NCBI RefSeq assembly: GCF_964204645.1
Contig: NC_134035.1
Coordinates: forward strand, 6,905,101 to 6,969,100
DNA: 64,000 bases
Source of the DNA: Tubulanus polymorphus
Taxonomy: Eukaryota; Animalia; Nemertea
Direction: 5' to 3'
How positions within the stretch are numbered: position 1 is the stretch's first letter; each line of letters begins with the position of its first letter. Below the pieces are notes generated by a model. That model worked only from the letters and a program-made list of their open reading frames with translations. It made no database searches and had not been told where the DNA came from. Below, in pieces: positions 1-64,000 of this stretch. A program made the translations under genes and the position numbers.

Positions 1-1612
1 ATAAATCCCTTTCAACTTACGTTAATATTTGAATAACTTTACCTAACTTTTATTTTGTAACTACGTATATACATATATAATATCGAAATTATTCACTCGT
101 TAGTTAGTCCTCCAGTGCACCACCACCAGTCGTCGTCGTTACATTGTAGCTGGCAGCCTTTGTGATTCCTACAATAAAAAGGAAATAATAAAGAAACTTT
201 TATTTCATAGTTGTGTTACGGTAAGCCTTGAAGTTCATTTCGATCATAAGTCCATACATACAGTGATTGTTATGCTTGTTATTGGAGAACAACAGTTAAG
301 TCATTTCATTGATATAAAATCCGACGAAAAGGTCTCTAACATGGGTTTCTACATAAAAGATTGTTTCAAAAACATTCTATCGGTATTTTTCCATGTATTG
401 ATAGTATCAAAATTTATGGATTGAATAACGTACCTTAGTAAATAAACGATTTTTAAATCCCTCAAACACAAGCTCATTGCTGAACAATGGCGAACACTTC
501 CTGTTTTGATATGTCACGATATCCATAGGTTTCGAATCCTATATTTTGCTTTACTCCCGAAATTTTGAATCTTGCTTTCCAATGGTATTAAAACGTCAAA
601 ATCCACGTTGGGATTGCTTAAAACAGGCTATATTGATGATATCTAACTTAACTAATAATTTGCTGCAGGCTCTTGGATGACAACGTTTAGAAAACCTTCG
701 GTAAACGTTATCACACCGTTTCTGAATGTTGTATGAACGTTGTGTGCTAGCTGGGTTAGCCCTTTACCATCTATGTATCAATTACGTGTAGTAATAGATT
801 CGTATAGTAATAGATAACGCTACCCACGGAGAAGATTAGTGTTTTACCGCGTGCACACAGACGTGCATCAACAGACCCACATCTTAATTGTCGAATGGTC
901 ATGCGAACACATGGTGTCACATTTTAAAAATCTTTAAGCTTGGGCCTAAATTGCTTTACTATTAAAAACTAACATGAATGAATCTATTGAAAGCCACATT
1001 CACTCGGTTGCTGAACTTGATTTCAACAGTAACCGGCCGTCCTGGTTTAATATGTACTGCCCTGAAATTTGAAAAACTTATGTAGCATCTTCTGATTTTG
1101 TTTGTCCCGAGTACTTAATTTTCAAGTTTTAGTTGTTTTATGTCATTGCCTCACGAGATCAAAATTGTCAAGTCCAAAATGTCCATAATTAAACTTGCGT
1201 AACTGTCATTCTTCCGCTGGTGAATATTGTTTTCCTGTTCCACTTGGTCAATCGTAAGACTAGCTATAGGCCCTCAGGGTACAGCTAGCAGTTGGCCTTA
1301 AGAAGGTTCAGTCTGTGAACAGCTTCAAGACACTCATGTTGAATCATGGATGTGAAGCATGTACCCAATGGACTGCATGGTCATTGGCCTATGCCATGGG
1401 TTCTTGGCGATTGTGCCAAGAGCAGACTATATCCGGTGGCCATGGTAAGTATATTTTCTGACGTTTTACCTTGATAGTATGGATTAAAGATGCACCGCAT
1501 CAACGCAGTTACTTCCATTCACTTTTCAAGTTCTCAGTCAATACCGAAACCCATCATGGAAAGTTTCTTTCTGGTTAGGACGTTGTGGTAACACGACGTC
1601 CTGTTGAAATGG

Positions 1613-1718
1613 TGTAAGTTAGTGTTGTAAAAGTACAACAAGTCAATACGTGGCCATGATATGTAGTTTATTTTAACTCTAGATGGTAGCACCTGCCAGT
1701 ACAAACAAATACATTACA
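1613..1718 (-). repeat. 3' LTR of the Gypsy element (about 106 bp), with polypurine tract at 1719-1729
   Basis: TGTAA...TTACA termini. On the minus strand it is directly preceded by AAGAAGGAGGA and contains AATAAA. Confidence 0.7.
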
Positions 1719-2019
1719 TCCTCCTTCTTAAGTATTAAGAATATACCGAATGCTAACTTGTATGAACCAGTAAAAGTTATACCTCTTATCTAACCTAAGA
1801 CCAATTACTACAACAAGTAACTCAAGTTTGAGTTTTTTTGTGTTAAACATTTTAAAACAATAACCCAAAAGGACAGAAAACCATTTCTGTTCTAATCTAA
1901 CATGCACAAATTTCTAACAGGCACAAATGAGTATATCAACATCGAATAATGCAAATTGATATGGTAGTTAATGTTAGTCATCAATGTATATTATTGCAAT
2001 GTAAATAAACTGTCAGTTA

Positions 2020-4001
2020 TTAAGTAACATAATCACCCAAGTAACTTGGTTTCTTTACAAATCGACTGGACCTTGTGGAAACATTAGAATCACTAACAAC
2101 CTGAGAAGTTTCAGGGGGGTCAGGGAGACTAACTACAGGAGATTCTGGGTAGAAGGGTGGAGATTGAGGAGGTTCAATTTCTGGTAGTCCCTGAACTAAT
2201 ACCGGCGGTATAGGCAGAGTTTCCTCTCCAGTTTTTAGTAAGTGTCTACGATTACGACGCAATTGTTTACGATTAACATCAATAAAATATGATCTTTCAT
2301 AATTATCAGCAACTGCTGTTACACGCGCCGGTTGCCAAGTGTCTTTTGCAGACTTTTTGTACCTCACTATTTCACCTGGCCTCAGTGTAGGCAGTTATTT
2401 GGCAGCTCTGTCATAATATTTCTTGTACAACTCTTGCCTTGACTGAAGACGCAAGTGATCCCTATTAGAATTTGAATTTGATGGTTTTGATATGACCTTG
2501 GCAACTGGCAGTCTGGTTTTCAAACGTCTACCTATCAATAACTCTGATGGGCTTTTACCCACACCCTCTAGAGGTGTATCTCTATATGCTATAAGAGCAA
2601 GGTAGATGTCTCCACTAGACTCCTCAGCTTTCGTTAACATGTTTTTAACTGTTTGTACAAAACGCTCAGCTTGTCCATTTGATTGTGGAATGTTGGACTG
2701 TTAGTATCATTATAGCTAGGACTGCTATGTCCATTATCACTATAGGTTATGTCGGGTATTCCATGACGAGCGTAGATTGACTTCAACGCGTTTCGTTGAT
2801 TTACTCTGTTCATCTGGCAGTAACGCAACTTCTGGATACTTTGAGTAGAAGTCAACGCAGATCAGATAATCCCGATGTCTGAAGTGAAATAAATCACATG
2901 CCACCTCAGCCCATGGACGATCAGGCATTTCGTGAAGAATTAATGGTTCCTTGCGATTCGCGTTTCTCGTTTCAAGACATATTTTGCAGCGTGATACCAT
3001 GTGTTCGATGTCTTGTTTCATTTCCGGTCAATATAATATATCTCTCGCTCTGCGTTTACATTTCACGAAGCGAAATGCGACTTGTGTACGTTTTCGAGCA
3101 TATCCGGACGCATTTTGGCAGGAACTATGATACGCTGTCCACAATACGCAATGCCGTCAATAACAGTAATTTCATCACGAAACATCATGTATTTTCCAAG
3201 TTCTGGATTGATATCTCGCTTATCTGTCGGCCAACCGATCATGACCGCAGTGCAAAGTTGCTGCAATACGGGATCCGATTTCGTTTCCTCGCGAAACTGA
3301 TTCAATCGCTCTGGCATAACTGGAAGATATTTCTCGACCCTACAGACTTCCAGTTCTTGACAGTCTGCCGTTTCATCTAAACATGAACGACTGAGCGCAT
3401 CTGCGCATCTGCCACATACATTAGTTTACCTGGTTTGTAAACAATGTTGAATTGATATTTACACGATGCCATGCACATTCCTTGTAATCGCGGTGTAACC
3501 TTATCTAACGACTTCGCGCAGATCGACACTAATGGCTTATGATCCGTCTCGATTGTAATCTTGCGACCATAAATATAGTCGTGGAATTTCTGTGTTCCAA
3601 CGACGACCGCTAGGAGTTCCCGTTCTATTTGCATAACCAACGTTGTGTATCATTTAAACTGGGCGACGCGTATGCGACAGGTTTCCCTTCTTGTAATAAA
3701 ACAGCTCCTAGTCCCGTTGAACTTGCATCCACCGACAGTGTGACTGCTTTCGAATTATCAAACAGTTTCAGAACCAGTGCCTCTGAGACTAGTTTCCTAA
3801 CGTGCTGCAAGCTCGCTTGCTGCAAAGGGTCCCAATGTCATGGTACCTCTTTACGCGACGTAACGGTTCAGTGATTCCAGACAGATTCTGGATGAATTTG
3901 CCCAGGTATTGTACCATACCCTGAAACCGCAAAAATGCTGATGAATCGGTTGGAGCCGGCATCTTTACGACTGCTCGAATCTTTTCCGGATCAGCTTTCA
4001 T
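2020..4001 (-). pseudogene. Gypsy pol remnant (RT C-terminus, RNase H, integrase), frameshifted
   Basis: Motifs ADPEKI, VDASSTGLGAVLLQ, ERELLAV, ETDHKPL, H..H/C..C integrase zinc finger, PW..VACDLF, YSDNG, YRDTP, SPSELL.GRRLKTRLP. Confidence 0.9.
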
Positions 4002-7000
4002 GTAACCTTGCTACAGATCGTTCCCATAAGAATTCATGGTAATGATGTTTCCTGTGATACATTCGCCCTCCTCGACCCTAGTTTGCAGACGTCGTAATGT
4101 ACTGACAACCTCACAGAAAGGCTTAAATTTACTGGTGAAAGAAAACTCCTACGTCTTTATAATGCTGAATCAAGTGGTAATCCGAAATCTACGCTGAAGC
4201 TGAAGCTCTGCCTGACTCCGCTGGCAGATGGTGCAGCTGATAAGAAGATTCAAGTAGACAAAGTATGGTCGATCCCGCGTCTGAACATTTCCATGCCGCA
4301 GGTTCGAGGCAAGAACAAGCCAAGATGGCTCCACCTAGATGATATTTCCATTCCTGATGTCGATCATGGCCAAGTAGAGGTTTTACTTGGGCCAATGTGA
4401 CCGAAGCTGTGATACAACATGACGTCCGAATTGGTAGCCCTGGTCAGCCTATTGCCATTAAGACTGATTTTGGTTGGGCTATAACGGGTCCTACAAGAAG
4501 CTAATCGAAATGTCCAGTATCTGAAGTCCATGTCCCTGAAGTCGATGTCCGACGAAGATGAATTTGACGAGATAATCCAAGAATGGTGGTCTACCGAAGC
4601 CTTTGGGACGAAATACGACAAGCCGATAGCTGAATTCAAAGAAGACACCCGTGCATTGAGTATCCTGAAGTCTAGGACAAAAAAGATTGATGGTCAAGAC
4701 CGCTACGAGACAGCTTTACTCTGGAAGAAAGATGATACGTCACTGCCAAACAATAGATTGATGGCTATGAAGTGCTTGGTATCTACAGAGCAAAACCTGC
4801 GTCGACATCCTGACAGAATTGAAGCATACAACAACACTTTCAAAGGCTATGTCGCCAGAGGGTTTGTGTAACAGCCTGATCGTTCTGGGTTACATTACCA
4901 ACGAAAGTCAACGTTTCCATTCGTTCTTTGCTAATAGAGTTGCTGAGATTTGTGATGAATCAACTCCTGACCAATGGTCCCATGTTCCAGGTGTACTGAA
5001 CCCTGCTGATGTCTGCTCTCGAGGTGCGTCTGCCTCTGAACTGGCTGCTGATAAAAGATGGCTGAGCGGTCCAGAACTTTTGTTGGATCCAAAAGATTGG
5101 CCACACCAAGACGGAGATGCGTCTGCAAGAAGACGACCCAGAGGTAAAAAGAGTAGCTTATAATATCGAAGCTGTGGTGATCCAAGTCTTACCCGATGCA
5201 GCTAGATTCACGTCGTGGATTCGTTATCTGCGTATTGTTGCTTGGGCCAGCCGCTATATCCAGAGTCTGAACCGAATCGTCAAGAAGATTCCCGCCGAAC
5301 TTGGTCCACGCCCGAGTTAAAGAAAGCAGAATTATTAGTTCTACGAGATGTCCAAGCCAGAGTTTATCCGTCAGAGGTTGAAGCCCTGCAAGAAAAGAAG
5401 CCATTGAGAAAAGGCTGTGTCCTCCATTTAACGCCGATGCTCGATGATGATGGTCTACTCCGTGCAAGAGGGCGCTTAACCAATGCTCCGGTGAATTTTG
5501 ATGTTAAACATCCGATAATTCTGCCGACTCAACAAGATGTCACTAGGTTGGTCCTTTTGAATCAGCACTACAAACTATTTCACACCGGTGTTGAGCATAC
5601 GCTTAATGAGATACGACAGCTGTTTTGGATACCCAAGGCCAGATCAAGAATCCAGAAGCTGATTTATGACTGCAAGCTGTGCAAGAAAAGACGAATAAAG
5701 CCAAATCTGCTGTTGATGGCTGATCTTCCCGGCCACAAGATTTGAAAGAAGTCATCCCTTCTGTTGTACTGGTATCGACTACTTCGGACCTTTCAGTGTC
5801 AGAAAGTTCCGTAAGATTGAGAAGCGTTACGGTGTCTTAATAACTTGTTTGACCACCAGGGCTGTCCACCTAGAAGTTGCTGATACCCTTGATACTGACA
5901 GTTTCCTGTTAGCGCTCAGACGTTTTATTGCAAGAAGAGGAAATCCGATTATCATCTACTCGGACAATGGTACGAACTTCAGGGAAGGTGAGTGAGAGCT
6001 TTGAGATTCCTTAACCGAATGGAACCAAGAGCAGATCACCGATGAGTTAACTCAACGTGATGTCCAGTGGCGTTTCAACCCACCTGCCGCCAGCCACATG
6101 GGTGGCATATGGGAAAGAATGGTGCAGTCTGTAAAACGAGCACTCAAGACTGTCCTTGGTAACCAAATTTGTCGGAGATGAAGTGCTTAGAACTGTTTTC
6201 ACCGAAATTGAGTCTCTGTTGAACAGCCGACGGCTTACCTATGTCAACTCCGATGTAAACGAACCTGAAGCGCTAACTCCGAACCACTTCTTGTTAGGTA
6301 GAAGCAGCGTTAATCTACCTCCAGGTGTCTTCACCGACGATGACCTGATAAGACGAACGAGATGGCGGCAGGCCCAAGTGATTTCCGTCCATTTCTGGAA
6401 GAGATTTACTGGTAGTCGATGACAACACTCCTCGTAGTTTGTGGACGTTGGCTCGTGTAATCAAAACTTTTCCGAAAACTTTTCTGATGGCAGAATAAGA
6501 TCCGTGGAAGTGAAAACCAAGATGGGAACATATCGAAGACCTGCTACTAAAATATGTGTTCTGCTGGAACACGATGATGATAGTGATATTTCGTTTTTAA
6601 CATATGACATTTTAATTTGTCTACCGACTATGTACGTTATTTTCCCTGCTCCGCTGCTGGGGAGGATGTTAAAGGCACCTGCCTCGTTGACCATGGTCAG
6701 TGTCATTCACGGTCCTGATCACCGTGATCTGATTTTACAATAAGTTTGTACCTGCTGCCCTTTAGGCTTTCAGTGCCTGTCCAGTAATCCGGCACTATTT
6801 TAACAATAGAAACTTGTATGTGTAACTTGAACCTGGCTATATAAACCCTGTATACTATGTCACCTCACTTCACTATTTAGGTAGCAATACATAGTGCTAG
6901 ATGTACATTAAAAGTTTGGTTGTTTCTTGTTGATGTCTGTTCCTGGCTGATGCTGCATTCTACTTCGTCAATATTCGCTGTTTGCTGTCTACAATGGCAG

Positions 7001-7022
7001 AAGTGTGGCTTTACTGCCAACA
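4002..7022 (+). mobile_element. BEL/Pao LTR retrotransposon remnant (protease, RNase H C-part, integrase, 3' LTR); 5' end and RT deleted
   Basis: FALLDP protease near 4060, [101 protein letters not shown] at about 6659-6666. Confidence 0.92.
6667..7022 (+). repeat. 3' LTR of the BEL/Pao element
   Basis: TGTT...AACA termini, directly after the PPT. TATATAAA near 6839 and ATTAAA near 6908. Gypsy protease sequence resumes at 7023. Confidence 0.75.
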
Positions 7023-7862
7023 GGGCTTACATTGTCACTAACTATGTAGAAATCGAGTTCCTTTTTACAGTTCTTATACTGAGATGGTAACTTGGCAACA
7101 CCAAGTGGTGACATTTTCGAATTGTTGTAGGTCACTAGTTTAGTAGCTGTATTTGTGATGACAGTTGTTGCTGATTTCATCTGATCAAAAGTTTTTCGCG
7201 GAAGCACATTGGCCTGCGCCCCTGTATCTAATTTGACAGTTACCGGTTTACTGTTGATGCACACATTCTCAATCCAGTCATCTGACCGACTTAGACTACC
7301 GATGGACAGACAGCCTATGAATTAATCATCCTCAATGTCGACAGTGTCAACCGTTTTACTAGGTTTCATTTTTCCTCTCGATTTTGAGCGACAACACTTA
7401 GAAAAGTGATTTCGTCCTTTAAAGTTAAAACATGTCTTTCCATAGGCCTGGCATTTACCATAATCGTGTTTACTGTTACAGTCTCTGCAGGATGCAGATG
7501 GAACTGTGATTGACGATTTAAATTTCTGTTGCCTATTCTGTTGCTGTTTGTACCGAACATCGTAATTGAGCTCGTATTGCTTCACTTTGAATGCCACACA
7601 CTATACGATCTCGTATGAGACTATCTGTAAGCATTCCAAACTCACCGTGTTTTACTTTACTCCTTAGATCGGTTACATATGTATCAATATTTTCACCCCT
7701 CTCCTGACTTCTGGTGAAAAACACATGTCTTAAATAAGTGACATTCTTCTTTGGCTCACAGTACTTACTTAAGTGATCTTTAATAGTTTTCAGATCTGTT
7801 TTTTCAGTATCAATCAATTCCAATGTATTATTATATACATGCCTGGCTACAGCTTTATTCAA
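7023..7862 (-). pseudogene. Gypsy gag (zinc knuckles) and aspartic protease remnant
   Basis: YLRHVFFTRSQ..GE.ID.YVTDLR, LIRDRIVCGI, CRDC...H...C.AYGKTC....G.NHF, KLDTGAQANVL. Confidence 0.88.
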
Positions 7863-8177
7863 TTTTACCAGAGTTGTTTATTGGAGGAAAATATCATTGT
7901 TAAGTACGCCTAGAGCCATGTTGTATCATCAATCAGTTGATTGACAGTTAATTGTAAAATTCCGTCGGTTCGGCCATATTCTAAGATACATCTTCATTTT
8001 AAGATGCCCTGCCACCTCATGCACACTTACGAGGCAGTAGCAGCCCTGTACGGAAAAATAACTTATATTATCTTTACCATGCGATGAACACCACAACAGT
8101 GATTAAATTTACACGTTGTTTGTCGTAAATTGCAATCTCGGTAATGTGCCGCTCCTGTAGCTTTTTGGAATTGAACT

Positions 8178-8385
8178 GAGCGGCCTGAGTAGCTCAGCGT
8201 CAGTTAGATAAACCTGATGCCATTGAATACACTATCAGTTCTGAGTGACAAGTTGGTTGAGTAATGCTGGCTGCGTACAGTGTGTGGGCAACACTTCAAA
8301 GGCTGTCCCGTCGTGAGGTTAAATGAACAATTCAATATGGTTAGTCTTGGGAAACCAAACGATGTAAAGCCAAACAATCATCAGC
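8178..8385 (+). repeat. Possible tRNA-derived SINE remnant (related head at about 45387)
   Basis: Head GAGCGGCCTGAGTAGCTCAG here versus GAGCGGCCTCGGTGGCTCAG at 45387 (A-box like). Bodies are poorly conserved. Confidence 0.3.
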
Positions 8386-8469
8386 TGGCCTCAGTTACAC
8401 CAACGCCGGCTGGTTAATCTACGAATGCATCACAGGATTTTGCAATCTCCTCACAATCAACATCATCAC

Positions 8470-8552
8470 ATAACATTTGCCTGCAGATGTAATACATTAA
8501 CCACTTAATACCTTACCACAGTATAATCTACCAATACCAAGGGCCTCCTGTT
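8470..8552 (+). repeat. 3' end of a dispersed repeat (second copy at about 46280-46365)
   Basis: Shared CCTGCAGATGTAA...CCACTTAATACCTTACCACA...GGGCCTC(C/T)TGTT. Confidence 0.6.
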
Positions 8553-10379
8553 CCTTAACTGTTTCGAGGCATAAAACTTTTTATCATACGTACTAACAGA
8601 CTCCAATGATCAGGGTCCAAGGAGCAAATCAGTTACATTACAACACTGAGTAATAACAGACCTTTAAATTTAGGCATATTTTCCAACAGAATAATGAATA
8701 AGTTGAGACGAGCAGTCATAAGATTAAAATACAAAAACACAAGTAACTGCGTAGAACACTAACCTCTACAGCCATCAGATATCTGAGAGATTCTACCTAT
8801 TATAGGCTTACGCATTACCTACCCCTAAACCTAACCCTCTCTACTCTAACTCTCAGGACTCTTCTCACCCTCTGGAGTTATAAAAACTGCCAAATTTTAC
8901 CAGCTCTGAATAGGACTGAATAGGGCTCGTATCGGAGTTGTAGTTTATTAAGATGGGCCTAATTTAATCTAATAAGTCTAAAATAACTCAAAGCCTGGTT
9001 AAATAGATTATTGCATTTCCTGCATTCTCGCTCATCAGTATTTGATTGCTGCCTGCTGAAGCTCACACCAACACAATACCTGGCCGCAAACTCTTCATTG
9101 GTCCATAGCATTGCCTAAAATTTCTTGGGCGGACAGGTTAATAGCAACATGGCAGTAAAAATAATGCATTTGATACTCAAGGCATACGAATAACGATTTA
9201 TTTTGTAAAATGTGTTGAATTACGTATATGATAATGTATATGATTTTGAAATTCTGTGCATGAAGTAACTTTGCATAAAGATATCTGGCATAGATGTAGG
9301 TTCAAGATGTGGAAATTTTCTTCCCTGTTCGCCACACGCCTGATTCATTGATTTTGATTACATCTAAATATCTGATAACATTTTTGCGTAACATTCTAAC
9401 TTTGCACTTTTGCTGTTTGGCGAGCCACTTGAAAATTGGTCCTGATTTATACATTTTACACGATATATATCCTTACAATACGTTGGATACGATAAAACCT
9501 CACTCCGATGGCTAAATATAATTAAATGTAATAAAAATGAGAAAATTCAGAACTAGAATTTTTCAATATCCCACATTGTCTGGAACTTCCGATTTTCTCA
9601 ATACCTCAATTTGTATTACCATCATATATAGTTTACCTGTATGCCATAATGCCAAAACTGCCAAGGATTAAATATACTGGTCATTAATTGTTGTGGACCT
9701 GGTTCGCTGCCACCAACACATCGTACAGTGTCGCCACCACCAATTTACCGTTTGATATGCACATGGCCTGTATTCTTGGATTCACAAAATTATAGTGCGT
9801 GAAGGAATATTCAGATTGGATTTATATCAGTGCAATTCTACCTAACTGCTGACGTCATTACGACATTACATGAGATATGCATGCATCAATCCCAGAAGCC
9901 AATTCACTTGATCGATCTCAATGAAGTATCAGCAAGCCTTTTTCTGTGAACTAATTTTCACTGAAATTTACTCTATTTGGGAAATTCCTATCGCCTTTGC
10001 ACAATTGCAGGTGATAGTTGAACTTTCGTTCGTTCTGAGGGACTTGTGGTTTATAACCGAGTCCATATATTTAAGCGCACCGGTGTTTTTTCTGTGGCAC
10101 CGTGTATCGGTCCGCCATTTGTTGTCCATGTCGGAATTATAATTTCGGTTGATTGAAACCAACGCAGGAAAAGACAGACCTTCTGCTTGAAGTGCCAGGT
10201 CTAAGGCTGTACTATCCATCTAATATCTGAATCCTGCGAAAAGGTACAAAACGAAGTAATCCATTTGAGTCCAAGAGACCATGAGTGGCAAAAATTTAAG
10301 GAAAATTCCTTATCTCATTCATGGGCAGCGGTACTTAATTATCGAGCAGGCAGAATCGCCCGATGTGTGGATTTCTGGA

Positions 10380-10886
10380 AGACTTACTACAAAATTTGGT
10401 ATGAGGATCAGGGTAGGTAAGCTGTCCATGCCTTTTGTATAAGGAGGTCATCAGCTTTCAAATATGGCCGCCAGGTCAGCCATCTTGAATTTCTGGCACG
10501 AAACAGCCTGCAATTATTGACCCATTTTCATGGTACTAAGTGTAAGAATTTTGGTAGCTGAAATGTATACCCCATATTGAAAATTAAGTTCAAGTATGGC
10601 CGCCAGGGTTGCCATCCATCTTGGATTTCTTTTCAGCATGATGCTTACACCTATTCTTAATGCTTTTTTTTCATGTAGTGTGATCTTTGGGGCAGCTAAA
10701 ATGGGCTTTTCTTTTCATGTAAGGATATATCAACAGAAAATGACATTATCGCCACATAGCCTATACCATCTTAACTATTTTAAAGCTTGTTACATCGTTA
10801 CAATGTAAATCTTGCTGTAAAACTTTGAATACTGGATCATTCTTCTTCTGCATCCTGAAGGTATAAGGCCCGTGGGCCTCTTGTTT
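10380..10886 (+). mobile_element. Non-autonomous Helentron-like (HINE) 3' fragment
   Basis: ATGGCCGCC/GCCATCTTG motifs and a terminal hairpin AGGCCCGTGGGCCT followed by CTTGTT. Left boundary is approximate. Confidence 0.45.
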
Positions 10887-11609
10887 TCATACAGGCTGAT
10901 ATTTAGCTTTCAGACGTAAGGATGTTAGTGATCCCTGTGCTGAGAGGTCAACAAAAGGTCAAGTTTGTTGTGGGGGAGGGTTGCTTTCCCATCATGGCCG
11001 AGTGGGGAAACCCTTACTATTCAGTGTGTTGTTAAACCTGGTTAGCAAGGATACAAAAGTACATGATACTCATCCAGAACACTTACACATAAGTTTTTGA
11101 GAAAACACTATTAAAATCTAATGCCCCAATACATTTTACTGAAAATCCAAGCCTATGAGTGAATTCCTATATTATCAAATCACATAAAATATGAAGGTAC
11201 TCAGTGTGTGATCTTTGGCCAAGGTAGATTTAGCCCACATGGAAATTAAGTCCAACGGGATATTGCGTTCACTTAACGTCTGTTGTTTGTCTTGTCTGTA
11301 GACAAAATCAAGTTATTTTGAAAGTTAAGAAAAGGCTTGAATTTTGTTTATACATCTATTGAAACCATTGGAGCAAATTGTGACGTGTATTATAATACAG
11401 TGTTTTCAAGAGTTTCTCATATTTTCCACTGACCACATTTACTGCATAACATTACATCTGTATATTTTCTCTATGAATGTTTCCCGATAGGTGATACAGG
11501 TTACACTCAAAAGACTAAATGTACATAGAAATGGGGCACCGGGACCACATTTGTCTACGGAATAAGAAGTGTAAAATACGGTGTATGGTGTACGAATTAG
11601 ATACAGAAT

Positions 11610-13192
11610 TTTTAGCCCACTTGGGACTTTCGTCCCAGCGGGCTATTGCGTTCACTTTTTGTCAGTCGTTCATTCGTCTGTCTGTCCGTCCGTAGACGGA
11701 ATCCAGTTATTTTGGGAAGTTTTGAAGACGCTTCAATGTAATATCTTGATATTTGGGTTACACATGTATCTACCCTAGACACATCTTCAGCCCAAAAGCT
11801 GGCCCTGTCAGAATCAAGATGGCCAACTGGCAGCCATTGTTGTTCGCCAAAATCAGCACTTTCTACACATTTTTGAACTTTTTAGATAAATTTTGAAGAC
11901 GCTTCGGTCAATTACCTTGTTCTTTCGTATGTATTTGGATCCCCCAAGGGCCCATCAGCATAAGAAAAATTGGGTCGATCGGACTCAAGATGGTCGTCGT
12001 ATGACCTACTTAGTGCCCAAAAATGTCAATTTTGGCCCGAACTCTGAGTCCTGTAGCTTCCTACTGGTTTCCCATTTCTCATTGTAATTTTTGATGGGTA
12101 TTCTTTGGAAAGGGAAGTTTTATGTCTAAGACAGGTATTTTTGATCAGACAATTATGGCGCAATTGGAGGCCATGTTGGTGTCATCAGTACTCATTCGTA
12201 GGTGGGAAAAAGTTTTTCCACATTATATAAATACCTAAGCATAATTTGTTACCACAACCAATTAGAAAGTTGTAGCCCATAACGTGTTCTATAATTTTGG
12301 TGAATTTCATGGTCATAGGTTTTTGTTCATGGCCATCAGGGGGCGATGAATAATACAATAACTTAGTATTTCTATATTATGTTCATACCTATGCATATTT
12401 TGCTACCACAATCAATTGCTAAGTTGTAGCTGAAGTTAATTGTAGTAACTTATAACCAGCGTTGTGGGTCGCAATAACTGTTGACCAGGGACGGCTAAAG
12501 GCTGAGACAAGACCGAGAGCCTGAGAGAGTAACAAGTCTGAACACATTGATTTCTTGATGCTAACTGATGATATTTATTTCTGTACTACACTAACACAAA
12601 CTAAAAATAGATTACAGTCTCTGTTCTTGGCCACCCAGGGGTCAGTTACTATGGCCAGCATCTGGCATGGATTAACTATCTTACATAACGGCCCACTGAA
12701 ATACCCTCAGAATTAACCACAGTAGCTCATGAATGTGGTGAGTTTTAAGGACATTAGTTATTCTATGTGGTCTCCAGGGGGCGTTGAATAGTACAATAAC
12801 TTAGTATTTTACAGTACAGTAACTTAGTATTTCCTTATTAGATTGGTACCTAGGTATATTTTTGTTACCATCAATTGCAAAGTTGTAGTTCATGACGTGG
12901 TCTATGATTTTGGTGAGTTGCAAGGTCATTGGGTTTTGCATATGGTCACCAGGGGGCATTGCATAATAGAATAATTTAGTATTTCCATATTCAATTGGTA
13001 ACGAGGCATATTTTGCTATCACAATCAATTAAAAAATCATAGCCGCTGACATATTCTATATTTGTGGTGAGTTTCAAGGTCATTGGTGTTTGTATATGGT
13101 CACCAAGGGGGTGTTGAATATCGAAAGTGGTAGATTGTTGAGGATTTGAAACCACTTCCCAAGTGGGCGTGGTGTCCCTGGACCCCTAGTTT
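11610..13192 (+). mobile_element. HINE family A, full copy (non-autonomous Helentron/DINE-1-like) with internal ~155-bp tandem repeats
   Basis: 5' TTTAGCCCACTTGGGA, then a hairpin and a GTCT/GTCC microsatellite. 3' TCCCAAGTGGG sub-terminal IR, hairpin and CTAGTT. Homologous to 22200-22398, 27158-27830, 33627-34780 and 57483-58702. Confidence 0.8.
12431..12721 (-). mobile_element. Solo LTR (291 bp) with 5-bp TSD GTAGC
   Basis: TGAAGTTAATT...AATTAACCACA termini. GTAGC at 12426-12430 and 12722-12726. Absent from the other HINE-A copies. AATAAA on the minus strand. Confidence 0.75.
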
Positions 13193-13699
13193 AAGGGAAT
13201 AACATAAATAGAATATATGCACATAGTATGAGCAAATGTACATCCGATAGAGTGATTCCATGAATTACTTGGTAAATCCAGCAATACTGTCAACACAAGT
13301 TGAAGGCCTTATGGCAGCACAAAACTTAGTATCACAATTTCCTTCAAAAGCAACCTATGGGACCATGAAACAAGTATGCAAAGTTTCATGAAATCAACTG
13401 GAATGTTAACAGTGTTCAATGTGACCGCTTCTTTTACTGGTGGGTGTCCCCTGATGGCAGCTACAGACATAAAACCAAATAGTCTTTAGATAGAAACCTG
13501 TGGAACCATGCCCTGAACAAGTGTAGAGAATAACGTGAAATCTTGAATGAGTACTGAGAAAAATATGACAAAAGATTCGTACCAAGTAACCCCTTGTGGC
13601 AGTGCAAGTCATCATCACAATTTCCTTTGATAACCACCTATGGGACCATTGAAATTAAAGGGAATGTCGAAGTAAAAATCGGGACCTTTCATTTTTATT

Positions 13700-14538
13700 T
13701 TTAAAAAAATGGAATGAATTTAAATGACATGGTTTCCAGAGCTAAGGGCCTTTGACTGTGCAACCTAGCATATATTCATAGAAATCATTCATTAAAGCAT
13801 TAACCATTCTCCTAATTGCAGTGAGCTGATGTTTGAAAAAAGGCCTCGTTGAAATTTATATGAGCTTATTTGCGAAAATCTGAACACAAAAATATATAAG
13901 TTTTAAAAAGCCAATCAGAAAGCAATGACTCGTCCATGATTGGCTTAGCTGCAGAAATCAGCAGGTGTCCATGTATACGCGCAGTATCGTCTTCTGTTTT
14001 ACTTCCGGGTTTTATTTTAAGATTTAAAATTGTATTTCAAGATCAATATCTATGAAATTTTTATTTTATTTTGTTTTTGGGGGGAATATTTATATTTGCA
14101 CTACAGAAAATATCATTGTCAATTATGCAAAGTCCGGGAAAAATAGCTTTTTATCAAATTGCATGGATTACCTTGATATGCTAATTGTGCTCAAACTATA
14201 GATTCAATCAAATTTTATTCCAATTATCAAATCCAATTCATTTTTACTTAATTGAACTAATTTAACATCAAATCCAATTCAATTGTGTTAAATTGAGCAA
14301 ATCTCAGAAAACCCAATTCAATTCTTTTCTGCATTCAAATAAATAAGACAAAGGGAAAAGATTGATTTGAGGTATTTGTTCCTGTCAGCTACTTATGAAA
14401 ACACGATTGTACTGTATAAATTACAGGTATTGACTCCGAGTTGGGAGCTTATTTTGACAAGTATAACCCACAGTATGCATCATTTGCCATTTTATTAAAA
14501 GCTGACGGGCTGGCCTTAGTGACCTTGGGGCTCTTGTT
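13700..14538 (+). mobile_element. HINE family B, truncated copy
   Basis: Homologous to 25760-27060. Ends GGCTGGCC...GGGGCTCTTGTT like 27940-27971. Confidence 0.65.
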
Positions 14539-14902
14539 CGAATTACGTAGATATACAAATTAACTGACGGCAATTATATGAGGTTGAATGTATTGTGAAT
14601 TCCTTTGAAAACTGCATATGGGAACAGGCCCTGGACAGTACCAGCGCAACCATAATAAACTATTAACTAAGTTGGTCTACCTCTTCTCACATAAAATCTA
14701 TCTTCCAAGAACTAGAAAAACTAACACCATCACCATTTCTGAACAACTGATTTCTCACAACTGTATAGCTAGGCTCAAAGTACTAGGCAATAATCTGAAA
14801 AACTCAAGATCCCTAGACTCTGTGCCACATGATATCAGTAAAAGCGGATAAACCTCGAAAATAATGATGATTAGAAAAGTTTATATTACCGAAGATACTT
14901 AC

Positions 14903-15025
14903 CTGTGTGACATAACAGGCCCTCCTTACAGCCTCTGGGTTCTCGGTTGGTGTTTGGTTTAGAGCAAGGAATTGATGGGTGGCGCCAAGCTGAACGTGGG
15001 TGTGCTGGTAGACGCAAAAGCAGGT
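14903..15025 (-). other. Candidate isolated spliced exon (host gene or lncRNA), product unknown
   Basis: TTTTTTTCAG acceptor and AG/GTAAGT donor; 123 bp; two reading frames are open. Confidence 0.3.
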
Positions 15026-17726
15026 CTGAAAAAAATTGCTTTAGGTATATTTAATCCTTGGTAGGTTTGGCATTATGTAATAGCAGGTACGTATCTTTAG
15101 TATTAATACAAATTTTACTAATAATTTAAATTAGAACCAAAATTTCCATTTTAATCATAAAATAATGAAAACATTTATACCAAAATGATAATTCAATGGC
15201 ATACCATAAACTGAGAATAGGAAATAGACCCTTGATTTCGGTGATTGCAACTGGACCAAAACGAATCAGAACATCCTGTCCTACTTCACACTGTATTTGT
15301 ATGAAAGTTACCAAACTACAGAAAACACAGGATTTTCAAAGTGTGCAACCTAGTGTTAATACCATATATAAAGTGATGATTTTCATATGGCTGATTGTAT
15401 TACCATGATTCTCAACTTGATCATAGTTTCTAGGACACCCGAGTATGATCGATTTTACTGGTATGGTACATAGAATATACATTTTCAGGTCTAATGAAGG
15501 ATGTTCTTATCGATGGAAAAGAAATCTTGAACTGGAAAATATTCCCATTAGAATTCAAGTCTAACTATATTTCGAGGTGAGAAATGAATTGTTAATGCCT
15601 TCCCCAAGTACTTGAATAAAACCTATAACAATAATTCTCTATTTTCAGCATTGGTTGACGTCTATGACGTCATGCCAATGCTAGTGTCAAAGTGAATCGA
15701 AATTAGTAGTACGAAAAACTGTGCCAACTCATCTCATTTTCATAGTAACTTCAAATTATCACCTCATTCACGCATAACATTAGAAACAGCTGAAAATGAC
15801 TCAAAATAATGTTTCAATTATTCCCCACAACATAGCGTCGCCAGATGACTGATTTAATGGTCCAAAAAGTTATTCTATCGCATTTTTCTCGTAAGTTATC
15901 TGGTAGATGATAGCGGGTTAAACAATCGCGAAGTGATATGTTTGCAAGAAGTATAAATACACATTCATAATGGTCAAAATTTGACCACTTCTTTCTCTGG
16001 ACATGATGTTTTATACAAACTTCACAATTTCCTAAAAACCCATTGCCTGAAAGGAGATCCATATAATGGCAAAACGAAATGTAGTTTCAAAATTACCAAC
16101 CAAATGTAATAACTCACTTGTGTACATGTTAATGGGAATTTTATTTTAAAATATTTACAGATTTACTTCGTCGATTTATGCTGTTTCAGGTTTGGTCCAA
16201 TCTTCTTTCTAATTTCGACCACGGTAACCCCCGATGTATACTTCAAAACATTGATTTGGAATGAGACAAATCTATAAAACATTTTAATATTGCACACAAT
16301 TCCAATCAATAAACCAATAAATCAATATCCCTAATATCAATCATCTGGTCACACCTACCATGACAGGACTCTTGACCTCTTTTTCAGTAATTTGTTCCGG
16401 CGGAAAGCTTACATTTCATTTTTCATATACATAAATCACTACTCAAGGAAATGTATGTACTCACTCCCTAAATTAATAATGGAAAATTCCATTTTCATTT
16501 GTAAGTGATTAATTCATATGTAGAAAGAATTGGCAAATACTGTTCAATACCGGCTGATCATTCAGTTCAATGTTATGGAATCATTAGTATAGTATGCAAA
16601 CAAGCGTCTTTTTCATGACTGGACAGATTGTGATTTAAAAAAAGTTCATGGTGTAATCTAGGCCTACTTAAAAAAGCTGGCATGGACATGTTGTTCTTTG
16701 CCATGCATCAAATAAAGTTTGGATGAATTTGATTTATTGATTCAGCTAGGCACTTGCACAAGTCGCAACAATCGAGCGACTTGCGGTAATAAAAATCATT
16801 CCCAACAATATCGCTGATTTTTTTACAGTCTCTGGAGACTTACAATTCCAAATCACACTGAAATCGAGTTTTTAACGTAAACCACGAGATTTTGTATGCG
16901 CATGCGCGTAATTATAACTTTGCACACGGTTCTTGAATTTTTTGGATATGACGAAAATTGACAAATCGGCAACAATTTCGGTAAAAAGGTGAGTCAAGTC
17001 TTTATTTCATATAAAAGGAGTGCCAAGACGCTTTTGAGAATAGTCCAGACGCAAAATTTGATTTGTTTTTAGTTAAAAAACATCGTTTTGGGGTGCATCT
17101 TTGAACTCAATCAGGTTTTATGGAGGCCGCCATCATGGATGTCTCAAGAGAGGAAGCCAATATGGCGGCTCTTCACGTAAATTTCGTCAATTTTGACGAT
17201 CAAATTTCTCGATAAGAAAAATGATTTAAGCATTCATTCTTATTCTTTATTGGTATATGACTAAGGGGTAGTTATCTATTGGCCTAATTGATGTCTCATT
17301 TGTGTATTTTCATGTTAGTAAACATTTTTTCGCTTGAAATATTGTTTACTAACCGGCTGCTCACGCATAATTAGTTCACGTGATCACAAAGCGATGCCCT
17401 GATTGGTTCTCTACAAAAACATAAGCACGTGGCTAAACACATGTCAATGTTTACATGCTTTCTTCTGTCTAAATAGTAGGGATTTGAACTTATATTTAAC
17501 ATTGTGTTAATTTTGTTGTGACACAAGCATGTCCACTGTCATTTTAATATCTCATTCTTTGGCCTCTTTTGACTACATGAGACATTTTTACAAGTATCTC
17601 CCCATTGAATCATGAATCTGAATATTGGAAAAAATACAAAGAATGAGGAATGTCATTTTTATTTGAATTTTCTTATTTATATCATCTGCTTATACAATTT
17701 TGTTTTTCTTTATAGAATTCATTATC

Positions 17727-20700
17727 ATGGCACAGCGACTACGTGATCTGATAGAGTCGTATAAGAATGAATATGATCCTGGTACTGGTCGACTCAGCCA
17801 CACGTCTGTTCGTCTTGGACTAGTGTTCTATCTTCATAGCCTGAATAAGACAGCAACGCAATTCAAATCAACTGGTGAAAAAGTTAGGAATTTGTCACAG
17901 GATTTCAGCCATTGTAATTTTGATGCTCTGTGTAAACTTATACGGCGAAATGTTCTGGACCTTGAAAGTTTAGAGAAACAAATCGACAGAAATTGGAACT
18001 CTATTTCAAAGTTTCTGGATGAAGACTGTCCGTGTCCATTCCAGTCTTTGGATTTAAGTGCAACCAGATCTGAAACATCTCAACGGTCATCATTGAAAGA
18101 AAATCTCTCTGGGTCTCAGTTATCAGAAGGCCTAGCCGCAGATTTTTTCCAATCATCAGGACTTATTTCCACGCCATTGTCTACGTCGACACCATCTAAG
18201 CGATTGTTAAACCATGATGTGTACTCACCATCACCGAAAAAGTTAAGAGCTGATTGTTCGAGTTGTTGTCATTGTTGTCATCGCCGAGGAGCTGTTAAAA
18301 AGATATGTAAATCAAACCGAAATTACCGGAGAACATTATCAGAATTAAAGTCGATTACATCATTTACTGCCACCAAAGCTCAATTAGTTCAAGCTGTGAA
18401 TCGTAAGACTGAAATAGAGAAGAAATTGAGATCGAAAATTCGTGTATTAGATTCAAAGATGCGCATACAGGAAATGACGATTAAATCTTTGCGAAATAAA
18501 CTGGAAGGTGAAAGTCTTTATGCGGAGATAAAGAAATTAAAAAATCGAATTGCTAAAAACAAGTGTGAAGCAAAAAAACATATTTCTGAGTTAGAAAAAA
18601 ATATAGTCGAAATAGAGCGGCATAATGCAGCGCTAAAGACACAGCTTGCTTCATTGCAAACAGAGTTTTGTGACTTAACCATGCAATTTGAAGATGCCAA
18701 AATGGATAGGAGTGCCAATAATTATTCAATTAATGTGAAAAAGGACAAAAAAACTTATAGTGTATCATATCGCAAAGCGGGATATCATTGTTTGCCACGC
18801 CATTTGGCACGGTCAAAAAGAGCGAACCAGGCCCGGACCAAATTTTGGACCGGTCTAAATATGCGTGTGTGGACAGAAACTGGTACCAGGTCCGGTCTAA
18901 ATCGTAATTCTGAATCTCTGCGGTAGATGTCGTTACCGCTGCGGCAGAGTGTGAGTCCAATTTATTAAGTTTTAAATGCTTTTATTACCGTTTATGTAAT
19001 TATTTTTAAGTACTCTTTTTCCTCCCTTTTCAATGGAAATGTTTGGAGCGTAATTCGTATTCGTATATCGCGATCATCATCCGTTTTACTACCTTGCTTT
19101 GAACCGTGTTTAAATGACACTTAGAGTTTCAGCGTGATAGAATAAAATCAAATTCGCAAAAATGTATAAACGTGACATAGGATCGAATTGGTCAAATGAA
19201 GAATGTCTTGCTCTACTTGGAATCTGGAAGCAAGACTTCATCCAGGCGCAATTAATTATTTAGCAGATGGCGACATCTTGTGGGCCCGATGACAAGCGAT
19301 TTTATCACCGCGTGTCAAAACGCCGTGTGAACGCCCACCAAAATTTGACCAGGTACGGACCCATTTAGGCCGGTCTAACTAGTTGTCGTGTGAAGGCGGC
19401 TCAAGTTTCAGTTGAGGCAACTAGTCGGCTATTGCAACCAATCGTCAAGGAACTCACTGGCCTTGAATTGAACGACAAGGCACATCCAACAACTGTTGCT
19501 CAATTTGCATATGAATTGGGCATCATATCTGAACTACAAGTTGGTGAAATTTTAAAAGATAATGACAACATAACTTTGGCATGGGATGCCACATCTCTGA
19601 AAGGTGACCGTATTAATGAAGTTCATATTTGTGTTTCACGCGAAGATGATGGACAGGTTGGATATGTTTTACAGATTGCTTCATTAACAGGTGGCACTCA
19701 AATGGATTATGTCAGTCATATCAGTCTCTTCAGGAAGTTGCGGAGACATATGCATTATTTCACGACTGTGAATTTGTTGATGTTTATGACTCATTCAAAA
19801 GTCATATTAAAAACTCAATATCCGATAGGGTTAATGTGAACCACTGTGTTGTGACTCAGCTCGAAGAAAAATTAGAGATGAAATTGCTAGAACTGAATTG
19901 TAATCTTCATCCCTTGGATGGCTTATCGCATAAAACTATCACAGTTCTCAAGAATGTTGACACAAGTTATAACGTCATTGGAAAACTATTCGGTAGTAGT
20001 TGCAAGGTTGTGAATGTTATTATTGCATTAAACAAAATGAGGTTTAAAGACGGTAAAGGAGACCCGGCTGATTTCAAACTTTTTATGAAACGTGAAAATA
20101 TTGCGTTTGGTATGATCGTCCGCTACGTGGGTAACCGGTTCCACGTCTTATTCCACTTATGTGGAGTCTACTTTTACTTGCACAAAAAATTACTTCATTA
20201 CCTGAAGTATGCCTGTAACAACAATACAACATTGAAAACTACACTGATTGAGGATTTAATGAACGATCACATAATTATTCATCTACAGGTGCTGGGACTG
20301 TTAGGAAAGGTCGTAACTGGGCCGTGGATGCGAAAATTGTATGCTAATCGAAACAAACTCAGTAACCTGGAGATGGTGCCGTATCTGAAACGCTGCGTCG
20401 AAAATTTGAAATCATTAAATGAGCAACCTTTAGATTTGTTATCAGCCGAAAGTGATATCTTTGGTGAGGAATTACCAGTAGATGAAATTTTCCAATGTCT
20501 TCAGGTCATCCCGCCTCAGGCTGATGAATTCTTTGATGTTTGTAAGTCGCTTACATCCGGATATATATATGTTTTGGAGAATCAGTTGCGCAGATACTTA
20601 GTTGGGGATTTATCATCTCCTACTGCAAGTATGTTATTGCAGACAAGCTCTGCACCAGTGCATGATATGTTCCCAGAAAGAATTATGGGGACTGTAGACT

Positions 20701-21274
20701 CACTCTGCCGCCATGCGCCCAATGCTCAGAGTGGGTTTGTCGATGGGATTGTAAAAAGTAAACAGAACAATACTCTTCAGTGGCTTAACACTAAACCGGC
20801 AAATATCCAGGAGCAAATAGTCGGATTTGCCATCACTCGTGGACGTAATAAAATCTCCGGAAACATCAATCGGATAAAATTACTATCGAAAAAGAAAAGC
20901 GAATTAAGGCAAAGCAACAGAAAAAAGACACACGTGAACGTAACCGTGTTACGAGACAATTCGAGGCAGTCCTAGTTTCTAAGGAACTTGTCGATGGTAC
21001 TGATGAACAAATTCGTTCATTTATCAATGATCCATCTATACTGAAAGATAAATATATCGATCATTCATGGACTGAGGATGATTACCATGAGTGTGTCTAT
21101 CATGGGAAAATCTTAAATGTGAAATCGCGTAAAAAAAACAAAATTGATGTACCCGAATACACTATTGCCTATTGGTCAGATAATGAAGAGGAGGAGGCAT
21201 CCGTTGACTACAAACTCTTGGTTTCGGAGATCCTTACGGACTTGTATTTTGGTGACTTGGTGTTAATTCAGTAA
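17727..21274 (+). pseudogene. Large DDE (hAT-like, CxxH-containing) transposase, interrupted and frameshifted
   Basis: ORFs 17700-18926, 19390-19839 and 19836-20975 join into one protein: coiled coil, LAWDATS (D), SDRVNVN (D), CNLHPLD (CxxH), RYVGNRFH, LGLLGKVVTGPWM, FPERIMG (E), N.TLQWL. The C-terminal frame ends at TAA 21272-21274. TIRs were not located. Confidence 0.7.
18795..19400 (+). mobile_element. Internally deleted PIF/Harbinger-derived element
   Basis: Right end CGTGTGAAGGCGGC followed by TCA, with repeated CGTGTG(A/G)A and GGACC/GGTC motifs. 19162-19263 encodes SNWSNEECLALLGIWKQDFIQAQL (Myb/SANT-like start). It interrupts the transposase between YHCL and QVSVE. Confidence 0.65.
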
Positions 21275-22199
21275 GGTATAACATATGTTTATCTGTTTAA
21301 AATGCCTTAAAATAAATTCTCCTTCAAAAAACATGAAGTTTGATACCTCACATGGCTGTGTTTGGTTAACTGGAGTTGAATCGGAAATCCAATATGGCCG
21401 ACTTAATGATATCCAATATGGCCGCCTAAAAAAAATTGAAACTGTTTCTTTTACGATTTTACCCCAATATCTGTAGTTAGCAATAACACAATGATATTTC
21501 CTTAACCATCAGTAAGCAATAACATGCTTTAACCATTCTAGAAATTAGAATAATATACTGTGCTGTTCTGATACCAGTGCGATTTGTCAAAGCTCAAGGT
21601 CACTATGACCTTCATAAAGGTCGCACGATTCTGAAAACTTTGATTTATCATATAAGGACATATTATCCATCCATGGTGAAAATTTCAGGCTGATACCATG
21701 ACTAAGAGAGAAAATATGGCTGTTTTAACAAGGAAAACATCTAAAAAAATCTCTGTTTTTCGAACTATTGTCTTAGTTAATTCAAATACATAAATCGGCT
21801 AATCTTTCAACACTTAAATATAAATATCTCCACTTCTAGATAAGATAGAAAGGTAATTTAAAAAGCATGTGATTTTTTTTCTTAGTTCAATCCATCTATC
21901 ATGTTTTAAAAGATCTAGCAATGATTTAAAATTTTTGTTCAAGTGCCTAATGCAGCACACGCCACTGATTTTACCGATTACAGTAAATTCAATCATCATC
22001 GTCGACTATAAATATTTGATGAAACACAATAATACTTTCCTTGGAGCGTGAATTCAAACCCCGGACTGTTCGAACTAAGAAATTATCCATGAAAATTGAC
22101 CAAAAACAGCAAAAACATCCTCGAAATAATTGCAAATGGCGCCGTGCATGCCTGCATGCTCATTCCCAGTCCTTTGCTAGCCGTCGTGAATGGTTATTA

Positions 22200-22398
22200 A
22201 AATGGTAACGAGGCATATTTTGTTATCACAATCAATTACAAAATCGAAGCTGCTGACATGTTCTATGATTGTGGTGAGTTTCAAGGTCATTGGTTTTTGT
22301 ATATGGTCACCAGGGGGCGTTGAATATTGAAATTGTTAGATTGTTGAGCATTTGGAACCACTTCCCAAGTGGGCATGGTGTCCCTGGACCCCTAGTTT
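22200..22398 (+). repeat. HINE family A 3' fragment
   Basis: Near-identical to about 12995-13192, ending GGTGTCCCTGGACCCCTAGTTT. Confidence 0.8.
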
Positions 22399-25300
22399 AA
22401 ACTCAACAGCAGTAATTAGGAAATGTGGGTTTCAGGCCAGAGTACGAGACACACTACTCATCACCACAAGTAATTTTTTTTCCTCACTAACCACCACAAG
22501 TAATTTTTTCCCATAATAAATGGGAGATAGTGAGTACCAGACAGAAAACAATGATGTTAATAAAAATCAATATTATTGACCATATTGTAAAAAATACGTC
22601 GAATAAATCAAATAAATCTCATCATGAAAAATCTGCAAATCATAAAAAAAATGTTATAGATTTTGAAACTCCAGAAAATTCCAATGAAAGAAAAGAACGA
22701 TTAAATATGAAAATAGATGAAATGAATTGTGAAGTTTGTAATGAATTTATAGTAAAAAGGAATTTTAACATCTCGAATGACAAAAACACCAACAAAATTT
22801 TAATAAAAATATTTTAGGAACAGAATATTTTGATGATTAACCTCAACAAGTAAAAAAATCAGCTTCAAAACTAAATCTATTTCAAATAAACCTTATATGG
22901 AAAATGTTAGAAATTATATCGATTTAATAGAAATAGAAGATATAAATTGAAATTTTTGAAACATGACGTAGTAAAATTGGTCCTGCAGCTATTATATTTG
23001 GATTTTTTTATAGGCGCAACAATAGAAGAGATTATGGCAAATATATTGAAATAATGGAAAAAATAATGGACCTTGTAACACATGTTGAATATCCAAAGAT
23101 TAGTATCTCTGGAAAAGTAAGTTTTATTAAGTCAGAAGAAAAAATGGATTATAATATTCAAACATATTCTGAAGAAATAATTTAAAAAACACACAAAAGA
23201 GAAATTAGAAAAAGTATTTAATGAATTTGAATGCATATTGAAGAAAGATATTTTGAGGGTTCTGGCTTATCATTGAATGAAATTATATTTTTTAGATTTA
23301 AATATTTATAATACAAAAAAGAATAAAGCATCAAAAAGTAATAAAATGTTTACAAATGATTCAAACTTTACAACAGAAAAGGATATTAAAGCATCATCTT
23401 ATATTAAATTACCATTTACAACATAAGCAGTAATAAATGTTCAAAATGAAGATAATAAATGTTTTCTATGGTCAATTATAAGTTGCTTACATCCAACAGA
23501 AGAACATGTTTATAGAATAGCAAATTTAAACAAATAGATTTATTCTTTAGAACGGAAAGTGATCACCATCGTAAAATTTATCTATGTAGAAAATTTTTAT
23601 CTAAATTTATGACCGAGAATGCATTATTAAAACATAAAGAATTATGTGATAATAAGATTTTTGTAAATTAAAAATGCCAACAAAAAAAGATCATAAATTG
23701 AAATTTACTAATCATGAATTTAAAAACATAGTGCCATTCGTAATTAGTGGGGATTTTGAATCGTTGAATAAAGAATTAACTGATGAAGATAGAAAAGAAA
23801 TATATAACGAAAAGCAATTTTTATAATCAATGGACAAAGGAAATGAATTAAATGAAGACATAATTCAAGGCCCACCAATTATAAACACAATTAAAAAAGT
23901 TCATCAAAGAGCTGCTGCTTATGGAATTTATATAAAACCAAATTATCCTGAATTATATAAAAGTCAATATATTTCGTTTAGAGGTGAAGATGTAGTAAAT
24001 GAATTTTGTAATAAAATAATTGAATTAGAAAGTGATTTTGCAAAATTATTAAACAAAAATAAGAGAATAGTTATGACAAAAGAAGATGAAATTGATTTTA
24101 ATTATGCAACTCATTGTTGTTATTGTGAAAAACGTTTTTATTCATTTGATAAAAAAGTTAAAGATCATGATCATTTAAATTCAAAATATCGTGGAGCTGC
24201 TCATGAAGATTGTAATTCACGAGCTAAAAAAGTAAATTTCGTACCCACTTATTTATAAAACAATTATCAGGAAAATTAGGTGCAAATAATCAAGAAATAG
24301 AAGAATATAATGCTAAAAATGATTTAAATGTAAGAAAATATGATTTTAAACTATTAGCTAAGACATCTGAAAATTACATTTCATTTCAATTTGGTTGTTT
24401 GAAATTTTTAGCAAGTTCATTAGATAATTTAGGAAAAAGTTTAGTTGATAATGATTTTGTAATAACTCGACATTATTATCCAAATAAATAGATTATTGAG
24501 ATATAAAGGTGCAATTCCTTATTCATTATTGGTTTACCTTTGTAAGCGATATGAGGTTGGCATTGAGCCAATTCATGTAAGATCGCGGTACGTTTTTTTA
24601 TGTGAGCATTTGTTTCATTGGTTCTCGGCTTAAACAACGTATAATCGATGCGATTGAAGACATGGCGAACCTCCGTCGATGTACATGGTCAACTGAGTTA
24701 AAATTCTACGAAAAACTGTTCTTGGTGGGAAAATTCTTAGCTCTCGCGTATAAAATTGCAATGCTCGATTGGCGGGCGTCGTCTCTACGAGCGAATGGGA
24801 TTGGCTGTTTTTGGGATTATCGGGGAATTCCGGCGCTACTAAAATAATTATGGGAAAGCCATAGAATGGTGTACGCTTCATGGGTCTAGGTGCCGTATAC
24901 GTGCGAATTTTAAATGCTCATTGCTGGTGAGGATGTAATTATTTCACACATCCGCCATAGGTATTGTTTCATCTTAATACCCGGTGATTGTTTTGATTGA
25001 CATTGAAGTGTAAGCGAACAATCACTTACATGAGGCCTCCACCTGTGCGCGCAGAGTGCTACACGACACACACACACACACAAGCTCGTACAGTACACTA
25101 CTCAAGGTGATGCTGTAACGCGTGCGCGTTTGACATGAAAATAGGCTGAATAATCGTAGCAGAAGATGAGCGCTGTGTTTTCTGTTTGATAGAATTTGTA
25201 ATAAATGTGTAACTGAAAATATTAAGCAGCGAACTAAAAGTATAGGTCGAGGTCTGAATATTGTAGTGGTAAATTCCAGGATTTATAACGATCTAATAGC

Positions 25301-25406
25301 CGATTTCTTCTGTACCGGTATTTTAGCTTCCGCGGTCAACACTGGAAGAGGTTTCCATGACCCAATATTCAGCCACCCTCTGATATGTGACATCATATGA
25401 ATTTTA

Positions 25407-25698
25407 GGCCATCCCAAAATAATGGTCTGTTTGCCGTAACCCGACCGAAAAGTCGTAACCGAGTGAAAACTTTTTTCTGGGATTCATTGAAATAAATTTT
25501 ATTTTAGATAAAAACGGCCGACCGACCCACTGCCTACATATGAGCTACGTATTATATATGTTTGAATTCAAGGGTGCATTGTGTGAAAACTTGCCTAGTC
25601 AATGTTGCCTAATTTAATTTTTCCAGGAAACTGGCAGTTTTCCATCCTGAAAAGTTGAGTCGGTGTTACGGCAAACAGACAATTATTTTGGGATGGCC
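25407..25698. mobile_element. MITE with ~33-bp TIRs and TTA TSD (Zator- or PIF/Harbinger-like)
   Basis: GGCCATCCCAAAATAAT.GTCTGTTTGCCGTAAC and its reverse complement, TTA on both flanks. Absent from the sister copy near 42685. Confidence 0.85.
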
Positions 25699-25711
25699 TT
25701 ATTTGAATATT

Positions 25712-27972
25712 TTTAGGCCAGCCGTAGGCTGAGCCTATTACTATACAAATGGAGCGAATTACTATACAAATGGAGCGAATTTAAATGACATGGTTTCCAC
25801 ACAAAAGGCTCTTTTGCTTGCCAAGTGAGGGCATATTCGAACAAATCACGTATTTAAGCGTAATCCATTCTCGGAATCGTAGTGAGCAGAATTTTGAAAT
25901 AGGGTCTCATAAAAATGTTTTCTGCATTTTTCACGAAAGTTAAATCGGGAAAATTTCAATTTTTATCAGCCAATCAGGAAGTTGTGTCTTCCCTGTGATT
26001 GGTTTATCTGAAAATATCAGCAGCTGTTCACGTGAATTATCGCGATTTCATTACTGGCGCTTTTGCGCATGACGTCATGTATCAACACGCGACAATACTT
26101 CCGCGTTCGCTACGTGTTCGCTGATTGGCCCATTTACTGGGAAATTCCACAGAAGCCTAATGTGGTTTGTAACAAGCGCTGTGATTGGCCCGACCCGATT
26201 CTGGCATGGCTTTAGCTTAGTGGGTTCGAATCCCTTGACGGGTGAAGATGATGGATCCTATCAATATCTATTGAAAAAAATAAGTTTCCCGGTTGGGCAG
26301 CCACGGATATCTACCGGAAGTGTTCCGGTTCGATATTTCGAGGTTTCTTTGAATTTTGGAGTGATATTGAAATCCGGTAAATACCAGCGGTAGATTGTGA
26401 AAACCCATTGCATGATATTTGTATTACTTAATCAACGAAAAGCATCAGGGCCGCGCCAGGAGTTTTCGTGATTCAAGTAGCGCAATAGCCTACTTCTTCG
26501 TGTTCGTCCACCTCAATTTTCACTCCGCCGATCTCTGACACGGCTCTGTTCCCGTCGGCGCTGTGATTGCACTTTCGTACCACCAAAATTTTTTATTTCT
26601 ATATCAGGGAGGTCTGGAGAATAAAAAAGTCAAAATTTGGATATCACATAGGCCTGATTTCATCGAATAAGTCGACCATGGTCGTTACGTTTCCGTACTT
26701 ATTACCACCTAAAACCGTCTGAACAATTTTGTCACAACCAACATTTCGTTTACAGAAATCAGGTGTTCACGTGAATCCGCGGTATCGTCTACTGTTTTAC
26801 TTCCGGGTTTTATTTTAAGATTTAAAATTGTATTTCAAGATCGATTTCTATGAAATCTTTAGTTGATTTGGTGTTTGGGAGGAATTTTTATTTGCTCTAC
26901 AGAAAATTCATCCTTGACAATTGCGCAAGGTTCGCGAAAAAAGGTTTTACCAAATCGGGTGTGTGACCTTGATATGCTAATTAGCCATGTGCCCGAATTG
27001 CAAATTCAATCAAATTTTATTCTGCCAAAAAATGTTAAATACAATTCGCTTTCCGAGAGTTAATGGTATGCTGCATGGAACAAAGTTGTTTTGAGATGGG
27101 TCTTGAAGCTATTGAGGTCGAGAGATAACCATCTAGATAGTTCGTGAGAGTTCCAAAGTTTTGAAGACGCTTCAAGGTAATGTCTTGATATTTGTTTTAT
27201 ACGTGTATCTACACTAGACACATCTTCAGGCCAAAAACTGGCCCTGTCAGATTCAAGATGGCCGACTGGCAGCCATTGTTGTTCGCCAAAATCAGCACTT
27301 TTTACACATTTTTGAAGTTTTCGAGGGAAATTTTGAAGACACTTTTATCAATAACCTTGATCATTCGTATATATTTGTATCCCCCAAGGGCCCATCAGCA
27401 TGAGAAAAATTGAGTCGATCGGACTCAAGATGGCCGTACTGTGACCTTTTTTGTTCCCAAAAATGTCAATTTTGGCCTGAATTCTGAGTACTGTAGCTTT
27501 CTAATGGTGTGCCATGTTTCATTGCAATTTGTAATGGGTATTCTTTGGAAAGGGATCTTTTATATCCGAGAGGGTATTTTTGACCAGGCAATTATGACGC
27601 ACTTGGCAGCCATCTTGGGGTCATCAGTACTCATTCGTAGGTGGAAAAAAAGTTTTTCCACATCATAATTGATACTTAAGCATATTTTGCTACTATAATC
27701 AATTGGAAAGTTGTAGCTCATGACATGTTCTATGATCGAGGTGAGTTTCAAGCTCATTGTTTTTTTTAATGGCCACCAGGGGGCGTTGAACAATACAATA
27801 ACTTAGTATTTCTATATTACATTCGTTCCTGCTGTCTGTGTTAACACACGATTTTACTATGTAAATGATATTGAGCAGGGAGTGTATATTGATAAATATA
27901 ACCCACAGATTACATCATTTATAAAAAGCAAATCTGACAGGCTGGCCATTGTGCCCCTTGGGGCTCTTGTTT
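25712..27972 (+). mobile_element. HINE family B, full copy, chimeric with HINE-A internal sequence (27158-27830)
   Basis: 5' TTTAGGCCAGCC and 3' GGCTGGCC, hairpin GCCCCTTGGGGC, TCTTGTT. Inserted in a T run; the empty site is at 42691-42710. Confidence 0.75.
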
Positions 27973-29313
27973 TCATATTGTGAAACATATTTTTTGGAAA
28001 ATATAAAATAATTTCCCTGCCACGCCTACCTGTACCCTACAAACTTTTGGACGTGGACCGTAACCAAGTGTATATCTTTGGTCTTATTTGACTACAAAAT
28101 AATTCTTTAAGAAAGATAAAGTACAATGTAAACTTGTGGAACTTTGAAGTCACGAATTAAAATGATTTTTCAAGCAATGCCCTTACTCCAAACAACCTCT
28201 AGCTTTCAAGGTAAACCACACTTTGCCCATGGGCAATTTATTCAAAACACTCGATGATTTTAATGTAACAGAATTATTAAAAGAACAATTTTATGATCAA
28301 TTAAAAAATGAGTATGTGAAAGATGAAGTGTTTAATAGAACATTAAATATTTGGAATATTTAAGATAAAAAATCATGGTGAATTAGTAGATTTATACTTA
28401 AAATCAGATGTTATGATATTGGCTATATTTGAAAATTTAGAGAAGTTAATTTAAATCATTTAAATGTTGATCCTTGTTATTGTTATTCAAGTCCTGGTTT
28501 AACTTGGCAATGTGGTTTGAAATATACAAATGTAGAACTAGATTTATTAAAAGAACCAGACATGGTATTATTATTTGAAAAATCAATTAGAGGTGGAATT
28601 AGTGGTGTTATGGGCGATAGGTATTTTAAAGCAAATGATGAATATAAATTATTATATATTGACGCCAATAATTTATATGGTTGGGCAATGATACAACCTC
28701 AACCATATAAAAATTTTCAATTAACAGAAGTTGAAAATGATGATAAAACTAATTGGGAAAGCGCAATTATGAGTTTAGAAGATGATGCACCTATTGGTTA
28801 TTGCTTTGTAGTTGATTTAGAATATCCTGAAAATATAAAGTTTGAAACAAGAAACTTACCCTATTGCCCAGAACATTTAGCTGTAGATGATAGTTATCTA
28901 AGTGAATACCAGAAAAAAAATAATCCGAAAGATATTGTTTTTCGAAAAATTAATATTAACACAAAATAATAAACTCAATTATATCGTTCATTATAGAATG
29001 TTAAAATTTTATCTAAAACAAGGATTGAAATTAAAGAAAGTACATAGATATATTGAATTTAATCAATCGAAGTGGTAAGAAAAATATATAGATTTCAATA
29101 CTCAACAGAGAACAATATCTAAAACAGATTTTGAAAAATCATTTTTTTGAATTAACGAATAATAGTCAATGAAAAGAACGTCAATTGAATTTAATAAACC
29201 TATATTCATTGGATCAACTGTTTCAGAAATATCAAAATCATTAATGTATGATTTTTATTATAATGTTTTACAACCACTTTTTGGGGAAAAACATTGAAAT
29301 ATTATATTTTGAT

Positions 29314-30261
29314 TCTGTAACAGATCATACTCCAATATTATTAAAATACAATAATCAAATATTAATTAGAAGAATTTCAGAAATAATTTCTAACAAAATG
29401 AACGTTATATTTCATATGGTGAAAAAGAATTAATACAAATTAATGGATATTTTGACAAAAATGGATGGAAAAAGTTAAAGAATATTATTAGACATAAAAC
29501 AAATTATAAGAAGATTTATATAGTCAGAACTAAATTAGAGTTTGTAGATGTTGCAGAAGATCACAGTTTAATTAAACAACATGGTGATGAAATAAAACCA
29601 ACTGATATAAGAATTGGAGATGAATTATTACATAAAGGATTTTACCCAAGAATGAATCATATGTCATTTGATAAAATAATTGATAAAATTTATAATAGAA
29701 AACCAGAAACATTAGAAGAAAAAGAATATTTGATTGAAGGATTTTTTATGGGAGATGGTTCAGCAGGTGTGTATAATTATGTTAGAGGCAATAAATATTG
29801 TTGGTATATTTTCACGCAGCATTTTTCTCGGACTGCTGAGTAAACCAGCGACAACCAAGAAGACGAAACTAAACGTTGACAATGTTCATATTTCTTCGTT
29901 TCTATTCTCTGCCATAAATCTATTACATCCCAACATTGCTTTTAATTGTCAGAATCAAAACCTTATATACTATTTTAGTGATGACATATACTTCAACAAA
30001 AGAAAAGATAGTTCCAGATCATGTATTAAATGCAGAATATATTCTTAGAAAATGGTTCTTCATTGGATTCTATGCTGCAGATGGCGCAAGAAATTTACGA
30101 GTTCTCCAATAATAACATTTGCACAGAAAGGAAAAGTTGGTATATCAGGATTGAATCTATTATGTAATTCATATATATAATATATAACCCATCAGATTAT
30201 GTTTATAATTTATCAACTGAAGATGGAACATTTCACTGGATTTCCATTATTTTGCGTCAAT
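29314..30261 (+). other. Degenerate intein with LAGLIDADG homing-endonuclease motifs inside pPolB
   Basis: YFD|SVTDHTPILL (block A); GW...K.IIRHKT; FVDVAEDHSL (block B); IKP.DIRIGDELLH; YLIEGFFMGDGS (block C); FFIGFYAADG (block E); QKGKVGISGL; YVYNLSTEDGTFH (block F); GFPLFCVN|TDS (block G, +1 Thr). Confidence 0.88.
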
Positions 30262-30699
30262 ACTGACAGTTACATACTAAAAAACAAGACAAATGACATA
30301 ACTAAAGACTTAAAAACATTAAAACATCATTTTGATTTTAACAATTATCGAAAAGATCATGAATTATTTAGCAATGATAGTCAGAAAATTCCTGGTAAAT
30401 TTAAAGATGAATTAGGGGGTGATGAAATGATTGAATTAGTTGGGATATGAAGTAAAATTTATAGTTATAGAACAAAAGACCATGAAGCTAAAAAATTAAA
30501 AGGAATAACAAAGCATGTCGTTGATAAACACATAGAATTTCAAGATTATATAAAGTATTTATAAAACTCAATTGTAATGAAACATAAAATGAATTGTTAA
30601 AGATCAGAAGATCACGAGACGTGAAAATCCATTCGACGATAAAAGACATATTTTGGGTGATGGAATAAAAACATTACCTAATGGTTATTAAAAACAGAA

Positions 30700-31550
30700 A
30701 ATCAATATCATCATACTCAAAATCACTATTGGTTTCTTTATTTTCATCAAATTCTTTTTCTATAATTTCTATAGGTTCTTCCATTTCATTTTTCTCATTT
30801 AAATAAAATTCTATATTATTCCACATTTCATCTCGCTCTCCTTGTTTCTTTTTGTTTTAATTCATAAAATTTACAATCTTATTTAAAAAGAATTCATAAT
30901 TAATTGATTATGTTATTTAATTATCCACATAATATTTTAATATGTTTGTGAATCTTTTATATTTTCCATATCTTCCTTGTTAATTTAGGTTTTTTATAAT
31001 AATCGTTAAATAATGAATATAAATACATTTTCTTTTCTTTTGTGTAACATGTTGATGGAATAATTGTTTTTATTATATCTTTCTTAGTTATTTCACCATT
31101 TTTATTTTCTATCATTTTCATTTTTTTCAAGCCATTGCTTATATTCTGGTGTATGATCTTCCATAGAAAATATCTTAAAAATTTCATCTAGATATTTTAA
31201 TTTTGGTTCTATAAGAATATCTCTAGTTTTTTCATCACCCCATAAATTTTTTTGCCATCCACATTTATTACAAAAAATCACAGAATCTTCTTGTCTTAAG
31301 TATTTATAAATACATTGTGGGCAATTTTTTCTATCATATCTTGGCAATAGATCTTCATTAAGTTCTTGGTATTTTCTTATGTTTTCTTTATGTTTTATTG
31401 TTCTATTATGGAGATTTGAATTACTTGTTGTAATAATCAATGTACAATATATACAATAATATGTTTTTCTTACTAATTCATTATATTGTCTTTCTAACTT
31501 TTCAAGTGTTTCTTTATTATCTGGTAACGTTTTTTCATATTTTATTTTTT
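30700..31550 (-). pseudogene. Zinc finger plus VLTF3-like (poxvirus A2L-type late transcription factor) viral gene remnant
   Basis: YCIYC...LH.RTIKH finger, CPQC..(9)..FCNKCG ribbon, and C-terminal INYEFFLNKIV ... ERDEMWNNI; frameshifted. Confidence 0.5.
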
Positions 31551-31629
31551 CTTATATATTATTAATCAATTAGAAAAATATAGCTGCAAAGCAGCGATAA
31601 CGGGTTTTCTGTTGTCTTAGAATCCTGTT

Positions 31630-31895
31630 CATCAGTGGATTTTGACAAAGCATTTGATAAGGCACAACATCAGCCATTACTAACTAAACAGGCTATTTGG
31701 AAACAGTATCAATGATAGGTCGCCCAAATGGCTCAGCAGTTATCTCTGAACGAAAACTTATAGCCAAAATCAACGGAACGCCTCATCTTGGAATAAGTCG
31801 GTCTAACTAGTGGAGTCACGCTAGGTAGTATCCTAAGTCGTCTACTGTTTAATGTCCTGACAAATGACGTAGACAGTAATCCAGAATATACCGCA
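31630..31895 (+). pseudogene. Degraded non-LTR (CR1/L2-like) reverse transcriptase fragment; partial duplicate at about 33330-33450
   Basis: VDFDKAFDK..H..LLTK and TSGVTLGSILS.LLFNVLTND. Confidence 0.6.
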
Positions 31896-32442
31896 AATCA
31901 ATTGTGACAAAGTATTGATGCGACCATGTACCGAACACTATTATTGTGCCCCAGCATTTGGGGTCATTCTACTTGAACCCCAACATTCAATATGTCCACC
32001 AGATTCTGGTGGTGATAAAGTCATTTTAATTTTTCTGCCAACTTCATTTCTTCTTTCATATTCATCTAACATTAAACATCATTAAGAATGCGTCCCCTTA
32101 TTGAAATTAGGTAAACTATCTCAATATATCGATGTAACTAGGAAGACCTTATTTAAAATGTGATTTTTATGTCGACTTTTTGCGATATTGTCTCAATAAA
32201 TTGCCATACGTATCACGACATTTTAGCTAAAGGAGTGATAATTATGTCGACGGTATGCGGTTATGTTGAGATACAGACGTCGACATTGGTGAAAGGCGTG
32301 ATCCGTATAACGATTTATCGTGATATTAACACGATATATCGACTTAATTATGTCGATAAATCGCGATATATCACGTTTGTTCGACATAATTTCGCCGCGA
32401 TAAAAGGTCGCGACAGTTTTGTACGGGTCCCATATATACGGA

Positions 32443-32862
32443 AGTACGGAAGCGATAAAGGGTCCAAGTTGTCGCGTTCCAACTCAACAAAGTCGCCATA
32501 TTTATGTCGACATATCGCAATATATCGCTTCAAGTCGACATGAATATGTCGACATATTGTGACGTTTTGACGACAAATTTCGTTTTCTCAACCATTTTCC
32601 TCGCAACAATTCGGCATATTCATGACGACTTGAAACTCAGTCGCCATATAACTGGCGTCCTCATCTTACATTTCGACGTGTCTTCAAATGACGGCTTGTC
32701 CCATGGAAAATGGGCGAAAAAGCGAAATTTGTCATGAAAACGTCACGATATGTCGACATATTCATGTCGACTTGATGCGATTTATCGCGATATGTCGACA
32801 TCAATATAGCGACTTGTTGAGTTGGAATGCGACAACTCGAGGCCCTTTATCGCTTCCGTACT
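32443..32862. mobile_element. Fold-back MITE with ~155-bp imperfect TIRs
   Basis: AGTACGGAAGCGATAAAGGG and CCCTTTATCGCTTCCGTACT termini; arms are rich in ATGTCGACAT. Confidence 0.75.
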
Positions 32863-32949
32863 ATATTAGATTAATCGACTTCAAAATAGGCGAAAGCATA
32901 AGTCTTTATTACGTTATTAATTGGCCTAATTATTCAAAAGCTAATAAAG

Positions 32950-35680
32950 TGGGCGACAAAACCAAAAAAATTAATTGTCGCGGGCGATTAAACCAAAATA
33001 ATCAATTGTCGCGGGCGATAAAACCAAAATAATCAATTGTCGCTGGCGATAAAACCAAAGTATTGAATTGTCCCGGGCGACAAAACCAAACTAATGAATT
33101 GTCGCGGGCGATAAAACCAAAATAATGAATTGTCGCTGGTGATAAAACCAAAATATTGAATTGTCGCAGGCGACAAAACCAAAACAATGAATTGTCACGG
33201 GCGATAAAACCAAAATCTTGAATTGTCGCGGGCGACAAAACCAAACTTATGAATTGTCGCGGGCGATAAAACCAAAATAATGAATTGTCGCGGGCGACAA
33301 AACCAAAAAAAAACCGACTTGTAACCGAAGTCTTCTTCTGTTTAATGTCCTGACAAATGACATACACAGTAATCCAAAATATACCAGACCGAGTAAATTT
33401 CCAAAACAACCTTAACACACTGTTCGACCAAAAACTTAATGTTCCGGGCAAAACCACGGGCGACAAAACCAAAATTATGAATTGTCGCGGGTGATAAAAC
33501 CAAAATATTGAATTGTTGCGGGCGATAAAACCAAAATAATGAATTGTCGCAGACGACAAAAACAAACTATTGAATTGTTGCGTGCGACAAAACCAAAATA
33601 ATGAATTGTCGCGGGCGACAAAACCAAACTAGGGGTCCAGGGACACCATGCTCACTTGGGCAGTGGTTTCAAATGCTCAACAATCTAACAATTTCAATTC
33701 ATAACGCCCTCTAGTGACCATATATAAAAACCAATGACCTTGAAACCCACCACAATCATAGAACATGTGAGCAGCTATGATTTTGTAATTGATTGTGATA
33801 ACAAAATATGCCTCGTTACCAATTTAATATGGAAATACTAAGTTATTCTACTATTCAACGCCCCCTGGTGACCATATGCAAAACCCAATGACCTTAAAAC
33901 TCACCACAATCGTGGTACATGTCATGAAATACAACTTTGCAATCGATCATAGTAACAAAATATGCCTAGGTACCAATCTAATAAGGAAATACTAAGCCAT
34001 TCTACTATTCAGCGCCCCCTGGTGACTATATGGAATAACTAATGTCCTTAAAAACTCACCACAATCATAGACGATGTCATGAACTACAACTTAGCAATGG
34101 ATCATGGTAACAAACTATGCCTAGGTACCAATCTAATAAGGAAAAACTAAGCTTTTCTACTATTCAACGCCCCCTGGTGACTATATGGAATAACTAATGT
34201 CCTTAAAACTCACCACAATCATAGACGATGTCATGAACTACAACTTTTCCATTGATCATGGTAACAAAATATGCCTTGGTACAAATATAATATAGCGATA
34301 CTAAGTTATTGTATTAGTCAACGCCCCCTGATGGCCACATACAAAAACCAATGACCTTTAAACTCACCAAAATCATGGAACACGTTATGGGCTACAACTT
34401 TCCAATTGAATATAGTAACACAATATGCTTAGGTATCAATTAATTGTGGAAAAACTTTTTCCCACCTACGAATGAGTACTGATGACACCAAGATGGCCGC
34501 CAATTGCGTCATAATTGGCTGATCAAAAATACCTGTCCCAGGTATAAAACATCCCTCTCTAAAGAATATCCATCAGCAATTGCAATGAGAAATGGCAAAC
34601 CAGTAGGAAGCTACAGGACCTAGAATTCTGGCCAAAATTGACATTTTTGGGCACTAAAAAGGTCATAGGACGGCCATCTTGAGTCAGATCGACTCAATTT
34701 TCTTTTGCTGATGGGCCTTTGGTAGATTCAAATATAAACGAAAAATCAAGGTAATTGATCAAAGCGTCTTCAAAATTTTCTTCGGGCGACAAAACCAAAA
34801 TAATGATTTGTCTCGTGCGACAAAATCAAAATAATGAATTGTCGCAGGCAATAAAAACAAAATAATGAATTATCTCGGGCGATAAATCCAAAATATTTAA
34901 TTGTCGCTGGCGATAAAACCAAAATAATGAATTGTCGCGGGCGAAAAAACCAAAATAATGAATAGTTGCGGGCGATAAAACCAAAATGATGAATTGTCTC
35001 GCGCGACAAAACCAAAATAATGAATTGTCGCGGGCGATACCAAAATAATGAATTATCGCGGGCGACAAAACCAAACTAATGAATTGTCGCGGGCGACCAA
35101 ACCAAAAAAAGAATTGTCGGGGCGACAAAACCAAAATAATGAATTGTCGCGGGCGATAAAACCAAAATAATGAATTGTCGCGGGCGACAAAACCAAAATA
35201 ATGAATTGTCGCGGGCGATAAAACCGTAATAATGAATTGTCGCCGGCGATAAAACCAAAATAATGAATTGTCTCGGGCGACAAAACCAAAATAATGAATT
35301 ATCGCGGGCGATAAAACCAAAATATTGAATTGTCGCAGGCGATAAAACTAAAATATTGAATTGTCGCGGGCGACAAAACCAAAAAAAAAATTGTCACGGG
35401 CGACAAAAACCAAATATAAAACCAAAATAATGAATTTTCGCGGGCGACAAAACCAAAATAATGAATTGTCGCTGGCGATAAAACCAAAGTAGTGAATTGT
35501 CGTGGGCGATAAAACCAAAATATTGAATTTTTGCGGGCGACAAAACCAAAATAATGAATTGTCGCAAGCGATAAAACCAAAATAATGAATTGTCGCGGGC
35601 GATAAAACCAAAATATTGAATTGTCGCGTGTGACAAAACCAAAATAATGAATTTTCGCGGGCGACAAAATCAAAATCATT
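32950..35680. repeat. 31-bp tandem minisatellite (GAATTGTCGCGGGCGA(C/T)AAAACCAAAATAAT)n, interrupted at about 33310-33455 and 33627-34780
   Basis: Direct reading; period is 31 (e.g. 35161 to 35192). The repetitive ORFs in the track are artefacts of this array. Confidence 0.95.
33627..34780 (-). mobile_element. HINE family A copy, 5'-truncated, with five ~155-bp units
   Basis: Begins AACTAGGGGTCCAGGGACACC, the reverse complement of the HINE-A 3' end. Confidence 0.85.
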
Positions 35681-35999
35681 GTTTTCTCGCCTTATTTTAG
35701 TTTTGTTGTTTTGTCGTAATGTCGCCCTCATTTGCATATTCGTGTTTTTTTATCTTATCAGCCACCATACTAAAGCCTTAAGGTCGCGTAAAACTCGATA
35801 AACACTTCAAGCGACACAGCGAACGATCTCCTTTCCCCCACAGCGAACGCTTACTCCGAATGTCAAGTGTGAGTCCAGCATACGGATAGGAGTGTGTTAT
35901 ATACTTGTATTTAGTAAATACCTTGTGCATTTGACAATGATCGGTATGTACTGTAGGAAATATAGAGTATTGATAAATGGTTGAAGCCCGCGGCCGAAT

Positions 36000-38602
36000 A
36001 AAGTAATATATTCTTTTATTTTGATACCTCGTCGACATAACAGCTTTTCTCCGCCATATCTCTTCGGCCTTTGCTTTTCGAAAATACGAATCTGCTGCTT
36101 ATAAAGCTCACGAATCCAAAGAAAACGTCATATTTCTTCAAAAATATCTCCAAGAACAGGTTATTCCTAAATCTCTGAATTGGTTGAATAAATTCAAATC
36201 AGATCAACCATTTTCCAATGAAGCAGCATCTCATCTAAGACATTGCATTTTGGAAGCAAAAGACACTACCAACTCCAATTTCTATAAAATGCGTCAAGCA
36301 GAACGTTTTCTCAGACACCATATACCTGATGGTTTCCTTTGGCACTCTCTTCATTCGGGCATCAAGAATCTTTGCGCGGTACATCGTCTAAAGAAAAATT
36401 CGCATTTCTCTTCCATTCTATATAAATGAATCGACAACAGCCCTTGGACCAAATTTTGCGCTACTGATAATGTTGTCAATCTATCTTCGGCTAAATTAAC
36501 CAAAACACAAATTCAAGTTCTCGGTTTAGGATCAAATTTCTCTCTCCCGCATAGAAAACAACACATTTTGGATTTCGTTGAACGTATGGAAAGATCTCCT
36601 CCGGCTAGTTTTCAATACAATTTTATATTCATGAATTTGGACACCATTTGGAATACCCTTCAAGGTCAATCTAATCAGTTCTTTCCTCGGAGATTTTCGA
36701 TTGCTCTCCAGGAACTGAAATCCATCAAAACCATCCGCATCTCCAAGGCTGATAAAGGCGGCAAAATTGTTATTCAAGATTTGATCAATTACAATTCTAA
36801 AATGATTGCTATTCTCGGTGATTCCAATTTCTACAAATCCATCAAAAACAACCCTTTGAAAAAGATGCAATCAGCTTTTAATTTAGGTTTAAAAAACATC
36901 TCCAAGAAATTTCCTGACCATTCGGACTTCATCTCCAAATTTAACTCTCGACTTCCAAATCTTCCTTATGCTTATGGTCTTCCAAAAATTCATAAACCCA
37001 ATTCACCGTTAAGACCGATCATTTCTAATATCAATTCTCCATCATATCGGCTCTCCAAATATCTGGCTAAAGTACTCTCCCCGGCTTTGGGTACTTTTTC
37101 TGATTCTCACATTCGTCACAATATGGATCTTTTAGACAAACTCAAAAATCTCAAACCTAATGGACAAAAATTTATATCTTTCGACGCTGTTTCCTTGTTC
37201 ACTAATATACCATTGGAACCAACTCTCAATTTCTTAAGAAGAAAACTCCCGGACTCCAATCTTCATCTCCCAATTCCTGTAGAATGTTTACTTGAACTTT
37301 TGGAACTCTGTACTACCAATTTATATTTCCAATTCCAAGACAAATTCTATGAACAAATTTTCGGTTTCGTTATGGGTAACCCATTATCCCCGATTTTGGC
37401 TAATCTTTTCCTTGAACACTTTGAATCCGAAATTCTCCCTAAGTACGCTGGCTCTAAACCTAACTTTTGGATTAGATATGTTGATGACATTCTGAGCTTA
37501 GTTTCTGATAATTTTGATCTTACCTCTTTCATCGACTTCATCAACTCCCAATATCCATCTTTGAAATTCACTTTTGAATAGGAACAAAATGACCAAATTC
37601 CGTTTTTAGATGTTCTAATTCACAATAAATTTTCTCATTTGATTTTCTCAGTCTACCGTAAACCTATCAACGCCGAGGCATACCTTCACTTCTTTTCGTT
37701 TACTGCCAAATCAATCAAAATCGGTCTCGCTCAAGGCCTCTTTCTCCGTGCACTGCAGATCTGCGATGAAACCTTCCTTTCGGCTGAATTTGACCATATA
37801 TCCAACTCTCTTAGAAAATTGGCTTTCCCTGATCACATTTTGAAAATTGCTATTTCTAAGGCTAAACGTACTTTCTTCAATTCTAAACCTCCAGAAAATA
37901 AAAAACACATTTCAGAGTTCATTGTAGTTCCGTATGTACCTGTTTTGGAAAGGTTTCGTCACTCTCTCCCTTTATTGGATAAACAAATCATTTTCACGTA
38001 TGAAAACAAAATTAGTAAGACTTTGGTTAAAACAATCAATCTAAACCTTTGGACTGCGAAGTTTACAAAATTCCTTGTTTTGGCTGTGATAAAGTTTACT
38101 TTGGAGAAACTGGTCGTGATTTAAAAACTCGAATTTCGGAACACAAAAAGGATATAATAAATCAAAAACCGGCTAGTGGCGTAGCCAATCACGTTTGGAA
38201 CACTGGTCATCGTTTTAATTTTGATAAAGCCGAAATTATTTATACTTCCAGCAATTACACTAAACGCCACATAGTTGAGTCTGCCCTAATTACTCGTCAC
38301 TCAGATATTAGTACCAATTTAAATAATGGCTTTTCTCCGCATAATTCCCTTCTTTCTAAGTATATTACTTCATGCCTTGCCAAACACTAATTATTTACTC
38401 ACTCACCAATTTACTCAATTAACCTGTCCTCCTCTGTATATATACCCCTGTTTTAAGTCTATTTCTCACACCTGACGATGATCTCTAGGGTGAAATCGAA
38501 ACGTCGTGTCTTTTAAATATTTTAGATTTAATAAATAAATTCTTGTTTTTAAATTCTTTTAATCTGTAAATAGTGGGATTTTATCTTATTTCTCTTCGGC
38601 CT
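36000..38602 (+). mobile_element. Penelope-like retroelement (RT plus GIY-YIG endonuclease) with a few stops and a frameshift
   Basis: FLQ.YL.EQVIPKSL, VVNLSS..LT..QIQVL.LG.NF, KADKG, YGLPKIHK...PLRPIIS, SFDAVSLFTNIP, MGNPLSP.LAN, RYVDD, PFLDV, VYRKP, VYKIPC..C..VYFGETGR.L..R..EH. A 12-bp direct repeat TCTCTTCGGCCT occurs at 36059 and 38591. Confidence 0.93.
38468..38509 (+). ncRNA. Minimal hammerhead ribozyme-like motif in the Penelope 3' pseudo-LTR
   Basis: ACAC-CTGACGA-TGAT...ATC-GAAA-CG-TC-GTGT; conserved core with a palindromic ACGT stem III. Confidence 0.6.
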
Positions 38603-40292
38603 GTTTAATTTAGGCCTACCATTCCCCGGTACACTAAAGATTTATCTTAGTAAATACACGGTTAATTCGGTAAAGAAAAATAGGTAATGTTAAACTAACT
38701 CCTTGAAACCCGCAGCCAAATCACTGGTAGTAATAAATTAATTTGTACTCGATTTGATTCTCATGATGAGGAGAAACTCGCAGCTCATCCCCGGAACGTC
38801 GATGTAGTAACACACGTCGATTCGTCGATGTTTACAGCTCGACAGTGCTTTTAAAATCTAAAGTAGTAAATTTCCAGTGTATCGGTAATATGATTTGATG
38901 AGGAAAATGGGCTATTGTTAAAATCACTGTTTGAAGACCGCGACTGAATGGCAATAAAATAGTTCATTTATACTTGAATTGATAATCGAAGTGACAGTCG
39001 GCCTGCGGGTTGATTTCGGGATGACGACTCGAAAAACATGTCGCCCCATTGAATGGGGCTAAATTTTCGATGTTTACAGACCGACAGCGCTTTTGTAACA
39101 ATGATTCGTGAAAAAACACGCGGGCTATTTGTAGATCTCAGTGAGCTGAACGATATTATATGGATTGTATATGAAACAGCGGTAAGGTAACAAAGCCTAT
39201 GTTCTTTTGGTAAAAATAGTGTGGAAGAAAATAATAATAATAATAATCACGCGGATATCAATAGGGTTTTCTGTGATGTAACAGAAAACCCTAAATATTA
39301 AAATGAAATAACTTTAACTGCTTGTAGTTTCTATTTCATTTTAATATTTTTCTAATTGATTTCTTATTGAATCTTTTTAAACAATAGAATGACTAGAAAT
39401 CAAATCCATTTAAAAAGAAGTTAAATAACTTTAACTGTTAGTATCACTCTTGTATCATTTGATTGTTTTTCTAATTGAATGAACTAACTAACTAATATCA
39501 CTCTTGTATTATTCTAGTGCCGCGTAAAGAATGACAATATCATATATGAATAAATTTTAAAAAGTTCTGAATTAATACTGAGACTTCAGTTTCAGAAATA
39601 AAGCATAATTTGTATTTAATGCCATTAATACGTATTTAATACCATTAATACCTCAACCCCTTTTTTAATTAACTTATATTTCAGCCAATATATTTTATAT
39701 TTTCAGCCAATTTGACAGTCTTATTCTTAATTTATCATTTAGTTTATGAATATACAATCTACTCAATTTAATACTTAAACACTTTAACAATCTAACGGAT
39801 TCATTGTAATACTCTTTTAATAATGATAAAAGTTAATATATGATTGAATATGATTTAAACTTTTCCAGTGTTGGAAATATAAAATATATTAGCTGAAAAT
39901 TTAAAATATTTGTTAAAAAATAGGAATATGATAGAATTTTGAATTGTCTATGAGTGGACGAATTGGAAGAATGGACGTGTGTAGGAGGGTAACATATATA
40001 AATTATATATGTTTTTTATCTAAAAAACAGTAAGAGTTTGATTTTATACTATATTTAGATATTGTTTTAATAAAATATATATATATATTATATCTATACT
40101 CGTACTATTCTTCCAATTCGTATGTTTAAATGTAAAATATATATATTATTACACTCGTCCATTCGTCCACTCTTCCAATTCATCCACCCGTACCATTCGT
40201 ACCATTCTTCCAATTCATCCACTCTTACCATTCTTCCCATTATAAATTATATAATATTTTTATAAAAAGATTATTCTTTTTTATTTTCAAAC

Positions 40293-40600
40293 CTAATTTG
40301 AATTATATAATTTATCATTAAGTTCATGAATATACCTGTGATTCCTTAATGATTTTTCATTTTGATACCTTTTATTACAGATTTTACAGCATTTAATATT
40401 ATTAATTCTATCTGAAATATAATTTATGTTTTCTTTTAATTCTGTATACCTAATTTTACAGTTATCAAAGAATTCTAATAACTGTTTTAATGAGTTAACT
40501 GAGAATGAAACTAAACCTGAAACCATAATAATCAATTTAATGCGCTCTTGATTTTTGTATATAAGATGTAATATTTCTCATTCCTTACTTTCACTCATTT
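40293..40600 (-). pseudogene. Small viral-type ORF remnant with a C2H2 zinc finger
   Basis: CKICNKRYQNEKSLRNHRYIH. Confidence 0.5.
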
Positions 40601-40990
40601 TTATAGTTCAAGTGTATTAGATAAATTAAATTAAAAGATGCTGTCTTAATCCTCTAAATAATTTACTAAATCAACTTTTTTATTCTTTCTATTTTTATTA
40701 TTCCATTTAATTTCTTTAATTTCTTGCTTAATTTCATATTTTCATTCATCAAATCTTTACTGATATTTTCATAGTAAAAGTAAAGCGCGGCTTATATTAA
40801 ACCTCTGGCAACTAAATAATGTTTCAAACCACTATTTCCAGTTGGAATAAAACCATCCATTTATTTAAGAAAAAAAATTAAAAAATTGAAAAATATTTAC
40901 TAGTTTTTGATTTAATATTTTATAACCATTTTTGAAATATTAAACTTTTATATGATTAAATCAAATAACAATTAAGCAGTTATTCATTAA

Positions 40991-41635
40991 CTAATTTCTC
41001 AATGTTATAACTATTATATATTTGAAACATACAGCTTGATCTTTTTTCAATATAGAATTATTATTCTTTCGATAATTGATATGTTTAATTGTTTGATAAT
41101 GTTTTGATTTATGTGATTTTAAATATTTACCCCCGCAATAACAATACACTTTTTTCATTAGGATTGAATTTTTTAAATTCATCATCTAAATTACATTGAA
41201 TTCCAATATTTGATGAATTTTCATTATACATAATTTGTTTATTATCAAAATTTAAATAATATAATTGTCTTTTTTCAATTCTTAAGTTAATCAAATCATT
41301 GTAATCTTTAGAAAGTATTAAATCACTATCTCTTTCATTGAAAGGAGTTTGAAGGATATTTATTATGTTTTCATCTAAAGTCCCTTTATAATTTAAAACT
41401 GTATTGAATATTTTAGGATTTTTGATTCCATTATCAAAAGTATCAATTAGTTCAGTAATTAAATATTTTTCATTTGATAATATTTGATTAATTATAGTAA
41501 TATTATCGATTTTATATTGTCTTGCATACACTTAATTTGTTGCTGAAATATAATTTTTAATGTTTAACAGTGAAAATTAGTTATTGGTTTCATTGATTTC
41601 GATTTTGAATTTGGGTTCTTCTTCTTTCTTCATTT
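40991..41635 (-). pseudogene. AT-rich viral-type ORF remnant with a C-terminal CxCG...H....KH zinc finger
   Basis: ORFs 41127-41531 and 40991-41185 are joined by a frameshift; VYCYCGGKYLKSHKSKHYQTIKH. Confidence 0.45.
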
Positions 41636-41829
41636 TTATAAATAAACATTTTTTAAAATAAATCTAACTCATTCAAATATATATACTCAATCTTAAAAAT
41701 ATAAATTATTTCAATCACACTTTACTCACACTTTTTATGTTTAAAAATCAAGAATCATATAAAAGCATATAAATATAAATATTCATGTTTTAAATATAAA
41801 TTAGTTACCACGCACTTTACTCACACTTT

Positions 41830-42970
41830 TTGGTTTACCTTTGGCAGCGATATGAAGTTGGCATTGAGCCAATTCATGTAAAATCGCGGTACGTTTTTTT
41901 ATGAGAACATTTGTTTCATTGGTTCTCGGCTTAAACGACGTATAATCGATGCGATTGAAGACATGGCGAACCTCCGTCGATGACATGGTCAACTGAGTTA
42001 AAATTCTACGAAAAACTGCTTTTGGCGGGAAAATTCTTAGCTCTCGCGTATAAAATTGCAATGACCTCGATTTGGAGGCGTTATCTCTACGAGCGAATGT
42101 GATTGGCTGTTTTGGGGATTTACGGGGAATTCCGACGCTACTAAAATAATTATGGGAAAGCCATAGTAGAATGGCGAATGTTTCATTGGACTAGATGCCG
42201 TATATGTGCGAATTTCAAATACTCATTGCTGTTGATAATGTAATTATTATCCGCCATAGGTATTGTTTCATTTTAATACCCGGTGATTGATTTGATTGAC
42301 ATTGAAGTGTAAGCGAACATTCACTAACACAAGGCCTCCACGTGCACGCGGAAATCATTAGATTAGACTGTTGCACACACAAACACGTGCGTTCAGTATA
42401 CACTACTATAGTGATACTGTAACGCTGCTTGCTGGCGCATTTGACATTTAATCAGCAGAAGATTAGCGCTGTGTTTTCTGTTTGATAGAATTTGTAATAA
42501 ATTGTTATTTCTTGTGACCTGAAAAAACTAAGCAGCAAACTATAGGTATAGGTCGAGGTCTGAATATTGTAGTGGTAAATTCCAGGATTTAAAACGATCT
42601 AATACGCCGATTTTACTGCACCGGTATTTTAGCTTCCGCGGCCATAGATTCAGCCACCCTATGATATGTGACATCATATGAATTTCATTTGAATATTTTT
42701 TCATATTATGAAAAATATTTCTTTGGAAATATAAAATAGTTTCCATGCCGCGCCTACCTGTACCCTACGAAATTTTTGATGTGGACCGTAAACAAATGAA
42801 TATCTTTGGTCCTTTGACTACAAAATAATCCTTTAAGAAAGATAGAATAGAATATTTAAACTTGTAGAACTATGAAGTCACGAATTAAAAAGATTTTTCA
42901 AGCAATGGCCTTACCCCAAACAATCTCTAGCTTTCAAGGTAAACCACACTTTGCCCATGGGGAATTTATT
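41830..42970 (+). mobile_element. HINE family C, uninterrupted copy (about 1.14 kb)
   Basis: Same termini and body as 24529-28242 without the nested elements; no TSD. Confidence 0.85.
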
Positions 42971-43075
42971 ATGTTTAAAGATTGATTTTTTATTATTCGA
43001 AATCTATATTTGATCTTATTTATCTAGATTATTATGCTAACACTTTACTCTGACTTTTAATTTATGGAATTATTA

Positions 43076-43228
43076 GAGTAATAGGGAATATGGGGGTTCA
43101 GATTATAGGTTGAAGGGGCGAGTGAGTAAAAAATAAAAAATAAATTTGAGCGTGCGAGAATTTATTTTTATTTTTTATGAGCTAGACCCTTCGACCTTTG
43201 ATCTGAACCCCCATATTCCCTCTTACTC
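43076..43228. repeat. About 153-bp imperfect palindrome
   Basis: GAGTAATAGGGAATATGGGGGTTCAGAT...AAAAAATAAAAAATAAATT, loop, AATTTATTTTTATTTTTT...ATCTGAACCCCCATATTCCCTCTTACTC. Confidence 0.85.
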
Positions 43229-44489
43229 CTGCGCACTCATGAGGCGGTAGCAGCCGCTTACGCACTCAGCAGCACGATTCACTTTGTTATGTGCGCTAAT
43301 AACTTATTGCGTAGCAACAGTTGGTGTCTACCCATATCAGTGTACCTACATTAATGACATTTTGACGGAGATTCCTCATTAACAGGGTTGTATCGCAGCA
43401 ACCAATCGGAGCTACGCGCACCTGCTTCGGAGTCCCGTCGATAGACTGCTTAGTAACACATTTTCCTCGCCAAACTTGTATTGTGTAGGATATAAAAATC
43501 ATCATCATTCGAAACGATATGGCTTGTCCGAAGCGATCCCGCATCGAGAGGGGAAAATGAGTGTTTTGCTTGCATTTCGCCATGACGCTCTGATTTCATT
43601 CGGGTGTGGCTGCGGGTGTCTTTAAATGCGACGTCGCGATGGAATCAGTCTTAGATTATTGCTAATTTATCAGTAAAGAGGCTGGTGCGGTATAGAAGCT
43701 CTGTCGTTGGTTCTGTGATAAGCCGATGTTGTTGCTACGGCCCGGTTCATTCCTCTAACCCGGATCGAATTTATACGTTTATTTCAAATTGCATCCCTAT
43801 ATCGTTTACTGACATTTTTTGAACTTCGTCAATTCATCTCATCTCTGCATTTCATTAGGCTGTGGTCAACCTCTTGGCCCATCGGCAATTATTATTTTGA
43901 ACAAAATAAACTTTATCATAGATTTTTATCTCGGGCGAAGCGCGAGATGTTGTAATGGGTCCAAAAATAGAATTTTTGCTGACAAATGAGGTTATAACTT
44001 TGAAGTCATGCAATCTACTATGTTTATGTCCAAAATGTAGCTTCATCATGCGGCTAAAATCTGTTGGAAATGGAATTTTGAATATCGCGTACATTTAAGG
44101 GAAATCGACGAATTTGTGGCGATTTTTAAAGAAATTTCAAGGAGGATTTTGTTTCGTAAAACGGCTAGAAGGCCGATGCACAACGTTACATTGATGTAAA
44201 ATAACTGCTCCCTGCGGTTGGCTGAGCTCCCGCTGTCAATCAATGTAAGGGCATATTCGATTGACGCAGACAAACCGGTCTTTTAATCTTCTCATCTATT
44301 AATCTGCTCGGTTCTAGTTTCTCATTTCCCAGTCATGGGAGAGTCTTATATGTTTATTTTTAATTTGATAGCCGTAGTATCGATTCCGTCTGCCCATATC
44401 TATTTCATTATGCATATAACCGAAGATTCAATCGATACGCTACTTCACGAAAGATTATGCGCGCACAATCGAATAGGCCCAAACCTCGT

Positions 44490-45091
44490 CTCGCTTCAAG
44501 TTTTTAGTTAGCGATATTTTACTTACTACACAACGGCACGTATAATCCTTTAAGTATGATATCCTGACCATGTGTTGAATTCGATAAAACCTCACTTTGA
44601 ACGCTAAAGATCACTAGAAATGTCAAAAAACAACCAAAAATCACAAATTTAGCGATGACGCTCGAAGCAGCTAACGGAAGTAATGACTGGTGCCGGGTGT
44701 CATCACTTTGTTGTTGAGTTCAAGACTCTAAGGTGAATTTTTTGCAGGCTACACTGATAAATATGAAATAATATTATGAAATAGAATTGATTTTGGAAGG
44801 ACTACACTCGTAGATTCATAATAAAAATATGAAAAGTACCAGGACTCGAACCAGCAATCGAAATTGGGCCGTCAAGTGCTGCCACCATGTGATACCTGGC
44901 AACCAGCCTTTACATCTTCAGCCGTCGCAAAATGTTTTTTGATAATTTTAGGACACTTATAGTGATTTGTAGCCTTTGCAGTGAGGTTTTATCATATCCA
45001 ACGTAACGGTAGGTTATCTTATTTAAAGGATTACGCGTGACGATATATAGTAAGTCTAATTAATATCGCTGATTGAAAACTTGAAGCAAGA
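44490..45091. repeat. Old fold-back/MITE-like element with ~150-bp diverged inverted arms
   Basis: GCTTCAAGTTTT..TAGCGATAT...TAATCCTTTAA...GATAAAACCTCACT is mirrored at about 44945-45088. Confidence 0.6.
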
Positions 45092-47967
45092 GATTTTCAT
45101 TGCAAATGAACTGGAGCATGGCGGATTTAAGTTCCAATTTCCGGTTCTAACTAGCGCCATCAAACGATTAATTCAAGAACTTGAATTTGTCGATATACCG
45201 TATTGCCGTGATGATTGCTGATTAGATTTCGATGATGTTGTTCACCGAAATCAGCAGATTTTACACATCCATGAAGTGTTATTATGCAAGAAGATGCATC
45301 AATCAGATGGCGCCTATACATTACAAAGATAACATTCTGCGCCCGAGGTATTAAGATCCGTGGATCTCTTGTTTTCGAATTGAATCGAGCGGCCTCGGTG
45401 GCTCAGTAAAATAAGGCGTGATGCAGTTATGATGCGTGATGCGTGATGCTGACAACTGAGGTCAGGCGACTACTGAATTCAAGAGTGCATAATATCCCAT
45501 CAACTGCATGGTCATTCATGAAGGGATAAAGCCATACTCCTTCATACGAGTCCATATTAAAACAAACCAATATCATCTCATTTTAACTTAACATCCATTC
45601 TTGAATTTTTAGTGTCATCTTAAGGATAATCATGTGTTTAACATAGATTTGATCTGCATATAAATATCTCTTTATCTATAAGATTAACATTTTTGTACAG
45701 TGACATTTAAAATCTACAATATCTAAGATAATTATCACTGACCTAACAACACTTCAGAGTCTGTGGAAATATTTTTCAAATGTGGATTGATTTATCGTCT
45801 CATGAGTCATGTGCCATTATTTTGCTTAAAAATCCGTCTAAATATCATGTTTCACCTTAGAAATTAGTTCAGACACTCTGTAATACAATATTGACTTCTG
45901 TATCCTTTGAAAATATTCACCCTTGAATGCAACGACTTCAAAACTGATTTTATTAGACTTATTTACTTAAAACTTATTTCTTCATTTTCTTGGGGTAAAA
46001 TTGGAAATGTTTTGCTCTTTATTCTTTCTTGCTTGTATCCATAGTAACAAGCAGTTAGGGTCAGCGAGCCTGTGATGCTCATGGTGAGTTTGACCACGTT
46101 CAGCTGTCAATATCAATTTTGTTGTTGATACTTGCTCTTTGAGAGTGAAATGCCGCGATCATATCCACTGGGATAGACTTTAGTTTCGTCTCTTAAACTG
46201 AATCGCATTAATGAGGTTTAACGGTACAAATAGCCTAGGCTAAATCGTTGTGTGGTCCTCCAAATCAAAATCGTCATAGAACATTTTCCTGCAGATGTAA
46301 AGCATTATTACCACTTAATACCTTACCACAATATATTCTACCAATGCCCATGGGCCTCTTGTTTATCATTAATTTTTACTGTTTTAGTTTGTCGAAATCG
46401 AAGGCGTGGAAACCATCAAGCTCAACTCTATTGACACCAGCAATTTTTAGAGCATGGTTTACTGTTACTAATGATCCCCGAGACACATTCGTTGATACTC
46501 AGGTCTGGTTCTCCTTTCAAATCAAAATCACCAAAATATGTATATAAATAATAATGGATAATTATGGATATAATCTGATATATATTCAGCCGTAGCTTAC
46601 CTTCCATGCCCTCTGTAAGGCAATATGAATTTCTAAAATTTCCTTCTTAAATCAAAGAAGTAGATTCTGGTGAAAAAAAAAAAATCTTTCTTTTGAGAAG
46701 ATTGGTAAAGAGAGATAAAAAGGGGCACCATATCCAATTAAAAAGGCACATAAAGTAAAAAGAACAAATAAAGGGACACTTTATGATGGCTGATACAGTG
46801 ACAAATTCTTTTTTAAGAGGGCACAAATTCCAGAAGATCTCAAGAAAATGGGCACTTTTTACCGGTCAATCCTAGATGCCCAAGATGGGTAAAGGGGCAG
46901 CATGTAAAGTAAAAAGAACAAAGAAGAGAGCACTTTTTATCGGCCAATCTTGAGGGGGCCAGTTTCTTACAGGCCTTAGCTTTTTACTGTTCCCTCCTCT
47001 TTATTTCTGTTATATATTATGTGAAATAAATCCTTTATCTTTATTAATAAATCATTTATTTATTTACTTACTTATTTATTTACTAATACTGATATATGTA
47101 TTGATGTTTATTAGTGTACTTCAATTAACAATGATTTCACATTATATGTAACAGAAATTGTAAAAGAAAATCAAGATGATGATATGATACTGTGAAGATT
47201 TTTTCAAAAATTTTACAAAATCTTTTCTTGAAATCTCAAATTACATCTCAGGACCTCAATTTTCAAATTTTTTGGGTTGAATATCTTTTCACGTTTATTG
47301 ATAATAAGTGCCTATTACTGCCCATTTGAATTTGGAAGGTAGTTTGAAATGGCCCCTAGATCCGCCACTGATATTGCATTATTAAGCACACTCATAGCTG
47401 TAACGCTATAAATGTGCTTAAATGAGTCGAATGATCGGTTGTCCTTGCATGTCCAGTTGCTAAGTAATGTGTCTTGCAGACTCTGTGTGGTCGGGTTGGA
47501 TAATTTTAGTGGTTCGACTTCTCTTCATTTCCCACTTTTCTCGGTTATTTGACATGAGATAACTTTGTCGCTTGCTCAGCCAATCTGAAATTGGTTGCGC
47601 TTTCCTGAGTTTGTTAAAACCCTATTAGTGTCTCGGGCGCACCCGTAGCGCCGTGAGTTTTTCCCTAACGGAACGCAGGCGCACCAGTTGCCCCACTGTG
47701 TTTAAAAATTCAATATGTGGCAAACGTATCAGCGTATGTTCACTAGATTTGTCTGACAGCGCGGTATACTAGCGTTATGAATCATACAGTCGCTCCTACA
47801 ATAACACTCACAATACTCACGTCGCACTGTGCTTGACCTCTCAATATATCAATACATGCTCTATAGACAGTAGTACAATAGTACATAGTACATAGCGTTC
47901 GCTGTAGTAGTGCAATACTGTACAATGGGGTCTCGTCAATGGTACTCCGGTGATGAAGCCAGGGATC

Positions 47968-48161
47968 TGTAACGAGGTCCTATTCTGCCTGTTCCACAGT
48001 AGAAGTTTCCTCCAAATATCGACTCTGAGAGCCCAAAAACCAGTAAAAAGGCGGACAAAAGATATTAACACAATCACCTATTGTTCTGTATTGTTTTGAG
48101 AGAGAGGGCAGCACCCTTCAGTTACAACATAGAAAACGACTGATGGACATATTCCATCACA
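47968..48161 (-). repeat. 3' LTR (PPT at 48162-48174)
   Basis: About 4 mismatches by eye versus 55329-55522; preceded on the minus strand by GAAGGGGGGGTGG. Confidence 0.95.
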
Positions 48162-48673
48162 CCACCCCCCTTCAACTTGTTCAAACTCCTATTTGAACAG
48201 GAATATATAGTCAAAATATCTACACAAATTAAATTATAGTCCTTATTATAGTATATTAAGCTCCAAACTTCTCGGCTCTGGATACAGTAGACATCTAACA
48301 TGGCGTAGTCGTTGTTTCGCATTAGGGTTGCATCTCAGTGATAATACATGCAGCTTTCGATCTCCACTAATGGTTTGTGGTTTGTTTTCGGGGCGCACCT
48401 AAGCGTAGTGTCTAACCAAAAATATCTATACCATCAAAAGGTAGATATGGCCAATGGACACTGCACTTGGCTTGCCCCTCTGCCACTGTTCCTCGTCCTG
48501 GGAAGCTGAAAAATACAATCAAAAGAAAACGGAAAGAAACTGTTCGCAATGGGGTGTGCTACATCTGGGGGGTCACGTGTGGTAGTATTTGGACTGAATG
48601 GCTTTTTGTCACTAACATTACAAAGAATAAGCGACTCCAGGTGAACCATCGTTAGGTACCGAAGGAAACACAT

Positions 48674-49507
48674 TCAGACGCGATCTACCACACGGATTAT
48701 TTCCCGACAGACATAGTGCATGGCCGACTTTTTGTAGTGGATCCCCACAAAATCAGAATCAGGGATATCTGGATGGTCGGCCTGTTGGAACCCGGCACGG
48801 AGGGCGAAGACGTTAACCCGGTTGATGTTGTTTACCCGATTGTGGTCACCACGCCAGCAAGGAGGGACAGGGGTCTGTAGGTGGAAAAGGGGAACAGAAG
48901 GGTGCTTGCCCTTGAGTAGCGCCAAAACTTCCGCCAACTCCTCTGTCGTCCTGCCATAATCACCGGCATGGTTCATACCATGCGTGACCACAATCGCTCT
49001 TGCCCTAAAGGATACATGTGGGAGGTACTCCAACAAATCACCGAGTCGTTCACCAGGGTGGCAAATTGGAATCAAACCGCCGCTGGCCTTTAGCCCCGTA
49101 AACATCGAGTCTCCCAGCAACACGATTGGTAAGTCCTCAACTGCCCTCTGTTTCAAGTCTCCAAGTTTGGACCAGATGTACGAGGAGTCACCACCACATT
49201 CGGCCAGGGCGTTCACTAGTTCCTGGCTGATGTACTCAAATGCAGCTGTGCTCATCTTCGGCCGAAAACGTCGGGTCTTTGTCGTCTTGAGACCGGTTAC
49301 TACCGCACCGGTTACTATGCGACCAGGATCCTCCACAAACGACTGTTCTACGGCAGAGTTATAAAGTCTGCCCATCTTGGCTCTCAATTCGCTGAGGGTC
49401 TTGTCCTGTCTGTGAAGGGTGGAACAGACTTCTTTCGAGACCTGCCGTTTAAGGGTCTGTGTCGCCTCGTGGAGGCTAGATAACTGGTCTAACTCGATAC
49501 AGTCCAT
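48674..49507 (-). CDS. Gypsy ORF3: N-terminal coiled coil plus SGNH/GDSL hydrolase-like domain
   Basis: Intact 277-aa ORF with IVLLGDSM (block I), CHPG (II), VVTHGMNH (III), DFVGIHY (V). Confidence 0.75.
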   Translation of the reverse strand: MDCIELDQLSSLHEATQTLKRQVSKEVCSTLHRQDKTLSELRAKMGRLYNSAVEQSFVEDPGRIVTGAVVTGLKTTKTRRFRPKMSTAAFEYISQELVNALAECGGDSSYIWSKLGDLKQRAVEDLPIVLLGDSMFTGLKASGGLIPICHPGERLGDLLEYLPHVSFRARAIVVTHGMNHAGDYGRTTEELAEVLALLKGKHPSVPLFHLQTPVPPCWRGDHNRVNNINRVNVFALRAGFQQADHPDIPDSDFVGIHYKKSAMHYVCREIIRVVDRV

Positions 49508-50127
49508 GCTAGAAACGATAAATAGTTCAAAACATGAGTTGGCTGCAACGACAAGACTAAATTGCGGAGATTCCGTTCATTCAGATACCACCCGAATCAT
49601 GCAAGGTGGGTGGTCCCAAGCATACCATCAGGAGGTGCAAGGGGTCTGAAATCCTAGTCACCACCAGTTACAAATGATAATAAACTGTCTACTAAAACTA
49701 AGTAAATATATATACAGGGTTATATACAAGGGTACTAAATATATATATAGGATTTAACCCTTTGATTTAAGGTACCGGCCCATTTCTAACCAGTAGCCTT
49801 TCCTCATGTTAATCCGGGACCGAACTTCGCGACATTTCTGGCAATTTTGGATCAGTTCTATATCAAAAATGTTGTTCTGCTCAATCTTGTCCGAGGCGAC
49901 TGGAGGTCCTATAAGTGTGTTTGGATCCACCAAAGGGTCTGAGGCCCTATTTTGGTTGGCTAGCGAATCATCGTTATTGACTGTACATGAGTTTACGAAC
50001 CGACTAGGGCGCCTGATCCCTACTCTGGGCCTGAGTCTTCTGTGCCCCTCAGTGTTTGTAATGTTCAAAGGCCCAGGCTTGGAGCGGTTTTGAGTAGGAG
50101 GCTCGCGATGGTTTTGGGTAGGGTTTG

Positions 50128-53100
50128 TTACAAGAGGTTCTTGAATAACATAGCATAGTCCATTTTCTGACGCCTTTGTGCCATCGCTAGTCGATCACGA
50201 ACAATGTTGTGTGACGTAGTGAGGCGGTCAGAGAGGTCCATGCCATACTTAGTCCTTGGTTGGTGGTCCTCGGGCAAGCCTACGCTGATGTCGATTGGTA
50301 GTGACATTTCCTCGGCGTACATCAAGTAGAACGGCGTTTCAAGAGTGGAGTGCTGGACGCTTGAACGAAATGCCATCAAACACGCTGGTAGTTCCTCGTC
50401 CCAGTTTGTTCCACACTCATTGACGGCTGTAGTCAGCATGGCCTTCAGGGACTTATTGAAATTTTCCACCTGCCCATTGCCCATAGGATGGTAGGCAGTG
50501 GTTCTGGTCTTTTCAATAGCCAAGATCCTACACATCTCCATGAAAACTTTCGACTCGAAGTTCGTGCCTTTGTCCGAGTGGATGGATTCAGGGCAGCCGT
50601 AACGGGTGACCCACTCGTTCACAAGGGCACGTGCCACCACGGAGGCCTTTTCCGTGCGAATTGGCCATGCTTCGGGCCACTTAGTGAATGCATCTTGAGC
50701 CACTAGAATGTAGACATTGCCGCGGCGGGTTCTCGGTAATGGGCCCACGATGTCTATATGTACACGCTGGAAGCGTCGCCCTACCGGTGTAGACATCATT
50801 GGGGCTTTTGGTAGTTTGGACGGGGACTTGCACTCTTGGCAAGTTTTGCAGCCCCGAACAAAATCCCTGACCCTAGCTGAGAGGCCTAATACCCAGAATC
50901 TTTCCCTAATTTTGCACTCTGTCTTTTTGGTACCGAGATGTTTCCCGGCAAATCCCTGATGTATGACTCCTATGGTTCCATCAGTCAGTGAAATGGGTAG
51001 TACCACTCAGTGTCTCGTTGAGGTAGCCCCCGGAAGTGGTTTAAGCGCAAGAATGCCATCTAAAAGCTCTAGACGCTCAACCAGACTATAGAGGCTCCTC
51101 GCTGTTCTACCACACCGTTGTAGCCGTTTCTTGTCCTTGACCCCATCTCCGGCCAAGAACTCCCTAATTTCTGATATTTCGGGGTCATTTACTTGCGCCT
51201 CGATTATTTTGTTCCTGGACAAGCCAGTGGAGTGCGCTGTCAAATCGCCCTGATGTTTTGCAGTCACCTGGTATATAGATGGACCAGTGTCACCACAAGT
51301 TGGGCAGTCCCCATGTTTCCTCTGTCTCTTAGGGATGCGAGACAGGGCGTCTGCGTTCAAATGTTTGCTTCCAGCTCGATGTTCGATCACGAAATCATAT
51401 TCCGACAGGCGTTCAAGCCACCGAGCCACTTGGCCCTCAGGGTTTTTGAAGGTTTGTAGCCAGTTGAGTGCTGCGTGGTCTGTGCGAACTTTGAATTTCC
51501 TGCCTAGTAAATGGTGGCGGAAGTGATCAATCATGTCAACCAAGGCCAACATTTCGCGCCTGGTGGCACAATAGTTCTCCTCTCCACCTTTCAGCGTGCG
51601 GCTACTGTACTCGATCACTCTCTCAGAACCATCGTGTTGTAGTTGTGACAGCACCCCTCCGATAGCCCAGTTAGAGGCGTCACAGTCCAAAATGAACTCT
51701 CCAGCACCCTCCGAGAAATCTGGGAATGCCAGGATAGGGGAGCTGGTCAGCTTTTCTTTCAGTCCGTCAAACGCTAGTTGTTGCTTGAATGTCCAGACAA
51801 ATGGTTCATTTTTCCTCGTAAGGCGGTGTAGCGGGGCTGTCAAGTCGGCGAAATCCTTGATGAATTGCGAGTAATATGTCACAAGACCAAGGAAACTACG
51901 CAGTTCGGTAACTGACGTTGGGGTCGGCCAATCCCTGACTCTATCGCATTTGGCACCGTCGGTTTCGACACCGGCCTCGCTTACTACATGCCCCAAAAAC
52001 TTGAGGCACCGCTGGAAAAGCGAGCACTTCCTCGGTTTTAGCTTGAGACCGGCTTTCTGAAAGCAACGAAATACCTCTTGTAATCGCGTCAGATGGGTTG
52101 GTAGATCATGACTAAACACCACTACATCATCCAGGTAGATAAGGCATGTTTTCCATGCAACATCATCCACTACCATTGCCATCAGTCTGCTGAATGACGC
52201 CGGGGCATTACAGACTCCAAACGGCATGACATTCCACTCAAATAGATGGTTTTCAGTCGTGAATGCGGTCTTATGTTTGTCTGATTCCTTTATTGGGACC
52301 TGCCAGTATCCGCTAGTTAAATCGAGGGACGAGAACCAGGTTGCGCCCGATAAAGCCTCTAGGGTACTGTCTATTCGACCTAATGGGTGAGCGTCTTTGA
52401 CTGTTGCGTCATTGAGTCGGCGGTAATCGCAGCATAGACGCAGGGAACCATCGGCCTTTTTCGCTAGAACTATTGGGCTTGACCACGGGCTGGTGGATGG
52501 CCGGATCAAGTTGTGTTTTAAAAGCTCCTTGGTCGTACCCTCAACAAAAGCTCTCCTACCGGGGGGTAGCCGACGGGGATGTTGTTTTATCGGTGGGTGG
52601 TCACCGGTGTCAATCTCGAATTCAAGCGAATCTGTTCGACCAATGTCAAAGTCTCCCATCGAGAATACTGACTTTAGCTCCCGTATGATGTCAACAAGCT
52701 GTGTTTTCATGTCAGTGGGGATTTCAAGCTGGTCGATTTTCAATTCTCTCAAGAGGTCCTTGAATTCAGTATTGTCACCACCCTGCAGATGGATTTTTGG
52801 AGTTGACGGGTTTTGAGCATGGTCGTCGACAGTCATGATGTCAACTGACTGTAGGGGGCAGAATAGACCAATAGTCTGGCCCCTGTCGACTCTACAAGCC
52901 TCATCCGAGAAGTTAGCCAGCCGAACCGGTATCTGGTTTGCCTCCGGTACCACCAGTGTTTTCCCAGTGCAAAAATTATTCCGTCCACAGCTGCTGATCA
53001 TCCCTGAGGTCGAATTATTATGAGCATAACTCCGTTTCATGTATCCATTTACCACCACCTCGGATCCAGCTGGAATGATTTGGCTCTTACTGATGAACAC

Positions 53101-53919
53101 CCTGCAAGCGCTCGCGCGTTTGGGGCTCTGGCGGACAGGCACCTCGCTGAGGCTTCCGAAGCGGAGCACTTTGTTACGGTAATCTATGTTGCAGCCATAT
53201 TTCTCGAAGAAATCACTTCCAAGCAAGCAGTCTTGTGCCAAATCCTCACTGACGATCATGGGGACATGAAATTCTTCAGTTCCAACTCTCAGACATACAT
53301 CAGCTAATCCACGTAACTCCATTGGCTGACCGGTAGCCGTTGTCACGATTCCTTCGATTGGCCTCAGTGCAGCGGCTTCACCAGTCGGGCTGCTAGAGTC
53401 CCATACCAAACCTCTAATGATTGTGCAGGAGGCACCAGTGTCCAGGAGTACCACCGCTTTCGAATGGTCATTTACTACGGCATCACAGAAAAGGCCCGAG
53501 GCGTGGAGCCTCACTGTTCCGATGTTTGTAACTAAACTCGTCTGGGCTGGTTCTGTCCCTGTTGTTTGAACCTTGGTGTCGCGCAACTTGTGACAAGTGT
53601 TTTCCGTAGCCGGACTGGGAGCCTCACTGTTCTCCGAAGGGTCACGTCGATTTTCTTCTATACTTTGGGTATGTTGTGGTGGTCTAACAGTGATGGTTCT
53701 AGTAGGATGCGGACCATCAGTAGGTGTATCTCCACTAGAATCACATGCCGGGCCAGCAACCACATATCCATCTTGAGGTGTCGTTTGAATATGGTTTGAT
53801 GGTCTCGATATCATTTGAATATGGTTTGATGGTCTCACGGTGGTGGGGCTAGTATGATGGTAACCATCAATAGGTGCATCTCTACTTGCATCGCACGTTA
53901 GACCATTTGCCGTATTCAT
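50128..53919 (-). pseudogene. Gypsy pol (protease, RT, RNase H, integrase) with one in-frame TGA at 51007-51009 and an apparently truncated integrase C-terminus
   Basis: LLDTGAS, SPWSSPIV, DYRRLN, LDLTSGYWQV, MPFG, YLDD, DCDAS, TDHAAL, H....H/C..C, HIDIVGP, HSDKGTNF, GNGQVE. Confidence 0.95.
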
Positions 53920-53969
53920 CCGATTTTTCCTACGTCTTGCGGGGGGTATATACAGCGGTACAGGGGGGA

Positions 53970-55086
53970 CTATTTCCTGATGGGGTTTCCACTGCCCCCC
54001 TGAAAACCCCGCTTCTCGTTTCCCTGGTTTCCCTTAGGTAGGTGGCAGTTACTTGAATAGTGACCACTCCCCCCGCAATTATAGCATTTAACTTGTGGGC
54101 ACAAGTTTTTGGGGTGGTCTGCATCCCTGCAACGCCAACATTTGTCATCGGCGGGTGGTCGACGATTGCCATTACCAGAGACAACTGCTTCCAAAACTTA
54201 CTCGAGTCATCAGCGTTCCCATCATCGACTTCAATTCATCGAGTTGTTTGGTTATGGCTGAGCTAGTCGAGTTGAGCTGGGTCTGGTTAACGGATACTTT
54301 TTGTTTATGAGTCGTGCCCTCAGTCAACCGTCTCGCTGTTTCCAGAGTCCGTGCTTGAGCGACTGCTGCAGCCAACGAACTTGGCTGGGCCGCATACATT
54401 GACTGCTTCGCTGAGACGGGTAGGCTATTACCTTTAAGGAATTGGTCTTTGGCCAATTCATCCTGCAGCTCGAAGGCAATGCCAGGGTATGCGTTCCTTG
54501 CCAGCTCTGCTAACTCGTCGGCATAGCGTTCCACAGATTCAGTTGTCTTTTGGTCCCTCCCTTTCAACAACATCTTAAAGTCATCCACAGTCTTTGTTTG
54601 TTGGAAACGGGATGATAGCCGCCGACAGAAATCATCATACGACAGGCTCGAGTCGAGACGTAGGTTCGAGACAGCCTGGTATGCCTCATGGTCAAGTCGC
54701 ATCATCAGGTGTGATTTACGCTGTTCGCCCCCGTTGATGCGAGAACTAATCTGGGCCAGGTCAGCGAATGCGTCAAACCTTTCGAGCCAAACGCGGAAAT
54801 TGTGTCCCATGGTATAGGGCTTGGGTGCCGGAATATTGTGCATTTTCGGGGTGGGTGCATCTCTCGTCACGACCCTCTCCATCACTTCAGTCAGTCGCTG
54901 GAGGATGGAATCCTCAGATGTTTTCAAATTTTCGGCTTTTGTCTTCGTTGGACGGCCACGTTTTGGTTTTAACGAGAGGTTACCCTCCCCACTAACCAGG
55001 AGGTCATGATGTGCAGCTCCGGCCGTTGGTGACATCGGCCTAGATAAGGCCAAGGGCTCACACACATCCTTCTCAACATCCGACAT
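53970..55086 (-). pseudogene. Gypsy gag with two CCHC zinc knuckles, frameshifted near 54190
   Basis: Q...ESVERYADEL..LA..AYP, KDQFL.G; CWRC....H....C and CYNCGGSGHYSSNC. Confidence 0.88.
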
Positions 55087-55305
55087 AATTACTATTCTTT
55101 TATATAAATGACACAGAAAATACAGGACCGCAAATAAATGTAGGGGAAACAGGCACTTAAAAATACTAAATATGTACTAGGAATTACGAAGTAGGTAAAA
55201 AAATACGTTAAGTACATACAAAAAGTAACAGTAATTTACACAGACTAAACGGAGAAAAACGTGTTCACCGCTTCAACTCAATTTCAACTGGTTTTTTCAC
55301 AATCA

Positions 55306-55326
55306 AATCCCACTACGCTGCCACCA
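55306..55326 (-). promoter_or_regulatory. Primer-binding site, tRNA-Leu-like
   Basis: TGGTGGCAGCG lies 2 nt inside the 5' LTR. The plus strand AATCCCAC(TA)CGCTGCCACCA resembles the 3' end of eukaryotic tRNA-Leu. Confidence 0.75.
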
Positions 55327-55328
55327 GA

Positions 55329-55522
55329 TGTAACGAGGTCCTATTCTGCCTGTTCCACAGTAGAAGTTTCCTCCAAATATCGACTCTGAGAGCCCAAAAA
55401 CCAGTAAAAAGGCGGACAAAAGATATTAACACAATCACCTATTGTTCTGTATTTTTTTTTGAGAGAGGGCAGCACCCTCCAGTTACAACATAGAAAACGA
55501 CTGATGGACATATTCCATCACA
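55329..55522 (-). repeat. 5' LTR
   Basis: Direct repeat of 47968-48161. Confidence 0.95.
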
Positions 55523-57147
55523 GATCTTACGGCAATATGTAGGTTGGAGACAATGATTCTAGTGAAAACGATTAGCGAATCGAGCCAGGGTTCGCGGTAG
55601 AGGAAGGGGCCAGGTCAAAATCATGAATTTTGATATATTGGATTTTTGACCCCCCCCCTTTCTATCAAATCTTTTCCAAGACCTAATGGACCATATTTTT
55701 TCATAGCCATTAGGTATATCTATCTATATATAGGGAAAAATATTCATTCTGGGGACATTTTCTATTTTTCAAAACCATTTATTTCTCATTTTTTGCATAA
55801 TTTTCGCCAATTTCATAGAACATTTTTTGATGAAATTTAGATTGACAAGGTATATTTGACTATGATATTAGGCCTGGGTAAGGACATATAACCAGCTCCT
55901 CTCATGCGCTTAAGCAGCTAAGATGTGTTTCGAAAAACCGGTTCATCTTATATCACGTGACTAATACAGTTTTCTGCTTGTATCACGTGACTTATACAGT
56001 TTTCTGATACCCGGTTCAAAAGTTATGAACTAAATAAAATAAATAGTTTTCATCCGATTTACTCTAACTAAAATTCGGAGAAAAATGAGAATGATTAATA
56101 AGCATCGAACACTGTGCTGAAAATTCCATGTTGATGCCCGGCGTAGAATGCAATATTCACTGCGGAGCTGGGATGATAGCGCCCTCGTCTACTTACACAT
56201 GTAGCTCACCAAAATCAACGAAGCTGTTAATCTTAGTGACAGCGACATTGTATAAAGATGGCCGCTCACACCATAATTCTACCAATTTCGTTTCTAGATT
56301 TTCGGTCCAGCCTTCTGCCGTGCTGAAGGTTTGGTTTACGTTTTGAACTACTTGAATTTTAAAGTTAATGACTAATTACCAAGGACGCTAACTAGCGGTG
56401 ATAATTTGTACTATGTATATACGGTCACTCATTGGCTGGAACCCCTGCGCTCAGTTCCGTCGCGTCGCAGATGAGCTTATGTCGGCTGCGATCGAAAGCA
56501 ACTGCCCGCCTACCGTAGGCCGCAGTAGAACATGGGCAACTAGCCGGATACGGCTTGCGACGAGTCGGTAGGCGTCAGTAGGCGTCGCGTTGCCGTCGCA
56601 AGCCGGCTTATGTCGAACCGATTGAGGAGCAACTGACGGCCTCTCGTAGGCCGCTAGTTGCCGCTAATCGGCGATAAACCCAGTTGCGTCGGTAGGCGTT
56701 GCGTTGCTTGTCGACAAAAGCGAGCCTTTAGACAAAGGATAATCTGTTGATAGAAAAAGTTTTGTTTGAAAATATTTGAACTTAAAAATCAATTATGCAT
56801 ACGCCCGGGGTTAACTTGACGAAAAAAACGTTTGTATCATATGCAGATAAATTTTAAACAAGACTAATTTGCATTAAAAAACACCATGCTGGTGGACCAA
56901 CATAGTGAAATCGAACTCATGGTTCGGTGTGGTATTGTTCGCTATAATCCTGCCTCTGTACGGGAACGGTCACGATGACTTCTACCTCACACTGGCACTA
57001 CGGTATGATGAGGAGACGGTTACGTAACAAAGTTACTACGGATTGGCACGGCAACTACAAGGGAATGTACCTTTCAAAAACACCCCATTGAAGTTTGTTA
57101 CTTGTTCCTTATTCCTTGTTCCATTACTTATTAAGAATTCATCTCCG

Positions 57148-58882
57148 AATAAGGACAAGGAACCATTACTTGTTCCTTATTCAGATTTTGTCATTACTGG
57201 TTCAACTCTCGTTACCGGTTCAACTTTTTAATATTTTTTCGCCTCTATTATCACTAAAACTCCATAAATCGATTTGGCGTTATGGTTTTAGTATCGACGC
57301 ATAATCCGGTATTGATTAACTCCAAAAACACCAACAGACGACCTCTCACGACCTCCCCAGAGGGTTTTTCCTATTCAGAATTCACCTCCCAATAAGGAAC
57401 AAGGAACCGTTACCTGTTCCCGATTCAAATTTCTCACTACCGGTTCAACTTTCGTTACTGGTTCAACTTTTTTGATGTTTTTTTTGCCTACTTGGGACTT
57501 TAGTCCCAGCGGGCTATTGCGTTCACTTTTCGTCCGTTGTCCGTCGATAGACGGAATCCAGTTATTTTGGGAAGTTTTGAAGACGCTTCATGGTAATGTC
57601 TTGATATTTGGTTTATACATGTATCCTAGACACATCTTCAGCCCAAAAACTGGCCCTGTCAGATTCAAGATGGCCGACTGGCAGCCATTGTTGTTCGCCA
57701 AAATCAGCACTTTTTACACATTTTCGACGTTTTCGAGGGAAATTTTGAAGACGCTTTGATCAATTACCTTGATCTTTAGTTTATGTTTGAATCTTCCAAG
57801 GGCCCATCAGCATAAGAAAAATTGGGTCGATCTGACTCAAGATGACGTTTTTAGTGCCCAAAAATGTCAATTTTGGCCAGAATTCTAGGTCCTGTAGCTT
57901 CCTACTGGTTTGCCATTTCTCATTGCAATTTGTGATGGGTATTCTTTGGAAAGGGATGTTTTATACCTGAGACAGGTATTTTTGATCAGCCAATTATGAC
58001 GTACTCATTCGTAGGTGGGAAAAAGTTTTTCCACATTAAATTGATACCTAAGCATATTGTGTTACTATATTCAATTGATAAGTTGTAGCCCATAACGTGT
58101 TCTATGATTTTGGTGAGTTTCAAGGTCATTGGTTTTTGTATGTGGCCACCAGGGGGCGTTGAATAATACAATAACTTAGTATTTCTATATTATATTTGTA
58201 CCTATGCATGTTTTGTTACCACAATAAATTGCAAAGTTGTAGCTTATGACATCTTCCATGATTCTGTTGGGTTTTAAGGACATAAGTTATTGTATATGGT
58301 CACCAGGGGGCGTTGAATAGTAGAATAACTTAGTATTTCCTTATTAGATTGGTACCTAGGCATATTTTGTTACCATGATCCATTGCAAAGTTGTAGTTCA
58401 TGACATTTACTACGATTGTGGTGAGTTTTAAGGTTTTTTTATTGGGTTTTCCATATGGTCACCAGGGGGCATTGAATAGTAGAATAGCATAGTATTTCCA
58501 TATCAAATTGGTAACAAGGCATATTTTGTTATCACAATCAATTACAAAATCATAGCTGCTGACATGTACTATGATTGTGGTAGGTTTCTAGGTCATTTGT
58601 TTTGTATATGGTCACTAGGGGGCGTTATTTATTAAAATTGTTAGATTTTTGAGCATTTGAAACCACTTCCCAAGTGGGCATGGTGTCCCTGGACCCCTAG
58701 TTTTCGTGTCTATTATCACTTAAACACCATAAATCGATTCGGCATAATAGTTTTAGTATTCACATCCTCCAGTATCGATTACCTCCAAACAAACCGACAG
58801 GCAACCTCTCACGACCTGCCCAGAGGGTTGTTACCTATTCAAAATCCATACCTAAATAAGGAACAATGAACCATTACTTGTC
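57148..58882. repeat. About 243-bp tandem repeat (2+ units) split by a HINE-A insertion
   Basis: AATAAGGA(A)CAA(G/T)GAACC at about 57148, 57392 and 58855; unit 2 resumes after 58702. Confidence 0.7.
57483..58702 (+). mobile_element. HINE family A, full copy, four ~155-bp units
   Basis: Same termini as 11610-13192; inserted in a T run with no TSD. Confidence 0.85.
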
Positions 58883-59553
58883 TGAAATAGTAGATTTCAT
58901 TATCTGGTGATCTTGTCTTTGGATGGGTACCGTTTTGATAATGCAGACTGGTCGTCGCTTATGCTATGATTTGACCATTCATCATGATGGCTATTGCGGT
59001 TTACAGCTCGAGTAGTTTTCAGCAACCCGTCTTATCATTCCCATAATACTTTTGCAATAATGATGCAGCAGCACAGATGTTTAAGGCATTTTTTGAACCA
59101 TGGACTTTTAAGCATGTTTGAAGCTAAGTTACTATTCCTCAGTCAATCTTCACAAATATCTTGAAGGGTCAGTAAATATATTTGATAAACTTTTAATCGA
59201 CTTGAGGGTACTGTATAACCTCTCTATAGTCAACACTCGGGGTTCCGAAGAAATTGTACACTATAGAGAGGTGTTCACTAAATAGAGGAAGTCTCGGACT
59301 ACGATTACGATTACGATTACGAGTTATTTACACTCCAACCATTTCCATGGTATATGGAAGAAAACTATTACACATGTATATACAAATATTTACAAAACAA
59401 CACTGAAGTGATTAAAATTTAGAGAATGAAAACGTAACGAAATATATATATATATACATCAACTATTTACAATACTATATATACTATTATATACATCAAC
59501 TATTTACAATACTATATATACTATTGGAGGGATCTATATACATCTAAGCCGGT

Positions 59554-62500
59554 CTAAATGAATTTAGCTAAGTTGACCGTTGGGTTTTTCAGAATATCAA
59601 GGGTATTTAAGGTATTCAAATTCAAAAAGTTTTTGCGTTGTTCGTTAAGTAAGGTACAGTCAAACAGAAAATGGGATTCGTCACCTAAAGTATTACAAGT
59701 GGGGCATATTCTCTCGGCTCTGTCTAAATGAAGGCTTGAAAATTTGTTCACAGGTAAAATATAGGACCCCACCCTAAATTCAAATAAACTAGTTCCTAAG
59801 TCATCACCAAGTTCTATTATATACTTCTCTAACCTAATATCATTTTTATATTGCCTAAAGTTAGTGTATATCGGATTAGTATTTATGGCAGATACAGTTT
59901 CTTGAAGGTGCTGGTCACGGAGTATCTGTTTTATTCGTTTTGAAAAAGATTTACTGTTAGTCATGAATTGCTGCGTCCAAATGCAGGACAAACCACAGTC
60001 ATCAAACGTTTTCTTTATATATGATAACCAAGGGCTCTTAAATTTATCCCTTAAAAATAAATTGAAAGATATTTTATAGAGTATTGAATTAAGTTTGGTT
60101 TGCTTTCCAGATACTGTTTTAACCCAAAAGTTAAATAATCCTGCGTCTAACATCTATATTCAAAGGGTAACGTCCTAGCTCTGATAAAACTTGTAAGTTG
60201 CGAGAATATTTCGTCACTTTCATTAAGATTTTACAGAAGAAGCAATGAGTATTTTCTAATAAATCAAGATTCGTATCCCCAGATCTCACACCCATACATG
60301 GCTATTGGAGCAACACACGTATCAAATAATTTAAACATAACATCTATGGGCAATTTCAAATGTCTGCCTTTATGAACGATCGAAAACATAGCTCTCATAG
60401 CTTTATCGTAAAGATACTTTTTTGCCTTAGCAAAGTTACCATTCCAATTGAATTTTACTCCGAGATAAACATAATCTTCAACTACCTCTAACTCTTGATC
60501 ACCAAACATAAATTTCGAAATCGTTTTTATCCGGGATTTACTTCGCGCAAATACTAGTACTTTATTTTTCTCTGAGTTAACAGTGAGACCATTAGCCGCG
60601 CAATATTCAAATAAGGTATCTAAGTGTAGCTGAAGAGATTTCGCATCCTCAGCAAGAATAACTGTATCATCTGCGTATAGTATTATGAATAGATTCAGTA
60701 AAGTATCAATATCCTGATCACGATTCAAATTTAGTTTTTCTATAAATGACAAAGTCGGTTTTCCAAGATCAATGAAAAATTCTTCAATGTCGTTTAAGAA
60801 TAACGAAAAGAGGATAGGTGAGAGATTTTCGCCTTGTCTTAAGCCTCTATCAGCTGCAAAGTATTGTGACGTGCAACCATTTAATTTAACACATGATTTT
60901 ATGGAATTATACATATTTTTGACCACATTGAAAAAGTTTCCATTAACACTGTTAGCAATTAATTTTCGCCATAACGTTACCCTACAAATCGAGTCGAAAG
61001 CTTTCTTAAAATCAACAAAGGCGCAAAAAAGTCTTCTTCCCTGACAAAGATACAGCTCTACGATTGTTTTAAGCGTGTAAATATGATCAATGGTGGAATA
61101 TTTCGATCTAAAGCCAGCCTGGGCTTCACTTATAATGTGATTCGTATCTAGGAATGTTGACAATCTTTGATTTAGGGTACTTGTAAATAATTTACCAAGA
61201 CAGCTAACTAAGGTAATACCTCTATAATTATCAGGATTAGAGGGATCGCCATTCTTTTTGAAAATGGGTTTGATGACGCCTATAGACCACATCTCTAGAA
61301 CATATCCTGTTTTAAGAACTAAATTGAATAATTTTTGTAATATATCAACTAAAAACGGATACTGACTAACTCCCAACAGCTCATTCGTGATTCCATCAAT
61401 GCCTGGGGCCTTATTGTTTTTGAGTAAAGACATAGCCTTAATTACCTCATCACTGGTTATATCACTGTTCAAAATATAATTGTCATAGACAGGATGGTCA
61501 CCCACGTCTGGGGGCTCATCATCATCATCGTTTTCATTGTTAACATTATTCAAATCATTTAATCTCATAAAATGTTCAAGAAAAATATCAATATCTATAT
61601 TAGCCTCATTATTTTTTGTTCCGCTCGCAGAGTTTAGCATCGACCAATACTTTTTTGGGTTATTAATTTCGCATTCTCTCAATTCCTTAATAAATTCATC
61701 CTTTTGTGTCTTCTTATTTCCTCGGATGACCTTTTTATAGTTTTTAGACGAGTTCTTAAGGGATTCAAAATTGGAATGGGTAGGGCAACCCCTATATCTT
61801 TTTTTCATATAATTATATTTCTTCTGTGCATCTCTACAGTCCCTGCCAAACCATCTTTTGCGGACCGGTTTTTTGCAGTTATTACTTTTCCTACTTTTTC
61901 TATGGTACATCAAATTACACTCATCAGCACTTGATAATAAAGAAGATACAAATCTATCGGTAAGTCCATTAATGTCATCTGGCGATTGATTTCCTAGATC
62001 TTGCAACCCGTCCAACAGTAACTTATCTAAATCATTATCTCGTAATCTTGATTCTACATTCAGGAAAAATTGATTTGATCTAGTACTGTCACACCTAACT
62101 GAAGTGTTAAAGTTCGCGTGTTCATTACCCCTTTCATTATCGCTAGCAATGGTGTACCTAGAATTCGTATACACGCACAGATTAATAGGATTATGTCCAT
62201 CAGATAATAATGGGTCAAAAGGCATTATTTCAAAGTCCTCAACATAACCAAACAGTTCTAAATCACACACAAAATAATCGATGACACAAGTGTTCCTAAA
62301 AGTATAATTACCTGTCTGATCATTGCCACATCTGCCATTGAGGATAATTAGTGAATGGTTCTTACACAAATCTATTAGTTGATAGCCTGTATTATTCTTT
62401 CTTTTGTCCTGATTATTTCTAGTTGTGGGAACGCCTAAATTAATCAATGAGTCAACAATAGGGTCTAAGTTATCATCTTGAATTATCTGATTATCAGGTT

Positions 62501-62990
62501 CCAAAAAGTCTGGCATACAAGCGGTGTAAGCATTAAAGTCACCAGAAATTAACACATTGAAATCATACTCAACTTTCAATTGCAATAACTCTATTTCAAT
62601 TTCTCTGATAGCTATTTCTGAATAATAACGACTATTTTCTGGAGGAATATAAATTACACCTAAAAGTACATGTTTGTCGCGATTAAATAAATCTTTATCT
62701 AATAAATACCAAGATACAAACGCAGAGTCAGTCGAAATTGGTTTTATTTTATTTTTCATGAACTTCCTATATATGATACCGACGCCACCTGATCCTTTTT
62801 TTTGAAAACTTTTTCCTATTTTTAAAGTGCGCCATATGGGAGGCGGGCAAGCTACAACCTAAATTACCGTCTAAATCATCTAAGTGAGTTTCAGTTAGAC
62901 ATGTGATGTCATTATTGCTAATCAATTCACAGAATTCTGGGATATCGAGTTTAGCTATAAGGCCACATACATTCAGCGTAGAAAACTTTA
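59554..62990 (-). pseudogene. LINE ORF2 (AP endonuclease, RT, C-terminal CCHC), with a frameshift near 62800 and a stop at 60264
   Basis: LNVCGL, CLTETH, GDFNA, IDYF, SDGHNP, KAPGIDG, NYRGITL, DFKKAFD, GLRQGENLSP, YADD, YLGV, YGCEIWG, RICPTC...DESHFLFDC. Confidence 0.92.
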
Positions 62991-63315
62991 ATGATGATTT
63001 GATACAAGGAATTTCACTTATGTTTGCTGTACTAGTTACATTTTGCTTATTTAAATCAGAAGTGTTAACATTTCGCTTATTTACATCAGAAATGAAATTG
63101 TTAGGAGTTACATCAGGTACATGATTGTTACTATTTACATCAGGGTATGTATCTACCGTATGAGAATTTACATGCCAGCCAACGATATTTCTATTTACAT
63201 TTGGATAACTGTCACATAAATTTACACTATTTACAAATTCTATAACATAACAACAACTTCGAGATACAAGGACAGTCCGGTCTACGAATTGTACGCAAAG
63301 TCCCTCCGCTGGTTC

Positions 63316-63993
63316 CTAGTGGCTGTCCATCGGTACGCGGTCACGGTTTTCGCGGATAACGAGTTTGTCCCGTACAAAGAAAGCTTGTTTTCCGTTCGCT
63401 TTCGCGGCTCTCAGCTCGGGTAGCTTTTCGCGTCGTCTCGCCGTCCATTCCTCAGGCACCTGTTCATTCAGTCCTAAAGACGAGCCCGCGAGATTTTTCG
63501 CAACTGAACGTACCAGTTCACGATCTTTGAAGAATTTGAATTTTGCAACAATTGGGCGTGGTTTTTTCTGTTCGTTTTTCCTTCGTCCAAGGCGATGTGT
63601 TCGCGCGAATTTGAATGAGTCCACGGTCGTCTTCGGTAACTTAAGGTCTTTCTCGTAAAGGCCTTTAATTAAGTCCTCGGTATTCTCATTTTCGGATTCC
63701 TCGACGCCGTAAAAGATCAAATTATCGCGCATGCTACGCCATTGCTGATCTAGGAGTAGTTCATGGTCCGATTTGATAATTGCATCCTGATCAGCGACAA
63801 CTTTCTCTAAATCGCGAACTTTGCTTCTAAGTTGTTCGTTTTCACTCTTTAGTTGTAATACGTCCTGGTGGCAAAATTCAAGCGATTGTTTAACTTCGGT
63901 CATGTCCCTCTGCAAGTCGTCTAGAAGCTTTAATTTCGAAAGCTGGGAAAGAATCGCATCAAGTTTTGACGATATTCCATTGTCTGCTTCCAC
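63316..63993 (-). CDS. LINE ORF1 (coiled coil plus L1-type RRM/CTD), possibly 5'-incomplete
   Basis: Heptad region, then RDNLIFYGVEE, RTHRLG, PRPIVAKF..FKDRE, NEQVP. Confidence 0.85.
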   Translation of the reverse strand: MEADNGISSKLDAILSQLSKLKLLDDLQRDMTEVKQSLEFCHQDVLQLKSENEQLRSKVRDLEKVVADQDAIIKSDHELLLDQQWRSMRDNLIFYGVEESENENTEDLIKGLYEKDLKLPKTTVDSFKFARTHRLGRRKNEQKKPRPIVAKFKFFKDRELVRSVAKNLAGSSLGLNEQVPEEWTARRREKLPELRAAKANGKQAFFVRDKLVIRENRDRVPMDSH

Positions 63994-64000
63994 ACGTGAT

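Follow-up and report, generated by a model that had tools for sequence, protein, structure and literature searches.

A 64,000-nucleotide stretch of genomic DNA (the window) carries, in motif C of a decayed family B DNA polymerase gene, a 948-bp insert with the features of an intein. Our main reading, to which we assign a probability of about 80%, is that this is a LAGLIDADG intein in a protein-primed polymerase (pPolB) of the Polinton/adintovirus class, borne by a multi-copy element in what is likely an animal genome; intact relatives are predicted to splice and are likely to home, and the window copy is dead. The features of the locus are as follows.

22602–24528, plus strand: N-terminal part of the polymerase, a frameshifted pseudogene (residues 25–772 of intein-free P0420 match in order by tblastn; P0002 and P0305 likewise)
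24079–24222, plus strand: Endonuclease VII/HNH-like domain inside the polymerase (Pfam PF02945, E=0.0043, below cut-off)
24529–28234, no strand: nested host repeats/transposons splitting the polymerase, 3.7 kb (P0002 residue 776 lies at 24528 and the match resumes at 28235)
28235–29313, plus strand: N-extein, ending in YFD (67–86% identity to intein-free P0304)
29314–30261, plus strand: intein, pol-c allele, Hint plus LAGLIDADG endonuclease, dead copy (192 bits against an independent intein profile)
29314–29340, plus strand: intein block A, Ser first (sequence, profile match)
29544–29570, plus strand: intein block B, VDVAEDHSL (His kept, usual Thr replaced in the window copy)
within 29730–29762, plus strand: first LAGLIDADG motif (block C), EGFFMGDGS (sequence, profile match)
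29808–29987, no strand: foreign 180-bp stretch replacing the middle of the endonuclease (depth, contig divergence, GC)
within 30056–30085, plus strand: second LAGLIDADG motif (block E), IGFYAADG (sequence, profile match)
30198–30261, plus strand: intein blocks F and G, Asn-terminated, with a frame break between them (sequence, profile match)
30262–30691, plus strand: C-extein, with the +1 Thr (TDS), remaining palm and thumb, and stop codon (76–85% identity to P0304 residues 578–728)
31105–31551, minus strand: AT-rich zinc-finger ORF remnant facing the polymerase (Pfam zf-U1, E=3.6e-6; summed depth high, like the polymerase; GC ~0.23)
39300–41826, minus strand: AT-rich ORF remnants, one with a C2H2 finger (GC 0.19–0.28, like the polymerase; zf-C2H2_6, E=1e-4)

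The insert in polymerase motif C

A first-pass annotation of the window had proposed that an intein splits the polymerase motif YxDTDS, and the split is as it claimed: the insert at 29314–30261 sits precisely between YFD (29305–29313) and TDS (30262–30270). Its first residue is Ser (SVTDHTPI from 29314) and its last is Asn, followed by the +1 Thr of TDS. All the motifs that had been named are present, namely the Ser start, VDVAEDHSL, EGFFMGDGS, IGFYAADG, the block F-like YVYNLSTEDGTFH at 30198–30236 and the Asn end. Blocks A, B, C, E, F and G all occur in order, spread over different reading frames by several frameshifts, with breaks near 29390, 30095, 30180 and 30237. Block B reads VDVTEDHSL in all six of the complete protein-primed relatives examined and the window copy differs at the Thr, whereas two dodecapeptide motifs with acidic residues are found in the window intein and in each of the six relatives.

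For an independent comparison, a profile of 80 inteins from RNA-primed-type PolBs was used, from which the protein-primed ones were excluded. The window read-through, with X at each break, scored 192 bits against it, while the best of 200 shuffles (178 of them reported) reached 7.2 bits. Five of the six intein pieces scored singly and in profile order, the sixth, of 8 residues, being without a reported score. Profile positions 164–221 are missing from the endonuclease, which is incomplete in the window copy and has foreign DNA in their place. The profile check suggested in the first-pass annotation was positive for the intein profile but not for Pfam, which gave no intein match among 26 window pieces, five of these being broken pieces of the insert. 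A PDB sequence search with the broken pieces likewise returned no intein family and weak matches alone (PI-PkoII, E=0.009). Structural prediction was applied to the intein of the intact relative P0037 and not to the broken window copy. The AlphaFold2 model (pLDDT 90, pTM 0.90) had PI-PkoII, TliVMA and PI-PfuI as its best Foldseek matches (E 2e-17 to 3e-15), with PI-SceI also found, and the predicted fold matches archaeal intein-endonucleases, Hint fold included. The proposed LAGLIDADG intein is borne out by the profile score, by the site, which is pol-c (PMC549080), and by the fold matches of the relative's model. At the level of sequence we regard the insert as confirmed to be a class 1 intein of the pol-c allele with a two-motif LAGLIDADG endonuclease.

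Sequencing data came from four runs of one organism in one study, which may include the window's own source and are hence not independent. In run X1 the summed contig depth, which is not a copy number, was 12,000–34,000 outside 29808–29987 and 69–212 inside it, roughly a hundredfold drop. Contigs of other copies diverge from the window at 29807 and 29988, continuing there into different sequence. The stretch 29808–29987 is foreign and specific to the window copy; its GC is 0.34 versus 0.26, and it had no protein match within the protein set compared. The idea that it is an inversion of the intein was not upheld by self-BLAST or protein comparison. This stretch, the far-upstream polymerase start (~22600) and the 3.7-kb insertion at 24529–28234 had been overlooked in the first-pass annotation.

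Contigs of other copies bridge the N-junction in all four runs and, among the pieces listed, the C-junction in X1. No joint that removes exactly the intein was seen among the contigs listed in the four runs; one contig skips 29294–30299. Across these runs many diverged contigs span both polymerase and intein, a 98%-identical contig of low depth covers the left flank, and host repeats are inserted into the polymerase gene, which together argue against misassembly or a free virus. With about four frame breaks, the replaced block B Thr, 180 bp of foreign sequence and a transposon lodged in the polymerase gene, the window intein copy is dead. The suggestion that this copy is frameshifted and that intact copies may exist elsewhere was correct on both counts, five intact ORFs having been found.

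The polymerase, its element and the host genome

The polymerase gene spans ~22600 to 30690, with intein-free P0304 and P0420 mapping across it, and its start codon may lie near 22520. Motif A, YIDANNLYGWAM, is at 28655–28690, and ~50 codons have been deleted from the N-extein near 29150. Residues 530–576 of P0304 map to the left of the insert and 578–697 to the right, indicating a precise insertion. The exteins match pPolB and not RNA-primed PolB (PF03175 is found in P0002, P0037, P0053 and P0163), and Mimivirus PolB matches the window inside the intein only; the first-pass annotation had likewise taken the exteins for protein-primed PolB. The Endonuclease VII domain, below the Pfam cut-off in the window, is above it in P0006. 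The window polymerase is best classed as a protein-primed family B enzyme of a divergent class with an Endonuclease VII/HNH domain.

Self-BLAST identified a second copy of the outer element of the nested insertion at 41827–42970, matching 24526–25404 and 27970–28242. These are copies of a non-coding element of ~1.15 kb, 83–88% alike and with short inverted ends; both lie in or beside the AT-rich element, and a 2.6-kb insertion interrupts the first of them. The zinc-finger remnant at 31105–31551 is likely part of the same element as the polymerase, and the remnants at 39300–41826, judged by composition only, are possibly its far end beyond later insertions. Imperfect palindromes lie near this possible end, at 39954–40187 (244 bp, 69%) and 43076–43228 (154 bp, 81%). 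No inverted pair marking a left end was found by self-BLAST (matches >80 bp), the ends being buried in later insertions.

Pfam searches of 56 pieces of the remnant, which covered 31700–38400 in part and whose sensitivity is lowered by decay, detected no integrase, capsid, ATPase or protease gene, and comparison of the window with 276 ORFs from 22 related viral contigs gave no match of these four kinds in the remnant. Polymerases of the same class (30–38% identity to P0305 in 21 of the 22 loci) reside on viral contigs of 15–20 kb. Three of the 22 contigs were scanned (L126, L128, L133): an A32 ATPase and an rve integrase were present in each, and a jelly-roll capsid recognised by Pfam in two (L126, L128). 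None of the 276 ORFs from these Polinton-like viral contigs carries this intein. The first-pass description of a Polinton-type element stands for the class of the polymerase but not for hallmark genes; we therefore call the polymerase Polinton-class by its sequence and do not file the remnant as a full Polinton, since integrase, capsid and ATPase were undetected in it.

Elsewhere in the window, at 17667–21274 (plus strand), long ORFs of 419, 156, 441 and 140 aa resemble a broken DNA transposase, with no convincing Pfam family. At 32951–35676, 33703–34456 and 58024–58626 lie a 31-bp tandem array of up to 29 copies and the repeat that interrupts it, whose 154-bp unit is found again at several places in the window. 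Also present are a stop-broken Penelope-type element with reverse transcriptase and GIY-YIG domains (36025–38390, plus strand), a Gypsy-type LTR element (48674–55176, minus strand) that is fairly intact and has an additional SGNH/GDSL-like ORF (E=0.0098), and a LINE (60264–63315, minus strand) whose open frame spans 864 aa. BEL/Pao elements are known only from animals, and Penelope-like elements are animal-biased.

Other accounts of the locus have to be set against this evidence. An assembly chimera, or contamination with giant-virus polymerase DNA, might be suspected from the 42–49% identity of the intein to the Mimivirus intein, but that account is already refuted, as both exteins match protein-primed PolB only, the junctions are spanned by contigs of other copies, the same arrangement occurs in five independent intact ORFs and host transposons sit in the polymerase gene. 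A better-founded proposal accepts the intein and places it on a small protein-primed-polymerase element of ~7–8 kb that lacks capsid and integrase and inserts via other elements. The AT-rich remnant sums to ~8 kb and shows no hallmark gene, and the nearest intein-free full-length relatives are on contigs of 4.6–7.2 kb from four sources. However, the same class of polymerase occurs on the 15–20 kb contigs with ATPase, integrase and, in two of three, capsid; the window copy is old, has taken many insertions and may have lost genes by deletion; and short contigs may be assembly fragments, P0002 lying on a 13-kb and P0304 on a 17-kb contig. We judge the small element unlikely, while granting it appreciable weight.

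A host other than an animal, that is, another eukaryote with a transposon-rich genome and the intein in a protist-type Polinton-like virus, seems improbable. No host gene was identified in the window, and the named animal matches to the polymerase are just 38–44% identical, which leaves room for such a host. Nevertheless, all the named eukaryotic extein matches are animals (Ruditapes, Mytilus and two Leptopilina), the other named matches being three bacterial labels on fragments. The nearest clusters to the window LINE have Arthropoda, Ctenophora and Cnidaria as their commonest phyla, with two clusters labelled Bacteroidota, and the window holds a BEL/Pao-like LTR element (DUF5641, E=3e-4, below cut-off) as well as the Penelope-type one. 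From its transposons and extein matches the host is likely to be an animal, and an intein on a multi-copy Polinton-class element of an animal genome remains our preferred reading.

Intact relatives and movement of the intein

Five distinct intact protein-primed polymerases with the intein were found: P0002 (1693 aa), P0037 (1537), P0006 (1504), P0044 (1509) and P0053 (1603). When a single intein piece was used as query, the six best of 26 matches were protein-primed polymerases, ahead of every RNA-primed one, and broken intein-bearing polymerases were also many in the database searches. Both intein-plus and intein-minus relatives, for which the first-pass annotation had suggested a search, exist: among 187 protein-primed-type proteins, a sample biased by the queries, the intein was recognised in 22 and an empty motif C in 71, while 94 showed neither by the criterion applied. 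One more intein-bearing protein-primed polymerase, at L039:562–580 (minus strand), has an endonuclease with two in-frame stops close together.

The five intact inteins and that of L039 share Ser1, VDVTEDHSL, two LAGLIDADG motifs, a terminal Asn and a +1 Thr. Pfam LAGLIDADG_3 is above cut-off in P0002, P0006, P0037, P0044 and P0053; for Intein_splicing (PF14890) P0037 is above it (37.7 versus 35.8) and P0002, P0006, P0044 and P0053 are below. The penultimate His is present in P0037, P0006, P0044 and L039, and not in the window, P0002, P0053 or Mimivirus; 123 of the 246 pol-c inteins excised end in KN.

Single-protein searches for related loci gave nothing in viral contigs or prokaryotic genomes. 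With a DNA pattern, all 20 matches in viral contigs were inteins of RNA-primed-type PolBs, and the 23 in metagenomes comprised seven of RNA-primed type, one protein-primed (L039) and 15 by chance; an N-junction pattern gave four matches, all by chance, and the phage collection a single weak unannotated match to the intein. Three polymerases similar to that of the window (P0309, P0310 and P0313; 58% over 161 aa) bear the labels Bartonella and Sulfurimonas and are likely host or element DNA in bacterial assemblies.

Intein trees were drawn from 194 non-redundant inteins plus that of the window, with 73 and then 43 rows. The seven protein-primed inteins formed one clade in four trees (100/100 in the mixture tree of 43 rows), the window intein being nearest to P0002 (63% identity over 238 columns). 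The polymerase tree (52 rows) left out 74 candidates that were short or without motif C. Its eight intein-plus rows need seven changes, much as in shuffles (mean 7.6), and a single clade of intein-plus polymerases was rejected (AU test, p=9e-5, 7 versus 41 rows with four long branches dropped). The nearest relative of the window polymerase is intein-free (80% over 465 columns). The intein of P0053 is 42–49% identical to the other protein-primed inteins while its extein is merely 23–25% identical, and its polymerase has a best BLAST E of 0.003, versus P0163. An intein like the others within an extein of another class would mean a transfer of the intein from one of the two main polymerase classes to the other. 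Separate trees of intein and extein, as the first-pass annotation had advised, agreed with its scenario in part: the inteins are one clade and the polymerases are scattered, but nesting of the inteins within those of giant viruses was not upheld.

The P0037 cluster has 136 members. Among the 15 listed, on 15 contigs of 57 kb to 1 Mb, seven are intein-plus, six have an empty site and two stop short of the site. Over residues 1–1020 the intein-plus copies share 98.6–99.4% identity with the three closest empty copies and show zero fixed differences from them, and all 12 fixed differences lie within residues 1035–1085, around the site at 1041|1042. This tract fits co-conversion during homing, and target-site escape by the empty copies could be a second reading. 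In a family that is 95–99% identical, the empty alleles (P0159, P0161–P0166) have three versions of motif C, YFDTDA, YGDTDA and YTDCDS; these may represent escape from the endonuclease, a reading that three different empty motifs would fit. The patchy distribution and the difference tract would be indirect signs of cutting by a homing endonuclease.

Vertical inheritance of an intein ancestral to these polymerases, with many losses and no ongoing homing, has to be weighed against this. The main-class intein tree does roughly follow the extein tree (window/P0002, P0037/L039, P0006/P0044), and change counts cannot separate gain from loss. Yet P0053, whose polymerase belongs to another class, has an intein that groups with those of P0002 and the window (96/84), the nearest polymerase relative of each carrier is intein-free, the pair P0006/P0044 excepted, and a sharp difference tract in 99%-identical copies is unexpected from precise loss. 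We consider vertical inheritance highly improbable and favour a mobile intein.

Such an intein could operate as follows. It separates YxD precisely from TDS, so that without splicing the active site of the polymerase would be disrupted, and motifs and fold predict class 1 splicing by Ser1, the block B Thr and His, the terminal Asn and the +1 Thr, restoring YxDTDS. The endonuclease would cut the empty site of a second element present in that cell, and repair templated by the copy with the intein would bring in the intein together with some flanking DNA; a multi-copy element would offer many targets within one genome. The tree can be read as one intein lineage that reached pPolBs and moved at least six or seven times, once across classes. 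It may have originated from a giant-virus PolB in a co-infected cell. The wider picture, in which self-splicing, endonuclease-bearing inteins reside on Polinton-class elements in animal germline chromosomes and home within single genomes today, with empty copies diversifying the target, a jump between classes and an arrival from giant viruses, has in our view slightly better than even odds.

Source of the intein and comparison with known systems

By identity, giant-virus-type inteins are the closest kin of the protein-primed ones (40–45%, versus 22–32% for most archaeal inteins). The named rows of this type are Mimivirus, ChoanoV1 and GVMAG contigs, and one row bears an Asgard archaeon label. 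In a quick rooted tree the protein-primed clade was nested among giant-virus-type inteins. However, a giant-virus-type clade excluding the protein-primed inteins was not rejected (AU test, p=0.81), the constrained tree being 29 log units better, so that nesting was not upheld; the test dropped 13 rows (nine of the Nitrososphaerota group, two bin rows, P0114 and P0018). The giant-virus-type origin put forward in the first-pass annotation is consistent with closeness by identity, but a sister arrangement was at least as good. A giant-virus PolB would be the likeliest source by similarity.

A subgroup of giant-virus pol-c inteins has an unusual GFPL end that is common to the protein-primed inteins; as a marker of the donor clade it was not upheld, and the trees leave the sister group open (66/84). 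Several giant-virus pol-c inteins are only 221–277 aa long (L001, L005, L010, L012, L016, L017, L026 and L037) and likely have a reduced endonuclease; that of L008 is 471 aa. Many archaeal genomes of mesophilic ammonia-oxidiser type (L051–L076, some labelled Nitrososphaerota) have a pol-c intein of ~316–336 aa in PolB, which is closer to viral inteins than those of Thermococci are. In 2005 the archaeal PolB inteins described were from extremophiles only, according to the available part of PMC549080.

Inteins have been described as absent from animal genomes. If the hosts are animals, the present inteins are an exception, though within a selfish element and not a host gene. The pol-c intein would be able to move between RNA-primed and protein-primed polymerases, which have little in common apart from a six-residue motif, and such a crossing suggests DNA exchange between giant viruses and Polinton-class elements that meet in one cell. 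The 99%-identical intein-plus/minus family would allow a direct measure of homing, co-conversion and target escape.

In the literature within reach, which did not extend to subscription journals or Repbase, no protein-primed polymerase was described as containing an intein with a splicing domain. In the sections available, nuclease insertions in polinton pPolB are said to 'result from intein invasions' (PMC11071308), inteins are mentioned just in general terms (PMC12220804), and the word intein is absent from the main text of PMC8502044, bioRxiv 10.1101/2023.08.22.554363 and bioRxiv 10.64898/2026.06.19.733378. The PMC11071308 passage anticipates intein invasion of these polymerases as a suggestion on homing-endonuclease domains, in which no Hint domain, splice residues or empty alleles are named; that published suggestion now becomes a testable case. 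What we describe is a known intein allele that had no earlier report, in the searchable literature, from this class of polymerase or, probably, from this kingdom of genomes, and it comes with a comparative sign of recent homing. Inteins are known in insect iridoviruses, as given in part of PMC549080, and therefore splicing in animal cells is not new in itself.

Polinton/Maverick and adintovirus PolBs have been divided into Alpha and Beta classes, in the part of PMC8502044 available. The window polymerase is in the divergent class, which matches PF03175 weakly and has an Endonuclease VII/HNH domain, whereas P0053 is in a class with a stronger PF03175 match (E 9e-32); from the definition there, we infer that the former is Beta and the latter Alpha. 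Insertions of HNH or VSR nucleases are carried by pPolB1/pPolB2 (bioRxiv 10.1101/2023.08.22.554363, in part). As described there, the known pPolB nuclease insertions differ from the window intein in being plain domains without a splicing domain, at other positions.

The pol-c site is occupied by inteins in Mimivirus and in archaea, as described in the available portion of PMC549080. The Mimivirus PolB intein, which when excised from P0106 reproduces the published 1053–1403, resembles those described here in its YGD|TDS site, length of ~350 aa, Ser start, Asn end and +1 Thr (PMC549080, in part). It also shares the block B Thr and His and the two LAGLIDADG motifs, with 42–49% identity to the intact protein-primed inteins. 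Its host protein, in contrast, is an RNA-primed, Pol-delta-like enzyme of a giant virus of amoebae, with exteins 24–26% identical to protein-primed exteins, whereas here the host protein is a protein-primed polymerase, encoded by a chromosomal element in multiple copies. The pol-c inteins of archaeal PolBs (Thermococci, Methanocaldococcus, Nitrososphaerota; L051–L123) have the same insertion site and fold, but they are 22–32% identical over full-length matches and, unlike the inteins described here, reside in cellular single-copy genes.
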